This document shows, one piece after another, positions 1 to 64,000 of a DNA stretch of 64,000 nucleotides. How positions within the stretch are numbered: the stretch's first letter is position 1; every line of letters starts with the position of its first letter. Under the pieces are notes generated by a model. The model saw nothing but the letters and a program-made list of their open reading frames with translations, was not told where the DNA came from and searched no databases. The DNA is from Deltaproteobacteria bacterium RBG_16_49_23 (GTDB lineage Bacteria > Desulfobacterota > BSN033 > UBA1163). The stretch is from positions 6,711-70,710 of the forward strand of contig MGQQ01000144.1 in the NCBI GenBank assembly GCA_001798855.1, in the 5' to 3' direction. The position numbers and the translations under genes are program-made.

Positions 1-2
1 GG

Positions 3-383
3 GGAAGGATTGTTGAAGGACTCAGGGAGGCAGGTCATTTCACTCAGATCCCCTGGGTGAAAAGACAGTTTATCGAAAAGCTTTCTATCGACCTCTATCC
101 GGGCACCTTAAATCTTGATATCCTTGAACCCGAATCTATAGTGGCCTACCAAAACCTCAAAGCCCAAAGGGGCATAGAAATCATTCCTGAAGATCCCTCT
201 TTTTGTAGCGCCCGGTGTTACCTCGTTCTCATCAATGGCCTGTTAAAAGCCGCCATCGTCTTGCCCCTGGTCGAGGGTTACCCCGATAATAAAATGGAAT
301 TGATCGCACCTCAAAATATCAAAGAGGCGCTTTCTGTTGCGACAGGGGATATTTTAGAAGTGGAGGTAATCGAAAGTTTTTAA
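3..383 (+). CDS. CTP-dependent riboflavin kinase-like protein (DUF120/RibK fold), 5' end runs off the window
   Basis: The frame stays open from nt 3, upstream of the listed Met. The pattern GRIVEGLREAGHF...YPGTLNL...MELIAP...GD..EVEV matches archaeal-type riboflavin kinase domains. Confidence 0.6.
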   Translation, partial: GRIVEGLREAGHFTQIPWVKRQFIEKLSIDLYPGTLNLDILEPESIVAYQNLKAQRGIEIIPEDPSFCSARCYLVLINGLLKAAIVLPLVEGYPDNKMELIAPQNIKEALSVATGDILEVEVIESF

Positions 384-429
384 TATTTCATGAGTCAGCG
401 GCACATAAAAACACAAAATAAAAGGACCC

Positions 430-996
430 TCACCCTTTTTCCCAATACAACAACTTCTTAATCTTCTCGAGCAACATCGGCCTGATTTCCGGTCTCTTCA
501 CTCTTGTCACTTCCTTCCACTCTTTCCAGTCTCCAAGAAGATCGTGATAGAGGTTGGCGCAAGCCTTTTGACAAAAAACTTTTGCATCCGGATCCACTTT
601 TTTAACACAGGATTGAAGCTCCTGGAAAAGGCGGTCTTTCTCCTCTTCTTCTTCCATGTGGAACATCAACACTTTCGATGTCTTCGAGGATTGGCTCGAC
701 CCAAACTTGCCTTTCACATAATGATCCCCAAGATAATTTTTTTCATACTCATCCAACACCTCCAAACAGTCTTCCTTATTCTTAAGCACAGCCACGACCT
801 TCCAGCAGCGATAAGCCTCCTTTAATTCAATTTCTTCCTTTCCCTCCTGAAGTTGCTGATAGAGGTTGGTGATGCAGGGGACACAGCGACCGTAAATATT
901 TCCCTTGGTGGCCCGGAGTTTCGGGTCGCTCTCAAAACTGACCCAGTTTTCCCTGGACTCTCTCCAGAACCTCTTGTCCAGAAAGATCCTTTTCAT
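430..996 (-). CDS. hypothetical protein (189 aa from the internal Met)
   Basis: Long ORF. The listed start at 1083 would overlap the upstream flavin-reductase gene, while the Met at 996 removes the overlap. No family recognised. Confidence 0.45.
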   Translation of the reverse strand: MKRIFLDKRFWRESRENWVSFESDPKLRATKGNIYGRCVPCITNLYQQLQEGKEEIELKEAYRCWKVVAVLKNKEDCLEVLDEYEKNYLGDHYVKGKFGSSQSSKTSKVLMFHMEEEEEKDRLFQELQSCVKKVDPDAKVFCQKACANLYHDLLGDWKEWKEVTRVKRPEIRPMLLEKIKKLLYWEKG

Positions 997-1040
997 TCGC
1001 TTTGATCCATTTTTCCCAAAAACTGGAAATATCAGAAAAC

Positions 1041-1517
1041 CTATACCGATTTCAGGGTGAAAAACCCACCATCCTTGCACCAAAGGAGAGGGGAATTGCC
1101 CATATCCTTCTGACTTGTCACCTTACCGATAAAGAGATGGTAGTCGCTAATATCGTAGCGAGTTGTAACCTGGCATTCAAACCAGGCTGAGGATCCTTTC
1201 GGGACCGGAGGCTTTCCAGGCTCTCCGGAAACGGTTTCAAAAGTGATCTCTTTAACCTTCTCTTCTCCGCTCATGCTTCCCATTCTTAAAGCCAATTCCT
1301 TCTGAGTCCCAGAAGCAAGGACGAGGGTGAATCTCCCTGATCCCTCGATCAGCTCGGAGGTAAGATGCCCCTTTGCCAGACTCACTGCCAAAAGGGGCTC
1401 GGTTTCTGAAATTACAAAGGCTGTAGCCGTCATGATGTCCATTTTCCCTTGGTAAGCCGTACTCACAAAAACGACTGGACAAGGAAGTTGATAAGAGGCC
1501 CAATTTACTTTGAACAT
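1041..1517 (-). CDS. flavin reductase-like FMN-binding domain protein
   Basis: PCPVVFVSTAYQGKMDIMTATAFVISETEPLLAVSLAKGHLTSELI..GRFTL is the typical flavin_reduct/flavoredoxin pattern. Length is about 160 aa. Confidence 0.7.
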   Translation of the reverse strand: MFKVNWASYQLPCPVVFVSTAYQGKMDIMTATAFVISETEPLLAVSLAKGHLTSELIEGSGRFTLVLASGTQKELALRMGSMSGEEKVKEITFETVSGEPGKPPVPKGSSAWFECQVTTRYDISDYHLFIGKVTSQKDMGNSPLLWCKDGGFFTLKSV

Positions 1518-1720
1518 AGCTCCTTCCTCCTTTGAAGAAATATTTCTAACATTATAACAAACACCCTCCCCATTTTAAACATTTCCTTTATAGGATTCCG
1601 TGTGTCGCTTCCACGCGACTCTCTTGAGAAGAGGAATGATTCGGGCCGTGTTCCCCGTGGCAAGGCTCAGAAAATGTTTTATGTTGATTACCTTCATAAT
1701 TTAACATACCATACCTTAAG

Positions 1721-3022
1721 ATGAAGCCCAAGGGGGGAGTTCGATTGAAGAAAAACACCATCATTTTGATATCAACATTAGATACGAAAGGCTCCGAGGC
1801 CGCTTTTCTGAAAAGCCTGATTCAAGGAAGAGGCCATCGGGTCATTCTTCTCGATACCAACACGGGGGGGGAACCCTCTATACCCCCTGATATTTCTGCT
1901 AAAGAAGTTGCCAAGGATGGTGGATGGAATATTGAAGAAGTGAGAAAGATGAAAGGGACAGGTAAGGTCGCCTCGATCATGATTGATGGCGCCATTAAGA
2001 AAGTCAAGACCCTTTTGGAAAAGGGAGAGCTTCATGGGATCATTTCCTTCGGAGGAGCGAGCAATACAGCGATCGCAACAGCCATCATGAAATCCCTTCC
2101 CTTTGGGATCCCTAAAGTCATGCTCTCGAGTATGGCTGCCGTCCCCGCTTATGCAGGAGGGTATTTCGGCACAAAGGATATCGCTATCTTCCATTCAGTA
2201 GTGGACGTTGTAGGATCTAATCCCTTTGTCGAAGATGTATTAAAACGAGCAGCGGGGGCGATCTGCGGAATGGTGGAAATGGGAGGAGGACTTGCCTCTC
2301 TTTCCAAAACCACTCATAAAAAAGATTTGATCGCCTTAACGGAGTTTAAATTTTCAGAGGAATGCTGTTCTCACATCAGACATCTTTTAGAAGAAAAGGG
2401 ATTCGAAGTAATCCCTTTTCATGCCCAGGGAATGGGTGACAGGGCAATGGAGGATTTAATCGGAGAAGGGCTCTTCCAGGGAGTGATGGACATTGTCCCC
2501 GCAGGTGTCAGTGAAGAGCTATTAGGGGGAAACCGGGCCGCGGGTCCGAGTCGCTTGGAGAGAGCTGGAGAAATGGGAATTCCTCAAATCGTTACGCCTT
2601 GTGGATTTGATATGTTGAGCTGCGGGCCTTTGGAGAGAGGCGATCGGGGAGACCCCCTATGGATTTCAAAGGATATCAAGAATAGAAAACTTTTCATCCC
2701 GGACGCCTTCAGGGTTCAAGCCCGTACATATTCTCAAGAATTGAGGGAGATTGCGAGAGAGGTGGCCAGAAAATTAAATCAATCAAAAGGACCTGTCGCT
2801 ATGCTCATTCCATTAAAGGGATGGTCTTCTCTCGACAAGGAAGGAATGCCTCTCTATGATCCGGAGGCTGACAAAGCCTTTGTCCAAGAACTAAAAACGC
2901 ACCTCCATCCTAAGATCCCCCTCATTGAAATCGACCTTCACCTCAATACCCTTGAATTTGCCGAAGAAGCTGTGAAGCAATTTATCAAGCTTTACCCCGT
3001 TAGAAAATCTTCCACTTTCTGA
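1721..3022 (+). CDS. UPF0261 / Tm-1-like ATP-binding domain protein
   Basis: N-terminal IILISTLDTKGSE motif and a length of about 430 aa are typical of UPF0261. The last 10 codons and the stop lie inside MITE copy A1. Confidence 0.6.
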   Translation: MKPKGGVRLKKNTIILISTLDTKGSEAAFLKSLIQGRGHRVILLDTNTGGEPSIPPDISAKEVAKDGGWNIEEVRKMKGTGKVASIMIDGAIKKVKTLLEKGELHGIISFGGASNTAIATAIMKSLPFGIPKVMLSSMAAVPAYAGGYFGTKDIAIFHSVVDVVGSNPFVEDVLKRAAGAICGMVEMGGGLASLSKTTHKKDLIALTEFKFSEECCSHIRHLLEEKGFEVIPFHAQGMGDRAMEDLIGEGLFQGVMDIVPAGVSEELLGGNRAAGPSRLERAGEMGIPQIVTPCGFDMLSCGPLERGDRGDPLWISKDIKNRKLFIPDAFRVQARTYSQELREIAREVARKLNQSKGPVAMLIPLKGWSSLDKEGMPLYDPEADKAFVQELKTHLHPKIPLIEIDLHLNTLEFAEEAVKQFIKLYPVRKSSTF

Positions 3023-3118
3023 CGGGAAAGCTCACGCGGGGCATTAAACCCAGTGTTCGCTGAAAAAGGAACAGCCATCCTCCCCGCTTCGAGCCGCGGG
3101 GTTTTCTAACGGGGTAAA
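2991..3118. mobile_element. MITE-like element, family A copy 1 (divergent)
   Basis: Terminal inverted repeats TTTACCCCGTTAGAAA ... TTTCTAACGGGGTAAA with internal GCGGGG/CCCCGC hairpins. Related to the copies at 29063, 32577 and 45906. Confidence 0.7.
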
Positions 3119-3136
3119 GAGATCTTTATGAAGGGG

Positions 3137-4042
3137 TCATGGCAGTGGCGGAACCAATTCTTTTTTCAACTCCTTCACCATCTTCAGAAAGGCTTCGCTC
3201 GGAGGGGAGAGAGATTTTTCGCTGTGGTAGATGAGATCGGTAAAGAAAATGATATTCCCCTCTTCAAGGGAAATGACTTTTAAGGTTCCCTTCTCCAATT
3301 CCTCTTTGATGTCAGGCTCAAACATGAAGGAAACCCCTTTATTCTGCTTCACGTATCCCACTATAAAGTCCAAACTACTTGCCTCCATAATCACCGATGG
3401 CCAAATCCCATATTCCTGAAATTTTCTCAGAACGGCTGCTCTTGAACCGGATCCCTTCTCCCTCAAAATCACCGATTCACCATTCAGTTCTCTCAGAGAG
3501 ATACTCTTCCTCTGTGAGAACCTGTGTTCAGGTGAGGCAACCAGAACAAACTCTACTGTTGAGAAAAAGAGGGATTTGATTTTTCGATCCAGATTAAGCT
3601 GGGAGATAAGGGCTAATTCATTTTTCTTCTCGAGGACGCTCTTGGCCATATCCTCGGAATTCCCTTCATCTAAGATGACTTTGATACGCGGGTATCTTCT
3701 CTGAAACTCGGAGAGCAAGGAAGGCATGATGTAGCGGGCATAATTTTTCGTTGCTCCAATTTGAAGAGTCCCTCTCATCAATTTCTTGAAATCCCTCATC
3801 TTCTCGTTGGCATCAGATACAAGTTCGAAAATCTTCTCTGCATATTGGTAGAGAAGCTCTCCCGCTTCGGTTAACTGCATTCTTTTCCCAACTTGTTGAA
3901 TGAGTTTTAAATTCAATGATTTTTCAAAGGATTTGACCTGGATCGTCACAGCAGGTTGGGTGACATTTAATTCTTCCGCCGCCCGAGTAAAACTCTTTCT
4001 CTTGATAACTAAATAAAATGCTTCCAACTGTCTGAGATTCAA
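3137..4042 (-). CDS. LysR family transcriptional regulator
   Basis: N-terminal HTH MNLRQLEAFYLVIKRKSFTRAAEELNVTQPAVTIQVKSFE plus a substrate-binding domain of about 200 aa. Divergent from the 4374-15903 array. Confidence 0.9.
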   Translation of the reverse strand: MNLRQLEAFYLVIKRKSFTRAAEELNVTQPAVTIQVKSFEKSLNLKLIQQVGKRMQLTEAGELLYQYAEKIFELVSDANEKMRDFKKLMRGTLQIGATKNYARYIMPSLLSEFQRRYPRIKVILDEGNSEDMAKSVLEKKNELALISQLNLDRKIKSLFFSTVEFVLVASPEHRFSQRKSISLRELNGESVILREKGSGSRAAVLRKFQEYGIWPSVIMEASSLDFIVGYVKQNKGVSFMFEPDIKEELEKGTLKVISLEEGNIIFFTDLIYHSEKSLSPPSEAFLKMVKELKKELVPPLP

Positions 4043-4090
4043 AAATCCTCCTAAATCAATAACTAAGATTATTTAACACGCAAATAAGGA

Positions 4091-4144
4091 CCACCCCCCT
4101 CCCTCACCCTCCCCCTCTGAGGGGGGAGAGGCGGGGTGGGGGTG
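4091..4144. repeat. GC-rich hairpin repeat (GGGAGAGG family)
   Basis: CCACCCCCCTCCCTCACCCTCCCCCTC-TGA-GGGGGGAGAGGCGGGGTGGGGGTG is a near-perfect palindrome. Confidence 0.75.
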
Positions 4145-4288
4145 CTTATTTTCATGCTTCGTAGTGCCCATGTGGGGCATGGAGATTTGGATAGAAAAAT
4201 CATAAAATTAATGTACTAAAACCCTTTGAAATAAAAGAGTTTTACGGATTACTATAAGTTTTTTTTATGGTATTATAAGAATAATTAC

Positions 4289-4302
4289 ATTGACTTGTCA
4301 AT
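4289..4302. promoter_or_regulatory. perfect dyad ATTGAC-TT-GTCAAT, candidate LysR operator
   Basis: 6-bp inverted arms in the AT-rich divergent control region between the LysR gene and the first array gene. Confidence 0.3.
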
Positions 4303-4373
4303 TCTTTAAAATGTAGTTTTTATTACATACTAACTTATAATTGAAAATTATCGTTAGGAAAGGAGAGAAAATT

Positions 4374-5990
4374 ATGCCCCAATATGATGGCATTATCATT
4401 GGTGGTGGGCCAAACGGACTCACTTTAGGTTGCTACCTGGCCAAGGCAGGGCTCAAGATTCTTATTTTAGAGAAGAGATACGAAATGGGAGGAGGCCTCT
4501 GCTCAGAGATGATCACCATCCCAGGCTTCATCCACAATACCCATGCGATCTACCATCCCATGGTGGATTACGCTCCGGTCTTTGCAGATCTCCAATTAGA
4601 TCAAACCTACGATCTGAAATATATCCATCCCGAAGTCGTCATGGCTATGCCCTTCTTGGACGGTAGGAGTCTCTGTATCTACTCTGACGTGGAGAGGACA
4701 TGCTCATCCTTCGCCCAATTTTCAAAGAAAGACGCAGATGCCTATCGGGATACTTATAAACGGTTTAAGGGATATGTAGACGCATTTCTTGGACCCGCCA
4801 CTTACGATATGGCCAAACCAGCCATTGAACAGGTGATTAAACTCCACTCTAAACCATTAGGTCAAGAGATCAGTGTACTTTCTGAAAAAAAACCGATCGA
4901 TATCATCCATGGGATTTTTGAAAATAATCAAGTCAGAACATTGATGCTATATGTTACGTGTATGTGGGGATTGGATTATGACTTAGAAGGACTCGGGTAC
5001 CTCGTTCCCCTCATGGTCAATCGAGCCGCAAATTACAGGCTCTGTATGGGTGGCTCCCACCACATGGCCAATTTGATGTCAAAATTTCTCTACCGACACA
5101 GAGGGATGATTTTGGGGAGTCAGATCATCAAGAGAATTATTGTCGAAAACGGGACTGCAAAAGGCGTTGAATTAGACGATGGAACGGTTTATGAGGCAAC
5201 GAAATTTGTTGCCTCCAGCATCGATCCTTATCAAACCTTCCTGAAGTATATCGGAGAGAAGAACCTCTCAAAAGATTTTGTTACGCGGACAAAGGACTGG
5301 AAATGGGAAAAATGGTCCCTCTTTGATGTCCACCTTGCGCTTTTTAACGCACCCCAATTTGTTGCTGCCGCTTCGAACCCCGATCTGAATAAAGCCTTTA
5401 TTTATGTTCTCGGATTTGAGACGGAAGAGAATCTGATCGATCATTTTAAAGCCTTAAAAAATGGAGAGATCAAGCCATCCGGATTCAACTGCTGCTTCCC
5501 AACCGTTTTCGATCCCTCAGAAGCGCCTCCAGGGAGACACACCGGTTTAATATCAGAACATGCACCTTACCGTTTGAAGGAAGGGGGCCCCGAGAGATGG
5601 TATAAGATCCGTCAAGAACATGCCAAAGAGCTCATCGATAAGCTCAAAAAATATGCACCCAACATGAGTGAGGACAACATCCTCTGGACCTACATCGCCT
5701 CTCCCCTCGATATCGAAAACAAATTCGCGGATATGGTGGAGGGATCGATTAAACAGGGAGGTTACTACCCTCTTCAAATGGGATATCTCAGACCGAATGA
5801 ACTTTGTTCTCAATACGCAACGCCCATTAAAAATCTCTACCTTTGTGGCGCTTCCACTTTCCCTGGAGGCCTGGTCACCTATGGCGCAGGATATAATGCG
5901 GCCAATCGAATTGCTCAGGATCTCGCAATTAATAAGTGGTGGAAAGAACCTGAGATCGTGACGAAGGCAAAGGCAGAAGGTTTGTTATAG
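4374..5990 (+). CDS. FAD-dependent oxidoreductase, phytoene desaturase (CrtI/COG1233) family, paralog 1
   Basis: Dinucleotide-binding motif [44 protein letters not shown] Shine-Dalgarno sequence before the ATG at 4374. About 540 aa. Confidence 0.8.
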
Positions 5991-6000
5991 GAGGTCAAAG

Positions 6001-6237
6001 ATGAAAGTCAATTCGACAGGTTTGGGCCAGACAACGATGACTGCGGCCTTTACCCAGCTTCTCAAAGATCCGGATGGAGGGGACACCTTAAAATTGAAGA
6101 TCGAGTCTTCAGAACCCATCCATTGGGTGATTACAGCTACTCTGGAAGGAGCGGACCTGAGGAACTTCATCAAGCTCCTCATTAAACCCTCTATCCTCTA
6201 TTATGCCATTGCGTTGATGATGAAAAAAAAGAAATAG
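6001..6237 (+). CDS. small hypothetical protein (78 aa) between the two CrtI-family paralogs
   Basis: GGAGG Shine-Dalgarno sequence 6 nt upstream. Spacing is tight: 10 nt after the upstream stop and 16 nt before the next start. Hydrophobic, Lys-rich C-terminus. Confidence 0.5.
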   Translation: MKVNSTGLGQTTMTAAFTQLLKDPDGGDTLKLKIESSEPIHWVITATLEGADLRNFIKLLIKPSILYYAIALMMKKKK

Positions 6238-6253
6238 AAAAGGAGGAAACCCC

Positions 6254-7921
6254 ATGCCGGATACAAGTTATGATGCGATTGTTATTGGCGGAGGACACCA
6301 CGGGACGATCATTGCCTGCTATTTGCAACACGCAGGTCTCAAAACATTGGTCTGCGAACGTCAACATGAATTAGGGGGAGGTGCCTGCGGTGAAGAGCTT
6401 CCCCTACCCGGATTTATCCAGAATACATGCGCCCACTTCACCCGCGTCTGGACCCACCCAGTTTACACCGACTTCAATCTGAGGGAATATGGTCTAAAAT
6501 ATATCTTCCCGGAACAGAATGAAGGGATGGTTTATCCGGATGGAACCTGTTTTGTCGGTTACTCAGCCTGGAAGGTAATCGATCCTGTAACGGGAAAAGA
6601 AGAACTTTCGAATGAAAATGTGAAGAAGACCTATAACGAGATCGCCCGCTTCTCCAAAACGGATGCGGAGACCTACCTCGATATCCTCGGAAAATATCAG
6701 AGAAAGTGGAGGGCTGCTTTTCGGGAATATCGTTATAGTCCTCCCACGCCGTGGGGAGTCAAAAATGCCCTTGAAAAACTCTGCGGTGATCCTGTGGATG
6801 GAATTGATCCTGTTTATCAATTCATGACAGGCTCCCAGATCGCCAAAGACCTTTTTGAAAGCCCTGAACTCCAGTGCCTCTTTATGAGGGCCATCGAAAC
6901 CTCAACAGGCTGCTTCCCCGGCGATGTGATTGGCCTCTATGTTTTTGTCCATGTGATTGCCCTCACCCTTTCTTTTGAGTCTGTCTCCATTGTGATCGGT
7001 GGAACCCACACCATCACACATGCCCTCCAGAGGGCCTTCAGCGCCATGGGAGGGGAGTTCTGTGTGGAAACCGAAGTGGATAAAGTTCTTGTTGAGAATG
7101 GAAGAGCCAAAGGGGTCAAACTTTCGAATGGGATAGAGGTTGAAGCAAAACAGTTGGTGGTCAGTGATTTAGGGATCCCCCAGACTATCTTCAGGCTTTT
7201 AGGAGAAAATCATGTGACACCAAAGGTTGCACGGCGCATACGAAATATCCGGTATGACCGCAGCCAGATTTATTGGGGAAATATGGCCATGCACGAACTC
7301 CCCAAATATAAAGCGGTCTCCTTCAATCCAGATATAGGCAGTCAACCTCGACTCTACATGGGAGATAAAGACCCTGAATACCTCTCCTGGAAATACCAGG
7401 CGGACATCTTTACCAAGGGATTCCCTGAAAAGTGGTATATGCTCGCCGCCCCAGACTCCATCTGGGACAAGACCCGGGCGCCTGCGGGAAAACACACTAT
7501 TTTGGTTGAAGAATTCGCCCCCCCCCTTCACCTCTTTTCCGAGAGACAATGGCTCAAAATGAAGAAAGAGGTGGAAGATTTAATGTTGAAACAGTGGCAG
7601 ATCTATGCCCCCAATATGACCCGTGACAATGTCATTGAGGCCTTCATTACCACCCCCTATGATACAGTCATGCGAAACATCGACATGCTGGAAGGAGGTT
7701 GGGCCGAGGGGGCCATGTTTGCTTCCCAGGCCGACCGATTCAGACCCATTCCAGACCTCTCGGGCTATCGTCTTCCCTTTCTCAAAAATATGTATATCTG
7801 CTCTTCCAACATGCATTCCGGAGGCGGCATTGCTCGAGGCTCCAGTTACAATTGCTTCAAGGTCATTGCAGAAGACTTCAAGTTAGAGAAACTCTGGGAG
7901 ATAAAAGGAAGAGCTTATTAA
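6254..7921 (+). CDS. FAD-dependent oxidoreductase, phytoene desaturase (CrtI/COG1233) family, paralog 2
   Basis: YDAIVIGGGHHGTIIACYLQHAGLKTLVCERQHELGGG. It aligns by eye with paralog 1 along its length. AAGGAGG Shine-Dalgarno sequence. Confidence 0.8.
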   Translation: MPDTSYDAIVIGGGHHGTIIACYLQHAGLKTLVCERQHELGGGACGEELPLPGFIQNTCAHFTRVWTHPVYTDFNLREYGLKYIFPEQNEGMVYPDGTCFVGYSAWKVIDPVTGKEELSNENVKKTYNEIARFSKTDAETYLDILGKYQRKWRAAFREYRYSPPTPWGVKNALEKLCGDPVDGIDPVYQFMTGSQIAKDLFESPELQCLFMRAIETSTGCFPGDVIGLYVFVHVIALTLSFESVSIVIGGTHTITHALQRAFSAMGGEFCVETEVDKVLVENGRAKGVKLSNGIEVEAKQLVVSDLGIPQTIFRLLGENHVTPKVARRIRNIRYDRSQIYWGNMAMHELPKYKAVSFNPDIGSQPRLYMGDKDPEYLSWKYQADIFTKGFPEKWYMLAAPDSIWDKTRAPAGKHTILVEEFAPPLHLFSERQWLKMKKEVEDLMLKQWQIYAPNMTRDNVIEAFITTPYDTVMRNIDMLEGGWAEGAMFASQADRFRPIPDLSGYRLPFLKNMYICSSNMHSGGGIARGSSYNCFKVIAEDFKLEKLWEIKGRAY

Positions 7922-7932
7922 AGAAACAATAC

Positions 7933-8036
7933 AAAATGATCAATTAGCAATTCGCAATGATCAATGGAGACCCACAGAAGAGGAAACACCCATTAACTGA
8001 CCAATGCAAAATGGTCGATGAGCAATGCTCAATTGG
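7933..8036. repeat. CAATGATCA/ATTGG-rich intergenic repeat (family E)
   Basis: AATGATCAATTAGCAATTCGCAATGATCAATGG ... CCAATGCAAAATGGTCGATGAGCAATGCTCAATTGG. Related blocks lie at 15281, 57306 and 62223. Confidence 0.55.
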
Positions 8037-8057
8037 ACCGCATAGAAAGGGAGATAG

Positions 8058-8810
8058 ATGAGACTCAAGGATAAAGTGGCCGTCGTCACAGGGGCTGCCA
8101 AGGGCCTGGGAAAAGAATTCTCTATCGGTATGGCAAAAGAGGGGGCCAAAATCATGGCTGTCACCCGCAGGGATCTCACCAACCTGGAGAAAACCGTTAA
8201 GGAGATTGAAGTCTTGGGCGGATTGGCGAAAGCTCTCCAGGCTGATGTCTCTATTGAAAAGGATGCGATCAAGATCGCCGAAGAAACATTTAAGTCCTTT
8301 GGCAGGATCGATATCTTAGTCAATTGTGCCGCTATCTACGACGGATTGGTTCGAAAATTTTTCACGGAGATAGATCCCAACGAATGGGATCAGGTGATGG
8401 CCGTGAACGTCAAAGGCCCCTGGCTATGCACAAGGGCTGTATTTCCTTATATGAAACAACAGGGAAAAGGAAAGATTGTCAATCTCTCTTCTGAAGTATT
8501 TTTTACGGGGTCCCATGGTTTGATCCACTATGTGTCCTCTAAGGGAGGGGTAATCGGGTTAACCCGGGCCCTTGCCATTGAATTAGGGCCATATAATATT
8601 AACATTAATACCGTTGCGCCAGGATTTACAGATACAGAGGCAAGTCGTCATCTCGCCGATGTGACTAAATACGATGTGAGTAAAACTCCTTTAAGACGAC
8701 TGGAACAACCCAATGATCTTCTCGGCGCTGTCATCTTCCTCGCATCCGATGAAAGCAATTTCATTACCGGGCAAACCATTTTAGTAGATGGTGGAAGGGC
8801 AATGCATTAG
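8058..8810 (+). CDS. short-chain dehydrogenase/reductase (FabG-like SDR)
   Basis: TGAAKGLG cofactor motif, NCAA motif and the catalytic S...YVSSK motif. 250 aa. Confidence 0.9.
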   Translation: MRLKDKVAVVTGAAKGLGKEFSIGMAKEGAKIMAVTRRDLTNLEKTVKEIEVLGGLAKALQADVSIEKDAIKIAEETFKSFGRIDILVNCAAIYDGLVRKFFTEIDPNEWDQVMAVNVKGPWLCTRAVFPYMKQQGKGKIVNLSSEVFFTGSHGLIHYVSSKGGVIGLTRALAIELGPYNININTVAPGFTDTEASRHLADVTKYDVSKTPLRRLEQPNDLLGAVIFLASDESNFITGQTILVDGGRAMH

Positions 8811-8985
8811 CCCTTTCAGTTATCCTCCGGCTGCTTAATGCTATTTCAGGTAGTCACATTTCATCTTTGGCACGATGAGGGCGTTTTAGGTGGGGCTTCC
8901 TCTTACCCTGTTCACGCTGTGGTGCAACTCCATACGAAATCAACTTTATCACACAAATGAATAACAAACGGAGGATGCTTAAAGG

Positions 8986-11631
8986 ATGCACGAGATTAAT
9001 TTTACTCTAAACGGTATTCCAAAAAAGGTGATCGCTGATCCCCGGAAAAGCTTACTCAAAGTGATTCGGGAGGATCTCGGGCTAACCGGAACGAAAGAAG
9101 GGTGTTCAGCAGGACACTGCGGTACCTGTGCTGTGATCATGGATGGTGAAGTCGTCCTCGCCTGTAGGGTCCCTGTGGCTAAAACCCAGGGCAAAGAGAT
9201 CACGACCATAGAGGGTATCGGCACCCTCAAAAATCCTCATCCCCTTCAATTAGCCTTTGCAAAAACAGGAGCCATCCAGTGCGGCTTCTGTACACCAGGG
9301 ATGATCGTTCGGGCTAAGTCCATTTTGGACAAAAATCTTGATCCCTCAAGAGACGAAATAAGGAGGGCTCTTCAACCCCATATCTGCCGTTGTACCGGTT
9401 ATCAAAAGATCTTTGAGGGGATTGAACTGGCAGCCTCGTATCTACGGGGAAAAACAAAATCCATCGAATTAAAACTGACCGGGAAAGGGACGGTTGGCCA
9501 ACCTGTCACCCGACCGGACGCACTCGAAAAGGCTACAGGAACAACCCTCTACGCCGCTGACCTCGCTGTGGACGGATGTGCTCACATCAAGGTTTTAAGA
9601 AGCCCTCATCACCACGCTAAAATCGTTCATATTGAGAAGGCAGAAGCGGAAGCGATTCCTGGAGTCCTCGCTGTGCTCACTGCCGAGGATGTGAAAGGAA
9701 CAAATATTTTGAAGATGGCCGGTGATGACCAACCCATCTTATGTGGAAATAAAGTTCGCTTTATTGGAGACCCCGTGGCTGCTGTTGTGGCGAACTCTGA
9801 GGAAATAGCCTCTTACGCCATCGAGAAGATTGAAGTCACTTATGAACCCTTAGAATCAGTCCTCACTCCTGAGGAAGCATTGAAGGAAGGCGCCATAAAG
9901 GTCCACGATGATCGATCCAATCTCTTTTTCGAACAACCCATTATCCATGGTGATATGAAGAAGGGTCTTTCAGAGTCGGAGGTGGTGGTTGAGAAAACCT
10001 ACACAACGCAATCCGTTGAACATGCCTATCTCGAGAACGATGCCGGCGTTGCCTATCTCCATGAGAATGGGCAATTGATCATTATGTCTGCAAGCCAGAA
10101 CATCCATGCCCACCGAAAAACCATTGCAGAGGGTTTGGGCCTCAGTCTGGACAAAGTACGGGTCATTCAAACCCCTACAGGAGGAGCGTTTGGAGGAAAA
10201 TTAGATGTCTCCGTAGGTGGAATTCTCGGTTTGACTGCTCTAAAACTGAAAAGGCCGGTGAAGCTTGTCTATACGAGGAGCGAAACCTTTGCAGTTACCC
10301 CGAAACGCCACCCCTTCTTGATGAAGGTGAAAGTGGGGGCCAAAAAAGATGGAACCTTGATGGCATTGGATTTTGATCTCACGGCAGATGGTGGGGCCTA
10401 TAAATCATTCAGCAACAGTGTGACGCAGCGAGGCATTATCCATTCCCAGGGACCCTATCGCTTTCCGAATGCACATGCTTATGGAAAAGCAGTTTATACC
10501 AATACAGCTTTCAAGGGAGCCATGAGAGGCTTTGGCGCACCCCAGGTTGCTTTTGCGATCGAGTCGATTCTCGATGAGCTGGCTATTGAATTAAAAATGG
10601 ACCCCTTAGCCCTCAGGATGGAAAACGGCTTTGTGAAAGGAGATACGACGATCTGTGGCCAAGTGTTAGATCACGCAATCGGATTCCAAGAATGTATGGA
10701 GACTCTAAAACCTTTTTATGAGAAAGCGCTCAAACAAGCCAAAGCAAACATCACCAATGAAATCAAACAGGGTGTTGGTTTAGGAGGGGTTTGGTTCGGT
10801 CCAGGGCGGAGCGCCCCAGATCAATCTGAGGCGTGGGCAGAACTTCTTCCTGATGATACCTTACAGATTTGGATCGCAGCATCGGATATGGGACAGGGGA
10901 CAAATACGATGTTCTGGCAGATCGCTGCAGAGACCATGGGATTTCCATTGGAAAAGGTCAAAGTCTTTACGACCGACACGGAGATCACACCGGATGGGAA
11001 CTTTTCCGCCGGGAGCCGTCAGACCTATGTATCAGGAAGAGCTGTACAGATGGCTGTGGCAGAATTGAAAAGAGCCATGGAGGAAAAAGGGGTAAAGACA
11101 TACAGCGAGATGAAGGTGAAAGGTTTACCTACTCTTTATAAAGCAATCAATAAGCCTGTAACATCAAGGCCTGATCCCAAGACCGGTCAAGGTGTGCCAT
11201 GGGAAACCTATTCCTTTGGAATCCAGATGGCTGAAGTATCCGTCGAGATAAAGACAGGCAAGGTCACTGTCCTCAAGATCACCTCCGTCCATGACCTTGG
11301 AACAGTGATCAATATCCAAAATGTGGAGGGCCAGCTCCATGGTGGCATCTATATGGGGCTCGGATATGCCCTCATGGAAGAGTTTGTGTATACGAAGACC
11401 GATAGCTTCGCTAAATTTAAAGTCCCGAGAGCCAAAGACATGCCAGAGATGGAAGTGATCACTCTCAATATTCCAAGAGAAAAAGGACCCTTTGGAGCTT
11501 CGGGTACTGCCGAATATGCGGATGTCCCCACGGCACCAGCCATCGCTAATGCTATCTATAATGCATGCGGTGTTCGTATTCGAGATTTACCCATTACTCC
11601 AGAAAAGATCATTAAGCTTTGCAAACTTTAA
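8986..11631 (+). CDS. molybdopterin-dependent aldehyde oxidoreductase-like protein with fused N-terminal 2x[2Fe-2S] domains (xanthine dehydrogenase family, MOP-type architecture)
   Basis: CSAGHCGTCAV...C (plant-type 2Fe-2S), then QCGFCTPGM...CRCTGYQKI (second 2Fe-2S), then an a/b-hammerhead and molybdopterin-binding region of about 700 aa. No FAD domain or FAD subunit gene nearby. Confidence 0.85.
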   Translation: MHEINFTLNGIPKKVIADPRKSLLKVIREDLGLTGTKEGCSAGHCGTCAVIMDGEVVLACRVPVAKTQGKEITTIEGIGTLKNPHPLQLAFAKTGAIQCGFCTPGMIVRAKSILDKNLDPSRDEIRRALQPHICRCTGYQKIFEGIELAASYLRGKTKSIELKLTGKGTVGQPVTRPDALEKATGTTLYAADLAVDGCAHIKVLRSPHHHAKIVHIEKAEAEAIPGVLAVLTAEDVKGTNILKMAGDDQPILCGNKVRFIGDPVAAVVANSEEIASYAIEKIEVTYEPLESVLTPEEALKEGAIKVHDDRSNLFFEQPIIHGDMKKGLSESEVVVEKTYTTQSVEHAYLENDAGVAYLHENGQLIIMSASQNIHAHRKTIAEGLGLSLDKVRVIQTPTGGAFGGKLDVSVGGILGLTALKLKRPVKLVYTRSETFAVTPKRHPFLMKVKVGAKKDGTLMALDFDLTADGGAYKSFSNSVTQRGIIHSQGPYRFPNAHAYGKAVYTNTAFKGAMRGFGAPQVAFAIESILDELAIELKMDPLALRMENGFVKGDTTICGQVLDHAIGFQECMETLKPFYEKALKQAKANITNEIKQGVGLGGVWFGPGRSAPDQSEAWAELLPDDTLQIWIAASDMGQGTNTMFWQIAAETMGFPLEKVKVFTTDTEITPDGNFSAGSRQTYVSGRAVQMAVAELKRAMEEKGVKTYSEMKVKGLPTLYKAINKPVTSRPDPKTGQGVPWETYSFGIQMAEVSVEIKTGKVTVLKITSVHDLGTVINIQNVEGQLHGGIYMGLGYALMEEFVYTKTDSFAKFKVPRAKDMPEMEVITLNIPREKGPFGASGTAEYADVPTAPAIANAIYNACGVRIRDLPITPEKIIKLCKL

Positions 11632-11830
11632 AAAGGGCGAGGGTTGTCGAGCTCGAAAATTAACTTGATTTCTTTCTTTCCTGTCAGTAGTATAGTCATA
11701 CTTTTAAGACGAGGTATCCCATCACAGAAAGGAGGTGTAGGCAGAATTTGGATGAAAGTTTGGTTCAGTCTGATCGGGGGGAAAATGGAATATATCTTTA
11801 GAGCTGCGAAACTTTAAAGGAGGTGGGAGA

Positions 11831-13516
11831 ATGAAATTTTATGATGTGGTCCCCGGACTTGATTTTATGGAGGAGTACGATTTAGAACAATCACCTGCTT
11901 GGTTTCTCGATGCCACCCACTCTGTGCCCCCATGGACGCCTATGTTCGGATGGTTTTGGATCAATTTCTGTCGGCATGGAATGCAGTATGGCGCTGAAAC
12001 CCTCTCCCTTCCCACGGTGAAAGGATGGGACTGGCGTTTTAAAGATGGGGGTGGATATCTAACCCTTCTCATGGTCACCTCCGACCAGGAGAAAGCAGAA
12101 AGGGAGAAGAAGTTTAGAGAAGCGATCCGTCCCTTCGTAGAAAACTATGATGGTCTTTGGGGTGGATATGTTAAGGAAATACTGAAAAGATATGAGAGTT
12201 TAAAGGCCCTTGATGTCAATACTGCGTCGAATATCAAACTTCTTGAGAACTTCGAGGAGACAATCGATACCTGTCGAAGGATGTGGGAAATCCATATGCA
12301 CATGATGTATGGGACTTATACACCCTACGTCCTCTTTGAGCAACTCTGTATGCAGTTGTTGAAAATCGATGACACCCATCCTACTTTTCATAAATTAGTG
12401 GCCGGTTTTGACAATGAAAGTTTTCGAGTGGACCGCAGGCTCTGGGAGTTCTCAAAAAAGGCTAAGGATATGGGGCTCGAAAGTCTCTTTATGGAGACAC
12501 CCTCAAAGCAGATGAAGACTAAATTAGGAGAGAGTGATAAAGGAAAGAAATTTTTGAAGGAGTTCGACGAATTCCTTGAAAAGGAAGCAGGCTGGAGGAT
12601 GGAGCGAATGGCTGAGATCAATGTCCCCACCTGGCAGGAGGACCCAACGCCCGGTTTCGAAACGGTAAAAATGTACCTAAAGAAAGGTGGGGAATTCGAC
12701 TTAGACCAGGACCGTAAGAAGATTGAAAAGGAACGGAAAGATACAGAAAAAGAGGTCTTGGCCAAGATTGCTCCCGAACAAAAGAGCTGGTTCTCCATGT
12801 TGATGAAGGTGGCTCAAAATTGCAGCCGCTTCAGTGAGGAGCACAACCATTATCTCGATCTTTACACCCATGCCTTGATGAGAAGATCCTGTATGGGATT
12901 GGGAAATCGATTCGCCAAATGCGGAGCGATCAGTCAACCTGATGATATTTTCTTCCTCATGCCCGATGAGGTGAGAAAGGCTGGGATTAATCCGGACAAA
13001 CTCAATCTCAAACCCATTGCCCAGCGTCGACGGAAAGAATGGGAAGGATGGAACCAGAGGGACAATCCTCCTGCCATCTTTAAAGAGGGGTTTACTTTGG
13101 AAATGGCGATTGGAGGATTGGTCCAATCTCTTGATCCCATCGCCCTTAAGGTGGTGGTGGGAAGCATGCCTGTGCCAAAACCTGAACTCAAGGCAGACCT
13201 CTTGGGGACGTGCGGCTCTTCAGGTGTGGCAGAAGGAATTGCTCGGGTTGTCCTTAGGGATGAAGACTTACCAAACATTCAAAAAGGAGATATCCTTGTT
13301 GCGATGAGCACCTCTCCTGCCTGGACGCCCGTATTCAGTATGATCAATGGGGTTGTGGTGGATCGAGGGGCGAGCCTCTCCCATGCCGCTATTGTGGGTA
13401 GGGAGTATGGCATCCCTGTGGTCATGAATGTTTTTACGGGAACTCAAGCAATCAAGTCCGGCCAAAGGATTCGTGTCGACGGCAATCTGGGGGCCGTTTA
13501 TATTCTGGATAAATAG
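11831..13516 (+). CDS. PEP-utilising enzyme mobile (His-swivel) domain protein, phenylphosphate synthase alpha-like
   Basis: C-terminal GSSGVAEGIARVV...GDILVAMSTSPAWTPVF...VVDRGASLSHAAIVGREYGIPVV carries the phospho-His motif. The N-terminal domain of about 430 aa is of unknown function. GGAGGTG Shine-Dalgarno sequence. Confidence 0.8.
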   Translation: MKFYDVVPGLDFMEEYDLEQSPAWFLDATHSVPPWTPMFGWFWINFCRHGMQYGAETLSLPTVKGWDWRFKDGGGYLTLLMVTSDQEKAEREKKFREAIRPFVENYDGLWGGYVKEILKRYESLKALDVNTASNIKLLENFEETIDTCRRMWEIHMHMMYGTYTPYVLFEQLCMQLLKIDDTHPTFHKLVAGFDNESFRVDRRLWEFSKKAKDMGLESLFMETPSKQMKTKLGESDKGKKFLKEFDEFLEKEAGWRMERMAEINVPTWQEDPTPGFETVKMYLKKGGEFDLDQDRKKIEKERKDTEKEVLAKIAPEQKSWFSMLMKVAQNCSRFSEEHNHYLDLYTHALMRRSCMGLGNRFAKCGAISQPDDIFFLMPDEVRKAGINPDKLNLKPIAQRRRKEWEGWNQRDNPPAIFKEGFTLEMAIGGLVQSLDPIALKVVVGSMPVPKPELKADLLGTCGSSGVAEGIARVVLRDEDLPNIQKGDILVAMSTSPAWTPVFSMINGVVVDRGASLSHAAIVGREYGIPVVMNVFTGTQAIKSGQRIRVDGNLGAVYILDK

Positions 13517-13517
13517 A

Positions 13518-14570
13518 ATGCCTCAAAAACGAAACAAATTTATCATCTGGTTTAAGGATTGTTCAGGAAAAGATATACCACGGGTCGGTGGGAAAAATGC
13601 CAATCTTGGAGAAATGTTAAAAATGGATCTAAGGGTCCCTCCGGGATTCGCAGTGACCACCCAGGCATTCGATGCCTTTTTGGATAAAGGGAGGGTTCGA
13701 AACCAGATCGTGAGGACCCTCCCTCAACTCCAATTCGATGACATCAAAGCCCTGGAGAAAGCGGGACGCCAGATTCGGGACCTCATTGAATCAACTCCGA
13801 TTCCAAAAAAGATTGTAGAAGAGATTAAAGAAGCCTATAGAGAATTAGCCAACCTCTGCAGGGTCCCGGATCTTCCCGTTGCTGTTCGGTCCAGTGCCAC
13901 CTCCGAAGATCTGAAGACAGCCAGTTTCGCCGGGCAGCATGAATCCTATCTCTGGATCAGGGGCGGCGAGGAAGTAGTCCGCCATATATTGAAATGCTGG
14001 GCAAGCCTGTTTACGGATCGCGCCATTGCCTACCGGAACCAGGTCGGATGGCCTCACGACAAAGTCACCATCAGCGTTGGTGTTCAGAAAATGGTCAAAG
14101 CGAAATGTGCCGGAGTCATGTTTACCATAGATCCGGTCATCGGAGATGAGAGTAAGATTGTGGTGGAAGGCAATTGGGGATTAGGCGAAAGTGTGGTCAA
14201 AGGAGAGGTTTCTCCTGATCACTTCATTGTGGATAAGCAATCCTCTGAGATTTTAGAGAAGACCGTCGCTTTTAAATTACTCTGCTATCAGCTGGAGGGA
14301 AATAAGGTGGTTTGCTCACCCCCCTCCTCTGAAAAACAAAATCAGCTCTGCTTAAGTGACGAGGAGTTAGTCGAAATCGTTCGGTTGGGTAAAATCTCAG
14401 AGGCCCATTACCAATCCGCTCAGGATCTCGAGTGGGCCATCGATATCGACCTCCCCTTCCCTGAGAACGTTTTTCTCGTTCAGACCCGCCCCGTCACGAG
14501 TTCAGGGAAACCCAAGAGAAGCGATGCCGATGTCATCATCGATATGATGTCTTCGCTTTTCAGAAGGTAA
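13518..14570 (+). CDS. PEP/pyruvate-binding (PPDK_N ATP-grasp) domain protein, phenylphosphate synthase beta-like
   Basis: VGGKNANLGEMLK...VAVRSSATSEDL...SFAGQHESYL is typical of the PEP synthase N-terminal nucleotide-binding domain. The ATG at 13518 follows the upstream TAG by 1 nt. Confidence 0.8.
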   Translation: MPQKRNKFIIWFKDCSGKDIPRVGGKNANLGEMLKMDLRVPPGFAVTTQAFDAFLDKGRVRNQIVRTLPQLQFDDIKALEKAGRQIRDLIESTPIPKKIVEEIKEAYRELANLCRVPDLPVAVRSSATSEDLKTASFAGQHESYLWIRGGEEVVRHILKCWASLFTDRAIAYRNQVGWPHDKVTISVGVQKMVKAKCAGVMFTIDPVIGDESKIVVEGNWGLGESVVKGEVSPDHFIVDKQSSEILEKTVAFKLLCYQLEGNKVVCSPPSSEKQNQLCLSDEELVEIVRLGKISEAHYQSAQDLEWAIDIDLPFPENVFLVQTRPVTSSGKPKRSDADVIIDMMSSLFRR

Positions 14571-14604
14571 GTGGGTGGCCCATGTATCGACGATGGGAGG
14601 AAAG

Positions 14605-15264
14605 ATGATTTTCTTATTCAATCAACACTGGGATATTATCCCGGGGAAAGAGGAAGAATACACAAAATTTGCTATCAATCACCATATCCCGACCCTGAAA
14701 AAGATAGGAATTAATCTTGTCGGTGGATTCCATGTGGTCATCGGAGAAGGACCCCGGATCATAGCGGTGGGAGCAGTCGATTCCTTCCAAAAGCTCCAGA
14801 AGGCCTTGGAGTCTGAAGAGTATGAATCCGTAACAGCCCAGATGAAACAATATGTTCTCAATTATTGTTGCCGGATTCTTAAGCCAACGGGGCGGGTAAA
14901 AATAACAAAATATAGTATTCAATTACGGGTATGGAAATTTAACCAATATTTTAATATCCTTCCTGGAAAAGAGAAGGAATACTCGGAGTTTATCATCAAA
15001 GATCATCTTCCGACCATGGAAAAACAGGGCATTAAAATGACTGGAGGCTGGCAAGTCGTGGTAGGAGCCGGCCCTTCGATTGTGGCAGAGGGGACAGCAG
15101 GTAGTCTAACCGAGATTGCGAAAGCCATTGATAGCGATGAGTATAGACGAATCACAAATATTCTTACCTCGACCTATGTGACTGATTACAGTAGCCGTAT
15201 TCTGGCTCCCACAGGGCGTATCGAACTCCCTTATATATTGAATAGAATGATGAGAGGGTTTTAA
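14605..15264 (+). CDS. tandem-duplicated domain protein of unknown function (2 x about 105 aa)
   Basis: GGAGG Shine-Dalgarno sequence before the ATG at 14605. The two halves align: F.QHWDIIPGKEEEYTKF..HHIPTLKK.GI.LVGGFHVVIGEGPRI vs F.QYFNILPGKEKEYSEF..DHLPTMEKQGIKMTGGWQVVVGAGPSI. Both halves end in RIL.PTGR. Confidence 0.7.
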   Translation: MIFLFNQHWDIIPGKEEEYTKFAINHHIPTLKKIGINLVGGFHVVIGEGPRIIAVGAVDSFQKLQKALESEEYESVTAQMKQYVLNYCCRILKPTGRVKITKYSIQLRVWKFNQYFNILPGKEKEYSEFIIKDHLPTMEKQGIKMTGGWQVVVGAGPSIVAEGTAGSLTEIAKAIDSDEYRRITNILTSTYVTDYSSRILAPTGRIELPYILNRMMRGF

Positions 15265-15280
15265 AGAGGTTTGAGGTTTG

Positions 15281-15320
15281 AATTGAAAATTGATAACTGA
15301 CAATTGGTCATTGATCATTT
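15281..15320. repeat. CAATGATCA/ATTGG-rich intergenic repeat (family E)
   Basis: AATTGAAAATTGATAACTGACAATTGGTCATTGATCATT. Confidence 0.5.
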
Positions 15321-15903
15321 CCAGCCAGTGGTGATAAAACCGATCCATCAGAAAATTTTTGAAAAGGCTAAACCCTTCCTCCGAACCCGAAAGAATCTCA
15401 TTCACACTCGGGTCGCGCTCCGGTTTGCTTTAAAGCTTCTCCAACACGAAACGAGTGATGAAGAGGTTGTTATCCCTGCGATTCTTCTCCACGATGTGGG
15501 GTGGAATGCCGTCCCAAAAAACTTACATCTCACTGCTTTTGGTCCAAATCCATCCAATCCTGAGTTGACAAGGGTTCATGAAGTGGAAGGGGCAAAGATA
15601 ACCAAACACATTTTGGAAGCGGTGCACTATCCTCCTAAAAAAGTGGAGGAGATCTGTCGGATCATACGGGGTCATGATTCGAGAAAAAGACCCATCTCGT
15701 TCAATGACCGGATCGTTAAAGATGCGGATAAACTTTGGCGATATTCTCGAAAAGGTGTGGCTATTGAAACGGACCGGTTTAATATTTCACGTCAAGAATT
15801 TCTCACCTACTTGGAAGGGAAGATAGACCAATGGTTCCTAACGGCTACGGCCAAAAAGATGGCGAGACAGGAGATCTCTGAGAGAAACAATCCCTTGCCC
15901 TAA
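15304..15903 (+). CDS. HD domain phosphohydrolase
   Basis: Motifs LLHDVGW, RGHD and KDADKL. The start is uncertain because no ATG is available; the candidates are TTG at 15304 or GTG at 15329. Confidence 0.7.
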   Translation: MVIDHFQPVVIKPIHQKIFEKAKPFLRTRKNLIHTRVALRFALKLLQHETSDEEVVIPAILLHDVGWNAVPKNLHLTAFGPNPSNPELTRVHEVEGAKITKHILEAVHYPPKKVEEICRIIRGHDSRKRPISFNDRIVKDADKLWRYSRKGVAIETDRFNISRQEFLTYLEGKIDQWFLTATAKKMARQEISERNNPLP

Positions 15904-15940
15904 ACCCCTTTTCAGAATATACTGTTTAATAATCCAATTG

Positions 15941-16012
15941 CCCCCTCACACTCACCCTATCCCCTGCCTTCGCCGAAATGCTTCGTTCAGGCAGGCGCCG
16001 GGGGAGGAAGGA
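15941..16012. repeat. GC-rich hairpin repeat
   Basis: CCCTGCCTTCGCCGAAATGCTTCGTTCAGGCAGG hairpin flanked by CCCCCTCAC / GGGGGAGG arms. Confidence 0.6.
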
Positions 16013-16081
16013 GTAATTTGGGATATTTCTCCTTGATATAGAGAGAGGTGACTCATTCTGAAAAGATCAATCAGAGGTCTT

Positions 16082-17893
16082 TTGATCCTTTTGGTTTTCG
16101 TAAGTTTCTCTCTTTTTCTTATTTTCCCACGCGCGATTTCCTCTCAGGCTCCATCGCATGAGAAGATCATTCTGAGAGGTTTCGATGGCATCCCTCTCAC
16201 TCTGGAAAGCAAGTCTCCGTATAGCCCCAAAAAGACCTGTGGCGCTTGCCACGATTATCAACGAATTACTAGTGGGTACCACTTCCAGCAGGGGCGGGCC
16301 GATGGGACCGGCAAAATTATTGTAAGCGATACCTACGATGAGAAATACCCCTGGAGCCTCTCTTCGGGATTATTTGGGAAGCATTCACCTGCCTCCCCGG
16401 ATTCGAGTCAGTTGACTCGAAAAGTAAACCGGAATTTCTCCGAAATGGATAAATCCTCTTTCCACTTTGTCCAGAACTGTGGGGCCTGCCATCCGGGAGG
16501 AGGATGGGGAGAGTTCGACCGTAAAGGAAATCCCTACTACACCGAGGAAACGAAAAAATTCGGCTATGAACTATCCGGGGACGATCCAGTCGTCGATGGA
16601 GATTATACCCCCTTCAGTGCGGGCGATGAGAAATATGGAGCTCCCTGGGACCGCAGTGGTGGGAGTGAGGCGGACTGCCTCATCTGTCACCTCAAAGGAT
16701 ATCATTGGAAAGAACGTGGGGAAGTCTTCAGAGGAAGATTCTTCAAGCATGGACCGACTGTGGGAGCGGGGTGGGCCACGGTCAAACTCTCACCGGAGGA
16801 AGAGAGGAATCCTAAAGCCGTTCTGGTGGATATCGACTATACAAAAAAAGAGGCGGCTGACTGTGAAAATCTCCATCTTCAGATCGTGAGGCGTCCCTCT
16901 GATGAAAACTGCTGGTCCTGTCATGCCATCTATGGTGAAAGAAAAAGGGGGTATGACTGGAATCTCGAAGCGGATATTCACAAAGCCAAAGGCATGGATT
17001 GTGTCTCATGCCATCCGGGAGACAAAGAACATAATTTTGCCAAAGGAAATTCCCTCCAACAAACGGTCAGGGATGATCTTGACAATACCATGAACTCCTG
17101 TGAAGACTGCCATTACAAAAGAAAAGACAGAAGAGCGCCGAGGTTCAAACACCCTTACTCTCCCAAGCATATGAGGAGAATCGCCTGTCAGACCTGCCAC
17201 CTGCCTTACCGATCCGTGGTGGCAGAGCTTGTCTATGATCATACCAACGGAGACACCCAGATCCACGAGACGTCAAAATTTCTATCCCCCGACCCTCTGG
17301 ATCCAAAACCGTCTCACGCCAGGGAAAGAACGGAGATCTGGTATCCTGCTCTCAAGGAATTCAAAGGAAAGATTATTCCCGTGAAATCTGCCATTGCAAT
17401 CTACTGGGGAGATATGGATGAAAAGGCCAATGTGGTCAGGCCCATCCCGCACTGGAAGATCAGGGAATTTAAAAAACCTTCCCTTAAAGACGATGATGGA
17501 GATGGAATCCCCGAGGTCAATTCTCTCGATGAGATCAGATCCTTTCTCATCGCCCTTCGGGGAAAAGATCGCTTCGGGAATCCGATCGCAAACTTGCCGG
17601 TCTTGATCAAAGGAGGGTTTCTCTACCGTCTGGATAAAAAAGGGGGGGTGGAAAAAATCCTGCATGACCAGGCGCAGTCCATCGATTTCTCCCTCAACCA
17701 TAACGTGCGGTCCGGCTCCCTGGCCATTGGTTTCAGGGGATGCAAAGACTGCCATTCCAAGAAATCCCCTTTCTTTTTAAGGAAAGTCCTTATCGATCCA
17801 TACGATGAGAAAGGAAGACCTGTTTATGTTGAAGCATGGGAACAAATGGGAATTGATAAAGAGAAGCTGGACCGAATATTGATGGAACAGTAA
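16082..17893 (+). CDS. octaheme c-type cytochrome, exported
   Basis: Eight CxxCH motifs: CGACH x2, CLICH, CWSCH, CVSCH, CEDCH, CQTCH and CKDCH. Hydrophobic N-terminal signal LLVFVSFSLFLIFPRAISSQA. TTG start assumed. Confidence 0.85.
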   Translation: MILLVFVSFSLFLIFPRAISSQAPSHEKIILRGFDGIPLTLESKSPYSPKKTCGACHDYQRITSGYHFQQGRADGTGKIIVSDTYDEKYPWSLSSGLFGKHSPASPDSSQLTRKVNRNFSEMDKSSFHFVQNCGACHPGGGWGEFDRKGNPYYTEETKKFGYELSGDDPVVDGDYTPFSAGDEKYGAPWDRSGGSEADCLICHLKGYHWKERGEVFRGRFFKHGPTVGAGWATVKLSPEEERNPKAVLVDIDYTKKEAADCENLHLQIVRRPSDENCWSCHAIYGERKRGYDWNLEADIHKAKGMDCVSCHPGDKEHNFAKGNSLQQTVRDDLDNTMNSCEDCHYKRKDRRAPRFKHPYSPKHMRRIACQTCHLPYRSVVAELVYDHTNGDTQIHETSKFLSPDPLDPKPSHARERTEIWYPALKEFKGKIIPVKSAIAIYWGDMDEKANVVRPIPHWKIREFKKPSLKDDDGDGIPEVNSLDEIRSFLIALRGKDRFGNPIANLPVLIKGGFLYRLDKKGGVEKILHDQAQSIDFSLNHNVRSGSLAIGFRGCKDCHSKKSPFFLRKVLIDPYDEKGRPVYVEAWEQMGIDKEKLDRILMEQ

Positions 17894-17896
17894 ATG

Positions 17897-19255
17897 TTAA
17901 GGCTGAGGTGTAGTGGAAAATATCCTCTGAAAGACATCGGAATGGTGTTGGAGGATATTGCCGGAGCGGCTCCGCCAGAATTGATAGTTGTGTTCGGAAT
18001 TCCCATTGAAGGGCTGAATAGGTATTTGATGGCTTCTCTCACTTAAGGCCTTCTCAAAATTTTGATTTCCTTCCGTAATCCAAGAAAACCCCTCCTTTTT
18101 GCCATAGTCGAAATAGATCGAGTGGGGCAACGGCGTGATTCCCAGTTGTCTCAGAAGATCAATCGGATTGTTCTCCCGAAGTTGCTTCAGGTCAATGGAG
18201 GAATAAGAAGGAATATTTTTTGTTTCCAGCCTTCCGAAGACTTCCAGAAATTCTGGCAGGACCATTTTGATCATCCACTTGTTCTTCAATAACCCGATAT
18301 CAAGAAGCCCGCTCTGGCTGCTGACGGACTGAAAAAGATGGGGATACTTCAAACCCAGCTTGATTGCTCCGAATCCACCGATTGAAATCCCCCCTATCCC
18401 TCTTCTTTGAAGAAATTTCTCCCGGTAGAGAGACCGGTCATGAAGATACTGCACCAGCTCCAAAAAATAGGATTCGTATCTTCCCAGTGCGCCTGGCTTC
18501 ATGGAAAAAAAGGGGAGGAGGGAATAGTTAAATGCCTCACCCTGTTCGAAATCATCACAGCCTTTTCGATTCTGTGTTGCAGGGAAAAGAGTCTTCCCTT
18601 CATTCTCATCCGTATAAAATCCATTGTCCCCATCCGGAAGAACAAGAACCATTTTTTGTATGGAGTGGAAAAGACCCTCCGGATTTTTCCCGGCAGCAAG
18701 ATTTTCGGAGACGATCGAGCGGGCAATCTCCCGTGGGTGATAATCCTCTTTCGCAAGACCGCCATGTTTTAAGAGCTCTTCAAATCGCTCTCCCAGGGAC
18801 CTCTCCAGATCCCGATAGGTACGGTTATTAAAATCCATCAATGCATAAGCGATGACCGCAATATCCTGATGGAGGAGCCAATGATATTCCTCTTCCTTAA
18901 CTTCACATAACACTCTCCTCGCCTTTTCCGGAGATCGCACCTTCCACCACCTCCCCGTTCGATGAAAATTATATCCGTGGAGAAGGTAGAGGACCGGGTA
19001 TCTGACTTTAGGGTTTTTATAAAAGTCTTCCGGAAGGATGATAAAGAATCCCTTCTCTTTTCCCAGGGAGGTCGAAAAAAAGGTCTCATATCGAACCAAG
19101 TAGTGAAACTTCTGGGATGGTTTCGGATTGAGAAGATAAGAAATCTCCAGGTCATCCGGACAACAGGGATGAGAGGCGCCAAAGGTTTTAAGCGAACCAA
19201 TCAATATTAACAGTATAGAGGAAAGAATTATCCAAAATCGCTTTCGGCGGTTCAT
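17897..19255 (-). CDS. alpha/beta hydrolase, putative esterase family
   Basis: Signal anchor, then YPVLYLLHGY and the nucleophile elbow GIGGISIGGFGA. Convergent with the cytochrome gene, 3 nt apart. Confidence 0.7.
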   Translation of the reverse strand: MNRRKRFWIILSSILLILIGSLKTFGASHPCCPDDLEISYLLNPKPSQKFHYLVRYETFFSTSLGKEKGFFIILPEDFYKNPKVRYPVLYLLHGYNFHRTGRWWKVRSPEKARRVLCEVKEEEYHWLLHQDIAVIAYALMDFNNRTYRDLERSLGERFEELLKHGGLAKEDYHPREIARSIVSENLAAGKNPEGLFHSIQKMVLVLPDGDNGFYTDENEGKTLFPATQNRKGCDDFEQGEAFNYSLLPFFSMKPGALGRYESYFLELVQYLHDRSLYREKFLQRRGIGGISIGGFGAIKLGLKYPHLFQSVSSQSGLLDIGLLKNKWMIKMVLPEFLEVFGRLETKNIPSYSSIDLKQLRENNPIDLLRQLGITPLPHSIYFDYGKKEGFSWITEGNQNFEKALSERSHQIPIQPFNGNSEHNYQFWRSRSGNILQHHSDVFQRIFSTTPQP

Positions 19256-19324
19256 CTCAATTAGAGCTAATATGCCTTCATAGGGTAGGCGTCCAACGCT
19301 TCTTTACTTTTGGTTGGTAAGTCA

Positions 19325-19392
19325 TGCCGCACTTGATGCGGTATCCAGTCTCTATTTTTCTGGATTCCGGGTCAAGCCCGGAATGACGAACA
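19325..19392. repeat. double-hairpin REP-like element
   Basis: CATGCCGCACTTGATGCGGTATC and ATTCCGGGTCAAGCCCGGAAT hairpins. This accounts for the spurious ORF 19278..19520. Confidence 0.6.
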
Positions 19393-19718
19393 AAGGAAAG
19401 GGATTTATGACTCACTACAATAGATACATTACCATAATAACAAATTGAAACCCATTTTTTCATCAAAAGCTTCTCTTTCCTAATTTTTGAAAAAAGTGTA
19501 TATTCCAGACGGAAAGTCATAATGGAAATAGACCCACACCCATCTGAATAATAAAGGATTGAATTATCCTGATTCTATATAATATTTTCTAAAATTGTCT
19601 TTTCTGGAAAAAAAATACGAAATCGACTTTTCTATGCCAAAAGAGAACCGTTAATGGTTTAAAATCTGCGAAAATATGGAATAAACATAAAAAATAATGT
19701 TCGACGAGGGAAGAGAAA

Positions 19719-20504
19719 ATGAAAATACCGCTATACCAGGTCGATGCTTTTACCTCACGGGTCTTTGCTGGCAACCCGGCGGCCGTCTGTTTTTTAGATC
19801 GTTGGGTCGACGACTTAATCCTACAGGCCGTGGCTGCCGAGAACAACCTGTCTGAGACGGCATTTTTGGTTCGTAACGCCGAAGGTTTTGACCTCAGATG
19901 GTTCACTCCGATCACTGAGGTTGCGCTATGCGGCCATGCAACATTGGCCAGCGCCTTCGTTCTTTTTTCCTATCAGAAATGGCCGGAGGAACACATCCGG
20001 TTTCAGACACGTAAGAGCGGCGAGCTTGTGGTAACAAAACGTGATGATCTCTTTGAAATGGACTTCCCTGCAAGACCTGCCCATCCCCAGGCTCCTCCCG
20101 CCGGACTCAACGAGGCGTTGCGAGTCACACCGCAAGCAGTACTCGGCTCCGCAGAGGATCTGCTTGTGGTGTTGGACAGCGAGAGGACCGTCAAGGCGGT
20201 GCAGCCCAATTTTTTCGACTTGGAACGTGTAGCATGTCGCGGCATCATCATTACAGCAAGAGGATATCGGAGCGACTTTGTATCGCGCTTTTTCGCACCC
20301 CGAGTCGGCATATCCGAGGATCCGGTGACAGGATCTGCGCATTGTGTTTTGGTTCCCTATTGGGCAGGTGTGCTTCGTAAGAACGATCTCCATGCATTTC
20401 AGGTCTCAAAGCGAGGCGGCGAGTTGTTCTGCAAGCAGGCCGGCGAGCGCGTGAAGATATCAGGCAAAGCGGTTCTCTATATGGAGGGCACAATAACGAT
20501 ATGA
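19719..20504 (+). CDS. PhzF family phenazine-biosynthesis-like isomerase
   Basis: MKIPLYQVDAFTSRVFAGNPAAVCF...LSETAFL...RWFTP..EVALCGHATLA. 261 aa. Confidence 0.85.
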   Translation: MKIPLYQVDAFTSRVFAGNPAAVCFLDRWVDDLILQAVAAENNLSETAFLVRNAEGFDLRWFTPITEVALCGHATLASAFVLFSYQKWPEEHIRFQTRKSGELVVTKRDDLFEMDFPARPAHPQAPPAGLNEALRVTPQAVLGSAEDLLVVLDSERTVKAVQPNFFDLERVACRGIIITARGYRSDFVSRFFAPRVGISEDPVTGSAHCVLVPYWAGVLRKNDLHAFQVSKRGGELFCKQAGERVKISGKAVLYMEGTITI

Positions 20505-20710
20505 AGTGTCGAACAAGTCGGATGCAGGTAACGACTTACAGCCACGCATGATCCGCGACATTCAATGTTGTGAGTTATCCTGAAAGTGGCTGCCAATTCA
20601 ATCCCTACCTCAACCACTACCTTTGAAAAATCCTTATAAAATTATTTGATCATGATCAATAATTGGTATAAATTATTAGATACGTTGAATCAATTCTATC
20701 ATTCAGTATG

Positions 20711-20803
20711 ATCCCCTCACCCCTGCCTACCGGCAGGCAGGCGGTCCCGGCCGAGGGCGGGGCAGGCAGGCTTTCCCTCTCTCCTCCGAGGGGAGAGGGA
20801 AAG
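20711..20803. repeat. GC-rich hairpin repeats
   Basis: CCCCTGCCTACCGGCAGGCAGG and CCCTCTCTCCTCCGAGGGGAGAGGG hairpins. The first is shared with 24907-24935. Confidence 0.7.
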
Positions 20804-20822
20804 GAGCCAAGAAAGGAATTCT

Positions 20823-22229
20823 ATGGAGAAAAAATGGGAAGCCCTGGACGCAATCTTCAACCCGAAGTCAGTAGCCGTGATTGGCGCGTCGGACAACCCT
20901 GGCAAATTAGGGTCTCATGTGATGAGAAGTCTAATCGAGGGAAAATATCCGGGGGAAATCTTCCCGGTCAATCCAGGCAAACAGGAAATTCTCGGAATCA
21001 AAGCCTACCCTTCTCTTCTTCAGGTCCCTGGACAAGTGGATCTCTCCATCATTGTCCTTCCTGCCGAACAGGTCCCCAAAATGATCATTGAATGTAAAGA
21101 AAAAGCTGTTAAGGGAATCGTCCTCATCACCGCCGGTTTCAAAGAGATCGAAGACCGGAGGGGAGAGTTTTTGCAAAAAGAGATTACGGAACTGGCAAAC
21201 CGGTTCGGAATCAAGATCATCGGCCCGAATACATTCGGTATTGTCAATCTCCATCTCCCTTTAAATGCCTCTTTCACACCCGAGTTTTCCCGGGTTGAGA
21301 AAGGGGGAATCGGCTTCGTGAGCCAGAGCGGTGGGATGTCCCATCTCATCGGTTTTCTTTCGATGAAGAATCAGGTCGGGTTGAGCAAGATCGTAGGTCT
21401 GGGAAACCGCTGTAATGTCGATTTCTGGGATATGCTGGAATATCTGGAGGAAGATCCGGATACAAAAGTGATAGCCATGTACCTCGAAGGACTTGATGAA
21501 CCGAGAAAATTGATCGAGGCGGCAAAAATAGGAAATTCGAAAAAACCTATTATTGCTTATAAGGTGGGGCGTTCCTCAACCGGGGACAAAGCCTCGCAAT
21601 TTCATACCGGCTCCCTTGCAGGAAAACATGAGATCTATGGGGCCGCCTTTAAGCAGGCTGGTATTCTAACCGTAAAGAGTTCGGAAGAACTATTAGATAC
21701 GGCAAAGGCTCTCTCGATCTCTCTCCTCCCGGAAGGGAATCGTGTCGCTGTGCTCTCCGGCCAGGCAGGACCTGGAATGGCAGCCTGTGATGTATGTGAG
21801 ATGGAAGGGTTATCGGTATCGCCTTTCTCTTCCGAGACTCAGAAAAAGGTCGATACGCTTCTCCCGCCCCTTGCCCTCCGGACAAATCCTGTGGACATGG
21901 GCCCTGCCTGGTATGATTCTGAAGCCATCAAAGGAACGGTGGAAGCTGTGCTGAAGGACGAACAGATTGACGCCATCATATTCTGTATCATGTTCGCCTC
22001 AGCAAACAGATCAGCCGTTGGAACCCTCGCAGAGTTCTTGCTTCAATTAGAAAGGAAAAAACCTGTAATCTGCTGCATCTCCGCACCCGAAGGGATATGG
22101 GATGAAGAGGTCCAGCGTCTTGAACAATCAGGAATTCCCAATTGTCCCACTCCGGAGAGGGCTGCCAAGACCCTTGCGAACCTTGTGAGATTTAGGAAAT
22201 TAAAAGGTTGTATCAATTTAGCTGTTTGA
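20823..22229 (+). CDS. acetate/acyl--CoA ligase (ADP-forming) alpha-type subunit (CoA-binding + succinyl-CoA-synthetase-like flavodoxin domains)
   Basis: FNPKSVAVIGASDNPGKLG..V...L, followed by the phospho-His loop SQFHTGSLAG. The last 7 codons and the stop lie inside MITE C1. Confidence 0.8.
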   Translation: MEKKWEALDAIFNPKSVAVIGASDNPGKLGSHVMRSLIEGKYPGEIFPVNPGKQEILGIKAYPSLLQVPGQVDLSIIVLPAEQVPKMIIECKEKAVKGIVLITAGFKEIEDRRGEFLQKEITELANRFGIKIIGPNTFGIVNLHLPLNASFTPEFSRVEKGGIGFVSQSGGMSHLIGFLSMKNQVGLSKIVGLGNRCNVDFWDMLEYLEEDPDTKVIAMYLEGLDEPRKLIEAAKIGNSKKPIIAYKVGRSSTGDKASQFHTGSLAGKHEIYGAAFKQAGILTVKSSEELLDTAKALSISLLPEGNRVAVLSGQAGPGMAACDVCEMEGLSVSPFSSETQKKVDTLLPPLALRTNPVDMGPAWYDSEAIKGTVEAVLKDEQIDAIIFCIMFASANRSAVGTLAEFLLQLERKKPVICCISAPEGIWDEEVQRLEQSGIPNCPTPERAAKTLANLVRFRKLKGCINLAV

Positions 22230-22350
22230 AATCGTCTTGTAAAATCCCTCCCAACCTCCCTTTTCCAAAGGGAGGAGAAAGGTTTCCCTCTTTTGACAAA
22301 GGGGGACAAAGGGGGATGAGATCGGTTTTTTCAAACCGCTAAATTGATAC
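22210..22350. mobile_element. MITE-like element, family C copy 1 (141 bp)
   Basis: Terminal inverted repeats GTATCAATTTAGCTGTTTGAAA ... TTTCAAACCGCTAAATTGATAC. Internal CCTCCC..GGGAGG and CCCTTTTGACAAAGGGGG hairpins. Confidence 0.8.
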
Positions 22351-22362
22351 AAAGGGTAAATA

Positions 22363-22788
22363 ATGTCTATGGGCTTTTTCAATTCCATCTCCATTCGAAT
22401 CCCTTTGGCATTTATTGGAGGTGTTCTCTACGGCCTGCTCACCTACGCTATTGTTCTCACCTTGAACTTCCCGGCTCGGATTGCCATCGCTGCAGGTCTT
22501 CTCGTCTTTTTCCTCTACCTCGGCTCAAGGCTCCTTATTCTCTTCTCCGGAATCGATACCCCCTATTATTCAAAGGGGCAAAAGGGTTCGCCTTACGAAA
22601 ACACTGCCTTTTACCAAACTGCCCAATGGGTCGGAAAGTTTTATCATTACCACGATACTGTTCTTTTTGCCTTCCTGGTCATTCTGGCCATAGTTTTCCT
22701 CATCTCCCTTATTATGGATGGCGTTGAAAACAGGCCTTGGGGACAAACCATCCAGGATCTCTGGGACAAATTAACTCCTTCGTTTTGA
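22363..22788 (+). CDS. hypothetical membrane protein (3-4 TM segments)
   Basis: Hydrophobic segments IPLAFIGGVLYGLLTYAIVLTL, IAIAAGLLVFFLYLG and VLFAFLVILAIVFLISLI. No family recognised. Confidence 0.5.
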   Translation: MSMGFFNSISIRIPLAFIGGVLYGLLTYAIVLTLNFPARIAIAAGLLVFFLYLGSRLLILFSGIDTPYYSKGQKGSPYENTAFYQTAQWVGKFYHYHDTVLFAFLVILAIVFLISLIMDGVENRPWGQTIQDLWDKLTPSF

Positions 22789-22863
22789 CAGTTTTCATAG
22801 CACGCAAGTTGATGAATTGCTTTGTGGGGGGCTTTTTAATATAATGGCATATGAGACCGGACG

Positions 22864-23070
22864 GTGATGAAAATGGATAAACACCTTAACAGTCAAGACC
22901 ATTCGAACTGGGCCATTGCAGGTAAACTGTTGGTTGACCTGGCCAGCATGGAGAAGGGATTTTTTGAAGTGAAGAGATACCGGCAGGAGATCTGGGACTA
23001 TATCGAGTATCGTGAGGGCCTCGTTAAATGGCCTTCGATGAACGAACAAATAAAAAGAGGTGCGTTGTGA
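22864..23070 (+). CDS. small hypothetical protein (68 aa), possibly translationally coupled to the next gene
   Basis: Its TGA stop overlaps a candidate GTG start (GTGA at 23067-23070) of the QueG-like gene. No family recognised. Confidence 0.3.
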   Translation: MMKMDKHLNSQDHSNWAIAGKLLVDLASMEKGFFEVKRYRQEIWDYIEYREGLVKWPSMNEQIKRGAL

Positions 23071-23831
23071 AAGGGAAAATCAAGGAATTTGTTTTGGGCA
23101 TAGGAGTGGATGATGTTGGAATAGCGTCGGTGAAGGATTACAAGAGCCCCAGGTCTCCGGATTTGCAGTCCATCTTCCCTGGAGCCAAATCGCTGGTTGT
23201 TCTCGCTTACAAGACACTTTCAAATTGTGAGAGCGAAAACATGCAGATTGCCATGGGGGGCCGGCTCGACGAGATGGAATTTGCACGCTCCTCCAACTAC
23301 AGGGTGGCGCGCTTTCTGGAGAGGGAGTTCAAGGCCAAAGCGATGACCGTACCTCCTTCTTATCCTTTATATATGAGCTATGAAACCAAGGGAACCATAG
23401 GGGATATCTCATTGCGGCATGCCGCCATTGCCGCAGGTCTGGGCAACTTCGGCAGGCACAATCTGGTCATTCATCCACAAATGGGTTCAAGAGTGCTTTT
23501 CACCGCCGCGGTCACCGATCTTGATTTGCCTTCGGACCCTCCGGTTTTAGAGAAACTTTGTACAGAGTGCAATGCCTGTGTTGAAAACTGTCCTGCGGGA
23601 GCATTGGATCAAGAAGGCAAAACGGATGACATGAAATGCCTTAAAAACAGCCAGCCCTATGGGATTGGGAGCGCTATCCGCTTCTGGTCGAAGTTTGCTG
23701 AAAGCTCGACTGAAGACCAGAAGAAGATGGTCAAGGATGTGAATTTCTGGCGCCTCTATCAGGCCGGGTTCATCGGTTTTCAATATTTCTGCTTTAACTG
23801 TTTTAAATCCTGCCCGGTTGGACAAGAATAA
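23028..23831 (+). CDS. epoxyqueuosine reductase (QueG)-like 4Fe-4S protein, short form
   Basis: GAKSLVVLAY, SLRHAAIAAGLGNFGRHNLVIHPQMGSRV and CTECNACVENCPAGAL, plus a second C..C...CP cluster. An alternative GTG start at 23067 is preceded by AAAGAGG. Confidence 0.65.
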   Translation: MAFDERTNKKRCVVKGKIKEFVLGIGVDDVGIASVKDYKSPRSPDLQSIFPGAKSLVVLAYKTLSNCESENMQIAMGGRLDEMEFARSSNYRVARFLEREFKAKAMTVPPSYPLYMSYETKGTIGDISLRHAAIAAGLGNFGRHNLVIHPQMGSRVLFTAAVTDLDLPSDPPVLEKLCTECNACVENCPAGALDQEGKTDDMKCLKNSQPYGIGSAIRFWSKFAESSTEDQKKMVKDVNFWRLYQAGFIGFQYFCFNCFKSCPVGQE

Positions 23832-23835
23832 TTAT

Positions 23836-23950
23836 TCCCTCCCCCTTGATGGGGGAGGGTGTGGGTGGCCGCCGGCTCAGAGATGGGTGACAAAGAAAAA
23901 CATTATTTCCCCCTCCCCTTCCTCCCCTCCCACCAGGGGAGGGAAGAAGT
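23836..23950. repeat. GC-rich hairpin repeats
   Basis: CCCTCCCCCTTGATGGGGGAGGG...GGTGGCCGCCGGCTCAGAGA, shared with 44359-44405. Also CCCTCCCACCAGGGGAGGG. Confidence 0.7.
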
Positions 23951-23988
23951 CCAAGAGGGGAGTTAGAAAACATTAGACGGCAAATTTC

Positions 23989-24900
23989 ATGCTTTCCCTT
24001 CTAATGATCATTATTTTGATGATGTCAGGGACCCCTGCCCTCTCCGCAGAGAAGGAGGGGAGAAAGGCGGCAATGAAGAGGCTTCTTCCCCGGATCGCAG
24101 GCGATTATCAGGCTGATCAAAAAGACGAATTCTACGACCGAAATGGCGCCTTTCGCTACATGGATGGTGCGGCAGAGCTGTATCGATCTTACACGTTTAA
24201 ACTGTTAATGGTCCGGGGCTACCTGAAGGCAGGCTATCCCTCCATATTGGTGGAGCTCTTCGATATGGGTTCTCCGGAGGAGGCCTTTGGAATCTTCTCT
24301 TACGAAACAGGGGAGGAAGAGGTTGGAATCGGCCAGGGGTCGGATTACGGCGGGGGGCTTCTGAGATTCTGGAAGGGGAAATACTTTGCCAATATCTTCG
24401 CTGAAAGAGAAACCCCTGCCACGAAGAAGGATATTTTGGCGATCGGCGAAACCATAGCGAGGAATATTAAGAAAGAAACCCCAGAACCAAAACTGATCCA
24501 ATTCCTGCCCGAAGAGGGTCTCCTCAAGAGAAGCCTTCGATATTTTCATCTCCATCCGATCCTGAATCATCACTACTTCATTTCCCATGACAATATCCTT
24601 AATTTAGGAGCACGAACAAATGCGATTCTGGCCACTTATCCTTTTGCCGGAGAGAAAGGTAAAACCTTTCTTCTCCTGATTCAGTACCCCGACCAAAAAC
24701 AGGCTGAAAAAGCCTTTCAGAGTTTTCTGAAGGCTTACTTGCCGGAGACTGCCGTCTCAAAAACAGTTAAGATAGAGGATGGGAAATGGACATCCGCTAA
24801 AATCCACCGCCGGTATATTCTGGTGGTCTTTGATGCGCCTTCTGTTGAAAAAACAGAGGAATTGATTGAGGCGGTCCTGAAGAAATTGCCCGGAAAATAA
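23989..24900 (+). CDS. exported hypothetical protein
   Basis: Signal peptide LLMIIILMMSGTPALSA. Conserved-looking core YMDGAAELYRSYTF...EAFGIFSYE. My recollection of a DUF match (DUF6599) is tentative. Confidence 0.5.
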   Translation: MLSLLMIIILMMSGTPALSAEKEGRKAAMKRLLPRIAGDYQADQKDEFYDRNGAFRYMDGAAELYRSYTFKLLMVRGYLKAGYPSILVELFDMGSPEEAFGIFSYETGEEEVGIGQGSDYGGGLLRFWKGKYFANIFAERETPATKKDILAIGETIARNIKKETPEPKLIQFLPEEGLLKRSLRYFHLHPILNHHYFISHDNILNLGARTNAILATYPFAGEKGKTFLLLIQYPDQKQAEKAFQSFLKAYLPETAVSKTVKIEDGKWTSAKIHRRYILVVFDAPSVEKTEELIEAVLKKLPGK

Positions 24901-24906
24901 CTTTGT

Positions 24907-25028
24907 CACCCCCACCCCTGCCTACCGGCAGGTAGGCTCACCCTCACCCCTCAAGGGAGAGGGGATATCAGTTCGATTCCTTAATTAAATTCCCTCTCCC
25001 CTCGCGGGAGAGGGTCAGGGTGAGGGGG
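24907..25028. repeat. GC-rich hairpin repeats
   Basis: CCCCTGCCTACCGGCAGGTAGG, CCCCTCAAGGGAGAGGGG and CCCTCTCCCCTCGCGGGAGAGGG. Confidence 0.7.
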
Positions 25029-25059
25029 TTATTTTCAAGGTTTGCAGGGGAGGATGACG

Positions 25060-25950
25060 ATGAAAAAAAACCGAACCATCACCCGAAGGGATTTTCTTCG
25101 GGGCACAGCCTATTCTGCTTTTGCCGCAGCTCTTGGTCCATCCCTCAGTGGAAAAGCCAAGGCAGAAGAAAAAGTCAAAATCGTCCTCATCCGGGACGCG
25201 AATGCCATCGATCCGCAGGGTCAAATCAATTCAAAGATCCTCCAGAAGATGCTCGACGATGGGGTCTGCGAATTATTGGGTGAAGAAAAGCCTGCTCAGG
25301 CCTGGGGAAAGTTAATCAAGCCGGTCGATGTCGTCGGCATCAAATCGAATAGCTGGTTCAACCTTCCTACCCCAAAAGAATTGGAAGAAGCCATCCAGCA
25401 AAGGGTGATGGATGTGGGAGTTCCTTCAAAGAATATCGGCATTGATGACCGGGGAGTATTGAGCAATCCCATTTTCAAGTCTTCCACGGCGCTCATCAAT
25501 GTTCGGCCTTTACGGACTCATCACTGGTCAGGAATCGGGGGGTGCATGAAGAACTATATCATGTTCGTTTCCACACCCTGGCTTTATCATTCCGATGCAT
25601 GCTCTCCCCTGGCTTCGATCTGGAGCAAACCGATCGTGAAGGGCAAGACCCGGCTCAATATTCTGAGTTTAATCCGGACTCAATTTTACAACCGGGGAGC
25701 CCATCACTTTGACAGGAGGTTCGTGTCCGAATATAAAGGTCTCCTCATCGGGAAGGATCCCGTGGCTCTTGATGCCGTAGGCGCCCGTCTCCTTCAGCTT
25801 CAGCGGATACGCCACTTTGGCGAAGACCGGCCCCTGGACAACCCGCCCCAGCATATTTTTGCAGCCGATGAGAAGTATAAACTCGGCGTGAGCGACCTCC
25901 GCCGCATCGACCTCGTCAAACTGGGCTGGCCAGAAGGAGTGTTAATTTAA
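25060..25950 (+). CDS. Tat-signal DUF362-like protein
   Basis: Twin-arginine motif TRRDFLRG followed by AFAAALG. GGAGG lies 6 nt before the ATG at 25060. The body resembles DUF362 (KSN..., CMKNY, GKDPVALDAVG). Confidence 0.5.
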   Translation: MKKNRTITRRDFLRGTAYSAFAAALGPSLSGKAKAEEKVKIVLIRDANAIDPQGQINSKILQKMLDDGVCELLGEEKPAQAWGKLIKPVDVVGIKSNSWFNLPTPKELEEAIQQRVMDVGVPSKNIGIDDRGVLSNPIFKSSTALINVRPLRTHHWSGIGGCMKNYIMFVSTPWLYHSDACSPLASIWSKPIVKGKTRLNILSLIRTQFYNRGAHHFDRRFVSEYKGLLIGKDPVALDAVGARLLQLQRIRHFGEDRPLDNPPQHIFAADEKYKLGVSDLRRIDLVKLGWPEGVLI

Positions 25951-25999
25951 GAACACTTCATAGTCTTAAATTAAAGATTAAGCATCCATCTTAGGCGTT

Positions 26000-26227
26000 T
26001 TATTGTAATGGAAGTTTCCGTTGATAAGCATCACATTTAAAATCATCCAGATCATTCCCCTGATCCATCCTCGTTAACTTGCACAAAATCCCTTCGGTGA
26101 TTCCACTTTTTTGACAACACTCGCATTCAGGCGTATGGTCGGGATGATCATACTTCAAGCAGGTGGAACAGACTTCTTGCCATCTTATCCGCCTATCCAA
26201 TTTAGGATTTATGGCCTTTTTAGTCAT
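26000..26227 (-). CDS. small Cys-rich hypothetical protein (75 aa, 7 Cys)
   Basis: CSTC...PECECC...C...C pattern. Isolated gene, no family recognised. Confidence 0.4.
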   Translation of the reverse strand: MTKKAINPKLDRRIRWQEVCSTCLKYDHPDHTPECECCQKSGITEGILCKLTRMDQGNDLDDFKCDAYQRKLPLQ

Positions 26228-26539
26228 ATTCTCTCTCTTGTTTGTAGTTATTTTCAGAAGATCATGGGAAGAAGTATTGATCGGATTATAACAAGACCAA
26301 CCATTATTTCAAGGATATTAACACATTATTTATCAGATTATTTATCATTGACTCTCTCGTCCTGATCTGATAACTTTGCCTTACAATGAAAGCTTTTCTT
26401 CCTTAAAGAATACTAAAGCGGCCTTGCAGAAAGTATTTAGGCTAATGAGCGCTGGATATTCTTGATTTATAGCTCATGGAGAAAATGCATCGCTTTAATT
26501 GAATCAAAGACCGTGTTATGATGGAAAGGGGATTAGTTA

Positions 26540-26824
26540 TTGGCCATAATTCACAGGATACGGAAAAAAGTAGAAGAACAAGGCTTTGAGTTTACTATTC
26601 CCCACTTTTTTGAAGAAATGGCTAATGACAATCTTGTTTTCGCCGATATTCAAATGGCAATTGCTAAAGGACAAATAAATCGCAAATTCACCCGAGATCC
26701 AAGAGGAACCCGGTATGAGGTGATCGGGCCTGCAAGAGACGGGCGAATTATTGGCATTATATGTAGAATCAAGAGCACGGGAAAATTATTATTTATCACC
26801 ACTTATGCCTTGGAGGAAGAATAA
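26540..26824 (+). CDS. DUF4258-like toxin candidate
   Basis: About 94 aa. The pattern H...E.M...I...DI..AI..G....K...DPRG.RYEV.G...DGR.IG.ICR matches DUF4258. TTG start assumed. 1-nt overlap (TAATG) with the next ORF. Confidence 0.5.
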   Translation: MAIIHRIRKKVEEQGFEFTIPHFFEEMANDNLVFADIQMAIAKGQINRKFTRDPRGTRYEVIGPARDGRIIGIICRIKSTGKLLFITTYALEEE

Positions 26825-27102
26825 TGAAGAAAAAAAAGATAAGTTATGACTATGGAGAATGTGAGATTTGCAATACCTCGATGAAAGAGGAATTTACTAA
26901 ACAAGATTTCTGGATCCGGGGAAAGCTTATCGTTGTGGAAGATGTCCCCGCCGGGGTATGTCCTAAATGTGGAGAGAAGGTGGTTAAAGCAGACGTAGGG
27001 CGTTCGATTTTAAGGTTAATAGAAAGTTCAGAGCGGATTGCAAAAGCCCCGAAAATTTCTGTTCCTAAGATTAAATTCATTGCAGAGGAAGCAAGATTTT
27101 AG
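26824..27102 (+). CDS. YgiT-type zinc-finger protein (MqsA-N-like antitoxin candidate)
   Basis: CEIC...x...GKLIVVEDVPAGVCPKCGEKV is the classic YgiT-type zinc ribbon. Confidence 0.65.
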   Translation: MKKKKISYDYGECEICNTSMKEEFTKQDFWIRGKLIVVEDVPAGVCPKCGEKVVKADVGRSILRLIESSERIAKAPKISVPKIKFIAEEARF

Positions 27103-27327
27103 GCGGCCCATTCTTCCCACCCAGTATAGTCTTTAACCAACTGAATTCCTTTCAATAATAAAAACTCCTTCTTTAAATTCATCACAGTTCAATCCGTCAA
27201 TTGTCACCTATTGAAAGCAAAAACGATCACTCCCTTCCATCTCCCTTTAAAAGCTAAACGTGTCCCATATCTTGTGGGCTGGACACAAGGAGTGGATGTA
27301 TGACTGGTGCAATTGGGACTTTGGCAT

Positions 27328-27431
27328 ACCCCACCCCCACCCTAACCCTCCCCCTGAAAGGGAGGGTAATCGTCACACGCTTCACGTGATTCCTCCCCCT
27401 TCAAGGGGGAAGTCAGGAGGGGGATGGGGGA
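27328..27431. repeat. GC-rich hairpin repeats
   Basis: CCCTCCCCCTGAAAGGGAGGG and CCTCCCCCTTCAAGGGGGAAG...GGAGGGGGATGGGGG. Confidence 0.65.
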
Positions 27432-27570
27432 TCTATTGGAGTTCCCTTTGTGTCCAGCGCTCCCATTGATGGGTAAGGATCAGTTTTAGAAGAGGAGGAG
27501 GTATCGGTATCTAAAAATTTCAATTTTTTGGAACCAAATTCTTTCACGGGTGTCTTTAATACCAAAACAA

Positions 27571-27610
27571 TCACCCTCACCCTACCCTCTCCCATCAAAG
27601 GGAGAGGGTA
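27571..27610. repeat. GC-rich hairpin repeat
   Basis: TCACCCTCACCCTACCCTCTCCCATCAAAGGGAGAGGGTA. Same motif as at 44448-44478. Confidence 0.7.
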
Positions 27611-27636
27611 AATCTGAGGAAAAGGAGGATTTTCCA

Positions 27637-29052
27637 ATGAAAAAGTTTGTCATTTTAATCACCCTCATCTCATTTCTTTATTCTATCCAGATAGGCTTTG
27701 CGGCGCCGTTGACCAGCACCCTCAAAGATCAGCAGAACGTAGCCATTACCATCTACAACTCAAACATTGGGCTGGTCAAAGATACCCGGCTGATCGATCT
27801 CAGGCAGGGGATCCATGAATTGAAGTTTATGGATGTTGCCGGAAAGATCGACCCTGTCACCGTCCATATCAAATCACTGATCAATGAGTCGAGCCTCGAT
27901 GTCCTGGAGCAGAACTACGAATACGACCTTCTCAGCCCCCAGAAGCTGCTTGAAAAATATGTGGGGCAGAAGGTCCAACTGGCAACATTCAATAACGAAA
28001 CGAAAAAAGAGGAGACCGTTGAGGCCACCCTCCTTTCTACCCAGGGTGGAAATATCTTTCAGATCGGTGACAAGATCCACATCGGTCATTACGGACGGGT
28101 CCTTCTCTCAAAGATCCCTGAAAATCTCATCCCTCAGCCCACCCTGGTCTGGATGCTGGAAAACAGGCTTCCCAGGACCCAAAAGGTGGAGGCTTCGTAC
28201 CTCACCTCCGGGATTAACTGGAAGGCGGATTACGTGACTGTCTTAAATAAATCGGACACACTTAGCGATCTGACGGGTTGGGTGACCATCGATAACCGAA
28301 GCGGCGCCACTTACCAGAATGCTCTGTTGAAGCTGGTGGCAGGCGATATCCACCGGGTTCAGGGGGAGATGAGGATGGATTATGCAAGACCCATGGCCGC
28401 TGCAAAAGAGGCAAGCCAACAATTCAAAGAGGAGTCCTTTTTCGAATATCATCTCTACACTCTGGACCGCAGGACAACGATCAAAGATAATCAGACCAAA
28501 CAGATGTCTTTGCTCGATGCCAATCAGGTTCCTGTCAAGAAACTCTTCATCTTTTCAGGCCATCCTCAATACTACTACTCCCGGTATGATCAGAGGACGA
28601 ATAAGCAAAAGGTTGGGGTCTTTCTTGAACTTGAGAATACAAAAAAGAACAACCTCGGGATGCCCCTGCCTAAAGGGACGATCCGGGTCTATAAAGAGGA
28701 TAAGGATGGAAGCCTTCAGTTTGTGGGAGAGGACCGGATCGACCATACGCCAAAGGATGAAAAGATTAAGATCAAGATTGGAGAGGCTTTTGATGTGGTG
28801 GGAGAGAAGACCCAGACCGAATACAAACATCTCGGTTACAACCTCTATGAAGTGGCATTCGAGGTCAGTCTGAGGAATCACAAAAAGGAAGACATTAAGG
28901 TCTTAGTAGAAGAACCCATCCCCGGTGACTGGGAGATGCTTTCGAACACCCATCCGTACGAAAAACTCCAGGCCAACCTGATTCGCTTCAATGTCCCTGT
29001 GGCAAAAGATCAGGAAATGAAAGTAAAATATAGGATTCGATTTAAATATTAA
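27637..29052 (+). CDS. exported DUF4139-like protein
   Basis: AAGGAGG Shine-Dalgarno sequence before the ATG at 27637. Signal peptide FVILITLISFLYSIQIGFA. VAITIYNSNIGLVKDTR...G...L.F.DV...IDP.TVH is the typical DUF4139 N-terminus. Confidence 0.55.
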   Translation: MKKFVILITLISFLYSIQIGFAAPLTSTLKDQQNVAITIYNSNIGLVKDTRLIDLRQGIHELKFMDVAGKIDPVTVHIKSLINESSLDVLEQNYEYDLLSPQKLLEKYVGQKVQLATFNNETKKEETVEATLLSTQGGNIFQIGDKIHIGHYGRVLLSKIPENLIPQPTLVWMLENRLPRTQKVEASYLTSGINWKADYVTVLNKSDTLSDLTGWVTIDNRSGATYQNALLKLVAGDIHRVQGEMRMDYARPMAAAKEASQQFKEESFFEYHLYTLDRRTTIKDNQTKQMSLLDANQVPVKKLFIFSGHPQYYYSRYDQRTNKQKVGVFLELENTKKNNLGMPLPKGTIRVYKEDKDGSLQFVGEDRIDHTPKDEKIKIKIGEAFDVVGEKTQTEYKHLGYNLYEVAFEVSLRNHKKEDIKVLVEEPIPGDWEMLSNTHPYEKLQANLIRFNVPVAKDQEMKVKYRIRFKY

Positions 29053-29062
29053 TAAGTTTTGA

Positions 29063-29167
29063 GTAAACCCCGTTAGAAATTCCAGCGGGGCATTAAACCC
29101 CTCCGGAATTATTCTAAAACCTAACCCCGCCGCAGAGCAGCGGGGCATTATTTCTAACGGGGTAAAA
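29063..29167. mobile_element. MITE-like element, family A copy 2 (105 bp)
   Basis: GTAAACCCCGTTAGAAAT ... ATTTCTAACGGGGTAAAA terminal inverted repeats. Nearly collinear with copy 3. Confidence 0.8.
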
Positions 29168-29344
29168 ATCCCCTTCCAATTCAGGCAAACTTCCTGAGGT
29201 CTGTATGAAACCTTGTATTGAAGGACAGAATTTGAAAATCAATAATTCAGGGAATAGTCTCCTAAAAAAAAGAGGGAAATAACACCTACAGGTCGGTACT
29301 ACAAGATAGACAATTGAATTAACCATTTCCAGTAGAAATGTGCA

Positions 29345-29379
29345 CAAAAAAAGGCAGGACCATTTCTGATCCTGCCTTG
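29345..29379 (-). terminator. rho-independent terminator of the usp gene
   Basis: On the minus strand: AAGGCAGGATC-AGAAATG-GTCCTGCCTT followed by TTTTTTT. Confidence 0.6.
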
Positions 29380-29401
29380 TATGATTGAATATATAAATCT
29401 A

Positions 29402-29920
29402 TCAGATTTTATCCCAATCAATATTGGTTTTCTCAGAGGGCAAAGGTATTATGAAAACTGGTTTTCGGGTTCGTTCCAGAACTGAACCAGCCACACTTCC
29501 AAGAAAGGTCTGTCTCAAGAATCCTTTTCCATGAGTTCCAAGGACGATTGCCTCGCAACCTTCTTCATCTGCTGCCTTCAAAATCTCTTCTACGGGATGG
29601 CCCAATGGAACGAGGATTTTGGATACCAGTTCAACGCATGGAGGGCCAATTTGAATCTCCGCTTTCTTGCAAAATTCCTGGAGGCCTTTTTGGATCTCCT
29701 CAATGTCCGTCTCCCGTTCTTGTTTTTTAGCTTTTCTAAATTCTGCTTCAATGCGATCAGACATGTCAACAGTGTAAATATGACGGACAGGTTCAACAGA
29801 ATGCAAAATGACAATTCTTGCGTTATATCTTTTTGCCATATCGGCAGCATAAAGAAAGGCATAAGATGAGTTTTTACTGAGGTCCGTAGCATAAAGAATG
29901 TTCTTAATTTTGGGAATCAT
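29402..29920 (-). CDS. universal stress protein (UspA family)
   Basis: ILYATDLS...ARIVILHSVEP...IVLGTHGKGFLRQTFLGSVAGSVLERTRKPVFIIP. Confidence 0.85.
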   Translation of the reverse strand: MIPKIKNILYATDLSKNSSYAFLYAADMAKRYNARIVILHSVEPVRHIYTVDMSDRIEAEFRKAKKQERETDIEEIQKGLQEFCKKAEIQIGPPCVELVSKILVPLGHPVEEILKAADEEGCEAIVLGTHGKGFLRQTFLGSVAGSVLERTRKPVFIIPLPSEKTNIDWDKI

Positions 29921-30843
29921 TTCTCTCCTCCTCTCCTTCCTATATTCATTCTGATTAAAGAATGTTGGCGAAAGATTTATTGTTTACCAAAACTATTTTA
30001 TTAAACTGGGGCCCAGGCAATAACGAATCACAAGCCAATCCCTCCAATGGCCGCAAGCAGGCAAAGGGTCCATTTGATCTTCGCCAAATAAAAAACTATC
30101 CATAATTTATTAATCTCATATTTTCTTAGCAAAGTAAATAGGGTAAATACAGTATATTATGAAAAACAAAACTGCACTTTGGAACCAATTCACGACGACA
30201 ATTATTTGTCAGAGTATACAGAAGCTGCTCGTTTGATCCCGCTAAGTTCATATTTATTAATGATTTCGGTTTAAAATGTCGCACTGACGGGTGAAATCAA
30301 CAACTCTTGATTTCAGGAAGTAGTTCTTGCGCTGTTTGGCGGGGGCTTCATCCGCAATAGAGGTCTGAGAAGGTTGAAAGCGTATGAAAAGGTCTTGGGG
30401 GATAGTCAATGATCTTAAATTATTCTATGAAGTCCAGAGACGCTTGTCACCCCTACTTATTTAAAAACTTAACTGCACCTCCTGGGCACTATGAAGGATC
30501 ATTTAAAGGTTGGGGCGTATGTGATGATGCGCTATATAAAAAGGGTCTAATCATGAATTTCCCTGGCATCTTTTTTGCTGTTTTATGTCTGGTTGTGATG
30601 ATTTCAATTCCTGCCAAAAGTTCAGATGTTTGATTTCATAAATAAATTTAAGGGGTTATTTGTGGATTGCAATAAGGGTTTTTTGCCGGTGGCCATAGTC
30701 TTATGTCGATAATTGTAACTATTGGAAAAAAAATGAACTCTTAGCGCGGGTGGGAATTTGGATTTTATAAGAATAAGCTATCCTTTTTCGGGGAAATGGA
30801 AGACGGAGGTCCATGGGGGGTGGACAAGAATAGAAGGGAAAAT

Positions 30844-32580
30844 ATGAACTCAAAACTGAAAATAACCCGCTTATTCCAGATTATCTTTTTGTCCGCGTTA
30901 CTTTTGAACGCTGCAGCAATGAATACTGCTTCTGCCGAGATGATTCCCCAGGATCGGAGAATTGACTGGAGCCAGGCAGGTATTCCAGGGGGCATACCGA
31001 ACCGCGCCACGATCTGCGCCACGATCAACGCGACGACCTATGGCAATGGTACGACGGATGCAACAGCGGCTATTCAGAATGCGATCGACCACTGTCCTGC
31101 CAACCAGGTAGTCTATCTGCCTGCGGGAACATACAAAGTTTCAAGCCCCGCCAACCAGGAGACGATCCTTAATATGAGGTCGAATGTGACTCTAAGGGGT
31201 GCTGGCCAGGGTAAAACCGTGATCAATTTTCCGGGAACATACGCTCGTTCAGTTATAGATATCAGGGGATCTGCATACTGGGATATCTACGGTCTTCAAA
31301 GAAGTGTCGGCATTACGGGTGACATGGCAAAAGGGTCCCCACAGATTACTTTAGGTAGTGCGAGCGGCATATCGGTAGGAGACATCCTCCTTATCGATCA
31401 ACTCAATGACCCTCAATTGGTAGATCCTGTCGGTTATGAAGGCCTTTGCACGTACTGCGGCCGGGCCAATGGCAGCCGGGTGCGCGGTCAATATGCAGAA
31501 GTAGCTGCCATCAACGGTAATTCGGTTACTCTGAATCTACCGCTGTACTGGACACTCAGCGCCTCCCTCTCTCCCCAGGCTACCCTGGTCAATGCAAGCA
31601 GTATGGTGCGCTGGGCAGGGATTGAAGATCTGACGCTCACAGAATCGCAGGCGGCGGTTGAATTTATGATCGAAATGGACGCAGCCCAGTACTCATGGCT
31701 CAAGAATGTTGAAATTAAGCGGGTAAAACGGCGTGCCGTCTGGCTGATCGAAAGCCTGCAGAACGAGATCCGCGAGAGTTATTTCCATGATGGCATAGGC
31801 GGCTTTGGACGTGATCGCGGCTACGGCGTTCTGGTCGATGCCTACTCCAACGCCAACCTCGTTGAAAACAATATCTTTCATACCTTGGACGGCGGCTTCA
31901 TGATGGCTGCCGGCGGAGCTTCTGGAAATGTCTTCGCCTATAACTATATGACCGACTCCCGATTTGATGACCCGTGGTGGCTTACACAAAGTCCATCGAT
32001 CAGTCACGCTCCCCATCCTTCCATGAACTTGTGGGAGGGCAACATCGGCATTCAGGCAGCGGCCGATTTTATCCACGGCTCCTCCAGTCACAATACCATC
32101 TTTAGAAGTCGTTCCAGTGGCTGGCAAAATGCAACCATTACTTCCAATAACAATGCAATCGAATTTCAATACAAGAATACTTATATGAATGTGCTAGGCT
32201 GTGTTCTGGGAACTGTGGGCCAATCCAGCGCCTATGAGGCAGCCTATCCCGCTTCCGGTGATTCTTCACTCAAGACAATATGGCGACTGGGTTATGGTGG
32301 ACCGTCGTGGGCCGGAGATCCGAACGTCAAAGCGACCCTTCTGCGTCACGGCAACTTTGACTATGTCACAAACAGCGTCATATGGGATCCCAGTATCCCA
32401 GACCACACCCTGCCTCCGTCACTTTATTTATCGTCAAAACCCTCGTGGTGGGAAAGTCTGCCTTGGCCGGCCATTGGTCCGGATTTGAATCCGATGACCG
32501 GCACAATTCCCGCCAAACAGCGCTACGAAGGGGGCGACACTACGCCTCCCTCACGGCCAACGGGGCTGACCATCAGGTAA
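30844..32580 (+). CDS. secreted right-handed beta-helix protein (pectate-lyase-superfamily / glycosidase-like)
   Basis: Signal peptide LFQIIFLSALLLNAAAMNTASA. YGNGTTDATAAIQNAIDHCPANQVVYLPAGTYKV is the typical pectate_lyase_3 N-terminus. The stop codon is formed at the edge of MITE A3. Confidence 0.65.
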   Translation: MNSKLKITRLFQIIFLSALLLNAAAMNTASAEMIPQDRRIDWSQAGIPGGIPNRATICATINATTYGNGTTDATAAIQNAIDHCPANQVVYLPAGTYKVSSPANQETILNMRSNVTLRGAGQGKTVINFPGTYARSVIDIRGSAYWDIYGLQRSVGITGDMAKGSPQITLGSASGISVGDILLIDQLNDPQLVDPVGYEGLCTYCGRANGSRVRGQYAEVAAINGNSVTLNLPLYWTLSASLSPQATLVNASSMVRWAGIEDLTLTESQAAVEFMIEMDAAQYSWLKNVEIKRVKRRAVWLIESLQNEIRESYFHDGIGGFGRDRGYGVLVDAYSNANLVENNIFHTLDGGFMMAAGGASGNVFAYNYMTDSRFDDPWWLTQSPSISHAPHPSMNLWEGNIGIQAAADFIHGSSSHNTIFRSRSSGWQNATITSNNNAIEFQYKNTYMNVLGCVLGTVGQSSAYEAAYPASGDSSLKTIWRLGYGGPSWAGDPNVKATLLRHGNFDYVTNSVIWDPSIPDHTLPPSLYLSSKPSWWESLPWPAIGPDLNPMTGTIPAKQRYEGGDTTPPSRPTGLTIR

Positions 32581-32680
32581 ACCCCGTTAGAAATTCCAGC
32601 GGGGCTTTAAAGCCCGTCGGAATTATTCTAAAATCTAACCACGCTACAGAGGAGCGGGACATTATTTCTAACGGGGTAAA
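32577..32680. mobile_element. MITE-like element, family A copy 3 (104 bp)
   Basis: GTAAACCCCGTTAGAAAT ... ATTTCTAACGGGGTAAAA. Its first TAA is the stop codon of the upstream gene. Confidence 0.8.
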
Positions 32681-32762
32681 AAATGTGAAGTCTGCACTAA
32701 GGTCTAATATTATATTTCAGGCATAAATCTTGTGGTATTGAAGTGAACAGGGAGAAGGGTCT

Positions 32763-34451
32763 ATGAATAAAGAGAAATTAAATTACCCGATGGGACAGAG
32801 GTCTCCAAGGCGGATAAGAGAATTCATTTTCAGATTGGCTTCTCTTCTCCTTTTGTTGATGGCGATAGGACGCGGTCTTCTGATATCTTCGGTGGAAGCG
32901 GCTCCTGGCACGTGCGGGAATGGAGTGCCGGATAAATTTGAACAATGTGATGATGGCAATTCGACAGATGGGGACGGGTGTTCGAGTTTATGTCAAATAG
33001 AGGGGGATCATTTTCCGGCTTCAGTGTACACTTCAAATGATCCTCCGCCTATCCCTGCTCTTGAAGAGCTCCCCCTTCTCTCCCAGATAAGCCAACAGGG
33101 CATTATTTGGATATTTTCGACACCCCAACGGGTGGGCCGTTTTGTGAATGGTGACTATTACGTGGTTGGAACGGCCACCATCACCGATATCCAACCTCTT
33201 CCCACGCCGAACAATGGGCGGCATGGATCAATGTTAAATATTTCGCCTAACTTCCAGAAGAGTGGATTTGACAGTCGCCTTGTGTCCGGACGATACGATT
33301 CGAGTTTACGCGTCTATCCTCCAATCACGTTAACTCCGGGAAACAAATTGGTTTCTTCCAGAAGTGTCGATGCGTCAAATCTACCCGCTGTCATGCGGCC
33401 TAACGATTCATCGGTGAGTCCCGTGGCCTCCGTTTCAATTCTGACCAGCGTCTCCGCCCCAAAACCGTTGGATGCTTTTCGTCCCTCTTATGCCGGAGGC
33501 TCAACTCAAATCTATTTGTCACGAAATTTAAGACGGGGCATCCTTCCCGCACTTCAACCCGTCCAACATATACCCCCCTTGGCCGAATTTGAAGGGTACT
33601 TGAAACGGCCGTGGGTGGATTCTGTCTTTTTTAGTTTTGCAGCGCCATCGGAATACATGGCCAGTTATGGGCGAGAGAATGGTTATGTCATGTCTTTTGC
33701 CGGTCTTCTCCTCACCCTGAATTTCACTCAGGAACAAAAGGAACCCCTCCTTGTCTATCTCACTCAATACGGGATCGATCTGTATGGACTTGTAGAGCAA
33801 GGTCATACGGGGTGGCAGGCCCATGGGGGACATGGCACCGGACGAAAGTTCCCAATTGTTTTGGCCGGTGTGATGTTGAACGAAGAAAACATGAAATCGG
33901 TTCAAGCCAATTTCGGCGAGGATATGCAGACGATTGGGGTGACCGAAACATTGCCTGTCGGCAACTACACAAAATCATGGCACATCCATCCGGAAACCGT
34001 TGTCTATGGCGGCCATGTTGGAATCAATGGAGAATCGGTGAACCCGGGTTGGGGACCCTATGAGCATTTGGCGCCCTCGGCCTGGAAGAGCACCCTCGGG
34101 GAGTCCTATCGTCGATGCTGCACCAGTGTCAGCTGGGTGGGAGAAGCACTCGCTGCCCGACTCATTCCAGGGATGCAACAGGCTTGGAATCATGCGCAAT
34201 TCTTTTCCTATGTGGATCGATGGATGCTTTCGGCTGATGATCCTCAGGACCTCGAAACCATAAGAAGTGCGACCGGCATGACCATCGATGCTGACTTTAT
34301 GCAAGGCCAATCATGGAAGATTTTGAGTGGGGGAGGTTACTACAGGCCTCACCGCACTTTCGTTGATGAGATGTGGGCTGCGCATAGGAACAGCTCTCCG
34401 GATACCACTCCACCATCGATTCCAAGGAATTTAAGGATAATCATTCCGTAA
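32763..34451 (+). CDS. secreted protein with an N-terminal Cys-rich CGNG..EQCDDGN..GDGCS..C repeat and a large uncharacterised domain
   Basis: Signal anchor FRLASLLLLLMAIGRGLLISSVEA. One copy of the Myxococcus-type Cys-rich repeat. The C-terminus carries DTTPPSIPRNL, as does the upstream protein. Confidence 0.6.
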   Translation: MNKEKLNYPMGQRSPRRIREFIFRLASLLLLLMAIGRGLLISSVEAAPGTCGNGVPDKFEQCDDGNSTDGDGCSSLCQIEGDHFPASVYTSNDPPPIPALEELPLLSQISQQGIIWIFSTPQRVGRFVNGDYYVVGTATITDIQPLPTPNNGRHGSMLNISPNFQKSGFDSRLVSGRYDSSLRVYPPITLTPGNKLVSSRSVDASNLPAVMRPNDSSVSPVASVSILTSVSAPKPLDAFRPSYAGGSTQIYLSRNLRRGILPALQPVQHIPPLAEFEGYLKRPWVDSVFFSFAAPSEYMASYGRENGYVMSFAGLLLTLNFTQEQKEPLLVYLTQYGIDLYGLVEQGHTGWQAHGGHGTGRKFPIVLAGVMLNEENMKSVQANFGEDMQTIGVTETLPVGNYTKSWHIHPETVVYGGHVGINGESVNPGWGPYEHLAPSAWKSTLGESYRRCCTSVSWVGEALAARLIPGMQQAWNHAQFFSYVDRWMLSADDPQDLETIRSATGMTIDADFMQGQSWKILSGGGYYRPHRTFVDEMWAAHRNSSPDTTPPSIPRNLRIIIP

Positions 34452-34704
34452 ATTTATGTTTTGCCTGCTGCGACAATGTCCCTTTTTCTCTGACAAGTCT
34501 TCATATCTCTTCATTAAGACAGATTGTAGATGACTACTTGAACTCAAGTAATTCATGTCACGGAGACCGATGCTACCTCACCCTCCGCTCTCCCGTGTCC
34601 AACACACGGGATTCCAGGCCTCCCAAATTCGTTCACTTGTTCTGTTTTTTTTGTTATAGAATTAAATCATATGCAGATTGTCATCCTCTATGGAAGGAGA
34701 TAAT

Positions 34705-34932
34705 ATGAAAAAAATGTTTCCTTGGATGCTGGGAATCACCTGCACGCTTTGGATTATGGCAGGATTTCCAATATCAGCCCGGGAGGAATGACCAATCTTA
34801 ATTAAACAGATTGAACCATCGATCGTTGTTGTCATCACATATAGTGATCAAGGAAAGATGCTAGGACTGGGAGGGGTAGGCTCCATCGCTGGCCATACTG
34901 AGCTGCGCATTCCCGTCTGCCGGACAACCTAA
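34705..34932 (+). pseudogene. remnant of a secreted trypsin-like (HtrA/S1C-like) protease N-terminus with an in-frame TGA
   Basis: GGAAGGAG Shine-Dalgarno sequence, signal peptide MKKMFPWMLGITCTLWIMAGFPISA, TGA at 34789, then the same frame reads LIKQIEPSIVVVITYSDQGKMLGLGG. This is the typical motif preceding the catalytic His region. It then ends after about 20 further codons. Confidence 0.35.
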
Positions 34933-35317
34933 AACTCAGGGATGCCGTCCTCTACCTTGAGGATATGCATAGCGGCGTCACGTGGGCACCTAATGATATA
35001 CTCGTCTCGGTTCCTCTTGTGACGTTGGAACCTACAACAGTCTGTGCCTCTCTCGTCGGAGACACACACCTGGTCGTTGCTCTTGACCTCCCAAGTGCAA
35101 GGAATATGCAGCTCCGCAGAGATTAAAATCCTTTTGCCGTCGGCACGGTAGTGTTCGACGACAGGAACTCCCATAAAGGTCCTCCTGAACGTTTTGTTTG
35201 AGTAAAGGGCGAAAAGTTCCTTCGGGTTCTTGATGTCCACCCATCCTGCGACGCAACTGGCCCAGACAGCATGAAAAACAATACACCTGTCATAAACGCG
35301 ATGTTTCTCGATGTCAT
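34929..35317 (-). pseudogene. small secreted protein gene split by a 1-nt frameshift (or assembly error)
   Basis: GGAGGTG Shine-Dalgarno sequence plus signal peptide MTSRNIAFMTGVLFFMLSGPVASQ in one frame. The 103-aa body (ORF 34929..35240) lies in the adjacent frame. The frames meet at GATGGGTGG (about 35240). Confidence 0.45.
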
Positions 35318-35611
35318 GGCTTCACCTCCCCAAGATTCGTTTTCAGATGATCCGTGCGAGTCTTTGACAACAATAACGCCCGTCACCCCCTCTCCATTCA
35401 GTTTGGACAAGACTGTTATTATATAGAATCGAGTTAACTTAAGAACGAATTGTTTATAAGGGTCGAAGCATATCCGTATTGTTTCTTTGCGGTTGTAATA
35501 TACCCCTTTTTTTAGAAATTAGGGAAGCGAATGTTACTGGAAGAAATCGATATTTTCTTGGATCACCTTTTTAAAGAAAAACGGCGGGTCTCGTCCATAT
35601 TCATCCTTCTG

Positions 35612-36274
35612 TTAGCTGATATGTTTTGCAGAATGCTCACTCACATAAATTTCAATCCTTTCTTTCCCTTTGCCTGGGTTTTTACGTTTTAATTCAATCT
35701 CTCCAATTTCGCCTGTTCTCTTTAAGTGAGTCCCCCCGCAGGGAACCCGCGCAAATCCCAGAATTTCCCAGTATCGTTCCTCTGTTTCTTCATTACTGAA
35801 AGCACTGATGATTTCCTGGTTCGCTTCGATTATGCTAAGGGCTTCCTTTTGAATAACAGTCAGCACGTTTGAAATATTCCCGCCCCATTCAAAGTCTATC
35901 CTTGCTTTATCTTGAGCGATATGAGCCCCAATTTTTTTAATGGATTCCAAATTCCAATACGTCAATTCCAAAACAATTTCTGCGGCAAAATGCAATCGCA
36001 TCAACTGATATCGTCTTCCCCAGTCGATCTGGATGCTTACCGGATCACCCCTCTTTAACCCGTGACCCTGTTCGAGCGTATATACAATCTCCCTATTCTC
36101 CGTTCGGGCCTGGAGAACACGGCTATTTCCGATGGTTCCATGATCACTCTCCTGCCCTCCTGAGAAAGCAAAGAAGATCGTTTGCTCAACGGTAATGTCA
36201 TCGTCTTTGACACCGGTAATATAAGTTTCGAGCTGAGTTAAATATGGATCTTTCCAAAATATCTTCTTTGTCAT
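35612..36274 (-). CDS. alaX: alanyl-tRNA editing protein AlaX-like (tRNA synthetase second additional domain)
   Basis: FWKDPYL...FAFSGGQESDHG...MRLHFAAEI...VPCGGTHLKRTGEIG. 220 aa. Confidence 0.8.
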   Translation of the reverse strand: MTKKIFWKDPYLTQLETYITGVKDDDITVEQTIFFAFSGGQESDHGTIGNSRVLQARTENREIVYTLEQGHGLKRGDPVSIQIDWGRRYQLMRLHFAAEIVLELTYWNLESIKKIGAHIAQDKARIDFEWGGNISNVLTVIQKEALSIIEANQEIISAFSNEETEERYWEILGFARVPCGGTHLKRTGEIGEIELKRKNPGKGKERIEIYVSEHSAKHIS

Positions 36275-36435
36275 CGGAATAACTCCTGGATGGATCGCTC
36301 AGCGAATGGGGAGAGGTCTATTTTCAGGGAATGGAGAAAAGGTTCGACTCATATTGTTCCATGATTCTTAACAATTATGTTAAGTAATCAAGAATGATTT
36401 GTTAAGATATTTTTGAGAGAGAACCTTTGATAAAC

Positions 36436-37749
36436 TTAAATGACCGGACTCTGTTTCTCTTCCATTCCCTTCTTTTCATCAACCGTCCACAGGAGGATTC
36501 CTCCGGCGATGAAAAAGAGAAGCACCGAAAGGATGCCTGACTGGACGCTTCCGGTGATGGCGATCAGGATTCCATAGATCAGGGGCCCGAAGACAGAGGC
36601 GAATTTCCCCGAGACGGCAAAGAAGCCGAAGAACTCGGCGCTGTTCGCATCGGGAGTAAAAATTCCCTGAAGGGAACGCGAGGCGGCCTGACTTCCTCCC
36701 AGCACGATGCCTGTTAATACTCCTAATATCCAGTATTCTGTTTTAGGATCCCAGATGACTCCCAACCGGAAAGCCCAGACAACAATAAGAGACCAGATGA
36801 CCAGAGAGATCATCACTGTCCTCTTGTTTCCTATCGCATCGGCTAAAAAACCAAAAGCCAGGGAGCCCAAAAAGGCGATCCCCTGAACCATCAGGAAGAA
36901 GAGAATGATCTCCCCGGTCTCCATCTTCAAGACATTCGCACCGAAGATGGAAGCCATGATGATGACGGTCTCGATCCCTTCGTTATAGATCAAAAAGGCT
37001 GCCAGGAACTTCATTAATTCCCTGAAGGTCCTGATCCGGCCAAGGGTATGGCGGAGGCGGAGATAACCTTCCCTGAAATAACTTTTCTCTGGAGGGAGAG
37101 AGATTCTCTGTGCTCTCTCTTTCAGAAGAAAAAAGGTGGGAAGGGAGAAGACGAACCACCACAGGGAAACCGAGAGGAAACAGTCCTGAACCGAAAAAGA
37201 GCCTTCCCGAAACCCGATGACTTCGGGATATTTCAACATCACCAGGTTAATGGCCAGAAGCGCCCCTCCGCCGATGTATCCCAGGGCCCATCCAAGGCCT
37301 GAAATCCGGCCGATGTTCTGATCGTTCGAGATCTCAGGAAGAAAGGCATTGTAATAGACATTGCCGCCGGCAAAACCGATATTGGCAATGATGAAGATGA
37401 TCGCCCCGCGCCAGTAATTTCCTTCCCCGACAAAAGAGAGGAGGCCGGTGAAGAAAACGGCCATATAGCAGAAGGCCATGAGAAACTGTTTCTTCGAACC
37501 CGAGGCATCGGCCACTGCGCCTAAAAACGGAGCGAGGATGGCTGAAATCACCATGCTGAGCGAGACAGAGAAGGTGAAAAAGGAGGCGCCGTGAAGGCGG
37601 AATCCTAAGAGTTCGACGCCTCTCTCCCCTCCGGCGACCACCGTGGCAAAGTAGTGATTGAAGATGACGGCAAGAATCGTAGTGGCAAAGGCCGAATTCG
37701 CAAAATCATACATGGCCCAGCCGAAGATCTCTCGCTTTGGAACCTGCAT
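36436..37749 (-). CDS. MFS transporter, UMF1 family
   Basis: FGWAMYDFANSAFATTILAVIFNHYF is the UMF1 signature, and the protein is multi-TM. The start was moved to the Met at 37749 because the upstream 22 codons lie in a hairpin repeat. Confidence 0.8.
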   Translation of the reverse strand: MQVPKREIFGWAMYDFANSAFATTILAVIFNHYFATVVAGGERGVELLGFRLHGASFFTFSVSLSMVISAILAPFLGAVADASGSKKQFLMAFCYMAVFFTGLLSFVGEGNYWRGAIIFIIANIGFAGGNVYYNAFLPEISNDQNIGRISGLGWALGYIGGGALLAINLVMLKYPEVIGFREGSFSVQDCFLSVSLWWFVFSLPTFFLLKERAQRISLPPEKSYFREGYLRLRHTLGRIRTFRELMKFLAAFLIYNEGIETVIIMASIFGANVLKMETGEIILFFLMVQGIAFLGSLAFGFLADAIGNKRTVMISLVIWSLIVVWAFRLGVIWDPKTEYWILGVLTGIVLGGSQAASRSLQGIFTPDANSAEFFGFFAVSGKFASVFGPLIYGILIAITGSVQSGILSVLLFFIAGGILLWTVDEKKGMEEKQSPVI

Positions 37750-37767
37750 GGTATTTTTAAAGATTAA

Positions 37768-37852
37768 ATGGGGAGGTGGGGTGATGGGGAGATAGGGAGA
37801 GGAATTGATATTCAAATCACCCCATCACCCTATCTCCCTATCTCCCCATCTT
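37768..37852. repeat. GC-rich hairpin repeat (GGGGAGATAGGGAGA subtype)
   Basis: GGGGTGATGGGGAGATAGGGAGAGG-loop-TCACCCCATCACCCTATCTCCCTATCTCCCC. Confidence 0.7.
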
Positions 37853-37860
37853 TTGCGGCA

Positions 37861-38826
37861 TCAGACCGTTCGGATCTCCTGTCGCATAAAAACCAGATAA
37901 CAGATTCCGAAACAGAGAAGGGTGATCGCCACAATCGAAATAAGATGGGGAATGACGATAAAGATGCTCTCCAGAAGGGGAAGGGGGCTCTGGAAGCGAC
38001 TCATGGAAAACCTTTCCAGGGGCCCCATCAGAACCAATGTCCTCGTCGTCTTTCGCATCGGATCGAGAATGGTCGTCGTGGCTTCGCTGTAAAGCGTCAT
38101 GGGAGAGAAGAGGGAGGTCACCCTCTGGATCCGCTCATGCCGGATCAGCATTTCCGCGTCAACCCCGGAGGCAGTCTGGCTGATGGGAGCAACCGCATCA
38201 GACAAAACGCTTGCTCCAAGGCTCATGAAGAAAGAGAAGAAGATCCAGATGGCCAGGGACGCCAGGGCAGAGGTGGCTGCGCTCCGGAAGATCACGGAGA
38301 AGAGGATCGATATCCCCAGCCAGAAAGAGATGTAGAGAAGGCTGATGACGACGTAGATGATCAGACGTGACACCTCTTCCGCACCCGGCACCACTCCGAT
38401 CAACCGGATGCCGAGGCCCGAGATGAGGAGGACGGTGGCGACCAGGATGATTGCGATGATGGCCACACCGGAGAGAAATTTGGCATTGATGATCGAGTCG
38501 CGAAAGATCGGCTGGGAGACCAGTTTCGACAAAGTCCTTGAAACCCGCTCCCGGTTGATCGAATCAAAGCCTAAAAAGATGCCCAAGAGAGGGCCGAAAA
38601 AGCCGATGAACTGAACGAAGGAGAAGAGTTTCCCGGTCGAAGTAAAAAGAAGCAGAAAAATGAGCGTGGGCTTGGCCATCCCTTTCAATTCCTCCTGGAT
38701 CGCCATCCCTACCATGGATGTGATGATCACACCGACCATCACGATGAGGGCTGAAATGAGGAGAAACCGCAGGCTGTTGAAATGGTCTCCCATCTCCTTT
38801 CTGAATATCGTTAAGATCCCGTACAA
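37861..38826 (-). CDS. ABC-2 type transporter permease
   Basis: Six predicted TM segments. N-terminus ILTIFRKEMGDHFNSLRF is typical of ABC-2 permeases. Lies 1 nt downstream of the ATPase gene. Confidence 0.75.
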   Translation of the reverse strand: MYGILTIFRKEMGDHFNSLRFLLISALIVMVGVIITSMVGMAIQEELKGMAKPTLIFLLLFTSTGKLFSFVQFIGFFGPLLGIFLGFDSINRERVSRTLSKLVSQPIFRDSIINAKFLSGVAIIAIILVATVLLISGLGIRLIGVVPGAEEVSRLIIYVVISLLYISFWLGISILFSVIFRSAATSALASLAIWIFFSFFMSLGASVLSDAVAPISQTASGVDAEMLIRHERIQRVTSLFSPMTLYSEATTTILDPMRKTTRTLVLMGPLERFSMSRFQSPLPLLESIFIVIPHLISIVAITLLCFGICYLVFMRQEIRTV

Positions 38827-38827
38827 T

Positions 38828-39580
38828 TTAGGCCTCCTTAAAGTACTTCATGTAGATCTCTTCAAGCGTATAGTCTTCCTTGCCCAATCCTAACTTTTTC
38901 TTCGCCAGTTCCTCAATGGGACCGATCGCCACCAGATTCCCATTGATCATAATCCCCACCCGGTCACAGATCCTCTGAACCTGATCGAGCAGATGGGAGG
39001 AAAGAAAGAGAGTGATATTCTTTTCCCGGCTCAGGGAATGGATGAGGTCGAGCATCCGATTCGTTCCATCGGGATCGAGGCCGATCGTAGGCTCATCGAG
39101 GAAGACGAGTTTCGGCTCCTTGATCAATACCTCTGCGATCCCGAGTCGCTGTCTCATTCCTTTCGAAAAGGCGCCCACCTTTTTTGTTGACTCATCTGAA
39201 AGGCCGACCATCTCCAGCCAGTAGTCAATCCTCTTTTCCGAGACCTCACCGGAGATCCGGTTCAACTTGGCAATATACCGGAGGTTCTGCCTCGCATCCA
39301 TATCATCATAGAAACCGACATTCTCAGGCAGGTAACCCACTTTCTCCTTCACCTTAAAGGGCTCCCGGGTCGGATCGAATCCGATGACCTTCGCCTTTCC
39401 GGAGGTGGGTTCGGTGAGGCCAAGAAACATGAGGAGCGTCGTTGTCTTGCCCGCTCCATTCGGACCGAGGAATCCGAAGACCTCTCCTTCTTCAATTTTG
39501 ATATTGAGATGATCCACTGCGGTCCGTGACCCGTACTTCTTTGTCAGGTCCTCGGTTTCGACGATAATCTGTCCTTTCAC
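38828..39580 (-). CDS. ABC transporter ATP-binding protein
   Basis: Walker A GPNGAGKTT, signature FSKGMRQRL, Walker B LVFLDEPT. GTG start at 39580 with GGAGG 7 nt upstream, 1 nt after the upstream TAA. Confidence 0.9.
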   Translation of the reverse strand: MKGQIIVETEDLTKKYGSRTAVDHLNIKIEEGEVFGFLGPNGAGKTTTLLMFLGLTEPTSGKAKVIGFDPTREPFKVKEKVGYLPENVGFYDDMDARQNLRYIAKLNRISGEVSEKRIDYWLEMVGLSDESTKKVGAFSKGMRQRLGIAEVLIKEPKLVFLDEPTIGLDPDGTNRMLDLIHSLSREKNITLFLSSHLLDQVQRICDRVGIMINGNLVAIGPIEELAKKKLGLGKEDYTLEEIYMKYFKEA

Positions 39581-39581
39581 C

Positions 39582-40793
39582 TTAACGCCTCCCCAACCAA
39601 ATGAACAGACCACACAGGCCTGCGATGACAAAGATGATGATTCCGATCCCGATCCATCCCCAGGCTGTTGAAGCCCTCACCGTTGTTCTCATCTCTACGG
39701 TTTTGCTGCTCCCCTTCTCACCATCCACCAACAACCCGACGGAGTAATCTCCCACCAGAGCTTCCTTGGCTGGAGTGATGGTGACTTCCACCTGTTTCAA
39801 CGCCCCGGATTCTAATGCCTCGATCTTTTCGGGATTGAACTTCACCTCCCAGTTTTCGGGTTTAAAAGAGGAGAAACTCACATTGCGATTGACAGCCGAT
39901 CCCGTGTTCTTCACGAAGAGAGAGACAATCGCCGGCTTTCCCACCATCGTCTCCAGCGACAGGATTCCGGTGGGCGTCCCTGCATCCAGTTTATAAATGC
40001 CGGTGAGCGCCACCATCAACTTCGCCTCCGCCTTCTGCTCTCCCGAACTGATCTTTACCAGGACAGGATATTCCCCTGACTTTGTCTCTCTGGGCGGCGA
40101 CACCTCGACGGCTACTGTCTGGCTCTGTCCTCCCTTTATCCGGAGGCTCGAAATCTGTTTGGCCTCATAGGCGGGTTTGAAGTTGATCTCCCACTTCTCG
40201 GGTCCGATGGCTGCGAGGTTAAAGGCTCGATCGCTATCGCTCTTATTCAACACTTCGAGGGAAAATTCGAACCGGGCATCGGTCTGCCCTCTCAATACGG
40301 GATACGATGTGGTGATCTGGATGTCATCTGCGCCGGGGATTCTCTCCTGAGCATTCACCGTTAACTTATGGGTGGAGGTGAATTTCCCATCGGCAGTTTG
40401 AGCGTCAACCTGGAAGATATAGGTCCCAGGCCCGACGGATTTGTCCGGTTCCAGATTCAGGGCCAGATTCCTCGATTTGCCATCGGCCACATACAGCCCG
40501 GCCACAAGATAACTCCCCCCCTTCATCGTCGCCTTCCATCCCTTGGGAACCGTCGCGATTTTTACATCGATCGTCTCATCTGCCCGGCCTTTATTTTCGA
40601 GAGTCAGGTCCATCCGAACGGTCTCTCCCTTTGCGATGGACACCGTAGAAAACTCCGGGTAGACGGTAATCCCACGCTCCGGCCTCATGTCCTTCTTCTC
40701 CTCCGCAGCAAAGATGAAAACAGGAGAAAGAAGAGAGATACACATCACAACGATTAGAAAGAACAAACCCTGCTTCATTCTCATCCGACCCAT
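39582..40793 (-). CDS. NEW3-domain (COG1470-like) exported protein with a C-terminal membrane anchor
   Basis: Signal peptide, three repeats of G..v.l.l.v.N.G...........P.GW (NEW3/CARDB-like), and the C-terminal TM segment WGWIGIGIIIFVIAGLCGLFIWLGRR. Confidence 0.7.
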   Translation of the reverse strand: MGRMRMKQGLFFLIVVMCISLLSPVFIFAAEEKKDMRPERGITVYPEFSTVSIAKGETVRMDLTLENKGRADETIDVKIATVPKGWKATMKGGSYLVAGLYVADGKSRNLALNLEPDKSVGPGTYIFQVDAQTADGKFTSTHKLTVNAQERIPGADDIQITTSYPVLRGQTDARFEFSLEVLNKSDSDRAFNLAAIGPEKWEINFKPAYEAKQISSLRIKGGQSQTVAVEVSPPRETKSGEYPVLVKISSGEQKAEAKLMVALTGIYKLDAGTPTGILSLETMVGKPAIVSLFVKNTGSAVNRNVSFSSFKPENWEVKFNPEKIEALESGALKQVEVTITPAKEALVGDYSVGLLVDGEKGSSKTVEMRTTVRASTAWGWIGIGIIIFVIAGLCGLFIWLGRR

Positions 40794-40851
40794 AACCCTA
40801 CCTCCTCGGTCTATTCCTAAAGCCTCTTTTAAAAAAGATTTTGGTGGAGAT

Positions 40852-40880
40852 AATTTAACCGTCTATTGAGTGGCTGTCAA
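40852..40880 (-). promoter_or_regulatory. sigma70-like promoter of the NEW3-ABC operon
   Basis: Minus strand: TTGACA-17 nt-TAAATT, about 60 nt upstream of the start codon. Confidence 0.35.
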
Positions 40881-41064
40881 GTGGCATATCTGAGAGCGAA
40901 TTGCCTCATAAAAAATGTTACCGAGAGACTGATTAAAAAGGAGAGCCCTGAAAAACGAATACATGCTCTCTCGATTACAGAGATTTTAAAAAGATGATTC
41001 CACAGATTTTTCTTTATTTATCAATGTATTTTTAATCTGTGTAATCGGCCCCTAATCGGTGTGA

Positions 41065-42198
41065 TCAGAGATTTCTGGATTTTCCAGAAATCTCTATCTT
41101 TTCCACGGCCTTCAAACCTGTCCCCGTTAGACTCGACACGACGGTCTCCTTTGAACGGGTTCCCCGGAGGTATTTTTTGAGTCCGGCGATGGTGGCCGCA
41201 GAGGTAGGCTCGATAAAGTGACCTCTCCGGCCCATCTCCCTTAAAGCGATTCCGATCTCCTTTTCCGTAACGGTTAAAATCTCCCCACCGGTCTCCCGGA
41301 TCGCCTCCAGGACCTGTCTTCCCCTCACAGGATTTGCAATGGCAATGCCTTCTGCCAGTGTCTCCCTCTTCTCGATAGACTGAGCCTCTCTCAAACCTTT
41401 TTTGAAAGCCTGATAGAGAGGAGCGCATGAGGCGGACTGAATTCCCACCAGCTTCGGAATCCGTTTCACCCTTTTTGCCTCCTTCAACTCCTTAAACCCG
41501 ATATAGGCTCCCAGGAGAAGCGTCCCGTGTCCGATAGGAAGAACGAGTGTATCCGGAGATTTCCATCCCATCTGCTCCCAGATCTCAAAGGCAAAGGTCT
41601 TGGTCCCGTGAAGAAAATAGGGGTTCCAGCAGTGGCTGGCATAGTAATTTTTCTTAGCCGCCTCCATCGTCATCCGGGCTGTTTTTTCCCTCGAACCTTC
41701 GATCTTTTTCAAATTGGCCCCGTAAGTTTGAATCTGGACCAGCTTCCCTGAAGAGATCGATCGAGGAGCATAAATGCCACACTCGATTCCTGCTCTGGCA
41801 CAATAAGCCGCAATCGCTGATCCTGCATTGCCTGAAGAGTCTTCAACCACCTTTTTAATCCCCAGCTCCTTTGCCTTGCTGATGAGAACGGCGGCCCCCC
41901 GGTCCTTGTAAGAGCCTGTCGGAAAAAGATAATCGATCTTTAATAATGCGCTGCGGCCATTGAACTCCACTTCTTCGAGCGGGGTAAACCCTTCTCCCAT
42001 GGAGAGGATGGAGCCATCTTTTTGTATAGGGATCGCCTCCCTGTACCGCCACAGGCCCGGCCTCCTTTTCAGGATCTTTTCAGTGGAAAACTCCGGCGTG
42101 AATTCCAGATCAAGGGGGGAACCGCAGTCACATCGCCATCGGGTCGTGTTGACGGAATAGGTTCGATGACATTCTGGGCAGAAGAATTTTTCCATCAA
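41065..42198 (-). CDS. thrC: threonine synthase-like PLP enzyme with an N-terminal zinc ribbon
   Basis: CPEC...C.CG zinc ribbon, PLP-lysine motif PTGSYKDRGA, and SSGNAGSAIAAY. Confidence 0.75.
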   Translation of the reverse strand: MMEKFFCPECHRTYSVNTTRWRCDCGSPLDLEFTPEFSTEKILKRRPGLWRYREAIPIQKDGSILSMGEGFTPLEEVEFNGRSALLKIDYLFPTGSYKDRGAAVLISKAKELGIKKVVEDSSGNAGSAIAAYCARAGIECGIYAPRSISSGKLVQIQTYGANLKKIEGSREKTARMTMEAAKKNYYASHCWNPYFLHGTKTFAFEIWEQMGWKSPDTLVLPIGHGTLLLGAYIGFKELKEAKRVKRIPKLVGIQSASCAPLYQAFKKGLREAQSIEKRETLAEGIAIANPVRGRQVLEAIRETGGEILTVTEKEIGIALREMGRRGHFIEPTSAATIAGLKKYLRGTRSKETVVSSLTGTGLKAVEKIEISGKSRNL

Positions 42199-42245
42199 TC
42201 AAGATAGCATAGCAGAAAGGGCATAGAGCATAGAGCAAAAAAAAT

Positions 42246-42386
42246 GTAACAATTTAGCTGTTTGAAAAAACTTGTAAAATCCCTCCCCACCTCCCTTTGC
42301 CAAAGGGAGGAAAAAGGATTTCCCCCTTTTGACAAAGGGGGATGAAGGGGGATTAGATGTTTTTTTTCAAAGCCCTAAAGTGATAT
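42246..42386. mobile_element. MITE-like element, family C copy 2 (141 bp)
   Basis: GTAACAATTTAGCTGTTTGAAA ... TTTCAAAGCCCTAAAGTGATAT. Collinear with copy 1 at roughly 80% identity by eye. Confidence 0.8.
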
Positions 42387-42432
42387 AAAAAAATAAAAAT
42401 TGTAAAAGACTTTTTTCGCTCTGCTCCCTGCC

Positions 42433-44265
42433 CTATGCCCTTTGCGTTTTTTCTTCAACCAGAGGAAACATGACCCGAAAGGTGGTCTGGCCTTTTCCGG
42501 ATTCCATCTCCATCTTTCCCCCCATCCGTTTGACCAGGCGGGTGGTGATATGGAGTCCTCTGCCTCTCCCCTCACCCTGGAGGTATCGCTCCTTATCTTC
42601 TTCGGAAATCTGGCCGGTGTTCGAAATCTCTGCGACTGCCCACTCCTCTTTCCGATAGGAACGGATGGAGAGGCTCCCACCCTCTTCAGGAACCGCATTG
42701 GAGGCATTGTTCAGAAGATTGTCCAGGACCCTCTCGATGTGGAGAGGGTAACATCGAATCCATAACGAAGGTCCTAATTCTCCTTCGAGCAGCCGGATGT
42801 TCTCCCGTTTCAACTCGATCAGGGTCTCTTTGTTGATCAGCGCTCGCTTCCTCAGCTTCTCCGACAGGTCCACCGCCTCTTCCCTTCCCTCGCCATGAAG
42901 GGTTAAAGCTAATTCCTGAATACGGGAAGTCTCTTTCAGGATGATGTCCAGCGCCTGATCGACCTTCTCCTTCTTCCCGGGATAATCTCCATCAGCCAGA
43001 ATCCTTTGAATCCGTTTGGCAAATCCGGCTGTCGCAATGGCCGGGTTTTTAAAATCGTGCAGGATATCATCCATCTTCTCCAGCCTCAACCCTTTCATCA
43101 ACTCCTTGCCGAAGAGGGAAAATATCTCAATTTCCTCATCCGTAAATCCCGGATGCTGGGCCTGGGCATCGAAGGTTAAAAAATATTGCACTTTTCCGTT
43201 GACCTTCAGCGGAATATAGAGAACGGAGTGGATCCGCTGGGTTTCGAGAAACCGCTTGAGGTCCGGAGGAAGAAGATGGCTCTTCTGCGGGTTGAGAATG
43301 TGAACATAGGTTGGGTAGATCTTCTCGTTTTCAAAATCACCAAAAGGGCCTGTTTGATCGACAATGGTGCGGATGTAGGGTGATTCTGGCACTTCAAAAA
43401 TCTTACCGATCCCGTGCTGGATCTCGGGAAACCCCGCTTCCAGGACGACATGCCAGCGGTCTTCCATCACGGAGAAAAGGGAGCATCGCTGGACTTGAAT
43501 GATATCGGCCAGCTCGGGGATGACCAGATCGAAGACTTCCTTCATCTTGACCCCTCCCCGTTTCCCCAGTTTCAAAAAGATCTGCTCCACGATCCTGTCT
43601 TTGGTCACATTCATTTTCTGAAGATCCATGATCCGCTTACGGGCAATGACATAGCCCACCCTTTTGGCCAGCATCTCTGCAATCCTGGCCTCCAGTGGAG
43701 TAAAGACCTTTTCGTCCTCTTTAAAATAGATCTGGAGGCAGCCTTCGGTATCCACATCTTTCAGGGAGAAGCGGGGAATGGAGATTGGAACAGCCAGCAT
43801 CGAGTGAATGCCATGGTTTTGAACCTTCCCCTTGTCCCTATACTTCTCCTCCTTTAAGATGCTGGGGACGAAGTAACTTTTGCGGTTTTTGACCACATCC
43901 CCGGCAATCGTATCTTCAAAGGGAATCGCTTCCTCCCGGTTCTCACTTTCGCCCGGATAGGACCCAAAGGAAACCATCTCCTCTTTTCTGGGATTATAGA
44001 TTCGAATGCTGGCCGCTTCCGCATTGAGGAATTCCACGACGTTTCTGGCGAGGGCTTGGAGGATTTCCTTCTCCGTAAGCGAGGGATTAATGTCGAGAAT
44101 GGCGTCAGCCTGATGGATGACCTGGTCCACATAGTGGAAGAGGGCCTTCTCCTTGATTAGATTGACAACCAGGGCCACTTCTTCCTGGGAGAGGTAGCAA
44201 CCCTCCTCTTTCAATTTAGCCATGATCGATTCGATCAGTTCCTGTTCTATTGGATAAGGAGCCAT
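42433..44265 (-). CDS. GAF-domain sensor histidine kinase (cytoplasmic)
   Basis: H-box HDFKNPAIATAGFAKRI. N/G boxes NLLNNASNAV and GRGRGLHITTRLV. No TM segment and no adjacent response regulator. Confidence 0.8.
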   Translation of the reverse strand: MAPYPIEQELIESIMAKLKEEGCYLSQEEVALVVNLIKEKALFHYVDQVIHQADAILDINPSLTEKEILQALARNVVEFLNAEAASIRIYNPRKEEMVSFGSYPGESENREEAIPFEDTIAGDVVKNRKSYFVPSILKEEKYRDKGKVQNHGIHSMLAVPISIPRFSLKDVDTEGCLQIYFKEDEKVFTPLEARIAEMLAKRVGYVIARKRIMDLQKMNVTKDRIVEQIFLKLGKRGGVKMKEVFDLVIPELADIIQVQRCSLFSVMEDRWHVVLEAGFPEIQHGIGKIFEVPESPYIRTIVDQTGPFGDFENEKIYPTYVHILNPQKSHLLPPDLKRFLETQRIHSVLYIPLKVNGKVQYFLTFDAQAQHPGFTDEEIEIFSLFGKELMKGLRLEKMDDILHDFKNPAIATAGFAKRIQRILADGDYPGKKEKVDQALDIILKETSRIQELALTLHGEGREEAVDLSEKLRKRALINKETLIELKRENIRLLEGELGPSLWIRCYPLHIERVLDNLLNNASNAVPEEGGSLSIRSYRKEEWAVAEISNTGQISEEDKERYLQGEGRGRGLHITTRLVKRMGGKMEMESGKGQTTFRVMFPLVEEKTQRA

Positions 44266-44358
44266 GCTCTCACCGGCTTTTAATATACCCTCAGAAAAGA
44301 CAGCAATCCTTTATGACGGGTTCGTCACCCTCGAACCATGAAAATTTCCAAGTATTAT

Positions 44359-44478
44359 CCTCCCCCTTGATGGGGAAGGATTTAGGTGGCCGCCGGCTCA
44401 GAGAGCCTCTGGCTCGGAGAGGGGTGGATAGGATGTCTTCCCCCTCACCCCTACCCTCTCCCACCGGGGGAGAGGGAG
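44359..44478. repeat. GC-rich hairpin repeats
   Basis: CCTCCCCCTTGATGGGGAAGG...GGTGGCCGCCGGCTCAGAGA, and CCCTACCCTCTCCCACCGGGGGAGAGGGAG. Confidence 0.7.
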
Positions 44479-44556
44479 ATAATAGGGTTATTTACTAAGC
44501 AATATTATATACCTTCTGTCAGAAGTGTCAACTTGCAGAAAAAGGAGAAAAAAGGA

Positions 44557-45885
44557 TCAAGAAAAGTACGAATCCTCAAACTTCTTGATCAGGATGGCGC
44601 TGTTGACCCCACCGAAGCCCGCAGAGATGGAGAGGCCCACCCTCACCTCTTTCTTCCGGGCTTCTTTGGGGACATAGTCGAGGTCGCATTCAGGGTCTGG
44701 AAATTCATAATTGATCGTGGGATGAATCATCCCCTTTTCAATGCTTAAGAGGACGGCGATCGCTTCCACTCCTCCTGACGCTCCCATCATATGGCCTGTA
44801 ATCGATTTGGTGGAACTGATGGGAATATCGTAGGCCTTTTTCCCGAAGACATCCTTAATCATCTTCGTCTCCACCTTGTCGTTCAGGGGAGTAGAGGTCC
44901 CATGGGGATTGATGTAATCGACCTCATCCGGATGGACTCCGGCTATTTCGAGCGCATTTCTGACCGCCTTGCCAAGGGTCTTTCCATCCGGATCGGGCTC
45001 GGTGAGATGAAAGGCATCAGCCGTCATCCCGAATCCCGCTACCTCCCCATAGATTCGAGCCCCTCTTCTCCTGGCATGTTCCAGCTCCTCAAAGATCAGC
45101 GCCCCTGCTCCTTCGGCCATGACAAAACCATCTCTCTCGCAATCAAAAGGCCTGCACGCCCGTTGAGGATCATCATTCCTCGTCGACATCGCCCTGAGCA
45201 CATCGAACCCTCCGAAGACATAGGGGGTCAGACAGGCATCCGACCCTCCGGTCACCACGACATCTTCCATTCCTCCCTGAATCTGAAGAAAACTATTGGC
45301 CATGGCATGTGTGGCTGAGGCGCAGGCAGTCGAGAGCGCAAACGAAGTTCCTCTGATCGTGAAATACTGGGCTACATGGGAGGTGATGGCGCTCAGGTAG
45401 ATATTGGGAAGTGCAAAAGGAGAAATGCCTCTCGTCCCTCTCGATAAAAAACGCTCGTGATAACGTTCCAAGATATCCATGGATTCCACGCTCACTCCAA
45501 GGATCACTCCAATGCGGCAGGGATCAACCCCTTTCAGTTGGTATTCACTTTTTTGCTCATGGGGGTTTTTCGTTCCCGCATCATTTCTTTCAAACTGAAT
45601 GCCCGCATCCTCAAGAGCAATCATTGTCGCAGCAACGGCATACTGGGAGGTCTTCCCAAAATATTTCGAATGCTTCGATCTCTGCACATACTGACCCAGA
45701 TCGAATCCTTCAATGGGCGCAGCGATCCGGCACCGGTACTGACTCATGTCGCGACCTGGAAACTCGATCCGCCTGAAAGAGGATTTCCCTTGAACCAGAC
45801 TCTCCCAGTAGGCCTCTTTCCCGATTCCCACCGGGGTGACGGGTCCTATCCCTGTGACAACCACACGCTTCTTATAATTTCCCAA
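44557..45885 (-). CDS. beta-ketoacyl-ACP synthase II-like condensing enzyme
   Basis: RVVVTGIGPVTPVG, active-site STACAS, HLTEP, NPHGTSTPLND and GHMMGASG. TTG start assumed. No ACP or other fab genes nearby. Confidence 0.85.
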   Translation of the reverse strand: MGNYKKRVVVTGIGPVTPVGIGKEAYWESLVQGKSSFRRIEFPGRDMSQYRCRIAAPIEGFDLGQYVQRSKHSKYFGKTSQYAVAATMIALEDAGIQFERNDAGTKNPHEQKSEYQLKGVDPCRIGVILGVSVESMDILERYHERFLSRGTRGISPFALPNIYLSAITSHVAQYFTIRGTSFALSTACASATHAMANSFLQIQGGMEDVVVTGGSDACLTPYVFGGFDVLRAMSTRNDDPQRACRPFDCERDGFVMAEGAGALIFEELEHARRRGARIYGEVAGFGMTADAFHLTEPDPDGKTLGKAVRNALEIAGVHPDEVDYINPHGTSTPLNDKVETKMIKDVFGKKAYDIPISSTKSITGHMMGASGGVEAIAVLLSIEKGMIHPTINYEFPDPECDLDYVPKEARKKEVRVGLSISAGFGGVNSAILIKKFEDSYFS

Positions 45886-45905
45886 ATCCCTTCCCCTTCA
45901 GTGAA

Positions 45906-46042
45906 TTTACCCCGTTAGAAATAATGCCCCGCTGCTCTGCAGTCCCACCTGTGACGGGATAACATTTTAGAATAATTTCAGCGGGGTTTAATGCCCTGCT
46001 CGGTTTCGAGTCGCAACGACTCGAAATTCTAACGGGGTTTAC
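45906..46042. mobile_element. MITE-like element, family A copy 4 (inverted orientation, 137 bp with an extra internal hairpin)
   Basis: TTTACCCCGTTAGAAATAATGCCCCGCTGCTCTGCAG is the reverse complement of the right end of copy 2. It carries an extra TCGAGTCGCAACGACTCGA hairpin. Confidence 0.8.
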
Positions 46043-46125
46043 CTATTCATATCAAGAGATCTCTTCTTTGTCAACAACGGTTCAATCGCATCTAAAATTC
46101 TATGACTTCAGGTCCTGAAGAATCC

Positions 46126-47247
46126 TCATCTCTTCTTCTTCTCTTTCTTGAATAACTCCTCAAGCGATCTCAACCCTTCGGACAATCCTTCAGCCCCTTT
46201 TCCTGAACCTGTTAAAAGAGGTTCTCCTACCCCTTTGACCGGGAGTCCAAGAGCCCCGGCAAGAGCGAGTGCAATGTGACTCAGAAAAACTTCCTGGATC
46301 GTAAATCTGGGATCATCCATATTCCCCTTTACACGGAATCGAAGGTTGACTCTGTTCCCTCTATCCTTTAATCGAGAGGCAAGGGTCTCTGCCGGCAGAT
46401 AGAAAACGGTTCCTTTATCTCCAATATAGAGATCGGCCAATTCCATTTGTCCGGGCGCATCGATCTTTTTACTTTTTACCGTAATCGTTGCATCCATATT
46501 CATGTGCCCGGACTCAATTTCCGCCGTAATTCTCTTCCGATAATAAGGCTCGAAGACCTTTAGCTCCATCTCCCGAACCCGGAGAGAGGTCTCAAGATCA
46601 GCGGTCTTCAGATCGATCCATCCCTTCAAATAGATCTCCCCTTCCTTTGACTTTCCCTCCACCTTTACCTTCAATTCAACAGGAGACCTGGCGGAGGAAA
46701 CGGGATATTGAATATTCCTTATCTCCAGGTCGAGTTTCCTCAACCTGATCCTCCCGGGGATCTCTCCTGTCTTCCTATCTTCAAAATCGAGGGAACCTTC
46801 TTTGATCTTCAATCGCTTGATCTCAACCTGAAAAGAATCATCCTTTCCTGCTCTTTTTCCGGGGGTCTCCTGACCCTTTTCTTCCTTCCCCAGTGGGATC
46901 AGGGGGCCGATGGCCGCTCCTTCCGGAGTGCGGTAGAAAAAGAAGGAAGGCTTTATGATTGCCCACTCCCGGACCGATAGTCTCCTCTTCAGAAGGGAGG
47001 AAAGGTCAGGATAGACCTTCACCTCCTCAATCTGAAGAAACCTCTGTCTCGGCAGAGGATCCTCATATCGGATGCCTTTGATGGAAAGATGGGTTGCCTT
47101 CACCCTGATCTCGGAGAGGGTGAATCCGTGGCCGATGGCTTTCTGGAGCTGGGCTTGAATCAACTTCACCGCATAGAAAGAGAGAAGGAGGTAACCCCCC
47201 GCTAAGAGAATGGCAGCTCCTCCTGCAATGATCAGCCACTTCTTCAT
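46126..47247 (-). CDS. membrane-anchored DUF748/AsmA-like protein
   Basis: N-terminal TM segment WLIIAGGAAILLAGGYLLL. A repetitive beta-rich body resembles DUF748. The family call is tentative. Confidence 0.45.
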   Translation of the reverse strand: MKKWLIIAGGAAILLAGGYLLLSFYAVKLIQAQLQKAIGHGFTLSEIRVKATHLSIKGIRYEDPLPRQRFLQIEEVKVYPDLSSLLKRRLSVREWAIIKPSFFFYRTPEGAAIGPLIPLGKEEKGQETPGKRAGKDDSFQVEIKRLKIKEGSLDFEDRKTGEIPGRIRLRKLDLEIRNIQYPVSSARSPVELKVKVEGKSKEGEIYLKGWIDLKTADLETSLRVREMELKVFEPYYRKRITAEIESGHMNMDATITVKSKKIDAPGQMELADLYIGDKGTVFYLPAETLASRLKDRGNRVNLRFRVKGNMDDPRFTIQEVFLSHIALALAGALGLPVKGVGEPLLTGSGKGAEGLSEGLRSLEELFKKEKKKR

Positions 47248-47266
47248 CCTTCCGCTTCCCTTCCCA

Positions 47267-47326
47267 TTTCGGAATGCAGATTGCGGATTGCGGAATAAAA
47301 TCCGAAATCCGAATTCCGCATTTGAA
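47267..47326. repeat. heptamer repeat block (GCGGATT / GAAATCC, family D)
   Basis: GCAGATTGCGGATTGCGGAAT-AAA-ATCCGAAATCCGAATTCCGCATT is an imperfect palindrome of 7-mers. Confidence 0.65.
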
Positions 47327-48469
47327 TTACGGTTTCACAATAAAAGAGGGCTCCTTCACCTTCTTCTCGTAGGCTTCCGACAGAAGAGTGAATATCGTCC
47401 GGACGACCAGTTGAAAGAGGAAAGGATTGGGTTGAAGCAGGTGGGCCGGTTTCTTTAGATCGAGGGCCACGGCCAGGGCAATTCTTGCTTCCTCTTCCCT
47501 CCCCCATTTGAGAAGGATGTAAGCCATCTCCTCCATTCTCTTCATGTAAAGAGACCTCCTCTCTTCCGGGAAGAGGTTGGAGAGCGCCTTCTGATAGATC
47601 TCCTGAAACCGGGCCTCTTTCTGGGGCTGGTTGAGAACGAGTTTCGACTCCTCCGCCGCCCACACTTCATCGGCATAAGGCCTGATTTCTTCCTCTCTCA
47701 TCTTCCAGGTTGTAAAAACGTCCGTTTTGAGAAGATCGCCGCCTCTTCTCAATATCAGGTCATCTCCCTCAATCTCATCCTCTCGAATATGCGAATAAAT
47801 CAAGGCTCTCTTATATTCCCTTTTTACCCCATCGACCTCGCCTTTGAGATGGAGATAGTCCTGGGGCGGGGTCTTCCCTCTTTCAAGGGTTCGCTTGTAG
47901 GCTTGAACAAAGAGGAATCCGACATAGGAGGGTTCCATCTCTGCCAGGGGAAAAGGGCTTCCCTTCTGAACTTCCTCGAAGAATCCCCTGAATCTTTTGC
48001 GGGGCATCTCCCCTCCGGAGAAATCAGCCAACCCCTCCGTATCGCTGACGATCCCCTGCATCACGGTCAACCCACGCCCGGTATGGGGAACAATGAGCAT
48101 CAGAAATCGCTGACCGAGGAAATCAAAAGGACCTCCGAATCCTCCTGGAGGCTCTGCCTGCAAAGGCCGGAAGACAGGACCTTCCTTTTCAGGCGATATC
48201 TCCTCAACAGGAATCCCTCTGCTCTTCAACCGGTAAAGCGATCTCTTGATGGTTTTCCGGATTTTCTTGTCCCCGGAAATCTTGAGCAGATGCTGGAGGA
48301 TACGGGCAATCCGGGGATGGGGATTTTCGATCAGTGATTCAATCATCCGGCCCGCTTCCTCCGGCTCACTCTCTAAAACCGGCAGGAGGGATTGAACGAT
48401 CTCCTCTTCCGGTCTTCCCTCCTGAATATCAGATCTTGCCTTTTCGATGAGAGATTGAATCTCTTCCAA
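47327..48469 (-). CDS. hypothetical protein (380 aa)
   Basis: Long ORF with even coding-like composition, in the same strand series as the UbiA and DUF748-like genes. No family recognised. Confidence 0.5.
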   Translation of the reverse strand: MEEIQSLIEKARSDIQEGRPEEEIVQSLLPVLESEPEEAGRMIESLIENPHPRIARILQHLLKISGDKKIRKTIKRSLYRLKSRGIPVEEISPEKEGPVFRPLQAEPPGGFGGPFDFLGQRFLMLIVPHTGRGLTVMQGIVSDTEGLADFSGGEMPRKRFRGFFEEVQKGSPFPLAEMEPSYVGFLFVQAYKRTLERGKTPPQDYLHLKGEVDGVKREYKRALIYSHIREDEIEGDDLILRRGGDLLKTDVFTTWKMREEEIRPYADEVWAAEESKLVLNQPQKEARFQEIYQKALSNLFPEERRSLYMKRMEEMAYILLKWGREEEARIALAVALDLKKPAHLLQPNPFLFQLVVRTIFTLLSEAYEKKVKEPSFIVKP

Positions 48470-48493
48470 TGTTTACCTCCCTGCCAAAATTTT

Positions 48494-48570
48494 CCCTCTC
48501 CCCTTGCGCCTGCCTGTACGAAGTCCCGCCCTGCGGGACGAAGGCAGGGGAGAGGGTTAGGGTGAGGGGA
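48494..48570. repeat. GC-rich nested hairpin repeat
   Basis: CCCTCTCCCCTTGCGCCTGCCTGTACGAAGTCCCGCCCTGCGGGACGAAGGCAGGGGAGAGGG. Confidence 0.75.
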
Positions 48571-49489
48571 ATATTGTCTGTTGAAGGGTGAGAATCATGG
48601 TGATTGAAAGATTGATTAAAAGAGTATTTCTGCAGAGGAGCTCAAGCCTCTTTGCTTCACGGTGTGCCTCTTGCCAGACCATCAGGAGGCTCGACAGGAT
48701 GAGGAGGAGAGGGATCCCCGAAATCGTCAAAAGCCAGAGGGGAGTTTGGCCCAATAGCAATAAAACCTTGATGAAGGTGAGGCCGATCAGGATGGAGCTC
48801 CCCATATAGAGATCCGTCATCCTCTCCTTTCCGAATCGAACCACCAGGTTTCTCTTACCGATGGCACGATCCCCCTCTTCGTCTGGAAACTCATTGATCA
48901 GGATCACATTGAAGATAGATAATCCAACAGGAATAGAAAGCAGAAAGGCCTGGTGGCTGAAAGAACCGGCAAGAAGATAGAATCCCGTTGCAATCGGAAG
49001 CCAACCATAAGAGAAACCGACGAAAATCTCTCCCAACCCACGGTATGCCCACTGAAAAGGCTTGCTTGAATAGAAGAAGCCTGCAAAGATTCCTATCCCG
49101 CCAAGCAAAAGGGTCATGGGACCGGTCTGGTATTGAAGATAGATATAAAGGCCGGTGAAGACGGCTCCTGCGAGGCAAGCATATCCCAGAAGAAGGGCCA
49201 CCCATGGAGGGAGGTCTCCTTCGGCCAGAACCCTTGACCCGCCTGAAAAGAGGTTAAAATCCCGGTTGATGCGATCACCCTCCAGGTCATTCCATTCCCC
49301 CATATAATAGGTCATCCACATGATGAGGATGACCGTTGCTGTTGTGAGGAGGTAGAGGCCGAATGAACCCTGATATCCCCATCGCCACGCCAGGACAAAT
49401 CCTAAAATCAGGGGAAGCACTCCGACTGAAAGAAAAGGAACCCGTGAAAGTTTCCACCAGGCCGCAAGGTAAAATTTCAGCTTCATCAA
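48557..49489 (-). CDS. UbiA family prenyltransferase (MenA-like)
   Basis: Multi-TM. First Asp-rich motif NDLEGDRIN and second motif NEFPDEEGDRAIGKRNLVVRFG. Confidence 0.75.
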   Translation of the reverse strand: MMKLKFYLAAWWKLSRVPFLSVGVLPLILGFVLAWRWGYQGSFGLYLLTTATVILIMWMTYYMGEWNDLEGDRINRDFNLFSGGSRVLAEGDLPPWVALLLGYACLAGAVFTGLYIYLQYQTGPMTLLLGGIGIFAGFFYSSKPFQWAYRGLGEIFVGFSYGWLPIATGFYLLAGSFSHQAFLLSIPVGLSIFNVILINEFPDEEGDRAIGKRNLVVRFGKERMTDLYMGSSILIGLTFIKVLLLLGQTPLWLLTISGIPLLLILSSLLMVWQEAHREAKRLELLCRNTLLINLSITMILTLQQTIFPSP

Positions 49490-49574
49490 CTCATCTCTTT
49501 AAAAAACTCTAATCCTCATCAGGCGATTCGACTTTCGTCTTACAAATAGAACAAATCGATTCAAAATTCAACTT

Positions 49575-49623
49575 AATAAAAAAGAAGGGCGACCCTCTCA
49601 ATGTCAGAGATGATCGCCCTTCT
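49575..49623 (-). terminator. candidate rho-independent terminator downstream of the small peptide ORFs
   Basis: Minus strand: AGAAGGGCGA-21 nt loop-TCGCCCTTCT followed by TTTTTTAT. The long loop lowers confidence. Confidence 0.4.
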
Positions 49624-49680
49624 CGGGTTAGAGGTTAAAGGAGGCTGGGGACTAAAGCATAGGATCGCTTCGAATTGGAT

Positions 49681-49833
49681 TTAAGTAATATGAAACAATT
49701 TACTGAAAAATAAGCCGATGAAGAAAATATTCGTAAAAATTAAAACCCACTCAACCACTCTTTTAGGATTGATTTCAACCTTTCTTACTCCCTCTTCAAC
49801 TTCATAAACACCCAGAATCTGGCTCACATTCAT
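49681..49833 (-). CDS. small hydrophobic peptide ORF (50 aa)
   Basis: MNVSQILGVYEVEEGVRKVEINPKRVVEWVLIFTNIFFIGLFFSKLFHIT has one C-terminal TM segment. GAGGA lies 6 nt upstream. Below the ORF-track cutoff; translated by hand. Confidence 0.3.
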   Translation of the reverse strand: MNVSQILGVYEVEEGVRKVEINPKRVVEWVLIFTNIFFIGLFFSKLFHIT

Positions 49834-49850
49834 ATTTATCCTCATTCACA

Positions 49851-49991
49851 CTAACCTTCAAGATTTGTTCTCACCATTCTTATAAGAGCAAAAGCCCCGA
49901 AGACAATTAAACAGATGGTAATGAAATTTAAGGTTGCCAGTTCAATGATTATTGAATTCATTCCAATCTCCATTTCTCGATGTTTGACCAT
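49851..49991 (-). CDS. small hydrophobic peptide ORF (46 aa)
   Basis: MVKHREMEIGMNSIIIELATLNFITICLIVFGAFALIRMVRTNLEG has one TM segment. It ends 17 nt before the next small ORF. Translated by hand. Confidence 0.3.
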   Translation of the reverse strand: MVKHREMEIGMNSIIIELATLNFITICLIVFGAFALIRMVRTNLEG

Positions 49992-50364
49992 AGTAAGAGC
50001 AAATTCCATACCAAAGAGGATTTGATCTGGAAAAATTTCAACCCCTTGAATTTATAAGCATATTTTAAATAGAGGATAAAAAAATTATATAAGAAAATTT
50101 TCAAAATTGTCTCCGTTTTCTTATTAAATTTCGATAAGTTATTAAAACTATAGAGGAAATTGAATTTGACAAAATGTCGTAAATATTCAATTTTGTCTAA
50201 AGCAGAAGCTTGGCGGTGTTGGATTCAAACTTTAGCGGGAATAATTAAAAAAGACAGGAAATATAAGATTTAAGAATTCTGCTGGTTCCCTTATTATGAA
50301 AAATGAATCCATGAAGGCAGGAAGTAAAGAATTTAAGAATTCTCCTGGGTTCCTAGCTTCCTTA

Positions 50365-51183
50365 TTATAAATTCAGGATTTTCCGGGATTCCTGCGGAGT
50401 GGCAATTTCTCTTCCAAATTCTTTCGCAATTCTGACCACTCTCTCGACCAACTCCGCATTGGTCTTTGCCGGCACCCCTCTAGAGTAGAAGATGTTGTCC
50501 TCCAGTCCAACCCGCACATGTCCTCCCATCGTCATAGCAATCATCGCCATGGGAAGCTGGCCAGGGCCAATACCGATCACAGACCAGGTCGAATCTTGAG
50601 GGACGATCTCTGAGAGGTGGAGGAGAGACTTTGCTGTGGCAGGCATGCCGCCGACGACTCCCAAGACAAATTGAAAGTGGAGCGGAGGTTTTAGAAGACC
50701 TTTTTCCAAATACCGGATACAGGTTTCAACCATTCCAGCCTCAAATACCTCCAGTTCGGGCTTAATCCCCTTTGCCAGAGTCTCTTTGGCCAGGAGCTCT
50801 AAAAACTCCGGAGGATTAAGGAATACATTCTCCCTCATATTGATAGAGCCTGCATCAAAGGAGACCAGTTCCGGATTTAAGGATAAAGGAACAAGCCTCT
50901 CGCGAAATTCAAGATTCCTGCCCGGAATGCCGCTGGTGGTCAGGCAGAGGATGGCATCGGTTTCGCTCCTGATACGGTCCGCCACTTCTTTGAAGATCGT
51001 AAGATCCTGGGTCCCTAACCCTGTCTTCGGGTCCCTGACATGGATATGGAGAATCGAAGCCCCTGCCTTCCAGGCCTCAATCCCTGATTGAGCGATCTCC
51101 CCAGGCAGAATGGGGATATGGGGCGTCTGTTGTCGTGTGATTCGGGACCCTGTAATGCCAACCGTAATAATCAGTTTTTCCAT
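50365..51183 (-). CDS. beta-keto acid cleavage enzyme (BKACE/DUF849, 3-keto-5-aminohexanoate cleavage enzyme family)
   Basis: IITVGITGS...TPHIPILPGEIAQSGIEAWKAGASILHIHVRDPKTG is the family N-terminus. 272 aa. Confidence 0.85.
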   Translation of the reverse strand: MEKLIITVGITGSRITRQQTPHIPILPGEIAQSGIEAWKAGASILHIHVRDPKTGLGTQDLTIFKEVADRIRSETDAILCLTTSGIPGRNLEFRERLVPLSLNPELVSFDAGSINMRENVFLNPPEFLELLAKETLAKGIKPELEVFEAGMVETCIRYLEKGLLKPPLHFQFVLGVVGGMPATAKSLLHLSEIVPQDSTWSVIGIGPGQLPMAMIAMTMGGHVRVGLEDNIFYSRGVPAKTNAELVERVVRIAKEFGREIATPQESRKILNL

Positions 51184-51205
51184 TCGACTTGCCTCATTTT
51201 TTTCT

Positions 51206-51241
51206 AATCCGCATTCCGAATTCCGAAATCCGAATTCAATT
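51206..51241. repeat. heptamer repeat block (family D)
   Basis: AATCCGCATTCCGAATTCCGAAATCCGAATTCAATT. Confidence 0.6.
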
Positions 51242-51945
51242 CACATCCCCAGATAAGCCTTTCTGATATGTTCGTTCCCCATGATTTCTTGAGAAGTCCC
51301 CTGAAGGGTTATCCTCCCTGTTTCCAGAATATAACCCCGGTGGCTATGACGGAGGGCAAGGGTTGCATTCTGTTCAATTAGAAGGATGGTCACCCCTTCT
51401 TTGTGAAGCTTTCTGACCGTTGCGTAAATTTCTTTGGTAATTTTGGGTGAAAGTCCGAGTGAGAGTTCGTCGATGAGCAAAAGCATCGGTTTGGACATCA
51501 ATGCCCTACCGATGGATAGCATCTGCTGCTCCCCGCCACTGAGCGTCCCTGCAATCTGTTCTTTTCTTGTCTCCAGAATGGGGAAAAGGGAGTAGACCCA
51601 TTCCACTGTCTCCCTCAGGAAGGAGCGGGCTTTCTGAGGATAAGCCCCCATCTCTAAATTCTCATAGACCGTCATATCCTTAAAGATCCTTCTTCCCTCT
51701 GGCACACAGGAGACTCCCTTCTTGATGATGTGAAAAGATGGCTGAAAGGCAATTTCTTCCCCTAAGAAATGGATGGACCCTTTCTTCGGATGATGAACTC
51801 CGAGAATTGACTCCATCAGGGTGGTTTTCCCAGCCCCATTCGCACCCAGCACGGTCACCACTTCTCCTCTCTCAACCTTCATGGTCAGGTTCCAGAGGAT
51901 CTGAGCCTCTCCTCGAAAGGTATCAATTCCATTCACTTCAAGCAT
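51241..51945 (-). CDS. livF: branched-chain amino acid-type ABC transporter ATP-binding protein (LivF-like)
   Basis: Walker A GANGAGKTT, signature LSGGEQQML, Walker B LLLIDELS. Confidence 0.85.
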   Translation of the reverse strand: MLEVNGIDTFRGEAQILWNLTMKVERGEVVTVLGANGAGKTTLMESILGVHHPKKGSIHFLGEEIAFQPSFHIIKKGVSCVPEGRRIFKDMTVYENLEMGAYPQKARSFLRETVEWVYSLFPILETRKEQIAGTLSGGEQQMLSIGRALMSKPMLLLIDELSLGLSPKITKEIYATVRKLHKEGVTILLIEQNATLALRHSHRGYILETGRITLQGTSQEIMGNEHIRKAYLGM

Positions 51946-52684
51946 CGGATTCCCCTAAATAGGCTTCGATCACTTTTGAATCGTTGACAACCTCTTCAGG
52001 CCTTCCCTCTTTAATCTTTTCTCCCTGATCGAGAACAATGATACGATCGGAGGCTTTCATGATGGCCCCCATCACATGCTCGATCCAGAAGATGGTCATC
52101 TTCAGTTGGGTTCGGATCACCTCAATCAATTCAAGTGCCTGAAGGATCTCTGAAGGGTTCAGTCCGGCTAACACTTCATCCAGAAGGAGAAGTCTGGGTT
52201 GAGTGGCCAGGGCTCTGGCCATCTCCAATCTCTTCTTTTCAATCAGGGTAAGATTATTTGCTGAATTCTTTTCGTGTCCTTCCAATGAAACGAATTTCAA
52301 CAGCTTTCTGGCTTCCTCCCCTTTCGCCTTTATCCCTTCCCTCGGATCGCCTCGTCCAATAATGCCGATGAGTACATTTTCGAGGCAACTCATCTTTAAG
52401 AATGGCCTGACAATCTGAAAGGTCCTGGCAATGCCCAAACGGCAGATCTCAAAAGATTTAAGAGAGGTGATTTCCATCCCATTAAAAGAGAGTGTACCCT
52501 CCTCAGGATGATAGACTCCGCTCATAAGATTGAAGAGGGTGGTCTTTCCTGCCCCATTTGGACCGATGAGCCCAACGATTTCACCCTTGTTAAGGTGAAA
52601 ATCAACCTTTTTGACGGCAGTCAATCCACCAAAGGATTTAGTCAGTCCCTTCCCTTCGATTATTACGCCCACTCTCTTCTCCAC
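51938..52684 (-). CDS. livG: branched-chain amino acid-type ABC transporter ATP-binding protein (LivG-like)
   Basis: Walker A GPNGAGKTT, Walker B LLLLDEVLAG, and a LivG-type C-terminus. Overlaps livF by 8 nt. Confidence 0.85.
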   Translation of the reverse strand: MEKRVGVIIEGKGLTKSFGGLTAVKKVDFHLNKGEIVGLIGPNGAGKTTLFNLMSGVYHPEEGTLSFNGMEITSLKSFEICRLGIARTFQIVRPFLKMSCLENVLIGIIGRGDPREGIKAKGEEARKLLKFVSLEGHEKNSANNLTLIEKKRLEMARALATQPRLLLLDEVLAGLNPSEILQALELIEVIRTQLKMTIFWIEHVMGAIMKASDRIIVLDQGEKIKEGRPEEVVNDSKVIEAYLGESDA

Positions 52685-53589
52685 TTCTTCCTTAAAATAC
52701 CCACCACGCCCTCGGGTGCAAATCGAGCCATGGCTAAAGCGATGAGCCCGAAAAGGAGCACATGATATTCCCCATAGACTCGGATGTATTCGGAGAGAAT
52801 TTCTAAGACAAACGATCCAACGATCGGTCCTGCGAAACTACCCATCCCCCCGATCACCGCCATGGCCAGAACAAGAAACATCTGACCGAGAGAGGGAACG
52901 TCCGGGGTGATGAGCATCAAATAATGCCCGTAGAACCCACCTGCGAGACCTGACATAGCGCTTGAGATCGCAAAGGCAAGCACCCGAACCCTTACCGTGT
53001 TGATCCCGGAAGAGGAGGCGGCCACTTCATCATTGAGTACAGCCCTAAAGGTGAGCCCCATCTCCGAATGGATAATTTTATAGATAACAATGAGCAGGAG
53101 AATAGTGACGATAAGGAAAAGGTAGTAATAACTGGTCTTAGAATATTCTACGAAGAAGCCGGGAACCTGAAGCCCCATCGTTCCACGTGTCCATTGATCC
53201 TCATTGGTAATGATAATCCTCAATATCTCTGAAAACCCTAATGTGGTTAAGGAAAGATAGATGCCCCCCATCCGGATGCAGAGGTAGCCAAGGCCAAACC
53301 CTAAAAGGGCAGCCACCCCCGTCCCAATCAGGATTCCCAGCCAGGGAGGAAGTCCGAGGTAGACAGTAAGCATCCCGGATGTGTATGCCCCCATACCTGA
53401 AAAGGCCGCATGAGCAAAGGAGACTTGACCCGTAAACCCGGCGATGAGGTTCCAGGAGGATGCCATCATCACATAGAAGAGGCTGATGATCATCACATGA
53501 AGCCAGTATTGGGATAGAAAAAGCGGTGGAAAGAGGGCAAGGATAATGAAAGCGAATGATATCCAGAGTTTCTTATTACCCATTTTCAC
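52663..53589 (-). CDS. livM: branched-chain amino acid-type ABC transporter permease (LivM-like)
   Basis: Multi-TM with GQVSFAHAAFSGMGAYT, typical of LivM. Confidence 0.8.
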   Translation of the reverse strand: MKMGNKKLWISFAFIILALFPPLFLSQYWLHVMIISLFYVMMASSWNLIAGFTGQVSFAHAAFSGMGAYTSGMLTVYLGLPPWLGILIGTGVAALLGFGLGYLCIRMGGIYLSLTTLGFSEILRIIITNEDQWTRGTMGLQVPGFFVEYSKTSYYYLFLIVTILLLIVIYKIIHSEMGLTFRAVLNDEVAASSSGINTVRVRVLAFAISSAMSGLAGGFYGHYLMLITPDVPSLGQMFLVLAMAVIGGMGSFAGPIVGSFVLEILSEYIRVYGEYHVLLFGLIALAMARFAPEGVVGILRKKWRREWA

Positions 53590-53619
53590 ACCTAAAGGAT
53601 AATGATATCTGCATTCTGA

Positions 53620-54483
53620 CTACTGTGTTTTCTGTCCGAAAAGTCCCCAGGGTCTGAAGACGAGAACCAGAATGAGTATGATAAATCCAAAGATATGGCG
53701 ATACATCGTTGAGATGTAAGCCGCTCCCAAGTTCTCCAAAATGCCAAGGATCAATCCTCCGACGACACACCCCTTCAGTGATCCCATCCCTCCTAAGACG
53801 ACCACGATGAATGCGTTCAAGCTGACCGAAGAACTCCCTGAAGGTGTCACAGGAAAGATGGGGGAGAGAACCACTCCTGCCGCTCCTGCAAGTGCTGCCC
53901 CCAACCCAAAGGCGAGCATATTGACCTTTAAATGGTCGACTCCTACAAGGGCCGCCATCTCCCGGTCCTGAGAAATAGCCCTGATACTCTTTCCAAACCA
54001 TGTCCTTTTGATCAAGTAGAAGATGGAGAGTAAGACTCCAATGGAAATGAAGAAAGATAGAATTCTCTGGTTTCCGTAATGATAGAGCCCAAAGATATTC
54101 ATCGCTCCGGTCACCCAATTGGGCGGTTTTTGTGGATAAGGTCCAAAGATCAAAAGGGCGGCGTTCTGAAGAACGATGGAAAGGACAAAGGTGATGATGA
54201 GGGAATACATCTCATCACCATAAGTGGGACGGATCAATGTCCGTTCCATTCCAATCCCGATGAGAAAGATGAGGAAGATGGAAAGAGGCATGGCCAGCAG
54301 GGGAGGGACCCCGAGGGAAACGCTCAAATGGTAACTGAAGTAACCCGCAAAGATGTATAGCTCCCCATGGGCAAAGTTGACCACCTTCATTATGCCAACG
54401 ATCAGCGAAACACCGATGGCAGAAATAGCATTGATCACACCGATAACAATTCCATTGGTCAGATACATCAATAATTCAGACAT
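53620..54483 (-). CDS. livH: branched-chain amino acid-type ABC transporter permease (LivH-like)
   Basis: LTNGIVIGVINAISAIGVSLIVGIMKVVNFAHGE is typical of LivH. The start was moved to the Met at 54483 because the upstream codons lie in a hairpin repeat. Confidence 0.8.
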   Translation of the reverse strand: MSELLMYLTNGIVIGVINAISAIGVSLIVGIMKVVNFAHGELYIFAGYFSYHLSVSLGVPPLLAMPLSIFLIFLIGIGMERTLIRPTYGDEMYSLIITFVLSIVLQNAALLIFGPYPQKPPNWVTGAMNIFGLYHYGNQRILSFFISIGVLLSIFYLIKRTWFGKSIRAISQDREMAALVGVDHLKVNMLAFGLGAALAGAAGVVLSPIFPVTPSGSSSVSLNAFIVVVLGGMGSLKGCVVGGLILGILENLGAAYISTMYRHIFGFIILILVLVFRPWGLFGQKTQ

Positions 54484-54626
54484 TCTTTTCCCTGTTAATG
54501 GCTTCCAAATCCTCCTTGTCCCCTTTATAGAAGGGGACAAGGAGGGATTATCCATTTCCATAATCTGCGGGTAATCAACCCGCCATATAACACCCTTTAT
54601 AATTGATTGCTTGCTTCATTTAAACC

Positions 54627-55814
54627 TTATTTCCCTTTCATCAAGGCTCCCATGGCAGCCTCTTTCGGATAGACAACCACCTGCTTCTGATCCTGCCACT
54701 GGACGACGAGCATGGGCGGCATCCACTGATGATATTCATAGGTCCCTTGCTTCAGCCCAAACTTGACGACCCCGGTGGTCACCTCGAGGCTGGTCTTCTC
54801 AAGGGCATTGACCAGGGCTTCATTCTCGGTGGACTTAGCTCTTGCGATGGCATCCACAGCGATCAGCACCACATTGTAGATGGAGCGGGTTTTATAGTCT
54901 GTAGGATCTTTCCCAAACTTCTTCTTATAGTCCTCCCAGAACTTTCGGCTCGTGGGTGTCAGATGAACCTTCTCATGCATGCTCGACATGAAAAGCTCCA
55001 TCTCTCCGGCCTTGCCCACATTCTTCCAGAAGGTATCCCAGAGGCTCGGTGGGCCAGCGCCATCCAAGATGAGGGATTTGGGACTGAGGCCGACTTCATT
55101 GGCCTGGGACACAAAGAAATGAAGTCCTGTTCCATAGATATAAGCAAGGACGATGTCCGGATTCTCTCCCTTGATCTTGGTCAATTCGGTGTAGAAATCC
55201 TTGCTCTCCCGTTCTACCTTCAGGGTGACGAAGGGGATGCCAAGATTTTTCATATTGGTCTCGGTCCGTTCAGCAATTCCAACCCCCCAGTCTGAATTTT
55301 CTCTTACGATGGCCACTTTCTTAAATCCATTGTCTTTCACGAAGGGAGCGATGTAGAAGTCAACTACTCCGCTGTTGACCGGACCTGCACGAAAGACCCA
55401 TCTGTAATTTTTCTTTGTGATGTCATCATGCCAGGCCTCACATATGATCAGGGGAACTTTGTAACGATTGGCCACCTCAATCTCTGCCAGGGCTGAGGAG
55501 GAATGGCTCTCCCCCACTACGATGGGAACCTTATCGCGAGTGGCCAATTTTTCAAAGGCTGAGGCCGCCTTCTCAGGCACTCCACCGGTATCTTCAAAGA
55601 TCACTTCTACCTTCTTTCCCAGGACACCTCCCCTGGCGTTGATATGGTCCAAGGCAATGGCAATCCCCTCTTCAAAAGCCTTTCCAGTTGCTGCCGCCGG
55701 ACCTGTTCTGGGTCCAACGACACCGATCTTAATCGTATCTTGAGCCCAGGCCCACGATCCTATTAAAAAAAACATCATCAACGTCGCCAAAAAAACCGTT
55801 CTTTTCATCTCCAA
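54627..55814 (-). CDS. periplasmic substrate-binding protein (LivK/type 1 PBP family)
   Basis: Signal peptide, then IKIGVVGPRTGPAAATGKAFEEGIAIALDHINARGGVLGKKVEV. Confidence 0.85.
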   Translation of the reverse strand: MEMKRTVFLATLMMFFLIGSWAWAQDTIKIGVVGPRTGPAAATGKAFEEGIAIALDHINARGGVLGKKVEVIFEDTGGVPEKAASAFEKLATRDKVPIVVGESHSSSALAEIEVANRYKVPLIICEAWHDDITKKNYRWVFRAGPVNSGVVDFYIAPFVKDNGFKKVAIVRENSDWGVGIAERTETNMKNLGIPFVTLKVERESKDFYTELTKIKGENPDIVLAYIYGTGLHFFVSQANEVGLSPKSLILDGAGPPSLWDTFWKNVGKAGEMELFMSSMHEKVHLTPTSRKFWEDYKKKFGKDPTDYKTRSIYNVVLIAVDAIARAKSTENEALVNALEKTSLEVTTGVVKFGLKQGTYEYHQWMPPMLVVQWQDQKQVVVYPKEAAMGALMKGK

Positions 55815-55955
55815 TCCTCCTTTTAAAGAAAAATTTTAAACTACAAGCTGTAACTTCCAAATTTATAATTGATTTTTCCTCCTCACCTCCTTCGTGTGTA
55901 GTCATTGCAAGCGAAGCCCTGAACTAAGTTTCAGTTTCAAAATTAGAGATTTCAT

Positions 55956-57296
55956 CTATGACCTCATCCCCAATTTATTAAAGGTCTTCTTTAGTATTTC
56001 GATGATCTCATCGATCTGGTTCTCTTCTATGATCAGCGGCGGGCCTACCATCACCATGTCGCCATTTACTCCATCGACAAAACCAGTGCCGGGGTAGAGG
56101 ACGAGACCGTTCTCAAAGGCAGAATCGATCACTCTCTCCGTGAATCTTTCCGTTCTCGGAAAGGGCTCCTTTGTCTTCTGGTCTTTAACAAATTCGACAG
56201 CCGCCATCAGCCCTTTTCCCCTCACATCGCCCACAAAAGGGAAGGCCTTCAACTCTCCCAACCTCTTTAAGAGGTAATCGCCGTTCTTGTGACATTGCTC
56301 GATGAGTCTTTTTTCCTCGATGAACCGGAGCACAGCCAGGCCCACTGCGCATCCGACCGGATGGTGAGAAAAGGTGTGGCCATGAACAAACCCTCCTGCC
56401 CTCTCCTTCAATCGCTCTATGAATTCACTTCGCGTGATCATTGCTGAGAGAGGAAAATAGCCTCCGCTCATCCCCTTTCCCAGTACCATGATATCAGGAA
56501 TAATGTTCCAATGCTCAACAGCAAACCATCTCCCTGTCCTGCCCATCCCGGTCATCACTTCATCATCGATCAGGAGGATTCCAAAACGATCGCATATCTC
56601 CCTGATCATTGAGAGATACCCATCCTGAGGGACGAGGGCTCCGATGGTTGCGCCTCCGATGGGTTCAAGGATGACCGCTGAGATTGTCTCCGGCCCCTCC
56701 ATCCGGATCACATGCTCGAGGGTCTTTGCACATTCGAGTTCACACCGGGGATAGGAGAGGTTGAAGGGGCACCGATAACAGTAGGGCGGCGGGAAATGGG
56801 GGAAATCGATCAGAAGAGGAAGATAGGGCTTTCTCATTCCGATGCGGCCGGTAAGGGAGAGGGCTCCGAGGGTGTTTCCATGATAACTGTGCCACCGGGC
56901 AATGACACGCCATCTCTGAACATGACCCGATTCTAAAAAATACTGTCTTGCAAATTTGATGGCTGCTTCGATCGACTCAGAACCCCCTGAGAGAAAGTAG
57001 ATCTTCTCCAGTCCCTCCGGAAGGATCTTTCCGAGCGCCTCAGCATACTCCTCAATCGAACCTGTGGTGAATTGGGTTCCATGGACATAACCCACCTGGC
57101 CCATTTGCTCCATCATCCTCTGGAGAATCTCTTTCTGGCCGTGTCCGATATTGACGACCAGTGCGCCACCGGAGCCATCAATATATCGCTTCCCCTTCTC
57201 ATCATAGAGATAGATTCCATCTCCCCGGGTGGCCAGAGGATAGACCCGTCCCAATTTCCGATAAAAAACATGTCCCTTGGGGTAGGCGTACTCCAT
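55956..57296 (-). CDS. class III (omega/beta-amino acid) aminotransferase
   Basis: YLYDEKGKRYIDGSGGALVVNIGHG, LIDDEVMTGMGRTG and VLGKGMSGGY (PLP lysine). Confidence 0.85.
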   Translation of the reverse strand: MEYAYPKGHVFYRKLGRVYPLATRGDGIYLYDEKGKRYIDGSGGALVVNIGHGQKEILQRMMEQMGQVGYVHGTQFTTGSIEEYAEALGKILPEGLEKIYFLSGGSESIEAAIKFARQYFLESGHVQRWRVIARWHSYHGNTLGALSLTGRIGMRKPYLPLLIDFPHFPPPYCYRCPFNLSYPRCELECAKTLEHVIRMEGPETISAVILEPIGGATIGALVPQDGYLSMIREICDRFGILLIDDEVMTGMGRTGRWFAVEHWNIIPDIMVLGKGMSGGYFPLSAMITRSEFIERLKERAGGFVHGHTFSHHPVGCAVGLAVLRFIEEKRLIEQCHKNGDYLLKRLGELKAFPFVGDVRGKGLMAAVEFVKDQKTKEPFPRTERFTERVIDSAFENGLVLYPGTGFVDGVNGDMVMVGPPLIIEENQIDEIIEILKKTFNKLGMRS

Positions 57297-57305
57297 TTAA
57301 AAACC

Positions 57306-57370
57306 TCAATGGTCAATTCTCAATGGCCAATGAGCAATGATCATTGACTTTTGACCATTCAATTGATCGA
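57306..57370. repeat. CAATGATCA/ATTGG-rich intergenic repeat (family E)
   Basis: TCAATGGTCAATTCTCAATGGCCAATGAGCAATGATCATTGACTTTTGACCATTCAATTGATC. Confidence 0.55.
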
Positions 57371-57456
57371 GTAATGATTACTTTTTTAACTTTTCTCTAC
57401 TTTCTTTTCAAGAAAAATTTAGGAGGGGCAGAATAAGTTGAAGAAAAAGGAAATTC

Positions 57457-57486
57457 TTGTCGAATCAATCGTCAGGATTGTCGAAT
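57457..57486 (+). promoter_or_regulatory. direct repeat TTGTCGAAT x2 (21-bp phasing), candidate enhancer (UAS) for the sigma54 activator
   Basis: Copies at 57457-57465 and 57478-57486, about 150-175 bp upstream of the sigma54 promoter. Confidence 0.3.
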
Positions 57487-57630
57487 GAGAGGTGTGATCA
57501 ATCCGTATTTGACCTGTTGTGAGGCAGGCGTGACCCCGCGTTTGAAAACTTTTACATTTCTCTAACCTCTTATAATTTCTCAAAAAAATGAAGCGATGGG
57601 AGATTAAAAATTTAAAAGATCTGAATGAAT

Positions 57631-57646
57631 TGGCACGGTCGTTGCA
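57631..57646 (+). promoter_or_regulatory. sigma54 (-24/-12) promoter
   Basis: TGGCAC-GGTCG-TTGCA matches the consensus TGGCAC-N5-TTGCA. It lies 41 nt upstream of the ATG at 57687, and a sigma54 activator is encoded 3 kb downstream. Confidence 0.8.
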
Positions 57647-57686
57647 GATAAGAAAATAAAAATTCAAACGAAAGGAGGTGAATCGA

Positions 57687-58193
57687 ATGAAAAAATCAAT
57701 GATCATACTGGGTCTGGTGTCCATCATGGTTTTAGGCGCTCTTTATGCTTATGCTTTTGGCCCTGGTTATGGCCCTCGCGGGAAAGGCGGTCAAGGCGGT
57801 CTTTGCTGGGAATCTTCCGAAACCGGCAAAGCATCTGCTTTAACACCTGAACAGAAGACGAAGTTTCAGGAATTGCGCCAGGAGTTTGTTGATGAGACGG
57901 CAAAGCTCAGAGAAACTCTTCTGACCAAGAAACTGGAACTCCAATCTCTCTGGACCAATCCAAAGGCCGAGGCCAAGGCCATTGTTGATAAAGAGAAAGA
58001 GTTAAGAGATCTCCAAAACCAGATGAGGGATAAGGGCTTGCAGTTTAAATTGGAAGCCCGGCAATTCCTCACGCCTGAGCAGATCGCCGAGTTCGGACCG
58101 GGATGCGGAATGGGTCCTGGTTTCGGCCGGGGGCAGATGAGAGGCCGTGGAATGGGTCGTGGAATGGGCCTTGGAAAGGGACCGTGTATTTAA
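57687..58193 (+). CDS. periplasmic Spy/CpxP/ZraP-family protein with Gly/Met/Arg-rich tails
   Basis: AAGGAGGTG Shine-Dalgarno sequence, signal peptide, two LTPEQ (LTxxQ) motifs, and the C-terminal tail GPGFGRGQMRGRGMGRGMGLGKG. Confidence 0.75.
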   Translation: MKKSMIILGLVSIMVLGALYAYAFGPGYGPRGKGGQGGLCWESSETGKASALTPEQKTKFQELRQEFVDETAKLRETLLTKKLELQSLWTNPKAEAKAIVDKEKELRDLQNQMRDKGLQFKLEARQFLTPEQIAEFGPGCGMGPGFGRGQMRGRGMGRGMGLGKGPCI

Positions 58194-58215
58194 TCATTGC
58201 CACAGGTTAGGTTCA

Positions 58216-58251
58216 AAAAGGGGAAGGCCCATGCCTTCCCCTTTTATTTTT
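58216..58251 (+). terminator. rho-independent terminator
   Basis: Perfect 13-bp stem AAAAGGGGAAGGC-CCAT-GCCTTCCCCTTTT followed by ATTTTT. Confidence 0.8.
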
Positions 58252-58332
58252 GACCCATTCGGCGGAGCCCTGAGTTACATATTTACCAACGAGTTTAGCA
58301 TTAGTTACTGAGGGGTTAGTAGTGTGAGAGGT

Positions 58333-58361
58333 TTGACATTTTAAATCCGTTCCGATATGTT
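58333..58361 (+). promoter_or_regulatory. sigma70-like promoter
   Basis: TTGACA-17 nt-TATGTT, 37 nt upstream of the ATG at 58398. Confidence 0.45.
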
Positions 58362-58397
58362 TAAAATAGAATCGGGACCAGGAAGGACCATCAAAGC

Positions 58398-58880
58398 ATG
58401 AAATTAAAAATAACCGTCTTCTCACTCATTCTCATCTTCCTGCTCCCAATCTCATCCTTTTCTCAATCGAAAGGAATGAAACCGTGGAGGAAAGATGCCC
58501 GGTGCTGGAGGGCATCGGAACTCCATCTCTCTCCGGAACAGGGAAATCGTCTCAACCTCCTTGAGCAGGCCTATTTCGAGGAGACACAACTCCTCCGGGC
58601 TCAACTCGTCACCAAACGAATCGAACTGCGTGAACTTCTCGTTAATCCCGCCATCAAAACAGAATCCATCCGGAGCAAATATCTCGAGTTGGTTGAAACT
58701 CAATCCAAATTGGAGGAGAAGGCCATTGAATACATGGTGAAGATCCGGAGTTTACTCACACACCAACAGCTCAAATCCTGGTGCCCTGAGCAGGAGCTTC
58801 CCCTTTTTCAGCGAATGATGCCCGGTCACAGTCCCATGGGACCCATGAACCCCAGGAGAGCCTTGCCCCCGGAAGAATAG
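58398..58880 (+). CDS. periplasmic Spy/CpxP-family protein, second paralog
   Basis: Signal peptide plus LSPEQ and LTHQQ motifs in predicted helical repeats. Confidence 0.65.
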   Translation: MKLKITVFSLILIFLLPISSFSQSKGMKPWRKDARCWRASELHLSPEQGNRLNLLEQAYFEETQLLRAQLVTKRIELRELLVNPAIKTESIRSKYLELVETQSKLEEKAIEYMVKIRSLLTHQQLKSWCPEQELPLFQRMMPGHSPMGPMNPRRALPPEE

Positions 58881-58893
58881 AAAGGGATGCGGA

Positions 58894-60618
58894 TTGTTCG
58901 GAAATAGTAATAGTAAGAGAATAAGTAGAAGTTTCTCCCCCATCTACCTTGCGATTTTCTCCGGAATCATTCTCATCATTTTGATCATCAACGGGCTTTT
59001 AGAAATCAACCGGACTCAAAAAGGATTCTATCTCCTGCTTGAACGGGAAGCGACCGTTCTCATCCAACACTTCGAAAAGAATATTCAGGAGACCCTCGCC
59101 TCCCTTCAATCCTCCCAGCACTTCTTCGGCATGGAAGAATCGATTGCCGAATATCTTCTCGAAGTCCTCCACAGAGTGGATCAAATGGATAAAGAAAAAA
59201 CGCTAAGCCCCTCCGACCTCCAGTCACTCATCAATCAATATTCCATCGCCTCGATCGAGATCTACGATTTGAGGGGAAATCTGCTTCGCGCCTGGCCCAC
59301 TCCCTCTTCCATGAAGAGCCGTTCCTTTCTGCGGGATATCATCGAGAAGAGACATTCTGTCGCTATCGATCTTTTCGGAAGGCCTCTGGCCGAGGGAGAC
59401 CTCTTCGCCATCGCCATCGAAAGGAAGATCGCTCCGGGAATCATTCGACTCCAGCTCAGCGGAGGTCAGATGAAACGACTTCTCCGCCAACTCGCCCTTC
59501 AGAGGGCCATCTCCGATCTAGGCCTCAGGGAGGGGATCCTCTTTATCTCTGTTCAGGATGCGAATCTTCTCACCCTTGCCCATACGGATACCTCTCTCAT
59601 CGGAAAAAATGAAGAGGACCCCTTTCTGAAAACCGGACTTCAAAGCAAGAAGCCACTCTCACGCCTCTACCGCCCCGTAAAAGGGGAGGAAGTCTTTGAG
59701 GTCGTTAAGGCTTTCTCGATGAAGGATCAATTGGCAGGATTGATCCGGATCGGATACTCCTCCGGAGAAATCCATCCCCTTCTCAGCCAGATCAAAAAGA
59801 GCGTCGCCTTGTCGGTCTTCTTCTTCCTCATCCTGGGGGTCTCTGCCACCATCCTGATAGGGGTGAATCAGAACCGGCATCTCCAGAAGATGAAAGTGAT
59901 GGAGGACCGGATCCGGCTGGCGGAGAGACTCTCTTCCCTTGGCCACTTAGCCGCAGGCGTGGCCCATGAGATTCGCAACCCTCTCAATGCTATGGGCATG
60001 GGCCTCCAGAGGCTAAAGAGGGAATTTCTTCCACTAGAGGAATCGAAGAGGGAAGAGTACCTTTCCTTTACGGAGATCATTCTCAAAGAGGTCCGAAGGG
60101 TCAATGAGATCATCGAACAGTTTTTAACGCTCTCCCGTCCCTTTCAGCTCAGGCTGAGAGAGGGCTCCCCCGGAGAACTTCTTGAAAATCTGGTCGCCCT
60201 CTTTCGGGAGGAGGCAAACTCCCAGGGGATCACCCTCCGGCTGGATAGGGGACCCGGTCTTCCTCTTATCAGGATGGATGATGAGAAGTTGACACAGGCA
60301 TTTATCAATATTATGAAGAATGGTATCCAGGCCATGGAAAAAGGTGGAACCCTTCTGATCGAACCCCACTCCTTTAAGGACCGTGTGGAGGTGGTCTTTT
60401 CAGATTCAGGATCAGGCATTCCGGAAGACCAGATGGAAAAGATCTTCAATTATTACTACACGACAAAGGAGAAAGGGGTCGGATTGGGGCTTCCCATTGC
60501 TCACCGGATTATCGAAGCCCATGGGGGTCAATTGAGGGTGGAAAGCAAGGTGGGCGCGGGAACGATGGTGACAGTGAAGCTACCTCTAAATAGAAGAGAA
60601 GAAGGCAGCGATCAGTGA
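58894..60618 (+). CDS. membrane sensor histidine kinase (ZraS/AtoS-like)
   Basis: Two TM segments flank a periplasmic domain of about 250 aa. H-box AAGVAHEIRNPLNAM, and HATPase G-boxes DSGSGI and GVGLGLPIA. TTG start assumed. Confidence 0.85.
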   Translation: MFGNSNSKRISRSFSPIYLAIFSGIILIILIINGLLEINRTQKGFYLLLEREATVLIQHFEKNIQETLASLQSSQHFFGMEESIAEYLLEVLHRVDQMDKEKTLSPSDLQSLINQYSIASIEIYDLRGNLLRAWPTPSSMKSRSFLRDIIEKRHSVAIDLFGRPLAEGDLFAIAIERKIAPGIIRLQLSGGQMKRLLRQLALQRAISDLGLREGILFISVQDANLLTLAHTDTSLIGKNEEDPFLKTGLQSKKPLSRLYRPVKGEEVFEVVKAFSMKDQLAGLIRIGYSSGEIHPLLSQIKKSVALSVFFFLILGVSATILIGVNQNRHLQKMKVMEDRIRLAERLSSLGHLAAGVAHEIRNPLNAMGMGLQRLKREFLPLEESKREEYLSFTEIILKEVRRVNEIIEQFLTLSRPFQLRLREGSPGELLENLVALFREEANSQGITLRLDRGPGLPLIRMDDEKLTQAFINIMKNGIQAMEKGGTLLIEPHSFKDRVEVVFSDSGSGIPEDQMEKIFNYYYTTKEKGVGLGLPIAHRIIEAHGGQLRVESKVGAGTMVTVKLPLNRREEGSDQ

Positions 60619-60636
60619 TCAGTAAATAGAAAAAGA

Positions 60637-62004
60637 ATGGAAAAAGATAGAATTCTCATTGCTGAAGATGAAACAACCCAGAGGGACCTTCTTGAAGGAT
60701 TCTTAAAAAAAGAGGGCTTCTTAGTAGAGGCCGCGGCCAATGGCAAAGAGGCTATTGAGAAGATTGGGGCAGCTTTTTTCGACATCGCCTTCCTCGACTA
60801 TAAGATGCCTGAACTCGACGGCCTCCAGACCCTTCTTGAAATCAGAAAAAACTTCCCGGACCTTCCGGTGGTGATGATGACCGCTTACGGAACGGTTGAA
60901 ACGGCTGTGGCATCGATGAAAGCGGGCGCGCTCGACTACCTGACCAAACCGATCGATCTTGATGAACTCCTTCTCATCATCCAGAAAGTGCTGGAACGGT
61001 CCACCCTGATCAGGGAAAACAGGGATCTCAAGGCCCGGCTTCAGGAGCGATATGCCTTCCAGAATATTATTTATGGAAGTCTTGAAATGGAGGAGGTGAT
61101 GGGACTGATTGGAAGGGTGGCGCCCAGCCAGGCCACGGTCCTCATCAGGGGTGAGAGCGGAACAGGAAAGGAGTTGATCGCCGATGCGATCCACTATGCC
61201 GGCGCCCGTTCCGGAAAGCCTTTTGTCAAAGTGAATTGTGCCGCCATCCCTGAAACACTCCTCGAAAGTGAACTCTTCGGTCACGAGAGAGGAGCTTTCA
61301 CCGGAGCCATCCAGAAAAGAATCGGCCGGTTTGAAGAGGCTGACGGAGGCACCCTTTTTCTGGACGAGATCGGAGAACTCTCACCCTCCACCCAGGTCAA
61401 ACTTTTGCGAATATTGCAGGAGAAGGAATTCCAGAGACTGGGGTCGAACCTTACCCTCAAGACCGATGTGAGAGTGATCGCTGCCACCCATCGCAATCTC
61501 GAAGAGGCAATGCGGAAGGGGTTTTTCAGGGAAGACCTCTACTACCGGCTCAATGTGATCACTATTCACCTTCCGCCTTTAAGAGAAAGAAAGGAAGACA
61601 TTCCTCTCCTGATCGACCATTTTTTGAAGAAATATTCAGAGCTTAATCAAAAAAAGATTCAGGATCTCTCCAAGGAGGCGCGAACCCTCCTTCTCCGTTA
61701 TCCCTATCCTGGAAATGTGAGGGAGTTGGAGAACCTCATTGAGCGGGCGGTCGTCCTCTGCCGGGGGGAAATTATCAACACACAGGACCTCCCCTTCCAT
61801 CTGAAAGAGGAAAAGTCCGAAAGGCAATGGGAGGCTTCCGAAAAATCAAGGAGCCTTCCTGACTCTCTGGAGGAAATCGAGCGGGACCTTATCGTTAAAG
61901 CTCTCCATCAGCATCAGGGCGTCCAGACAAGAGCCGCTGAGAGCCTCGGCATCAGCGAAAGGGTCCTCCGATATAAGATCAAGAAGCACAGAATCCGACA
62001 ATAG
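60637..62004 (+). CDS. sigma54-dependent response regulator (NtrC/ZraR family)
   Basis: Receiver domain (FLDYKMPELDG), AAA+ domain with GESGTGKE, ESELFGHERGAFTGA (GAFTGA loop), and a C-terminal Fis-type HTH. Confidence 0.9.
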   Translation: MEKDRILIAEDETTQRDLLEGFLKKEGFLVEAAANGKEAIEKIGAAFFDIAFLDYKMPELDGLQTLLEIRKNFPDLPVVMMTAYGTVETAVASMKAGALDYLTKPIDLDELLLIIQKVLERSTLIRENRDLKARLQERYAFQNIIYGSLEMEEVMGLIGRVAPSQATVLIRGESGTGKELIADAIHYAGARSGKPFVKVNCAAIPETLLESELFGHERGAFTGAIQKRIGRFEEADGGTLFLDEIGELSPSTQVKLLRILQEKEFQRLGSNLTLKTDVRVIAATHRNLEEAMRKGFFREDLYYRLNVITIHLPPLRERKEDIPLLIDHFLKKYSELNQKKIQDLSKEARTLLLRYPYPGNVRELENLIERAVVLCRGEIINTQDLPFHLKEEKSERQWEASEKSRSLPDSLEEIERDLIVKALHQHQGVQTRAAESLGISERVLRYKIKKHRIRQ

Positions 62005-62090
62005 TTTTAAGTTTTAAGTTATGATTTAGACTCTCTCACAATAAATTCTGAGAATTTATCTCTAACATTTTAGAGACAACCTAAAAATAT

Positions 62091-62190
62091 CTCCCCTCCC
62101 CTAGCGGGAGGGGATGAAGGGGAGGGGAGACCAAAATAAGACCAACCTGTCCACCCCCACCCTCACCGTCCCCCGTCAAAAGGGGGAGGG
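62091..62190. repeat. GC-rich hairpin repeats
   Basis: CTCCCCTCCCCTAGCGGGAGGGGATGAAGGGGAGGGGAG and CCCCCGTCAAAAGGGGGAGGG. Confidence 0.65.
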
Positions 62191-62222
62191 AATTTGGGGA
62201 AATTTGAAATAGTTTTTTTCAG

Positions 62223-62262
62223 AATTGATGATTGAAAATTGCCCATTGATCATTGGTAATTG
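62223..62262. repeat. CAATGATCA/ATTGG-rich intergenic repeat (family E)
   Basis: AATTGATGATTGAAAATTGCCCATTGATCATTGGTAATTG. Confidence 0.5.
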
Positions 62263-62273
62263 AGGGGTTCATC

Positions 62274-62939
62274 ATGGCTTATTATCGTGTCCAGTTTGGA
62301 TATGGATTTCCGCCTGTCATCAAAAAACTGATGATCGTGATGGGAACTGTCTTTCTCCTTCAAATGGTGGTGAGCTACCGGATCAATTTATACCTGGGTC
62401 TCGTCCCGGTTCTGGTCTGGAAGAAATACTTTCTCTGGCAGCTCTTCACCTATATCTTCCTTCACGGAGGGATCACACATATCCTCTTCAATCTTCTGGC
62501 CCTCTGGATGTTCGGGGGGGAGCTGGAAAATTGCTGGGGGACGAGGAAGTTTTTATTTTACTTCTTCTTCTGTGGAATTGGCGCCGCCCTCTGCACGGTC
62601 CTCCTCACGCCCTATCAAATGATCCCTGTCATCGGAGCCTCTGGGGCCATCTATGGAATTCTGTTAGCCTTTGGCTGGCTCTTCCCCAACCGTCCCATCT
62701 ATATCTATTTTCTCTTCCCCATTCCCGCCAAATATATGGTCATCCTCTACGGCCTCATCGAACTCTTCTTTTCCAGGGAAGGGACAGGAGGAGGCATTGC
62801 CCATCTCACCCATCTCGGTGGTCTTTTCTTTGGACTCCTATACATGTCCTATCCATTCATCCGGCAGAAAATTCGCCGTGAATACTATAAGCGGAAGTGG
62901 TCTCAAAGAGGCCCGGATAATCGGGACTATTACCATTAA
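62274..62939 (+). CDS. rhomboid family intramembrane serine protease
   Basis: HGGITHILFNLLALWMFG, catalytic GASGAIYG, and HLTHLGG. Six TM segments. Confidence 0.85.
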   Translation: MAYYRVQFGYGFPPVIKKLMIVMGTVFLLQMVVSYRINLYLGLVPVLVWKKYFLWQLFTYIFLHGGITHILFNLLALWMFGGELENCWGTRKFLFYFFFCGIGAALCTVLLTPYQMIPVIGASGAIYGILLAFGWLFPNRPIYIYFLFPIPAKYMVILYGLIELFFSREGTGGGIAHLTHLGGLFFGLLYMSYPFIRQKIRREYYKRKWSQRGPDNRDYYH

Positions 62940-62958
62940 ATGGAATATTAGAATTTTT

Positions 62959-63166
62959 GTAACAGTTTAGTGCTTCGAAAAAACTGATCTAATCCCCCTT
63001 AATCCCCCTTTGTCAAAAGGGGGAAATGTTTTTCCTCCCTTTGGTCTCCGACCCAGAGCGGTCTCCGACCCGGAGGGCAAAGGGAGGTGGCCTGCCTGCG
63101 CGAAGCCGCTTCGGCGAAGGCAGGGGAGGGATTTTACAAAACGATTTCTAACAGCTAAAGTGTTAC
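62959..63166. mobile_element. MITE-like element, family C copy 3 (inverted orientation, 208 bp with nested insertions)
   Basis: GTAACAGTTTAGTGCTTCGAAA ... ATTTCTAACAGCTAAAGTGTTAC. It contains an extra duplicated GTCTCCGACCC(A/G)GAG and a GCCTGCCTGCGCGAAGCCGCTTCGGCGAAGGCAGG hairpin. Confidence 0.7.
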
Positions 63167-63190
63167 GAATTTTTTATTTTTGGCTCTGCT

Positions 63191-63979
63191 ATGGAACCAA
63201 ATTCCGCAATCCGCAATCCGCAATCCGAAATCCTGAAAGGGCTTTTCATCGGGACAAGCGGCTATAACTATCCCCACTGGTGGAATGGGGTCTTCTATCC
63301 ATCTGATCTACCTCAGAGAAAATGGCTCGAATTCTATGCTCAATATTTTAACACCGTCGAGATCAATGTCACCTTCTATCGCCTGCCGAAGAAGGAGGTC
63401 TTCGAAGGATGGTATAAGCGGACACCGAAAGGGTTCTCCTTTGCCGTCAAAGGAAGCCGGTTCATCACCCATATGAAACGGCTGAAGGATTGCAGGGAGC
63501 CCCTCTCCCTCCTTTTGGACCATGCCTCGCCGTTAAAAGAGAAGATGGGAGCTGTGCTATGGCAACTTCCCCCCCGGTTTCCTTTCGAGAAGGAAAGGCT
63601 GGAAGAGTTCTGTGTCCTCCTTTCAACCCTTCTCCGTTCCAAATCCCTTCGCCACGTCTTTGAGTTCAGGGACGAATCCTGGATTTGCCAGGATGCTTTT
63701 CGGATACTCGAAGAATTTCATTTCGGCCTCTGCATCGCCCATGGTTCCGGCCTTCCCTCTATCGACAGGATCACAGGCAACTTCGTCTACCTTCGCCTCC
63801 ATGGAGGCGAGGTTCTCTATGGCTCTGACTATTCCGATAAGGAATTAAAAGGATGGGCTGAAAAGATTGGAACATGGAGAAAAAAGGGGAAAGATGTATT
63901 CGTCTATTTCAACAACGACGCCTATGGCTTAGCCGTCAAAAATGGGCTCCATCTAAAAAAATTATTAAACCAAGGTTGA
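63191..63979 (+). CDS. DUF72 (UPF0759/YecE-like) protein
   Basis: FIGTSGYNYPHWWNGVFYP...WLEFYAQYFNTVEINVTFYRLP is the DUF72 signature. The true start is uncertain because the first 14 or so codons are heptamer repeat. Confidence 0.75.
   Translation: MEPNSAIRNPQSEILKGLFIGTSGYNYPHWWNGVFYPSDLPQRKWLEFYAQYFNTVEINVTFYRLPKKEVFEGWYKRTPKGFSFAVKGSRFITHMKRLKDCREPLSLLLDHASPLKEKMGAVLWQLPPRFPFEKERLEEFCVLLSTLLRSKSLRHVFEFRDESWICQDAFRILEEFHFGLCIAHGSGLPSIDRITGNFVYLRLHGGEVLYGSDYSDKELKGWAEKIGTWRKKGKDVFVYFNNDAYGLAVKNGLHLKKLLNQG
63199..63233. repeat. heptamer tandem repeat (CCGCAAT x3 + CCGAAAT, family D)
   Basis: AAATTCCGCAATCCGCAATCCGCAATCCGAAATCC. It lies inside the annotated 5' end of the DUF72 ORF. Confidence 0.7.
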
Positions 63980-64000
63980 ACCCAACCCTAATCGGGGCTT

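Follow-up and report, generated by a model that had tools for sequence, protein, structure and literature searches.

The limonene dehydrogenase CtmAB of Castellaniella defragrans is an adjacent pair of CrtI-fold paralogues with ~27% to 29% mutual identity and an N-terminal flavinylation histidine motif. Together with GeoA and GeoB, it converts limonene via perillyl alcohol and perillyl aldehyde to perillic acid, an O2-independent and water-dependent route from methyl to alcohol, aldehyde, and acid. The alpha/beta delta24-sterol desaturase of Sterolibacterium denitrificans is a flavoenzyme of the same covalent-flavin type that desaturates rather than hydroxylates, and in the sterol pathway of this organism, ATP-dependent phosphorylation occurs together with allylic oxidation and a Mo enzyme. 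Among aromatic substrates, the p-cresol methylhydroxylase pathway (PchCF/Pcm) of Geobacter, Thauera, and Aromatoleum leads from p-cresol through 4-hydroxybenzyl alcohol and the aldehyde to 4-hydroxybenzoate, the oxygen being drawn from water, and its genes are linked to phenol genes; the enzyme itself is a flavocytochrome c of the VAO family that uses high-potential acceptors and no ATP.

The locus described here consists of nine plus-strand genes behind a divergent LysR-type regulator. Within the window (the whole 64-kb stretch of DNA analysed), we assign the following features:

1721..3022, plus strand: UPF0261 (Tm-1-like, ATP-binding) protein (Pfam UPF0261 N and C domains; PDB 9mpy, E 3e-55)
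3082-3101: terminator-like hairpin 3' of the UPF0261 gene (terminator scan)
3137..4042, minus strand: divergent LysR-type transcriptional regulator (HTH_1 and LysR_substrate domains)
4092..4144: GC-rich REP-like hairpin in the lysR leader (inverted repeats; folds at -41 to -44 kcal/mol)
4265..4278: TTAT-N6-ATAA, a classic LysR T-N11-A recognition box (read from the sequence)
4272..4301, minus strand: lysR promoter TTGACA-18-TATAAT, matching 12/12 consensus positions (promoter scan)
4289..4302: dyad ATTGACTTGTCAAT (ATTGAC-TT-GTCAAT), read from the sequence
4290..4317, plus strand: probable operon promoter TTGACT-16-TGTAGT (sequence reading and conservation of the TATAGT block)
4356-4367: probable ribosome-binding site of the operon
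4374..5990, plus strand: subunit A of a CtmAB-type flavoenzyme, 538 aa (weak crtI_fam and CrtO matches below cut-off)
6001..6237, plus strand: conserved 78-aa protein between A and B (ORF)
6254..7921, plus strand: subunit B of a CtmAB-type flavoenzyme, 555 aa
8058..8810, plus strand: classical SDR (Pfam adh_short; motifs TGAAKGLG and YxxxK)
8986..11631, plus strand: MOP-type molybdenum aldehyde oxidoreductase with two fused [2Fe-2S] domains (Pfam domains; NF045668, 832 bits)
11831..13516, plus strand: PpsA-like kinase alpha, 561 aa (PEP-utilizers domain at 483-554)
13518..14570, plus strand: PpsB-like kinase beta, 350 aa, ATP-grasp (PPDK_N, E 3e-109)
14605..15264, plus strand: duplicated NIPSNAP/ABM-like alpha+beta-barrel protein, 219 aa (NIPSNAP match)
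15304..15903, plus strand: HD-domain phosphohydrolase, HD at aa 63-64 (Pfam HD)
15941..16012, plus strand: REP-like GC-rich hairpin after the HD gene (folds at -31 kcal/mol)

The open reading frames, the 331-bp control region, and its perfect dyad all lie where the first-pass annotation had placed them, and profile searches with Pfam and NCBIfam bore out its superfamily assignments. The UPF0261 gene is a conserved neighbour in a separate transcription unit. It occurs at some position in 42% of the dereplicated loci; in relatives, the adjacent phenol-type cluster contains it too, as well as a paralogue of the HD gene. At the other end, the hairpin at 15941..16012 is likely the 3' end of the operon.

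The two flavoenzyme genes had been described as CrtI-family members, and the fold stands (subunit A has an AF2 model of pLDDT 82 whose best PDB folds are 4rep and CrtI 4dgk), but the type appears to be the covalent-flavin CtmAB/delta24-sterol-desaturase one acting on allylic C-H bonds, not a carotenoid enzyme. Because A and B are CrtI-fold paralogues (28.7% identical) and the flavinylation motif established for CtmAB and delta24-sterol desaturase (PMC11061730) is found in A, we assign the pair as a putative limonene-dehydrogenase-type enzyme. The motif of A (GFIHNTHA, aa 51-58) keeps its histidine in 89/91 homologues, whereas Cys59 replaces the flavinylated histidine in subunit B (GFIQNTCAH). 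A further difference from CtmAB is the 78-aa protein, which lies between A and B in 64/97 loci, has no Pfam match and only 48 representatives among 1.84 billion proteins, and is probably a third flavoenzyme subunit. The operon also lacks the CtmEF ferredoxin system, has an SDR and a Mo-dependent aldehyde oxidoreductase (AOR) in place of the MDR alcohol dehydrogenase and aldehyde dehydrogenase (ALDH), adds a kinase and a phosphatase, and occurs in strict anaerobes, whereas CtmAB requires a high-potential acceptor.

Kinase alpha joins a substrate-binding domain to a phosphohistidine swivel domain with an intact catalytic histidine (SHAAIV, His518). Its homologues carry the Rph_4th domain, and it matches residues 550-867 of the Listeria rifampin phosphotransferase (5fbs). 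Judged by these features, the kinase is of the split phenylphosphate-synthase/rifampin-phosphotransferase type, although alpha is only 24% to 25% identical to canonical PpsA and scores far below the NCBIfam cut-offs. Like PpsABC of Thauera aromatica and Rph, it shows a split into alpha (substrate domain and histidine swivel) and beta (ATP-grasp), the catalytic histidine, and a small third protein; the NIPSNAP-like gene follows PpsB in most loci, and we infer that its product is a third kinase component and PpsC counterpart. Unlike in PpsABC, however, this third protein is NIPSNAP/ABM-like and not a CBS protein, the kinase is linked to oxidoreductases and not to a carboxylase, and relatives of the operon have a separate canonical Pps alongside. 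The sterol kinase offers no link to the Pps type, since the paper describing it mentions neither phenylphosphate nor phosphoenolpyruvate.

The SDR would serve as alcohol dehydrogenase; among its structural relatives in the PDB are BbsD and (S)-1-phenylethanol dehydrogenase (2ew8, E 2e-44). The Mo enzyme aligns end to end with Desulfovibrio gigas MOP (1sij, E 8e-182), sharing the two [2Fe-2S] domains and the Mo domain over the full length without an FAD domain. A missing FAD-containing medium subunit had been pointed out for this enzyme; it is indeed absent, but this is normal for the MOP type. Differences from the D. gigas enzyme are a score under the NCBIfam equivalog cut-off (832 versus 1100) and the location in a dedicated operon, and the Mo enzyme responsible for C26 hydroxylation in S. 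denitrificans is of another family. The same operon slot holds a Mo-AOR in 26/97 loci, a W-AOR in 24/97, and an NAD-dependent ALDH in others, implying an aldehyde intermediate whose oxidation appears to be conserved as a function, performed by any of three unrelated enzymes. An oxidative direction is suggested by the genes adjoining the flavoenzyme, which encode an ETF and a membrane FeS protein in Anaeromyxobacter and Hdr-like proteins and ferredoxin in Chloroflexi.

Between lysR and A (4043-4373), a 6+6 dyad in an AT-rich spacer of 331 bp is not significant taken alone, but TTGAC-NN-GTCAA recurs in this spacer in ~40/58 related loci, which makes it a real, conserved site. It is kept even where LysR is just 36% to 38% identical and is also present in the operon of Syntrophorhabdus aromaticivorans UI. 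We best read the dyad as two back-to-back -35 hexamers serving the opposed promoters, the operon -10 being TGTAGT here and TATAGT in relatives; possibly it is also a LysR activation site. The adjoining TTAT-N6-ATAA, conserved in the aligned spacers of ~40 loci and overlapping the -10 of the lysR promoter, is the likely LysR box. The hairpin at 4092..4144 is one member of a dispersed repeat family represented by 10 copies, where 0.44 would be expected.

Conservation of the gene neighbourhood is clear across 79 dereplicated related loci that extend at least 9.5 kb downstream. Subunit B is found in 95% of them, and A co-occurs with the SDR in 91%; the flavoenzyme pair is accompanied by the PpsA-like subunit in 84%, and both kinase subunits are found together in 76%. 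A divergent LysR precedes A in 70% (Firmicute versions have an XylR_N/V4R regulator), and 61% have an HD or DUF89 phosphatase. Host bacteria belong to five phyla (Thermodesulfobacteriota, Bacillota, Chloroflexota, Actinomycetota, and Myxococcota), with metagenome-assembled genomes from peat, soil, and sediment, and conservation of the operon extends to well over 100 anaerobic bacterial species, S. aromaticivorans included. As far as comparative genomics can tell, the nine-gene array is thus one real unit.

UbiD and UbiX had been noted as missing, and tblastn found no UbiD/UbiX, CoA ligase, W-AOR, DUF89, or ABM genes across the whole 64-kb window, which also has no aromatic-pathway genes and no electron-transfer partner. 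Yet in three lineages, relatives of the operon lie beside genes of the UbiD phenylphosphate-carboxylase type, and in two of them beside canonical phenylphosphate synthase. In Desulfomonilaceae-like loci, these are a canonical PpsA (993 bits versus a cut-off of 723) and a PpcB-type UbiD (505 versus 469), along with a CoA ligase and a CBS protein; in Peptococcaceae, PpsB, a PpcB-type UbiD (587 bits), a ligase, and UbiX, with the locus ending before the expected PpsA; and in Syntrophales, UbiD and UbiX. These neighbours suggest aromatic rather than isoprenoid substrates. The operon is also carried by the cultured p-cresol-degrading syntroph S. aromaticivorans UI. All substrates known for this strain are aromatic, and p-cresol is the only one among them that needs methyl-to-carboxyl oxidation.

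The first-pass annotation had proposed ATP-driven activation and O2-independent oxidation of a hydroxylated substrate that might be aromatic or an isoprenoid, which the conserved synteny supports. Our leading explanation, held at a little under even chances, is a LysR-activated, ATP-dependent, and O2-independent oxidation of the side-chain methyl (or alkyl) group of a hydroxylated aromatic to carboxyl, with p-cresol as the best candidate. Several points speak against p-cresol. The characterised A/B relatives act on isoprenoids (limonene and the sterol side chain) and not on aromatics, the flavinylation histidine is missing from subunit B, and a phosphate ester at the phenol would hinder hydride abstraction from the para-methyl group unless P-O cleavage is concerted. 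The window offers neither aromatic-pathway genes nor a CoA ligase or electron-transfer partner, and the digester-metagenome loci of Syntrophorhabdus retain just a remnant of the W-AOR gene (the UI locus ends before that position). Two ATP equivalents are heavy for a syntroph, though phenol activation costs the same, and the substrate range of S. aromaticivorans UI may be wider than known.

An isoprenoid or terpenoid alcohol route seems rather unlikely. Here, the kinase with the HD or NIPSNAP-like protein would form an ATP-dependent dehydratase that phosphorylates a tertiary alcohol (e.g., alpha-terpineol, linalool, or a 25-hydroxysteroid-like compound) and then expels the phosphate to leave an alkene, whose allylic methyl group would be hydroxylated by A, B, and the 78-aa protein and taken to the acid by SDR and AOR. 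This would mirror both limonene to perillate in Castellaniella and the Sterolibacterium sequence from 25-OH via 25-phospho, delta24, and 26-OH to 26-oate; limonene dehydrogenase and delta24-sterol desaturase are the sole characterised A/B relatives, published precedent exists for activating a tertiary alcohol by ATP-dependent phosphorylation and elimination ahead of allylic hydroxylation (PMC7411048), and terpenoids are common in the peat, soil, and sediment of the hosts. However, the operon is linked to no CoA ligase, ring-cleavage, or beta-oxidation gene such as terpene or steroid routes typically have, its recurrent neighbours are instead of the UbiD phenylphosphate-carboxylase type and related phenol-catabolic genes, its presence in S. 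aromaticivorans UI again points to aromatics, and limonene-dehydrogenase-like genes were not expressed in a methanogenic limonene enrichment (PMC12583861).

Improbable, too, is a longer-chain alkylphenol such as 4-ethylphenol, with hydroxylation of the benzylic methylene by A, B, and the 78-aa protein, oxidation to 4-hydroxyacetophenone by the SDR, and phosphorylation of the ketone enol by the PEP-synthase-like kinase for carboxylation or rearrangement. PEP synthase relatives phosphorylate enolisable carbonyls, as PEP synthase itself does with pyruvate, and genes for biotin-dependent carboxylases are found next to kinase-less versions in Desulfosporosinus, and in Syntrophorhabdus on the downstream side, recalling the XccABC step of the Aromatoleum p-ethylphenol pathway. 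The SDR does resemble (S)-1-phenylethanol dehydrogenase, but FabG-type SDRs outscore it, and this route has no aldehyde intermediate although an aldehyde-oxidising enzyme from one of three families is conserved in the operon.

We consider very improbable that the pathway runs reductively as an electron sink, the AOR reducing an aromatic acid to the aldehyde and the SDR the aldehyde to the alcohol, with phosphorylation followed by reductive removal of the phosphate ester to a methyl group by the flavoenzyme. Mo- and W-AORs are reversible with low-potential donors, phosphorylation makes a leaving group, and the hosts are strict anaerobes, but the linkage to ETF and a membrane quinone-linked FeS protein favours oxidation, the NAD-dependent ALDH that replaces the AOR is effectively irreversible towards the acid, the adjoining carboxylase and CoA-ligase genes are catabolic, and no such pathway is known. 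Finally, that the genes are unrelated neighbours in separate transcription units without a common pathway is scarcely credible and already close to refuted by synteny, since four intergenic gaps of 136 to 199 bp (counting the one after HD) are set against the same gene set in conserved order across five phyla, no plus-strand terminator-like site in the intergenic gaps by terminator scan, abutting PpsA-like stop and PpsB-like start codons, and a conserved operator and promoter.

For anaerobic methyl oxidation of a phenolic, we infer the substrate, order of steps, kinase target, and energetic coupling as follows. The kinase (alpha, beta, and the NIPSNAP-like protein) would spend ATP to phosphorylate the substrate hydroxyl to an aryl phosphate, and A, B, and the 78-aa protein would take a hydride or hydrogen from the methyl group, with addition of water yielding the benzylic alcohol. 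This second step may be coupled to loss of phosphate, which would make the oxidation feasible with the low-potential acceptors of strict anaerobes. The operon has no p-cresol methylhydroxylase homologue, and full-text literature searches found no published description of this gene cluster, in keeping with the proposal of an undescribed system. That the combination maps onto no characterised pathway holds in this sense, though half of it fits limonene to perillyl alcohol, aldehyde, and acid, or p-cresol to 4-hydroxybenzoate. Following hydroxylation, the SDR would convert the alcohol to the aldehyde and the MOP-type Mo enzyme the aldehyde to the acid (4-hydroxybenzoate), the HD hydrolase would strip any remaining phosphate, and the acid would then enter the 4-hydroxybenzoyl-CoA/benzoyl-CoA route.

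The first-pass annotation of the window described a divergent LysR gene, a 331-bp spacer and nine plus-strand genes, and our ORF map gives the same layout. The protein superfamilies that it proposed are likewise borne out by Pfam and NCBIfam assignments:

3137-4042, minus strand: LysR gene, divergent from the operon
4289-4302, in the spacer between LysR and A: dyad ATTGACTTGTCAAT
4374-15903, plus strand: operon of nine genes, as follows
4374-5990, plus strand: flavoenzyme subunit A, 538 aa, FAD/NAD-Rossmann protein with weak CrtI/CrtO-family matches
6001-6237, plus strand: small ORF of 78 aa between A and B
6254-7921, plus strand: flavoenzyme subunit B, 555 aa, FAD/NAD-Rossmann protein with weak CrtI/CrtO-family matches
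8058-8810, plus strand: classical SDR
8986-11631, plus strand: Mo enzyme, 881 aa, xanthine-oxidase family, with two fused [2Fe-2S] domains
11831-13516, plus strand: PpsA-like kinase alpha subunit, 561 aa, sole Pfam domain the C-terminal PEP-utilizers swivel domain
13518-14570, plus strand: PpsB-like kinase beta subunit, 350 aa, PPDK_N ATP-grasp
14605-15264, plus strand: NIPSNAP-like protein, 219 aa
15304-15903, plus strand: HD protein, 199 aa

Publicly available genomes and metagenomes yielded 247 related loci, and we mapped the window proteins onto each. Dereplication gave 142 distinct loci with an A homologue at least 45% identical, 79 of which have at least 9.5 kb of sequence downstream of A. 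Among these 79 loci, B is found in 95%, the SDR in 91%, the PpsA-like protein in 84%, the divergent LysR in 70%, the small ORF in 68%, the NIPSNAP-like protein in 65% and an HD or DUF89 phosphatase in 61%, while both kinase subunits together occur in 76%. At least 47% encode a Mo- or W-type aldehyde oxidoreductase, a figure that is a lower bound because the loci are truncated at about +11.6 kb. The gene set recurs across five phyla, in Thermodesulfobacteriota (Syntrophales, Desulfomonilales, Desulfobacterales, Desulfatiglandales, Syntrophorhabdales and Deferrisomatales), Bacillota (Thermincola, Peptococcaceae and Desulfosporosinus), Chloroflexota, Actinomycetota and Anaeromyxobacter, and this co-localisation across phyla rules out chance adjacency. 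The nearest relatives of the window version (83-95% identity) come from uncultured Syntrophaceae-like MAGs of soil, peat, groundwater and digesters. The array had been put forward as an undescribed system, and a full-text literature search, whose reach did not extend to the UI genome paper of Nobu et al. 2015, found no published description of the gene set. We conclude that it is a real, widely conserved and so far uncharacterised catabolic operon.

The control region is organised as expected for a divergent LysR-type regulator. Aligned LysR-A spacers share a conserved block consisting of TTAT-N6-ATAA (4265-4278 in the window), about 11 bp, and then TTGAC-NN-GTCAA, the core of the perfect dyad already noticed at 4289-4302; a chance palindrome is excluded by this conservation. 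TTAT-N6-ATAA has the form of a textbook LysR T-N11-A box. The minus strand of the dyad carries TTGACA with TATAAT 18 nt on, a sigma-70 promoter for lysR that matches the consensus at 12/12 positions and whose -10 element overlaps the LysR box, a layout classic for autorepression. Read on the plus strand, it provides TTGACT followed 16 nt on by TGTAGT (TATAGT in relatives), likely the operon promoter; downstream of it come a strong RBS and then the start codon ATG (4374). No terminator-like sites were found on the plus strand in the internal gaps of the operon, and the PpsA and PpsB genes abut. The operon is bracketed by GC-rich REP-like hairpins at 4092-4144 (in the lysR leader) and 15941-16012 (after the HD gene). 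The dispersed REP-like element, CCCTCACCCTnTCCCC ... GGGAGAGGG, has 10 matches in the window versus 0.44 expected by chance, among them the following:

427, 4092-4144, 15941-16012, 25005-25026, 27574, 37822, 43552 and 48547-48568: REP-like element matches

Just downstream of the operon lie genes for a 603-aa multihaem cytochrome c (16082-17893, plus strand) and a putative esterase (17897-19255, minus strand). Both are found on the opposite side of the operon in the related locus L018 and are thus neighbours rather than members, and the cytochrome gene shows no synteny to the operon in relatives. Farther away, 50365-57296 (minus strand) encodes a beta-keto acid cleavage enzyme (BKACE), a branched-chain amino-acid-type ABC transporter and a class-III aminotransferase, all unrelated to the operon.

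Aligned over 554 columns, subunits A and B share 28.7% identity, which matches the mutual identity of about 26-27% between the adjacent CrtI-fold (COG1233) paralogues of the limonene dehydrogenase CtmAB and delta24-sterol desaturase type. The AlphaFold model of A (pLDDT 82) has gamma-carotenoid desaturase 4rep (TMq 0.73) and CrtI 4dgk as its best fold matches. The first-pass label of a CrtI-family pair stands for the fold and for weak family matches, but not for membership proper, as A (75.5 bits) and B (56 bits) score far under the NCBIfam crtI_fam (TIGR02734) cut-off of 238 bits. Together with the catabolic context and the absence of phytoene and squalene synthase genes, previously noted and confirmed for the surroundings, these scores exclude a role in carotenoid or squalene biosynthesis. 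Two enzymes of the A-B architecture have been characterised: CtmAB of Castellaniella defragrans, which catalyses water-dependent hydroxylation of an allylic methyl group (PMC4109377), and the delta24-sterol desaturase of Sterolibacterium (PMC11061730). In both, each subunit carries the N-terminal consensus G-F-L/R-x-N/S-T/L-H-A, whose His bears covalent FMN (PMC11061730). The corresponding motif of A is GFIHNTHA (residues 51-58); 89 of 91 homologues retain its flavinylation His (His57), and all other positions agree with the consensus except for the L/R position, which is Ile in the window and Leu or Ile in homologues. B instead reads GFIQNTCAH, so that the characterised enzymes have the His motif in both subunits whereas the window enzyme has His in A and Cys in B. 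Approximately 74 of 81 B homologues retain this Cys (Cys59), among them the Syntrophorhabdus, Thermincola and Chloroflexi proteins, and a cysteinyl-flavin link in B is possible. Kinship to CtmA (CDM25290), CtmB (CDM25289) and delta24-sterol desaturase is judged here by architecture and motif rather than by sequence alignment; GTDB scans had no Castellaniella or Sterolibacterium locus among their matches, and the PDB no CtmA, CtmB or delta24-sterol desaturase entry.

The 78-aa protein encoded between A and B is conserved among the loci and has no Pfam match, and a search of 1.84 billion proteins found only 48 representative relatives; it is probably a third flavoenzyme subunit. The best match of CtmA and CtmB in 2014 was a protein of strain NaphS2 (PMC4109377). 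In our set, the locus of this naphthalene-degrading delta proteobacterium (L163, 4185-7638) contains a B-like (30%) and A-like (54%) pair in reversed order, with flanking SDR genes and no kinase, and in its B-like protein, which falls into a different subfamily, the flavinylation position is occupied by His. Another locus, from a tar-biofilm Thermodesulfobacteriota MAG (L023, 993-13069), carries six tandem CtmAB-like genes (two A-like and four B-like), which suggests that the enzymes have diversified to handle several substrates in this tar-contaminated setting.

Different hosts fill the last slot of the operon with different enzymes: of a first set of 97 loci, 26 have a MOP-type Mo enzyme there and 24 a tungsten aldehyde:ferredoxin oxidoreductase, and Anaeromyxobacter has an NAD-dependent aldehyde dehydrogenase. 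Three unrelated enzymes sharing one slot argue strongly for an aldehyde intermediate, and the step is conserved by function rather than by ancestry. The window Mo enzyme aligns end to end with Desulfovibrio gigas MOP (1sij) and shows the same single-chain architecture (Pfam Fer2, Fer2_2, Ald_Xan_dh_C and MoCoBD_1/2, with no FAD domain), which accounts for the lack of an FAD-containing medium subunit pointed out in the first-pass annotation. With 832.6 bits against the NF045668 equivalog cut-off of 1100 bits, it belongs to the MOP-type family by architecture and is not a curated equivalog. The Anaeromyxobacter MAG locus (L100, 4324-16701) encodes a B-like flavoprotein (57% identical) with no A-like gene in the locus, and next to this flavoprotein ETF alpha/beta and a membrane FeS/CCG oxidoreductase, as well as the kinase trio, the aldehyde dehydrogenase, HD, SDR and UPF0261. 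These redox genes, and the ferredoxin and HdrA/BC-like genes of a Chloroflexi version, point to the oxidative direction. The multihaem cytochrome c is rejected as electron acceptor, being absent from most loci and on the other side of the operon in L018. We also discard a functional kinase-AOR fusion, which would have linked the kinase substrate to the aldehyde, suggested by an 837-aa "Rph_4th + AFOR_C" ORF of a Chloroflexi MAG (L030 / L069, 6623-9136): it joins PpsA-like residues 1-434 to W-AOR residues 196-605 and is thus a deletion scar that removed the kinase.

The kinase was initially described as a split PEP-synthase-like dikinase, and Pfam indeed assigns a swivel-domain alpha and an ATP-grasp beta subunit (PPDK_N, E 3e-109) to separate genes. 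The same split is found in phenylphosphate synthase, where alpha combines the substrate and phosphohistidine swivel domains. The PpsA-like protein best matches residues 550-867 of Listeria rifampin phosphotransferase 5fbs (the rifampin-binding and His-swivel part); its PEP-utilizers domain (483-554) retains the catalytic His motif SHAAIV, and its homologues bear Pfam Rph_4th. Yet it is only 24-25% identical to canonical PpsA and reaches at best 242 bits against the PRK08296 sub-model cut-off of 578, and whereas the canonical PpsA neighbour in the related locus L042 scores 993 bits (cut-off 723), the window alpha subunit falls under its cut-off. The third component also differs, a CBS-domain protein in phenylphosphate synthase but a NIPSNAP/ABM-like protein here. 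Furthermore, PpsABC is coupled to a UbiD-type carboxylase, while the UbiD gene already reported missing from the array is absent throughout the 64-kb window. Phosphatase-type genes accompany the kinase (HD in the window, DUF89 "damage-control phosphatase" or both elsewhere), suggesting that a phosphate ester is made and then removed within the pathway. PDB sequence searches offered no hint of function for the HD, NIPSNAP-like or UPF0261 protein.

Clues to the substrate come from neighbouring genes. In Desulfomonilaceae-like genomes, the divergent LysR gene stands between the operon and a canonical phenol cluster with PpsA (993 bits, cut-off 723), PpsB, UbiD (505 bits, phenylphosphate-carboxylase-beta cut-off 469), a CoA ligase, UPF0261, a CBS protein and an HD paralogue. 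Directly upstream of the Peptococcaceae operon are PpsB, UbiD (587 bits), a ligase, a HAD protein, UbiX and HD; this locus sequence begins at PpsB, and any PpsA gene would be further out. The Firmicute versions have an XylR_N/V4R regulator instead of LysR. Close Syntrophales relatives carry UbiD, UbiX and a CTP-dependent riboflavin kinase upstream, the latter following UbiX and UbiD in loci L013 and L021. The 5' end of the window contains:

57-383, plus strand: CTP-dependent riboflavin kinase (DUF120), the first gene of the window
1041-1517, minus strand: flavin-reductase-like gene

Opening with this kinase gene, the window probably abuts a UbiD/UbiX (prenyl-FMN) carboxylase cluster at its 5' edge. 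A UPF0261 (Tm-1-like) gene lies at 1721-3022 and also accompanies the operon in L001, L004, L031, L097 and L183. In some relatives, UPF0261 additionally goes with the canonical phenylphosphate synthase/carboxylase cluster, and it may take part in the metabolism of aryl phosphates. The locus of cultured Syntrophorhabdus aromaticivorans UI (L183; NZ_KI867150.1, about 2.589-2.604 Mb) shares the dyad TTGACCTGTCAA and reads UPF0261, divergent LysR, A, small, B, DUF89, a second PpsA-like gene, SDR, ABM, PpsA-like, NIPSNAP-like and a PaaK-type ligase. p-Cresol is the only listed UI substrate that needs methyl-to-carboxyl oxidation. p-Cresol methylhydroxylase (PCMH) is a VAO-family flavocytochrome of a PchF-type FAD and a PchC cytochrome c subunit, and Pfam finds no VAO-type FAD-binding domain in any operon protein.

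The boldest reading, which we consider possible but doubtful, is a new ATP-dependent principle by which p-cresol, and perhaps other alkylphenols, would be hydroxylated at the methyl group in strict anaerobes and syntrophs: a Pps-type kinase would make the aryl phosphate, and a three-subunit CtmAB-like enzyme with one histidyl- and one cysteinyl-linked flavin would oxidise the methyl group as phosphate leaves, so that phosphoester cleavage would drive a C-H oxidation for which a high-potential acceptor is otherwise needed. In the mechanism that we propose, the kinase would phosphorylate the phenolic OH, A-small-B would oxidise the methyl group with addition of water, the SDR and then the AOR would complete the oxidation to the acid, the phosphate would be taken off by HD or DUF89, and 4-hydroxybenzoate would pass into a CoA-dependent route. 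It is an appealing thought that loss of phosphate may be coupled to hydride removal and yield the quinone methide directly, in which case ETF, ferredoxin or menaquinone-level acceptors could serve. CtmAB-type hydroxylation has been argued to need a high-potential acceptor and not to work in sulfate-reducing or methanogenic cells (PMC12583861), an objection that ATP coupling would answer.

Chief among the rivals is a route for terpenoid or steroid alcohols, with kinase and HD dehydrating a tertiary alcohol before allylic hydroxylation; it agrees with the enzymology of known relatives and has a precedent (PMC7411048), but the genomic company does not fit. A 4-ethylphenol or 4-hydroxyacetophenone route would explain some features, such as the PEP-synthase-like enzyme and biotin carboxylases near some operon versions, but leaves the conserved aldehyde enzyme unexplained. 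Operation in the reductive direction is disfavoured by the ETF and NAD-dependent aldehyde dehydrogenase variants. Identity with the anaerobic benzene "Magic" cluster of ORM2 or the BzS1 flavoprotein is excluded, those being GlcDEF/VAO-like flavoproteins with CoA transferases.

Every part of the operon comes from a known family, and half of its logic is already known from CtmAB/GeoAB and PCMH; new is the combination with a Pps/Rph-type kinase, a small third subunit and a Cys-type B subunit. p-Cresol and phenol are the chief aromatic end products of anaerobic tyrosine breakdown and common pollutants. PCMH is the known anaerobic methyl-hydroxylating enzyme and requires high-potential acceptors, and sulfate reducers are known to use fumarate addition instead. 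Methanogenic p-cresol cultures reportedly contain 4-hydroxybenzyl alcohol, aldehyde and acid, and to our knowledge the enzymes behind these metabolites have never been identified. The operon, present in at least 142 distinct loci of five phyla including the one cultured p-cresol-degrading syntroph, is a concrete and testable candidate for them. If the phosphate-coupled reading is true, this chemistry would mirror phenylphosphate carboxylation on the oxidative side and supply the enzyme system that has been missing for methanogenic p-cresol degradation. The kinase coupling, if real, would represent a new way to carry out, at low redox potential, a C-H oxidation that is difficult on thermodynamic grounds, and the small CtmAB/delta24-sterol desaturase class would reach from isoprenoids to aromatics. 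Even with another substrate, the operon would rank among the more widespread uncharacterised catabolic modules of anoxic soils, peat, sediments and digesters.

Follow-up and report, generated by a model that had tools for sequence, protein, structure and literature searches.

Among the described systems, the closest to the locus analysed here are two-component dikinases, in which a swivel/acceptor-binding protein and an ATP-grasp protein are encoded separately. CreHI, the 4-methylbenzyl phosphate synthase of Corynebacterium glutamicum and Rhodococcus, is clustered with a short-chain dehydrogenase (SDR), an HD phosphohydrolase and an aldehyde-oxidising enzyme, and its pathway follows the logic of phosphorylation, oxidation of the side chain (with the P450 system CreJEF) and dephosphorylation; the gene order in C. 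glutamicum is creJ-I-H-G-F-E-D-C (PMC7764795). HpeHI of Rhodococcus rhodochrous GD02 is a hydroxyphenylethanone dikinase, and a phosphatase of its pathway removes the phosphate after modification of the side chain (PMC9618137, PMC12167813). CreHI and HpeHI need two components only (PMC12167813). Phenylphosphate synthase, PpsABC (Thauera, Aromatoleum; plasmid pAZKH of Azoarcus sp. KH32C), has the same split in the order swivel-grasp, with a third gene of about 220 aa, of the CBS type, directly downstream. Rifampin phosphotransferase (RPH) shares the three functional domains and the swivel mechanism, but is a single fused polypeptide of an antibiotic-resistance context, with about 17% identity.

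The window, i.e., the stretch of 64,000 nucleotides from Deltaproteobacteria bacterium RBG_16_49_23 which was analysed, contains a trio of genes (Table 1), two for such a dikinase and one for a conserved companion, in an uncharacterised operon that is widespread among bacteria living without oxygen; a full-text literature search found no paper describing the operon or cluster. With moderate confidence we favour the explanation that a two-component dikinase activates the substrate of a conserved, oxygen-independent catabolic operon according to the logic of the Cre pathway, with a tandem ferredoxin-like protein as accessory. This suggestion of a function is based on the other genes of the operon (for flavoenzymes, an SDR, an aldehyde oxidoreductase and an HD phosphohydrolase), which were absent from an earlier note on this DNA.

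Table 1. Features of the dikinase locus in the window (positions are those of the whole stretch).
Feature	Position	Strand	Basis or remark
Divergent LysR-type regulator	3137..4042	-	Pfam HTH_1, LysR_substrate
CtmA/delta24-SD-like flavoprotein subunit FAD_A, 538 aa from ATG	4374..5990	+	translation and motif
Small conserved ORF, 78 aa, between two flavoprotein genes	6001..6237	+	ORF list
CtmB/delta24-SD-like flavoprotein subunit FAD_B, 555 aa	6254..7921	+	CrtO/phytoene-desaturase-family matches
Short-chain dehydrogenase (SDR), candidate alcohol dehydrogenase (CreG-like)	8058..8810	+	Pfam adh_short
Molybdenum aldehyde oxidoreductase, fused 2Fe-2S and Mo-binding, MOP type	8986..11631	+	Pfam Fer2, Fer2_2, Ald_Xan_dh_C, MoCoBD_1/2
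His-swivel/acceptor-binding dikinase subunit, 561 aa	11831..13516	+	catalytic His518 in LSH motif
ATP-grasp (nucleotide-binding) dikinase subunit, 350 aa	13518..14570	+	
Tandem ferredoxin-like (ABM/NIPSNAP-type) protein, 219 aa	14605..15264	+	dikinase companion
HD-domain phosphohydrolase, candidate dephosphorylating enzyme (CreD-like)	15304..15903	+	Pfam HD
Multihaem cytochrome c, 603 aa	16082..17893	+	Pfam cytochrome c7/c3/c554

The three open reading frames were found where the earlier note had placed them, except that the second encodes 350 aa and not 351 aa. Its ATG lies 1 nt past the TAG of the swivel gene, as noted before, and GGGAGGA precedes the gene for the 219-aa protein. The grasp protein contains VGGKNANLGEM and has PPDK_N as its sole Pfam domain (residues 21–337, E 2e-109), in agreement with the earlier description of an ATP-grasp domain only; it matches PDB 9GOJ (HpeI) with E 5e-65 and is 49% identical to syntenic PpsB. 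The swivel protein contains GASLSHAAIVGREYGIPVV; Pfam PEP-utilizers was matched on residues 483–554 (E 1e-21), and His518 was invariant among 20 swivel homologues. Thus, the phospho-His swivel domain claimed for this protein stands, while its N-terminal part of about 430 aa, formerly considered unknown, has homologues in the acceptor (rifampin)-binding domain of RPH and in the N-terminal regions of PpsA and CreH; HpeHI likewise has an RPH-like acceptor domain in its swivel protein. RPH (5fbs) was matched by phmmer on residues 223–560, and in a Foldseek search with an AF2 model of moderate confidence (pLDDT 65) RPH alone aligned across about 580 columns (E 1e-15). The NCBIfam models PRK08296, RPH and PigC span residues 17–560, all under their cut-offs, and a precomputed Pfam annotation Rph_4th is present for the N-terminal part of the swivel proteins.

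No Pfam match to PEP-utilizers_C, the PEP/pyruvate TIM barrel, was obtained in the three proteins or in the other scanned open reading frames of the window. The sequence matches support a dikinase of the phenylphosphate-synthase/RPH type which is split and has no TIM barrel. The best curated matches of the grasp protein are PEP synthase models, in their N-terminal part only, and its best PDB sequence matches are the PEP synthases 9dae and 8a8e, which would fit pieces of a disrupted gene for PEP synthase or PPDK; however, no TIM-barrel domain is encoded nearby, the swivel protein has no PEP synthase counterpart in its N-terminal 430 aa, and the same split is intact in more than 140 loci, with over 1,800 homologues. 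A disrupted gene, a possibility raised in the earlier note, was therefore rejected as refuted by conservation and domain content.

The swivel protein is just 26% identical to syntenic PpsA over its full length and about 26–27% identical to CreH, whereas PpsA and CreH share 43%. It scored at most 242 bits with the PRK08296 models, as against 1300 for PpsA and 1159 for a CreH homologue on their own models, and fails the NCBIfam model which holds the CreH homologues. Judged from sequence, the swivel-grasp pair forms a new subfamily that branches deeply among the two-component small-molecule dikinases (PpsAB, CreHI, HpeHI); of the phenylphosphate-synthase architecture proposed earlier, the split PpsA/RPH-type organisation holds, but not a close relationship to Pps. 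Most likely, this putative two-protein, ATP-driven enzyme phosphorylates a small hydroxylated compound, and domain content and homology to PpsA, PpsB and RPH agree with the earlier idea of a small-molecule dikinase without an assignable acceptor. Since the swivel protein is only about 26% identical to PpsA and CreH, a phenolic acceptor is not inferable from homology. A genuine phenylphosphate synthase, which would feed phenol into the phenylphosphate carboxylase route, could account for the ppsA-ppsB gene order, the identity of the grasp protein to PpsB and the presence of Syntrophorhabdus-like and other aromatic-degrading Desulfobacterota among the carriers. It is nevertheless largely refuted and very improbable, because of the low identity to PpsA, the missed NCBIfam cut-offs and the lack of PpcA, PpcB and PpcD homologues in 145 related loci (1.85 Mb); also, the linked genes encode enzymes of side-chain oxidation.

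For estimating conservation, two sets of loci were used, one found via the 219-aa protein and one independently via the swivel protein, in which contigs with room for the respective gene were counted. In the first set the trio was contiguous and collinear in nearly all loci with sufficient contig; exceptions were an inverted arrangement (L039) and two loci with the third gene as a fragment only (L063, L064). In the second set the grasp gene was present in 64/64 contigs, the 219-aa gene in 49/52, the SDR gene in 31 of the 33 with room upstream, and the HD gene in 28/41. The three-gene arrangement is far beyond chance; 60 genome loci and 80 metagenome contigs show it with unchanged composition. 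The carriers are Desulfobacterota and other bacteria, mostly strict anaerobes. In L016, L018 and L023 the trio occurs without flavoprotein or SDR genes nearby, a point against the favoured explanation.

Upstream of the trio, the two flavoprotein subunits resemble CtmAB limonene dehydrogenase and steroid delta24-desaturase (delta24-SD), which oxidise allylic methyl groups without O2: they are paralogues of about 540–555 aa with about 28% mutual identity, and the N-terminal motif GFIHNTHA of FAD_A fits the covalent-flavin consensus of these enzymes, G-F-L/R-X-N/S-T/L-H-A (PMC11061730). The likeness was judged by motif and family, and FAD_B differs in that its site (GFIQNTCA, at 6410) has Cys where the flavinylated His is expected. 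FAD_B is conserved in nearly all loci, and proteobacterial loci carry this type only; in Georgfuchsia, a flavoprotein gene is followed by genes for ETF alpha/beta and an ETF-oxidising Fe-S protein. The small ORF between the flavoprotein genes is 90% identical to a gene at 6902–7132 of locus L001 and was present in 34/69 sequences compared.

A point against a phenolic substrate is that the characterised enzymes of the CtmAB family act on isoprenoid allylic, not benzylic, methyl groups. The operon could thus serve an isoprenoid or terpenoid alcohol, with the dikinase phosphorylating an aliphatic hydroxyl group as RPH does and the flavoproteins converting an allylic methyl group to an acid. In favour of this, both flavoproteins have the carotenoid ketolase CrtO as their best curated match, the cluster occurs in a Sterolibacterium MAG (L019), and the swivel protein is as distant from PpsA and CreH as from other lineages without an assigned specificity. 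We regard this as rather unlikely, since the recognisable relatives of the HD and SDR proteins sit in cre-type alkylphenol clusters, and hints of aromatic compounds are given by an XylR_N/V4R sigma-54 activator in the locus of Georgfuchsia toluolica and a PaaK-like CoA ligase in L018. The ATP-dependent 25-hydroxysteroid kinase of Sterolibacterium yields mainly ADP and is therefore a different enzyme.

The alkylphenol connection emerged from a search of 72,556 plasmids with the HD protein of the window, which matched only two Rhodococcus plasmids with cre-type clusters (L067, L068). Their gene order, P450, grasp, swivel, SDR, Fdx, FdR, HD, Aldedh, is collinear with that of C. glutamicum. In R. 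oxybenzonivorans the match was the HD gene in the creD position; R. ruber gave two matches, one in the creD position and one to another HD gene adjoining the cluster. Identities were 32–38% to the Rhodococcus HD proteins, 39% to the Georgfuchsia member of the window's own cluster family, and 44–51% between the cluster SDRs and the creG-position SDRs; HD and SDR proteins form large families, so that identities of 32–51% are no proof of the same substrates. The order of grasp and swivel genes is reversed in cre, and in place of its P450/ferredoxin/reductase system, which was found in none of the 145 related loci, the flavoproteins are present. The aldehyde step is assigned here to a molybdenum enzyme (top NCBIfam match: molybdopterin-dependent aldehyde oxidoreductase) which is not homologous to the Aldedh CreC. 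This slot is interchangeable among related loci, being occupied by a Mo enzyme, a tungsten AFOR or an NAD-dependent Aldedh; the Aldedh of the Georgfuchsia locus and the creC-position gene share 38% identity. The tandem ferredoxin-like protein is an addition with respect to Cre.

By analogy, the operon resembles the phosphate-tagging pathway for 4-cresol in Corynebacterium, in an anaerobic form. As in PpsAB, HpeHI and RPH, the grasp protein would bind ATP and the swivel domain would take the beta-phosphate on His518, probably with release of AMP and Pi; the swivel domain would then bring the phosphate to the acceptor-binding domain of the same 561-aa protein, where it may be passed to a hydroxyl group of the small substrate. 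We infer that, following this phosphorylation, the flavoproteins (4374–7921) would hydroxylate or dehydrogenate the phospho-intermediate at a methyl or alkyl side chain, replacing CreJEF, the SDR would oxidise the alcohol and the molybdenum enzyme the aldehyde, and the HD phosphohydrolase would remove the phosphate. As acceptor, our leading guess is a phenol with an alkyl substituent, for instance 4-cresol. In the Hpe pathway, the side chain is instead carboxylated with a biotin enzyme, and the phosphatase is of the NagD type.

Should the dikinase act on a carbonyl oxygen, an enol phosphate would be formed from a ketone or aldehyde, in a reaction of the PigC/RedH or PEP synthase type. The PigC and RedH models of NCBIfam cover long stretches of both dikinase proteins, PEP synthase phosphorylates an enolate, and aldehyde-handling enzymes are always linked; but the scores are far under the PigC/RedH cut-offs, the related loci have no linked condensing partner or carboxylase, and the HD phosphohydrolase and Cre-like SDR suit a stable phosphate ester which is kept through several steps. 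Such a reaction appears improbable.

The 219-aa protein is internally duplicated (halves 45% identical, E 1e-35) and has no similarity to the syntenic PpsC-type CBS protein, which bears out the earlier description. Pfam NIPSNAP was matched on its first half (28.8 bits; cut-off 22.3 bits). The AF2 model (pLDDT 89.5) consists of two beta-alpha-beta-beta-alpha-alpha-beta units, for which Foldseek retrieved tandem ABM "putative monooxygenases" (3f44, 3mcs, 2pgc) and HemQ/Cld with TM of about 0.6. Its earlier interpretation as a third, PpsC-like subunit is consistent with its size and position: ppsC of the Azoarcus KH32C phenol cluster encodes 222 aa and likewise follows the grasp gene. A PpsABC-like three-subunit dikinase, in which this protein functionally replaces the CBS-type stimulating PpsC, could also explain the co-occurrence with the dikinase genes in the independently ascertained contigs, and the Arg, Tyr, His and Asp which are invariant in both repeats could form a putative binding site. 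Yet CreHI and HpeHI function without a third component, an ABM gene intervenes between the grasp and 219-aa genes in most close relatives, paralogues of 206 and 214 aa lie between SDR and AFOR redox genes (L003, L044, L049, L053 and elsewhere), three natural loci lack the gene (L092, L118, L122), and seven related loci have a genuine PpsC-like CBS gene (36% identity, full length) alongside it. A three-subunit enzyme is thus conceivable, but we consider it unlikely.

With the two-component dikinase preferred, the 219-aa protein is a tightly linked accessory which tracks the swivel and not the grasp subunit. Between L001 and the window, identities are 83% for the swivel protein and 80% for the 219-aa protein, but just 45% for the grasp protein; in L127 and L145 the swivel and grasp genes flank the 219-aa gene, which in L131 comes directly 3' of the swivel gene. 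The protein may serve to bind the phospho-intermediate or pass it on, have a catalytic role in a cofactor-free step, or act as a stimulator of the kinase.

At the borders of the operon, a LysR-type regulator occupies the equivalent position in many Desulfobacterota loci, and a 12/12 match to the sigma-70 consensus was found at 4301–4272 on the minus strand. The multihaem cytochrome c is a possible electron outlet; it is linked in the close relatives of the window only, with homologues of 72–82% identity downstream in L001, L002, L005 and several metagenome contigs.

The ORF table bore out three consecutive genes on the + strand, and the motifs quoted for them in the earlier note were found. 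By Pfam, the 561-aa protein ("swivel protein") and the 350-aa protein ("grasp protein") have one domain apiece, which confirms the proposed split into a swivel-only and an ATP-grasp-only protein. A PEP/pyruvate TIM barrel had been said to be missing, and Pfam indeed detected no PEP-utilizers_C domain in the three proteins or in the other ORFs of the window which were scanned. Discovery of a TIM-barrel partner had been named beforehand as grounds for refutation; such a partner was looked for in the window and in the related loci (here denoted by L and a number), and none was found. Identity with PEP synthase or PPDK was rejected, since the proteins are split, the TIM barrel is absent, and its place in the swivel protein is taken by a domain of RPH type (RPH, rifampin phosphotransferase).

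Features of the window and of related loci. The last column gives the occurrence in metagenome contigs obtained with the swivel alignment, counting contigs with enough room.
Feature	Position	Strand	Description	Occurrence
UPF0261 (Tm-1-like) gene	1721-3022	+		
Sigma-70 consensus	4301-4272	-	12/12 match (TTGACA, 18 nt spacer, TATAAT); divergent intergenic region, LysR gene/first flavoprotein gene	
FAD_A	4374-5990		flavoprotein	
FAD_A motif	4524-4547		GFIHNTHA	
Small ORF	6001-6237	+	78 aa, between the flavoprotein genes	
FAD_B	6254-7921		flavoprotein	
FAD_B motif	6410-6433		GFIQNTCA	
SDR gene	8058-8810			31/33
Mo aldehyde oxidoreductase gene	8986-11631			
Swivel gene	11831-13516	+	561 aa; Pfam PEP-utilizers (mobile swivel domain), residues 483-554, sole Pfam domain	
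Grasp gene	13518-14570	+	350 aa; ATG 1 base past TAG of swivel gene; Pfam PPDK_N, residues 21-337, sole domain	64/64
ABM gene (106 aa)	14571-14604		absent from window; 34 nt between grasp and 219-aa genes	34/52
Third gene	14605-15264	+	219 aa; GGGAGGA upstream	49/52
HD gene	15304-15903			28/41
Cytochrome c/esterase pair	16082-19255		603-aa multihaem cytochrome c and convergent 452-aa esterase-family gene, after the operon	
ABM gene, L005-L014	9663-9980		between grasp and 219-aa genes	
Paralogue, L003	6779-7399		206 aa, 35% identical to 219-aa protein	
Paralogue, L003	7448-8092		214 aa, 26% identical to 219-aa protein	
CBS-pair gene, L029	692-1321		just upstream of LysR gene	
CBS-pair gene, L042	131-760		just upstream of LysR gene	
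CBS-pair gene, L147	515-1144		just upstream of LysR gene	
L018 locus	13-2403, 13730-15280		Deltaproteobacteria MAG	
Dikinase locus, L149	1092-9802		Thermomicrobium roseum plasmid	

The N-terminal 430 residues of the swivel protein had been regarded as an unknown domain. This was wrong; four lines of comparison point to an RPH-like acceptor-binding domain. Residues ~17 to 560 are covered by the PRK08296 models of NCBIfam, annotated as "hypothetical protein" of ~600 aa, and the models RPH, PigC/RedH and PRK06241 match residues 114-560. By phmmer, residues 223-560 align with residues 550-867 of RPH, well past the swivel domain, and the family carries the precomputed Pfam tag Rph_4th in the source databases. 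When the AF2 model of the protein (pLDDT 65, moderate) was searched with Foldseek, RPH was the sole solved structure matching over ~580 columns (E 1e-15), other matches being confined to the swivel domain. An RPH-like match was likewise reported for HpeH (PMC12167813), a component of the hydroxyphenylethanone dikinase HpeHI. The pair S517-H518 is invariant across 20 swivel homologues and aligns with the MSH of PpsA, H518 corresponding to the catalytic His in LSH. PpsB of phenylphosphate synthase (PpsAB) and homologues of CreI from the 4-cresol dikinase CreHI share 49% and 39% identity, respectively, with the grasp protein, for which the HpeI crystal structure (PDB 9GOJ) was a further match. 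Because of the matches to RPH, PpsA, PpsB and HpeI, together with the domain content, the pair is assigned to the two-component small-molecule dikinases, i.e., the class of PpsAB, CreHI and HpeHI. In such enzymes the ATP-grasp protein loads the swivel His, and the phosphate is delivered to the acceptor in the RPH-like domain. Conversion of ATP to AMP + Pi, with the beta-phosphate going to the acceptor, is a trait of the class that is predicted for the pair. The automatic name of some homologues is "Chondramide synthase".

As a stand-in for PpsABC, the canonical phenol cluster on plasmid pAZKH of Azoarcus sp. KH32C was used, where genes for a PEP-utilizing enzyme, a PEP/pyruvate-binding protein and a CBS protein are followed by ppcBDAG. 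The swivel protein aligned end to end with this PpsA at 26% identity; between the 219-aa protein and the CBS protein (PpsC) no relationship was found. Members of the swivel family are 63-83% identical among themselves and 25-27% identical to PpsA and CreH homologues, which share 43% identity with each other. Toward the CreH/CreI homologues there is homology at class level, but identities are only 26% (swivel) and 39% (grasp). On model NF006152 the swivel protein scored 157.7 bits (cut-off 723) versus 1300 bits for the syntenic PpsA; it also missed the cut-off of NF006150, where a CreH homologue scores 1159 bits, and its best score with any PRK08296 model was 242.5 bits, the cut-offs being 578 or more. 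Homologues of PpcA, PpcB and PpcD were sought in the window and 145 related loci (1.85 Mb), and none were found. Identification as phenylphosphate synthase (PpsABC) was rejected on the 26% identity to PpsA, the missed model cut-offs and the absence of a CBS subunit and of ppc genes. Judged from these comparisons, the swivel/grasp pair is a separate subfamily.

The phylogeny called for in the earlier note was obtained in part. In a rough neighbor-joining tree with syntenic stand-ins, the swivel family formed a tight clade of its own, apart from the PpsA/CreH/Haladaptatus clade and from the Thermomicrobium and Bacillus lineages. Compared with other family loci, the window's clade has grasp proteins of only 43-47% identity; with PpsB the figure is 49%. 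Since the swivel proteins of these loci share 83% identity, the window's clade seems to have exchanged its grasp gene for one of a different lineage.

The first search yielded 1,848 swivel homologues, most of them ~67% identical, from Desulfobacterota and other groups, and 470 homologues of the 219-aa protein; an exhaustive search for the latter family gave only 174 cluster representatives among 1.8 billion. The genomic context was drawn from the loci of homologues. When genomes representing species were scanned with an alignment of the 219-aa family, 60 loci were obtained, whose carriers include Syntrophaceae, Desulfomonilaceae, Syntrophobacteraceae, Desulfobacterales, Deferrisomatales and Syntrophorhabdus, besides Anaeromyxobacter, Sterolibacterium, Alphaproteobacteria, Actinomycetota and one spirochaete. 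A cultured carrier is Georgfuchsia toluolica G5G6 (L004). In nearly every locus on a long enough contig the swivel, grasp and 219-aa genes are adjacent and in this order; exceptions are L039, which is inverted, and L063 and L064, where the third gene is represented by a fragment only. So that contigs were not selected through the third gene, a second scan, of metagenome contigs, was made with the swivel alignment, and its counts are given in the table. Genes recurring nearby encode a LysR regulator (divergently oriented), two flavoprotein paralogues on either side of a small ORF, an SDR and an HD phosphohydrolase; often there are also genes for an ABM protein (of the ferredoxin-like domain family) and a UPF0261 protein. 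The aldehyde-oxidizing enzyme varies: it is a Mo enzyme in the window, a tungsten AFOR in L001, L003 and L018, and an NAD-dependent Aldedh in Georgfuchsia. The remainder of the 64-kb window is housekeeping and unrelated.

The third protein was confirmed as an internal duplication (halves 45% identical, E 1e-35) and as a non-CBS protein, for it lacks a Pfam CBS match and similarity to the syntenic PpsC, and its fold is predicted as tandem ferredoxin-like. The AF2 model (pLDDT 89.5) shows two such units forming a pseudo-dimeric alpha+beta barrel. With Foldseek it matched tandem ABM "putative monooxygenases" (3f44, 3mcs, 2pgc; E 4e-11 to 1e-8) and also the scaffolds of coproheme decarboxylase and chlorite dismutase as well as NIPSNAP 1vqy. 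Pfam NIPSNAP gave 28.8 bits in the first half of the protein, which is weak but above the cut-off of 22.3. A sequence profile of the family produced nothing significant against PDB sequences, and only the fold comparison was informative. An invariant PTGR motif and His, Asp, Tyr and Arg residues are present in both repeats. On the basis of model and sequence, the protein is placed in the ABM/NIPSNAP dimeric alpha-beta barrel superfamily. Proteins of the ABM fold are capable of cofactor-free action on small phosphorylated compounds, e.g., LsrG, the phospho-AI-2 isomerase; by analogy, this precedent could be a lead to the role of the 219-aa protein.

Several observations support a functional tie of the 219-aa protein to the dikinase, more specifically to its swivel subunit, because the linkage is strict, the identities between L001 and the window are 83% (swivel) and 80% (219-aa protein) as opposed to only 45% (grasp), and the 219-aa gene is located between the swivel and grasp genes in L127 and L145 and directly after the swivel gene in L131. 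The earlier interpretation is supported in part: its split dikinase without a TIM barrel stands, its unknown N-terminal domain does not, and its PpsC-like role for the third protein is weakened. Against equivalence with PpsC are the facts that CreHI and HpeHI need two components only, that the ABM gene usually lies between the grasp and 219-aa genes, that paralogues of 206 and 214 aa occur among redox genes in several loci, and that the 219-aa gene was lost in three loci. Furthermore, seven related loci encode, in addition, a PpsC-like CBS-pair protein (36% identical over the full length), upstream of the LysR gene.

The CBS-pair genes are those of L029, L042 and L147 and, further, of L032, L035, L056 and L061. 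In L029 and L147 the gene follows one whose product has, by eye, a UPF0261-like C-terminal end; at 3022-3137 of the window there is no counterpart of the CBS gene, and the UPF0261 gene is present. The L003 paralogues are situated between the SDR and AFOR genes, and such extra copies were also seen in L037, L043, L044, L049, L053 and L054. In L092, L118 and L122, which have no 219-aa gene, the HD gene comes directly after the grasp or ABM gene. The ABM gene is present in the closest relatives of the window, L005-L014; L075 shows the same loss as the window.

FAD_A and FAD_B are flavoproteins of the CrtI/CrtO superfamily that share ~28% identity. Allylic methyl groups are oxidized without O2 by two heterodimeric flavoenzymes, limonene dehydrogenase CtmAB and steroid delta24-desaturase, whose covalent-flavin consensus is G-F-L/R-X-N/S-T/L-H-A (PMC11061730). 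The motif of FAD_A fits this consensus save for Ile at the third position; FAD_B has Cys at the place of the flavinylated His. The likeness of both subunits to CtmAB was judged by the motif consensus. The Cys may form a cysteinyl link, or a covalent flavin may be absent from the FAD_B subunit. In Georgfuchsia FAD_B the motif ends in NPHA. The flavoprotein gene is followed there by genes for ETF alpha/beta and an ETF-oxidizing Fe-S protein, an arrangement which fits a dehydrogenase feeding the respiratory chain. The 78-aa ORF between the flavoprotein genes is 90% identical to a called gene of L001, whose product had no Pfam match, and homologues were present in 34 of the 69 sequences compared; its product could be a third subunit or an anchor of the flavoenzyme.

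When 72,556 plasmids were searched by tblastn with the HD protein of the window, only two records were obtained, both from Rhodococcus (L067, L068). Both clusters are collinear with creJIHGFEDC, comprising P450, grasp, swivel, SDR, ferredoxin, reductase, HD and aldehyde dehydrogenase genes; the matches were the HD genes in creD position plus, for R. ruber, a second HD gene adjoining the cluster. Identities to the Rhodococcus counterparts were 32-38% (HD) and 44-51% (SDR), as high as among remote members of the cluster family to which the window belongs. For the aldehyde dehydrogenase of Georgfuchsia, identity to the gene in creC position was 38%. A CreD-type HD phosphohydrolase and a CreG-type SDR were found linked to the trio. 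The order of steps in the Cre pathway was reportedly described by Du et al. 2016. In C. glutamicum, CreHI phosphorylates 4-cresol; further products of the cluster are a P450 system (CreJEF), an alcohol dehydrogenase (CreG), an aldehyde dehydrogenase (CreC) and a phosphohydrolase (CreD) (PMC7764795, PMC12167813). The Hpe pathway carboxylates the phospho-ester before its phosphate is removed (PMC9618137). Whereas Cre relies on an O2-dependent P450 system, the operon of the window has CtmAB-type flavoproteins instead; homologues of P450 CreJ, ferredoxin and reductase were sought in the window and 145 loci, and none were found. Overall, four or five of the Cre functions have a homologue or analogue here, the O2-dependent step being replaced by an O2-independent enzyme type.

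For this reason a Cre-like logic of the operon is proposed and considered somewhat probable: the substrate would be phosphorylated, its side chain oxidized via alcohol and aldehyde to the acid, and the product dephosphorylated. That the acceptor is a cresol or alkylphenol can be suggested only tentatively. Hints of an aromatic compound are an XylR_N/V4R activator in Georgfuchsia and a PaaK-type CoA ligase in L018; the substrate range of known CtmAB relatives is a hint of an isoprenoid. A more comprehensive proposal, which taken as a whole must be called doubtful, is an oxygen-independent methyl- or alkylphenol route in strict anaerobes (Syntrophaceae, Desulfomonilaceae, Syntrophorhabdus-like and other carriers) and in some Proteobacteria and Actinomycetota. 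It would start with the dikinase and proceed by water-dependent, CtmAB-type hydroxylation of the side chain of the ester, the tandem ferredoxin-like protein being a new kind of partner that would serve the swivel subunit by binding or processing the phospho-intermediate. Two published systems were rejected as relatives. The "Magic" benzene-activation cluster of ORM2, described with mention of phenylphosphate synthase (PMC13101534), has a GlcDEF-like flavoprotein, CoA transferases and BamQ, genes unrelated to the operon; for the 25-hydroxysteroid kinase of Sterolibacterium the reaction gives mainly ADP, and a gene of dikinase type was not named.

Two-component dikinases were recognized as a subfamily only recently (HpeHI, 2022-2025), with only three substrate classes known. 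The dikinase class and the transient-phosphate strategy are known already; for this subfamily and cluster, its obligatory ferredoxin-like companion and the pairing with CtmAB-type flavoproteins in strict anaerobes, full-text literature searches gave no description. The clade is large (>1,800 homologues in the first search) and is represented in genomes from peat, soil, groundwater and lake sediment. If the proposal is true, the use of a transient phosphate, as in the aerobic pathways Cre and Hpe, would extend to strict anaerobes, joined there with water-dependent flavin hydroxylases, whose known range of substrates is very narrow (limonene, a steroid). It would be a third anaerobic strategy for 4-cresol, beside p-cresol methylhydroxylase and fumarate addition, and an added route by which the carbon of phenolic or terpenoid compounds is cycled anaerobically; new oxygen-free biocatalysts (kinase, C-H hydroxylase, phosphatase) could also be gained. 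The hypothesis is directly testable in cultured Georgfuchsia toluolica and in vitro.

Some further features of the loci were noted. Many loci have a UPF0261 gene close to the cluster, and in L016, L018, L048 and L050 it immediately precedes the swivel gene; beside the UPF0261 gene of the window, no PEP-hydrolase-like TIM-barrel partner was seen. The trio of L018 is without flavoprotein and SDR genes and is surrounded by genes for a Mo-bisPGD oxidoreductase, a HAD hydrolase and the CoA ligase; the Mo enzyme could serve there as another oxidizing system that needs no oxygen. Scans for promoters and terminators showed no enrichment over shuffles and contribute little. The cytochrome c/esterase pair is kept only in the close relatives of the window (L001, L002, L005 and several metagenome contigs). 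On the Thermomicrobium roseum plasmid (L149) there is a further deep-branching two-component dikinase (27% identity), whose neighbors are an ABM protein, a 205-aa hypothetical protein with an HD-like motif (by eye), FAD-binding and FAH proteins and a Mo enzyme of the xanthine dehydrogenase family. The 205-aa protein was rejected by comparison as a relative of the 219-aa protein; the locus presents a similar mix of functions in an unrelated phylum.
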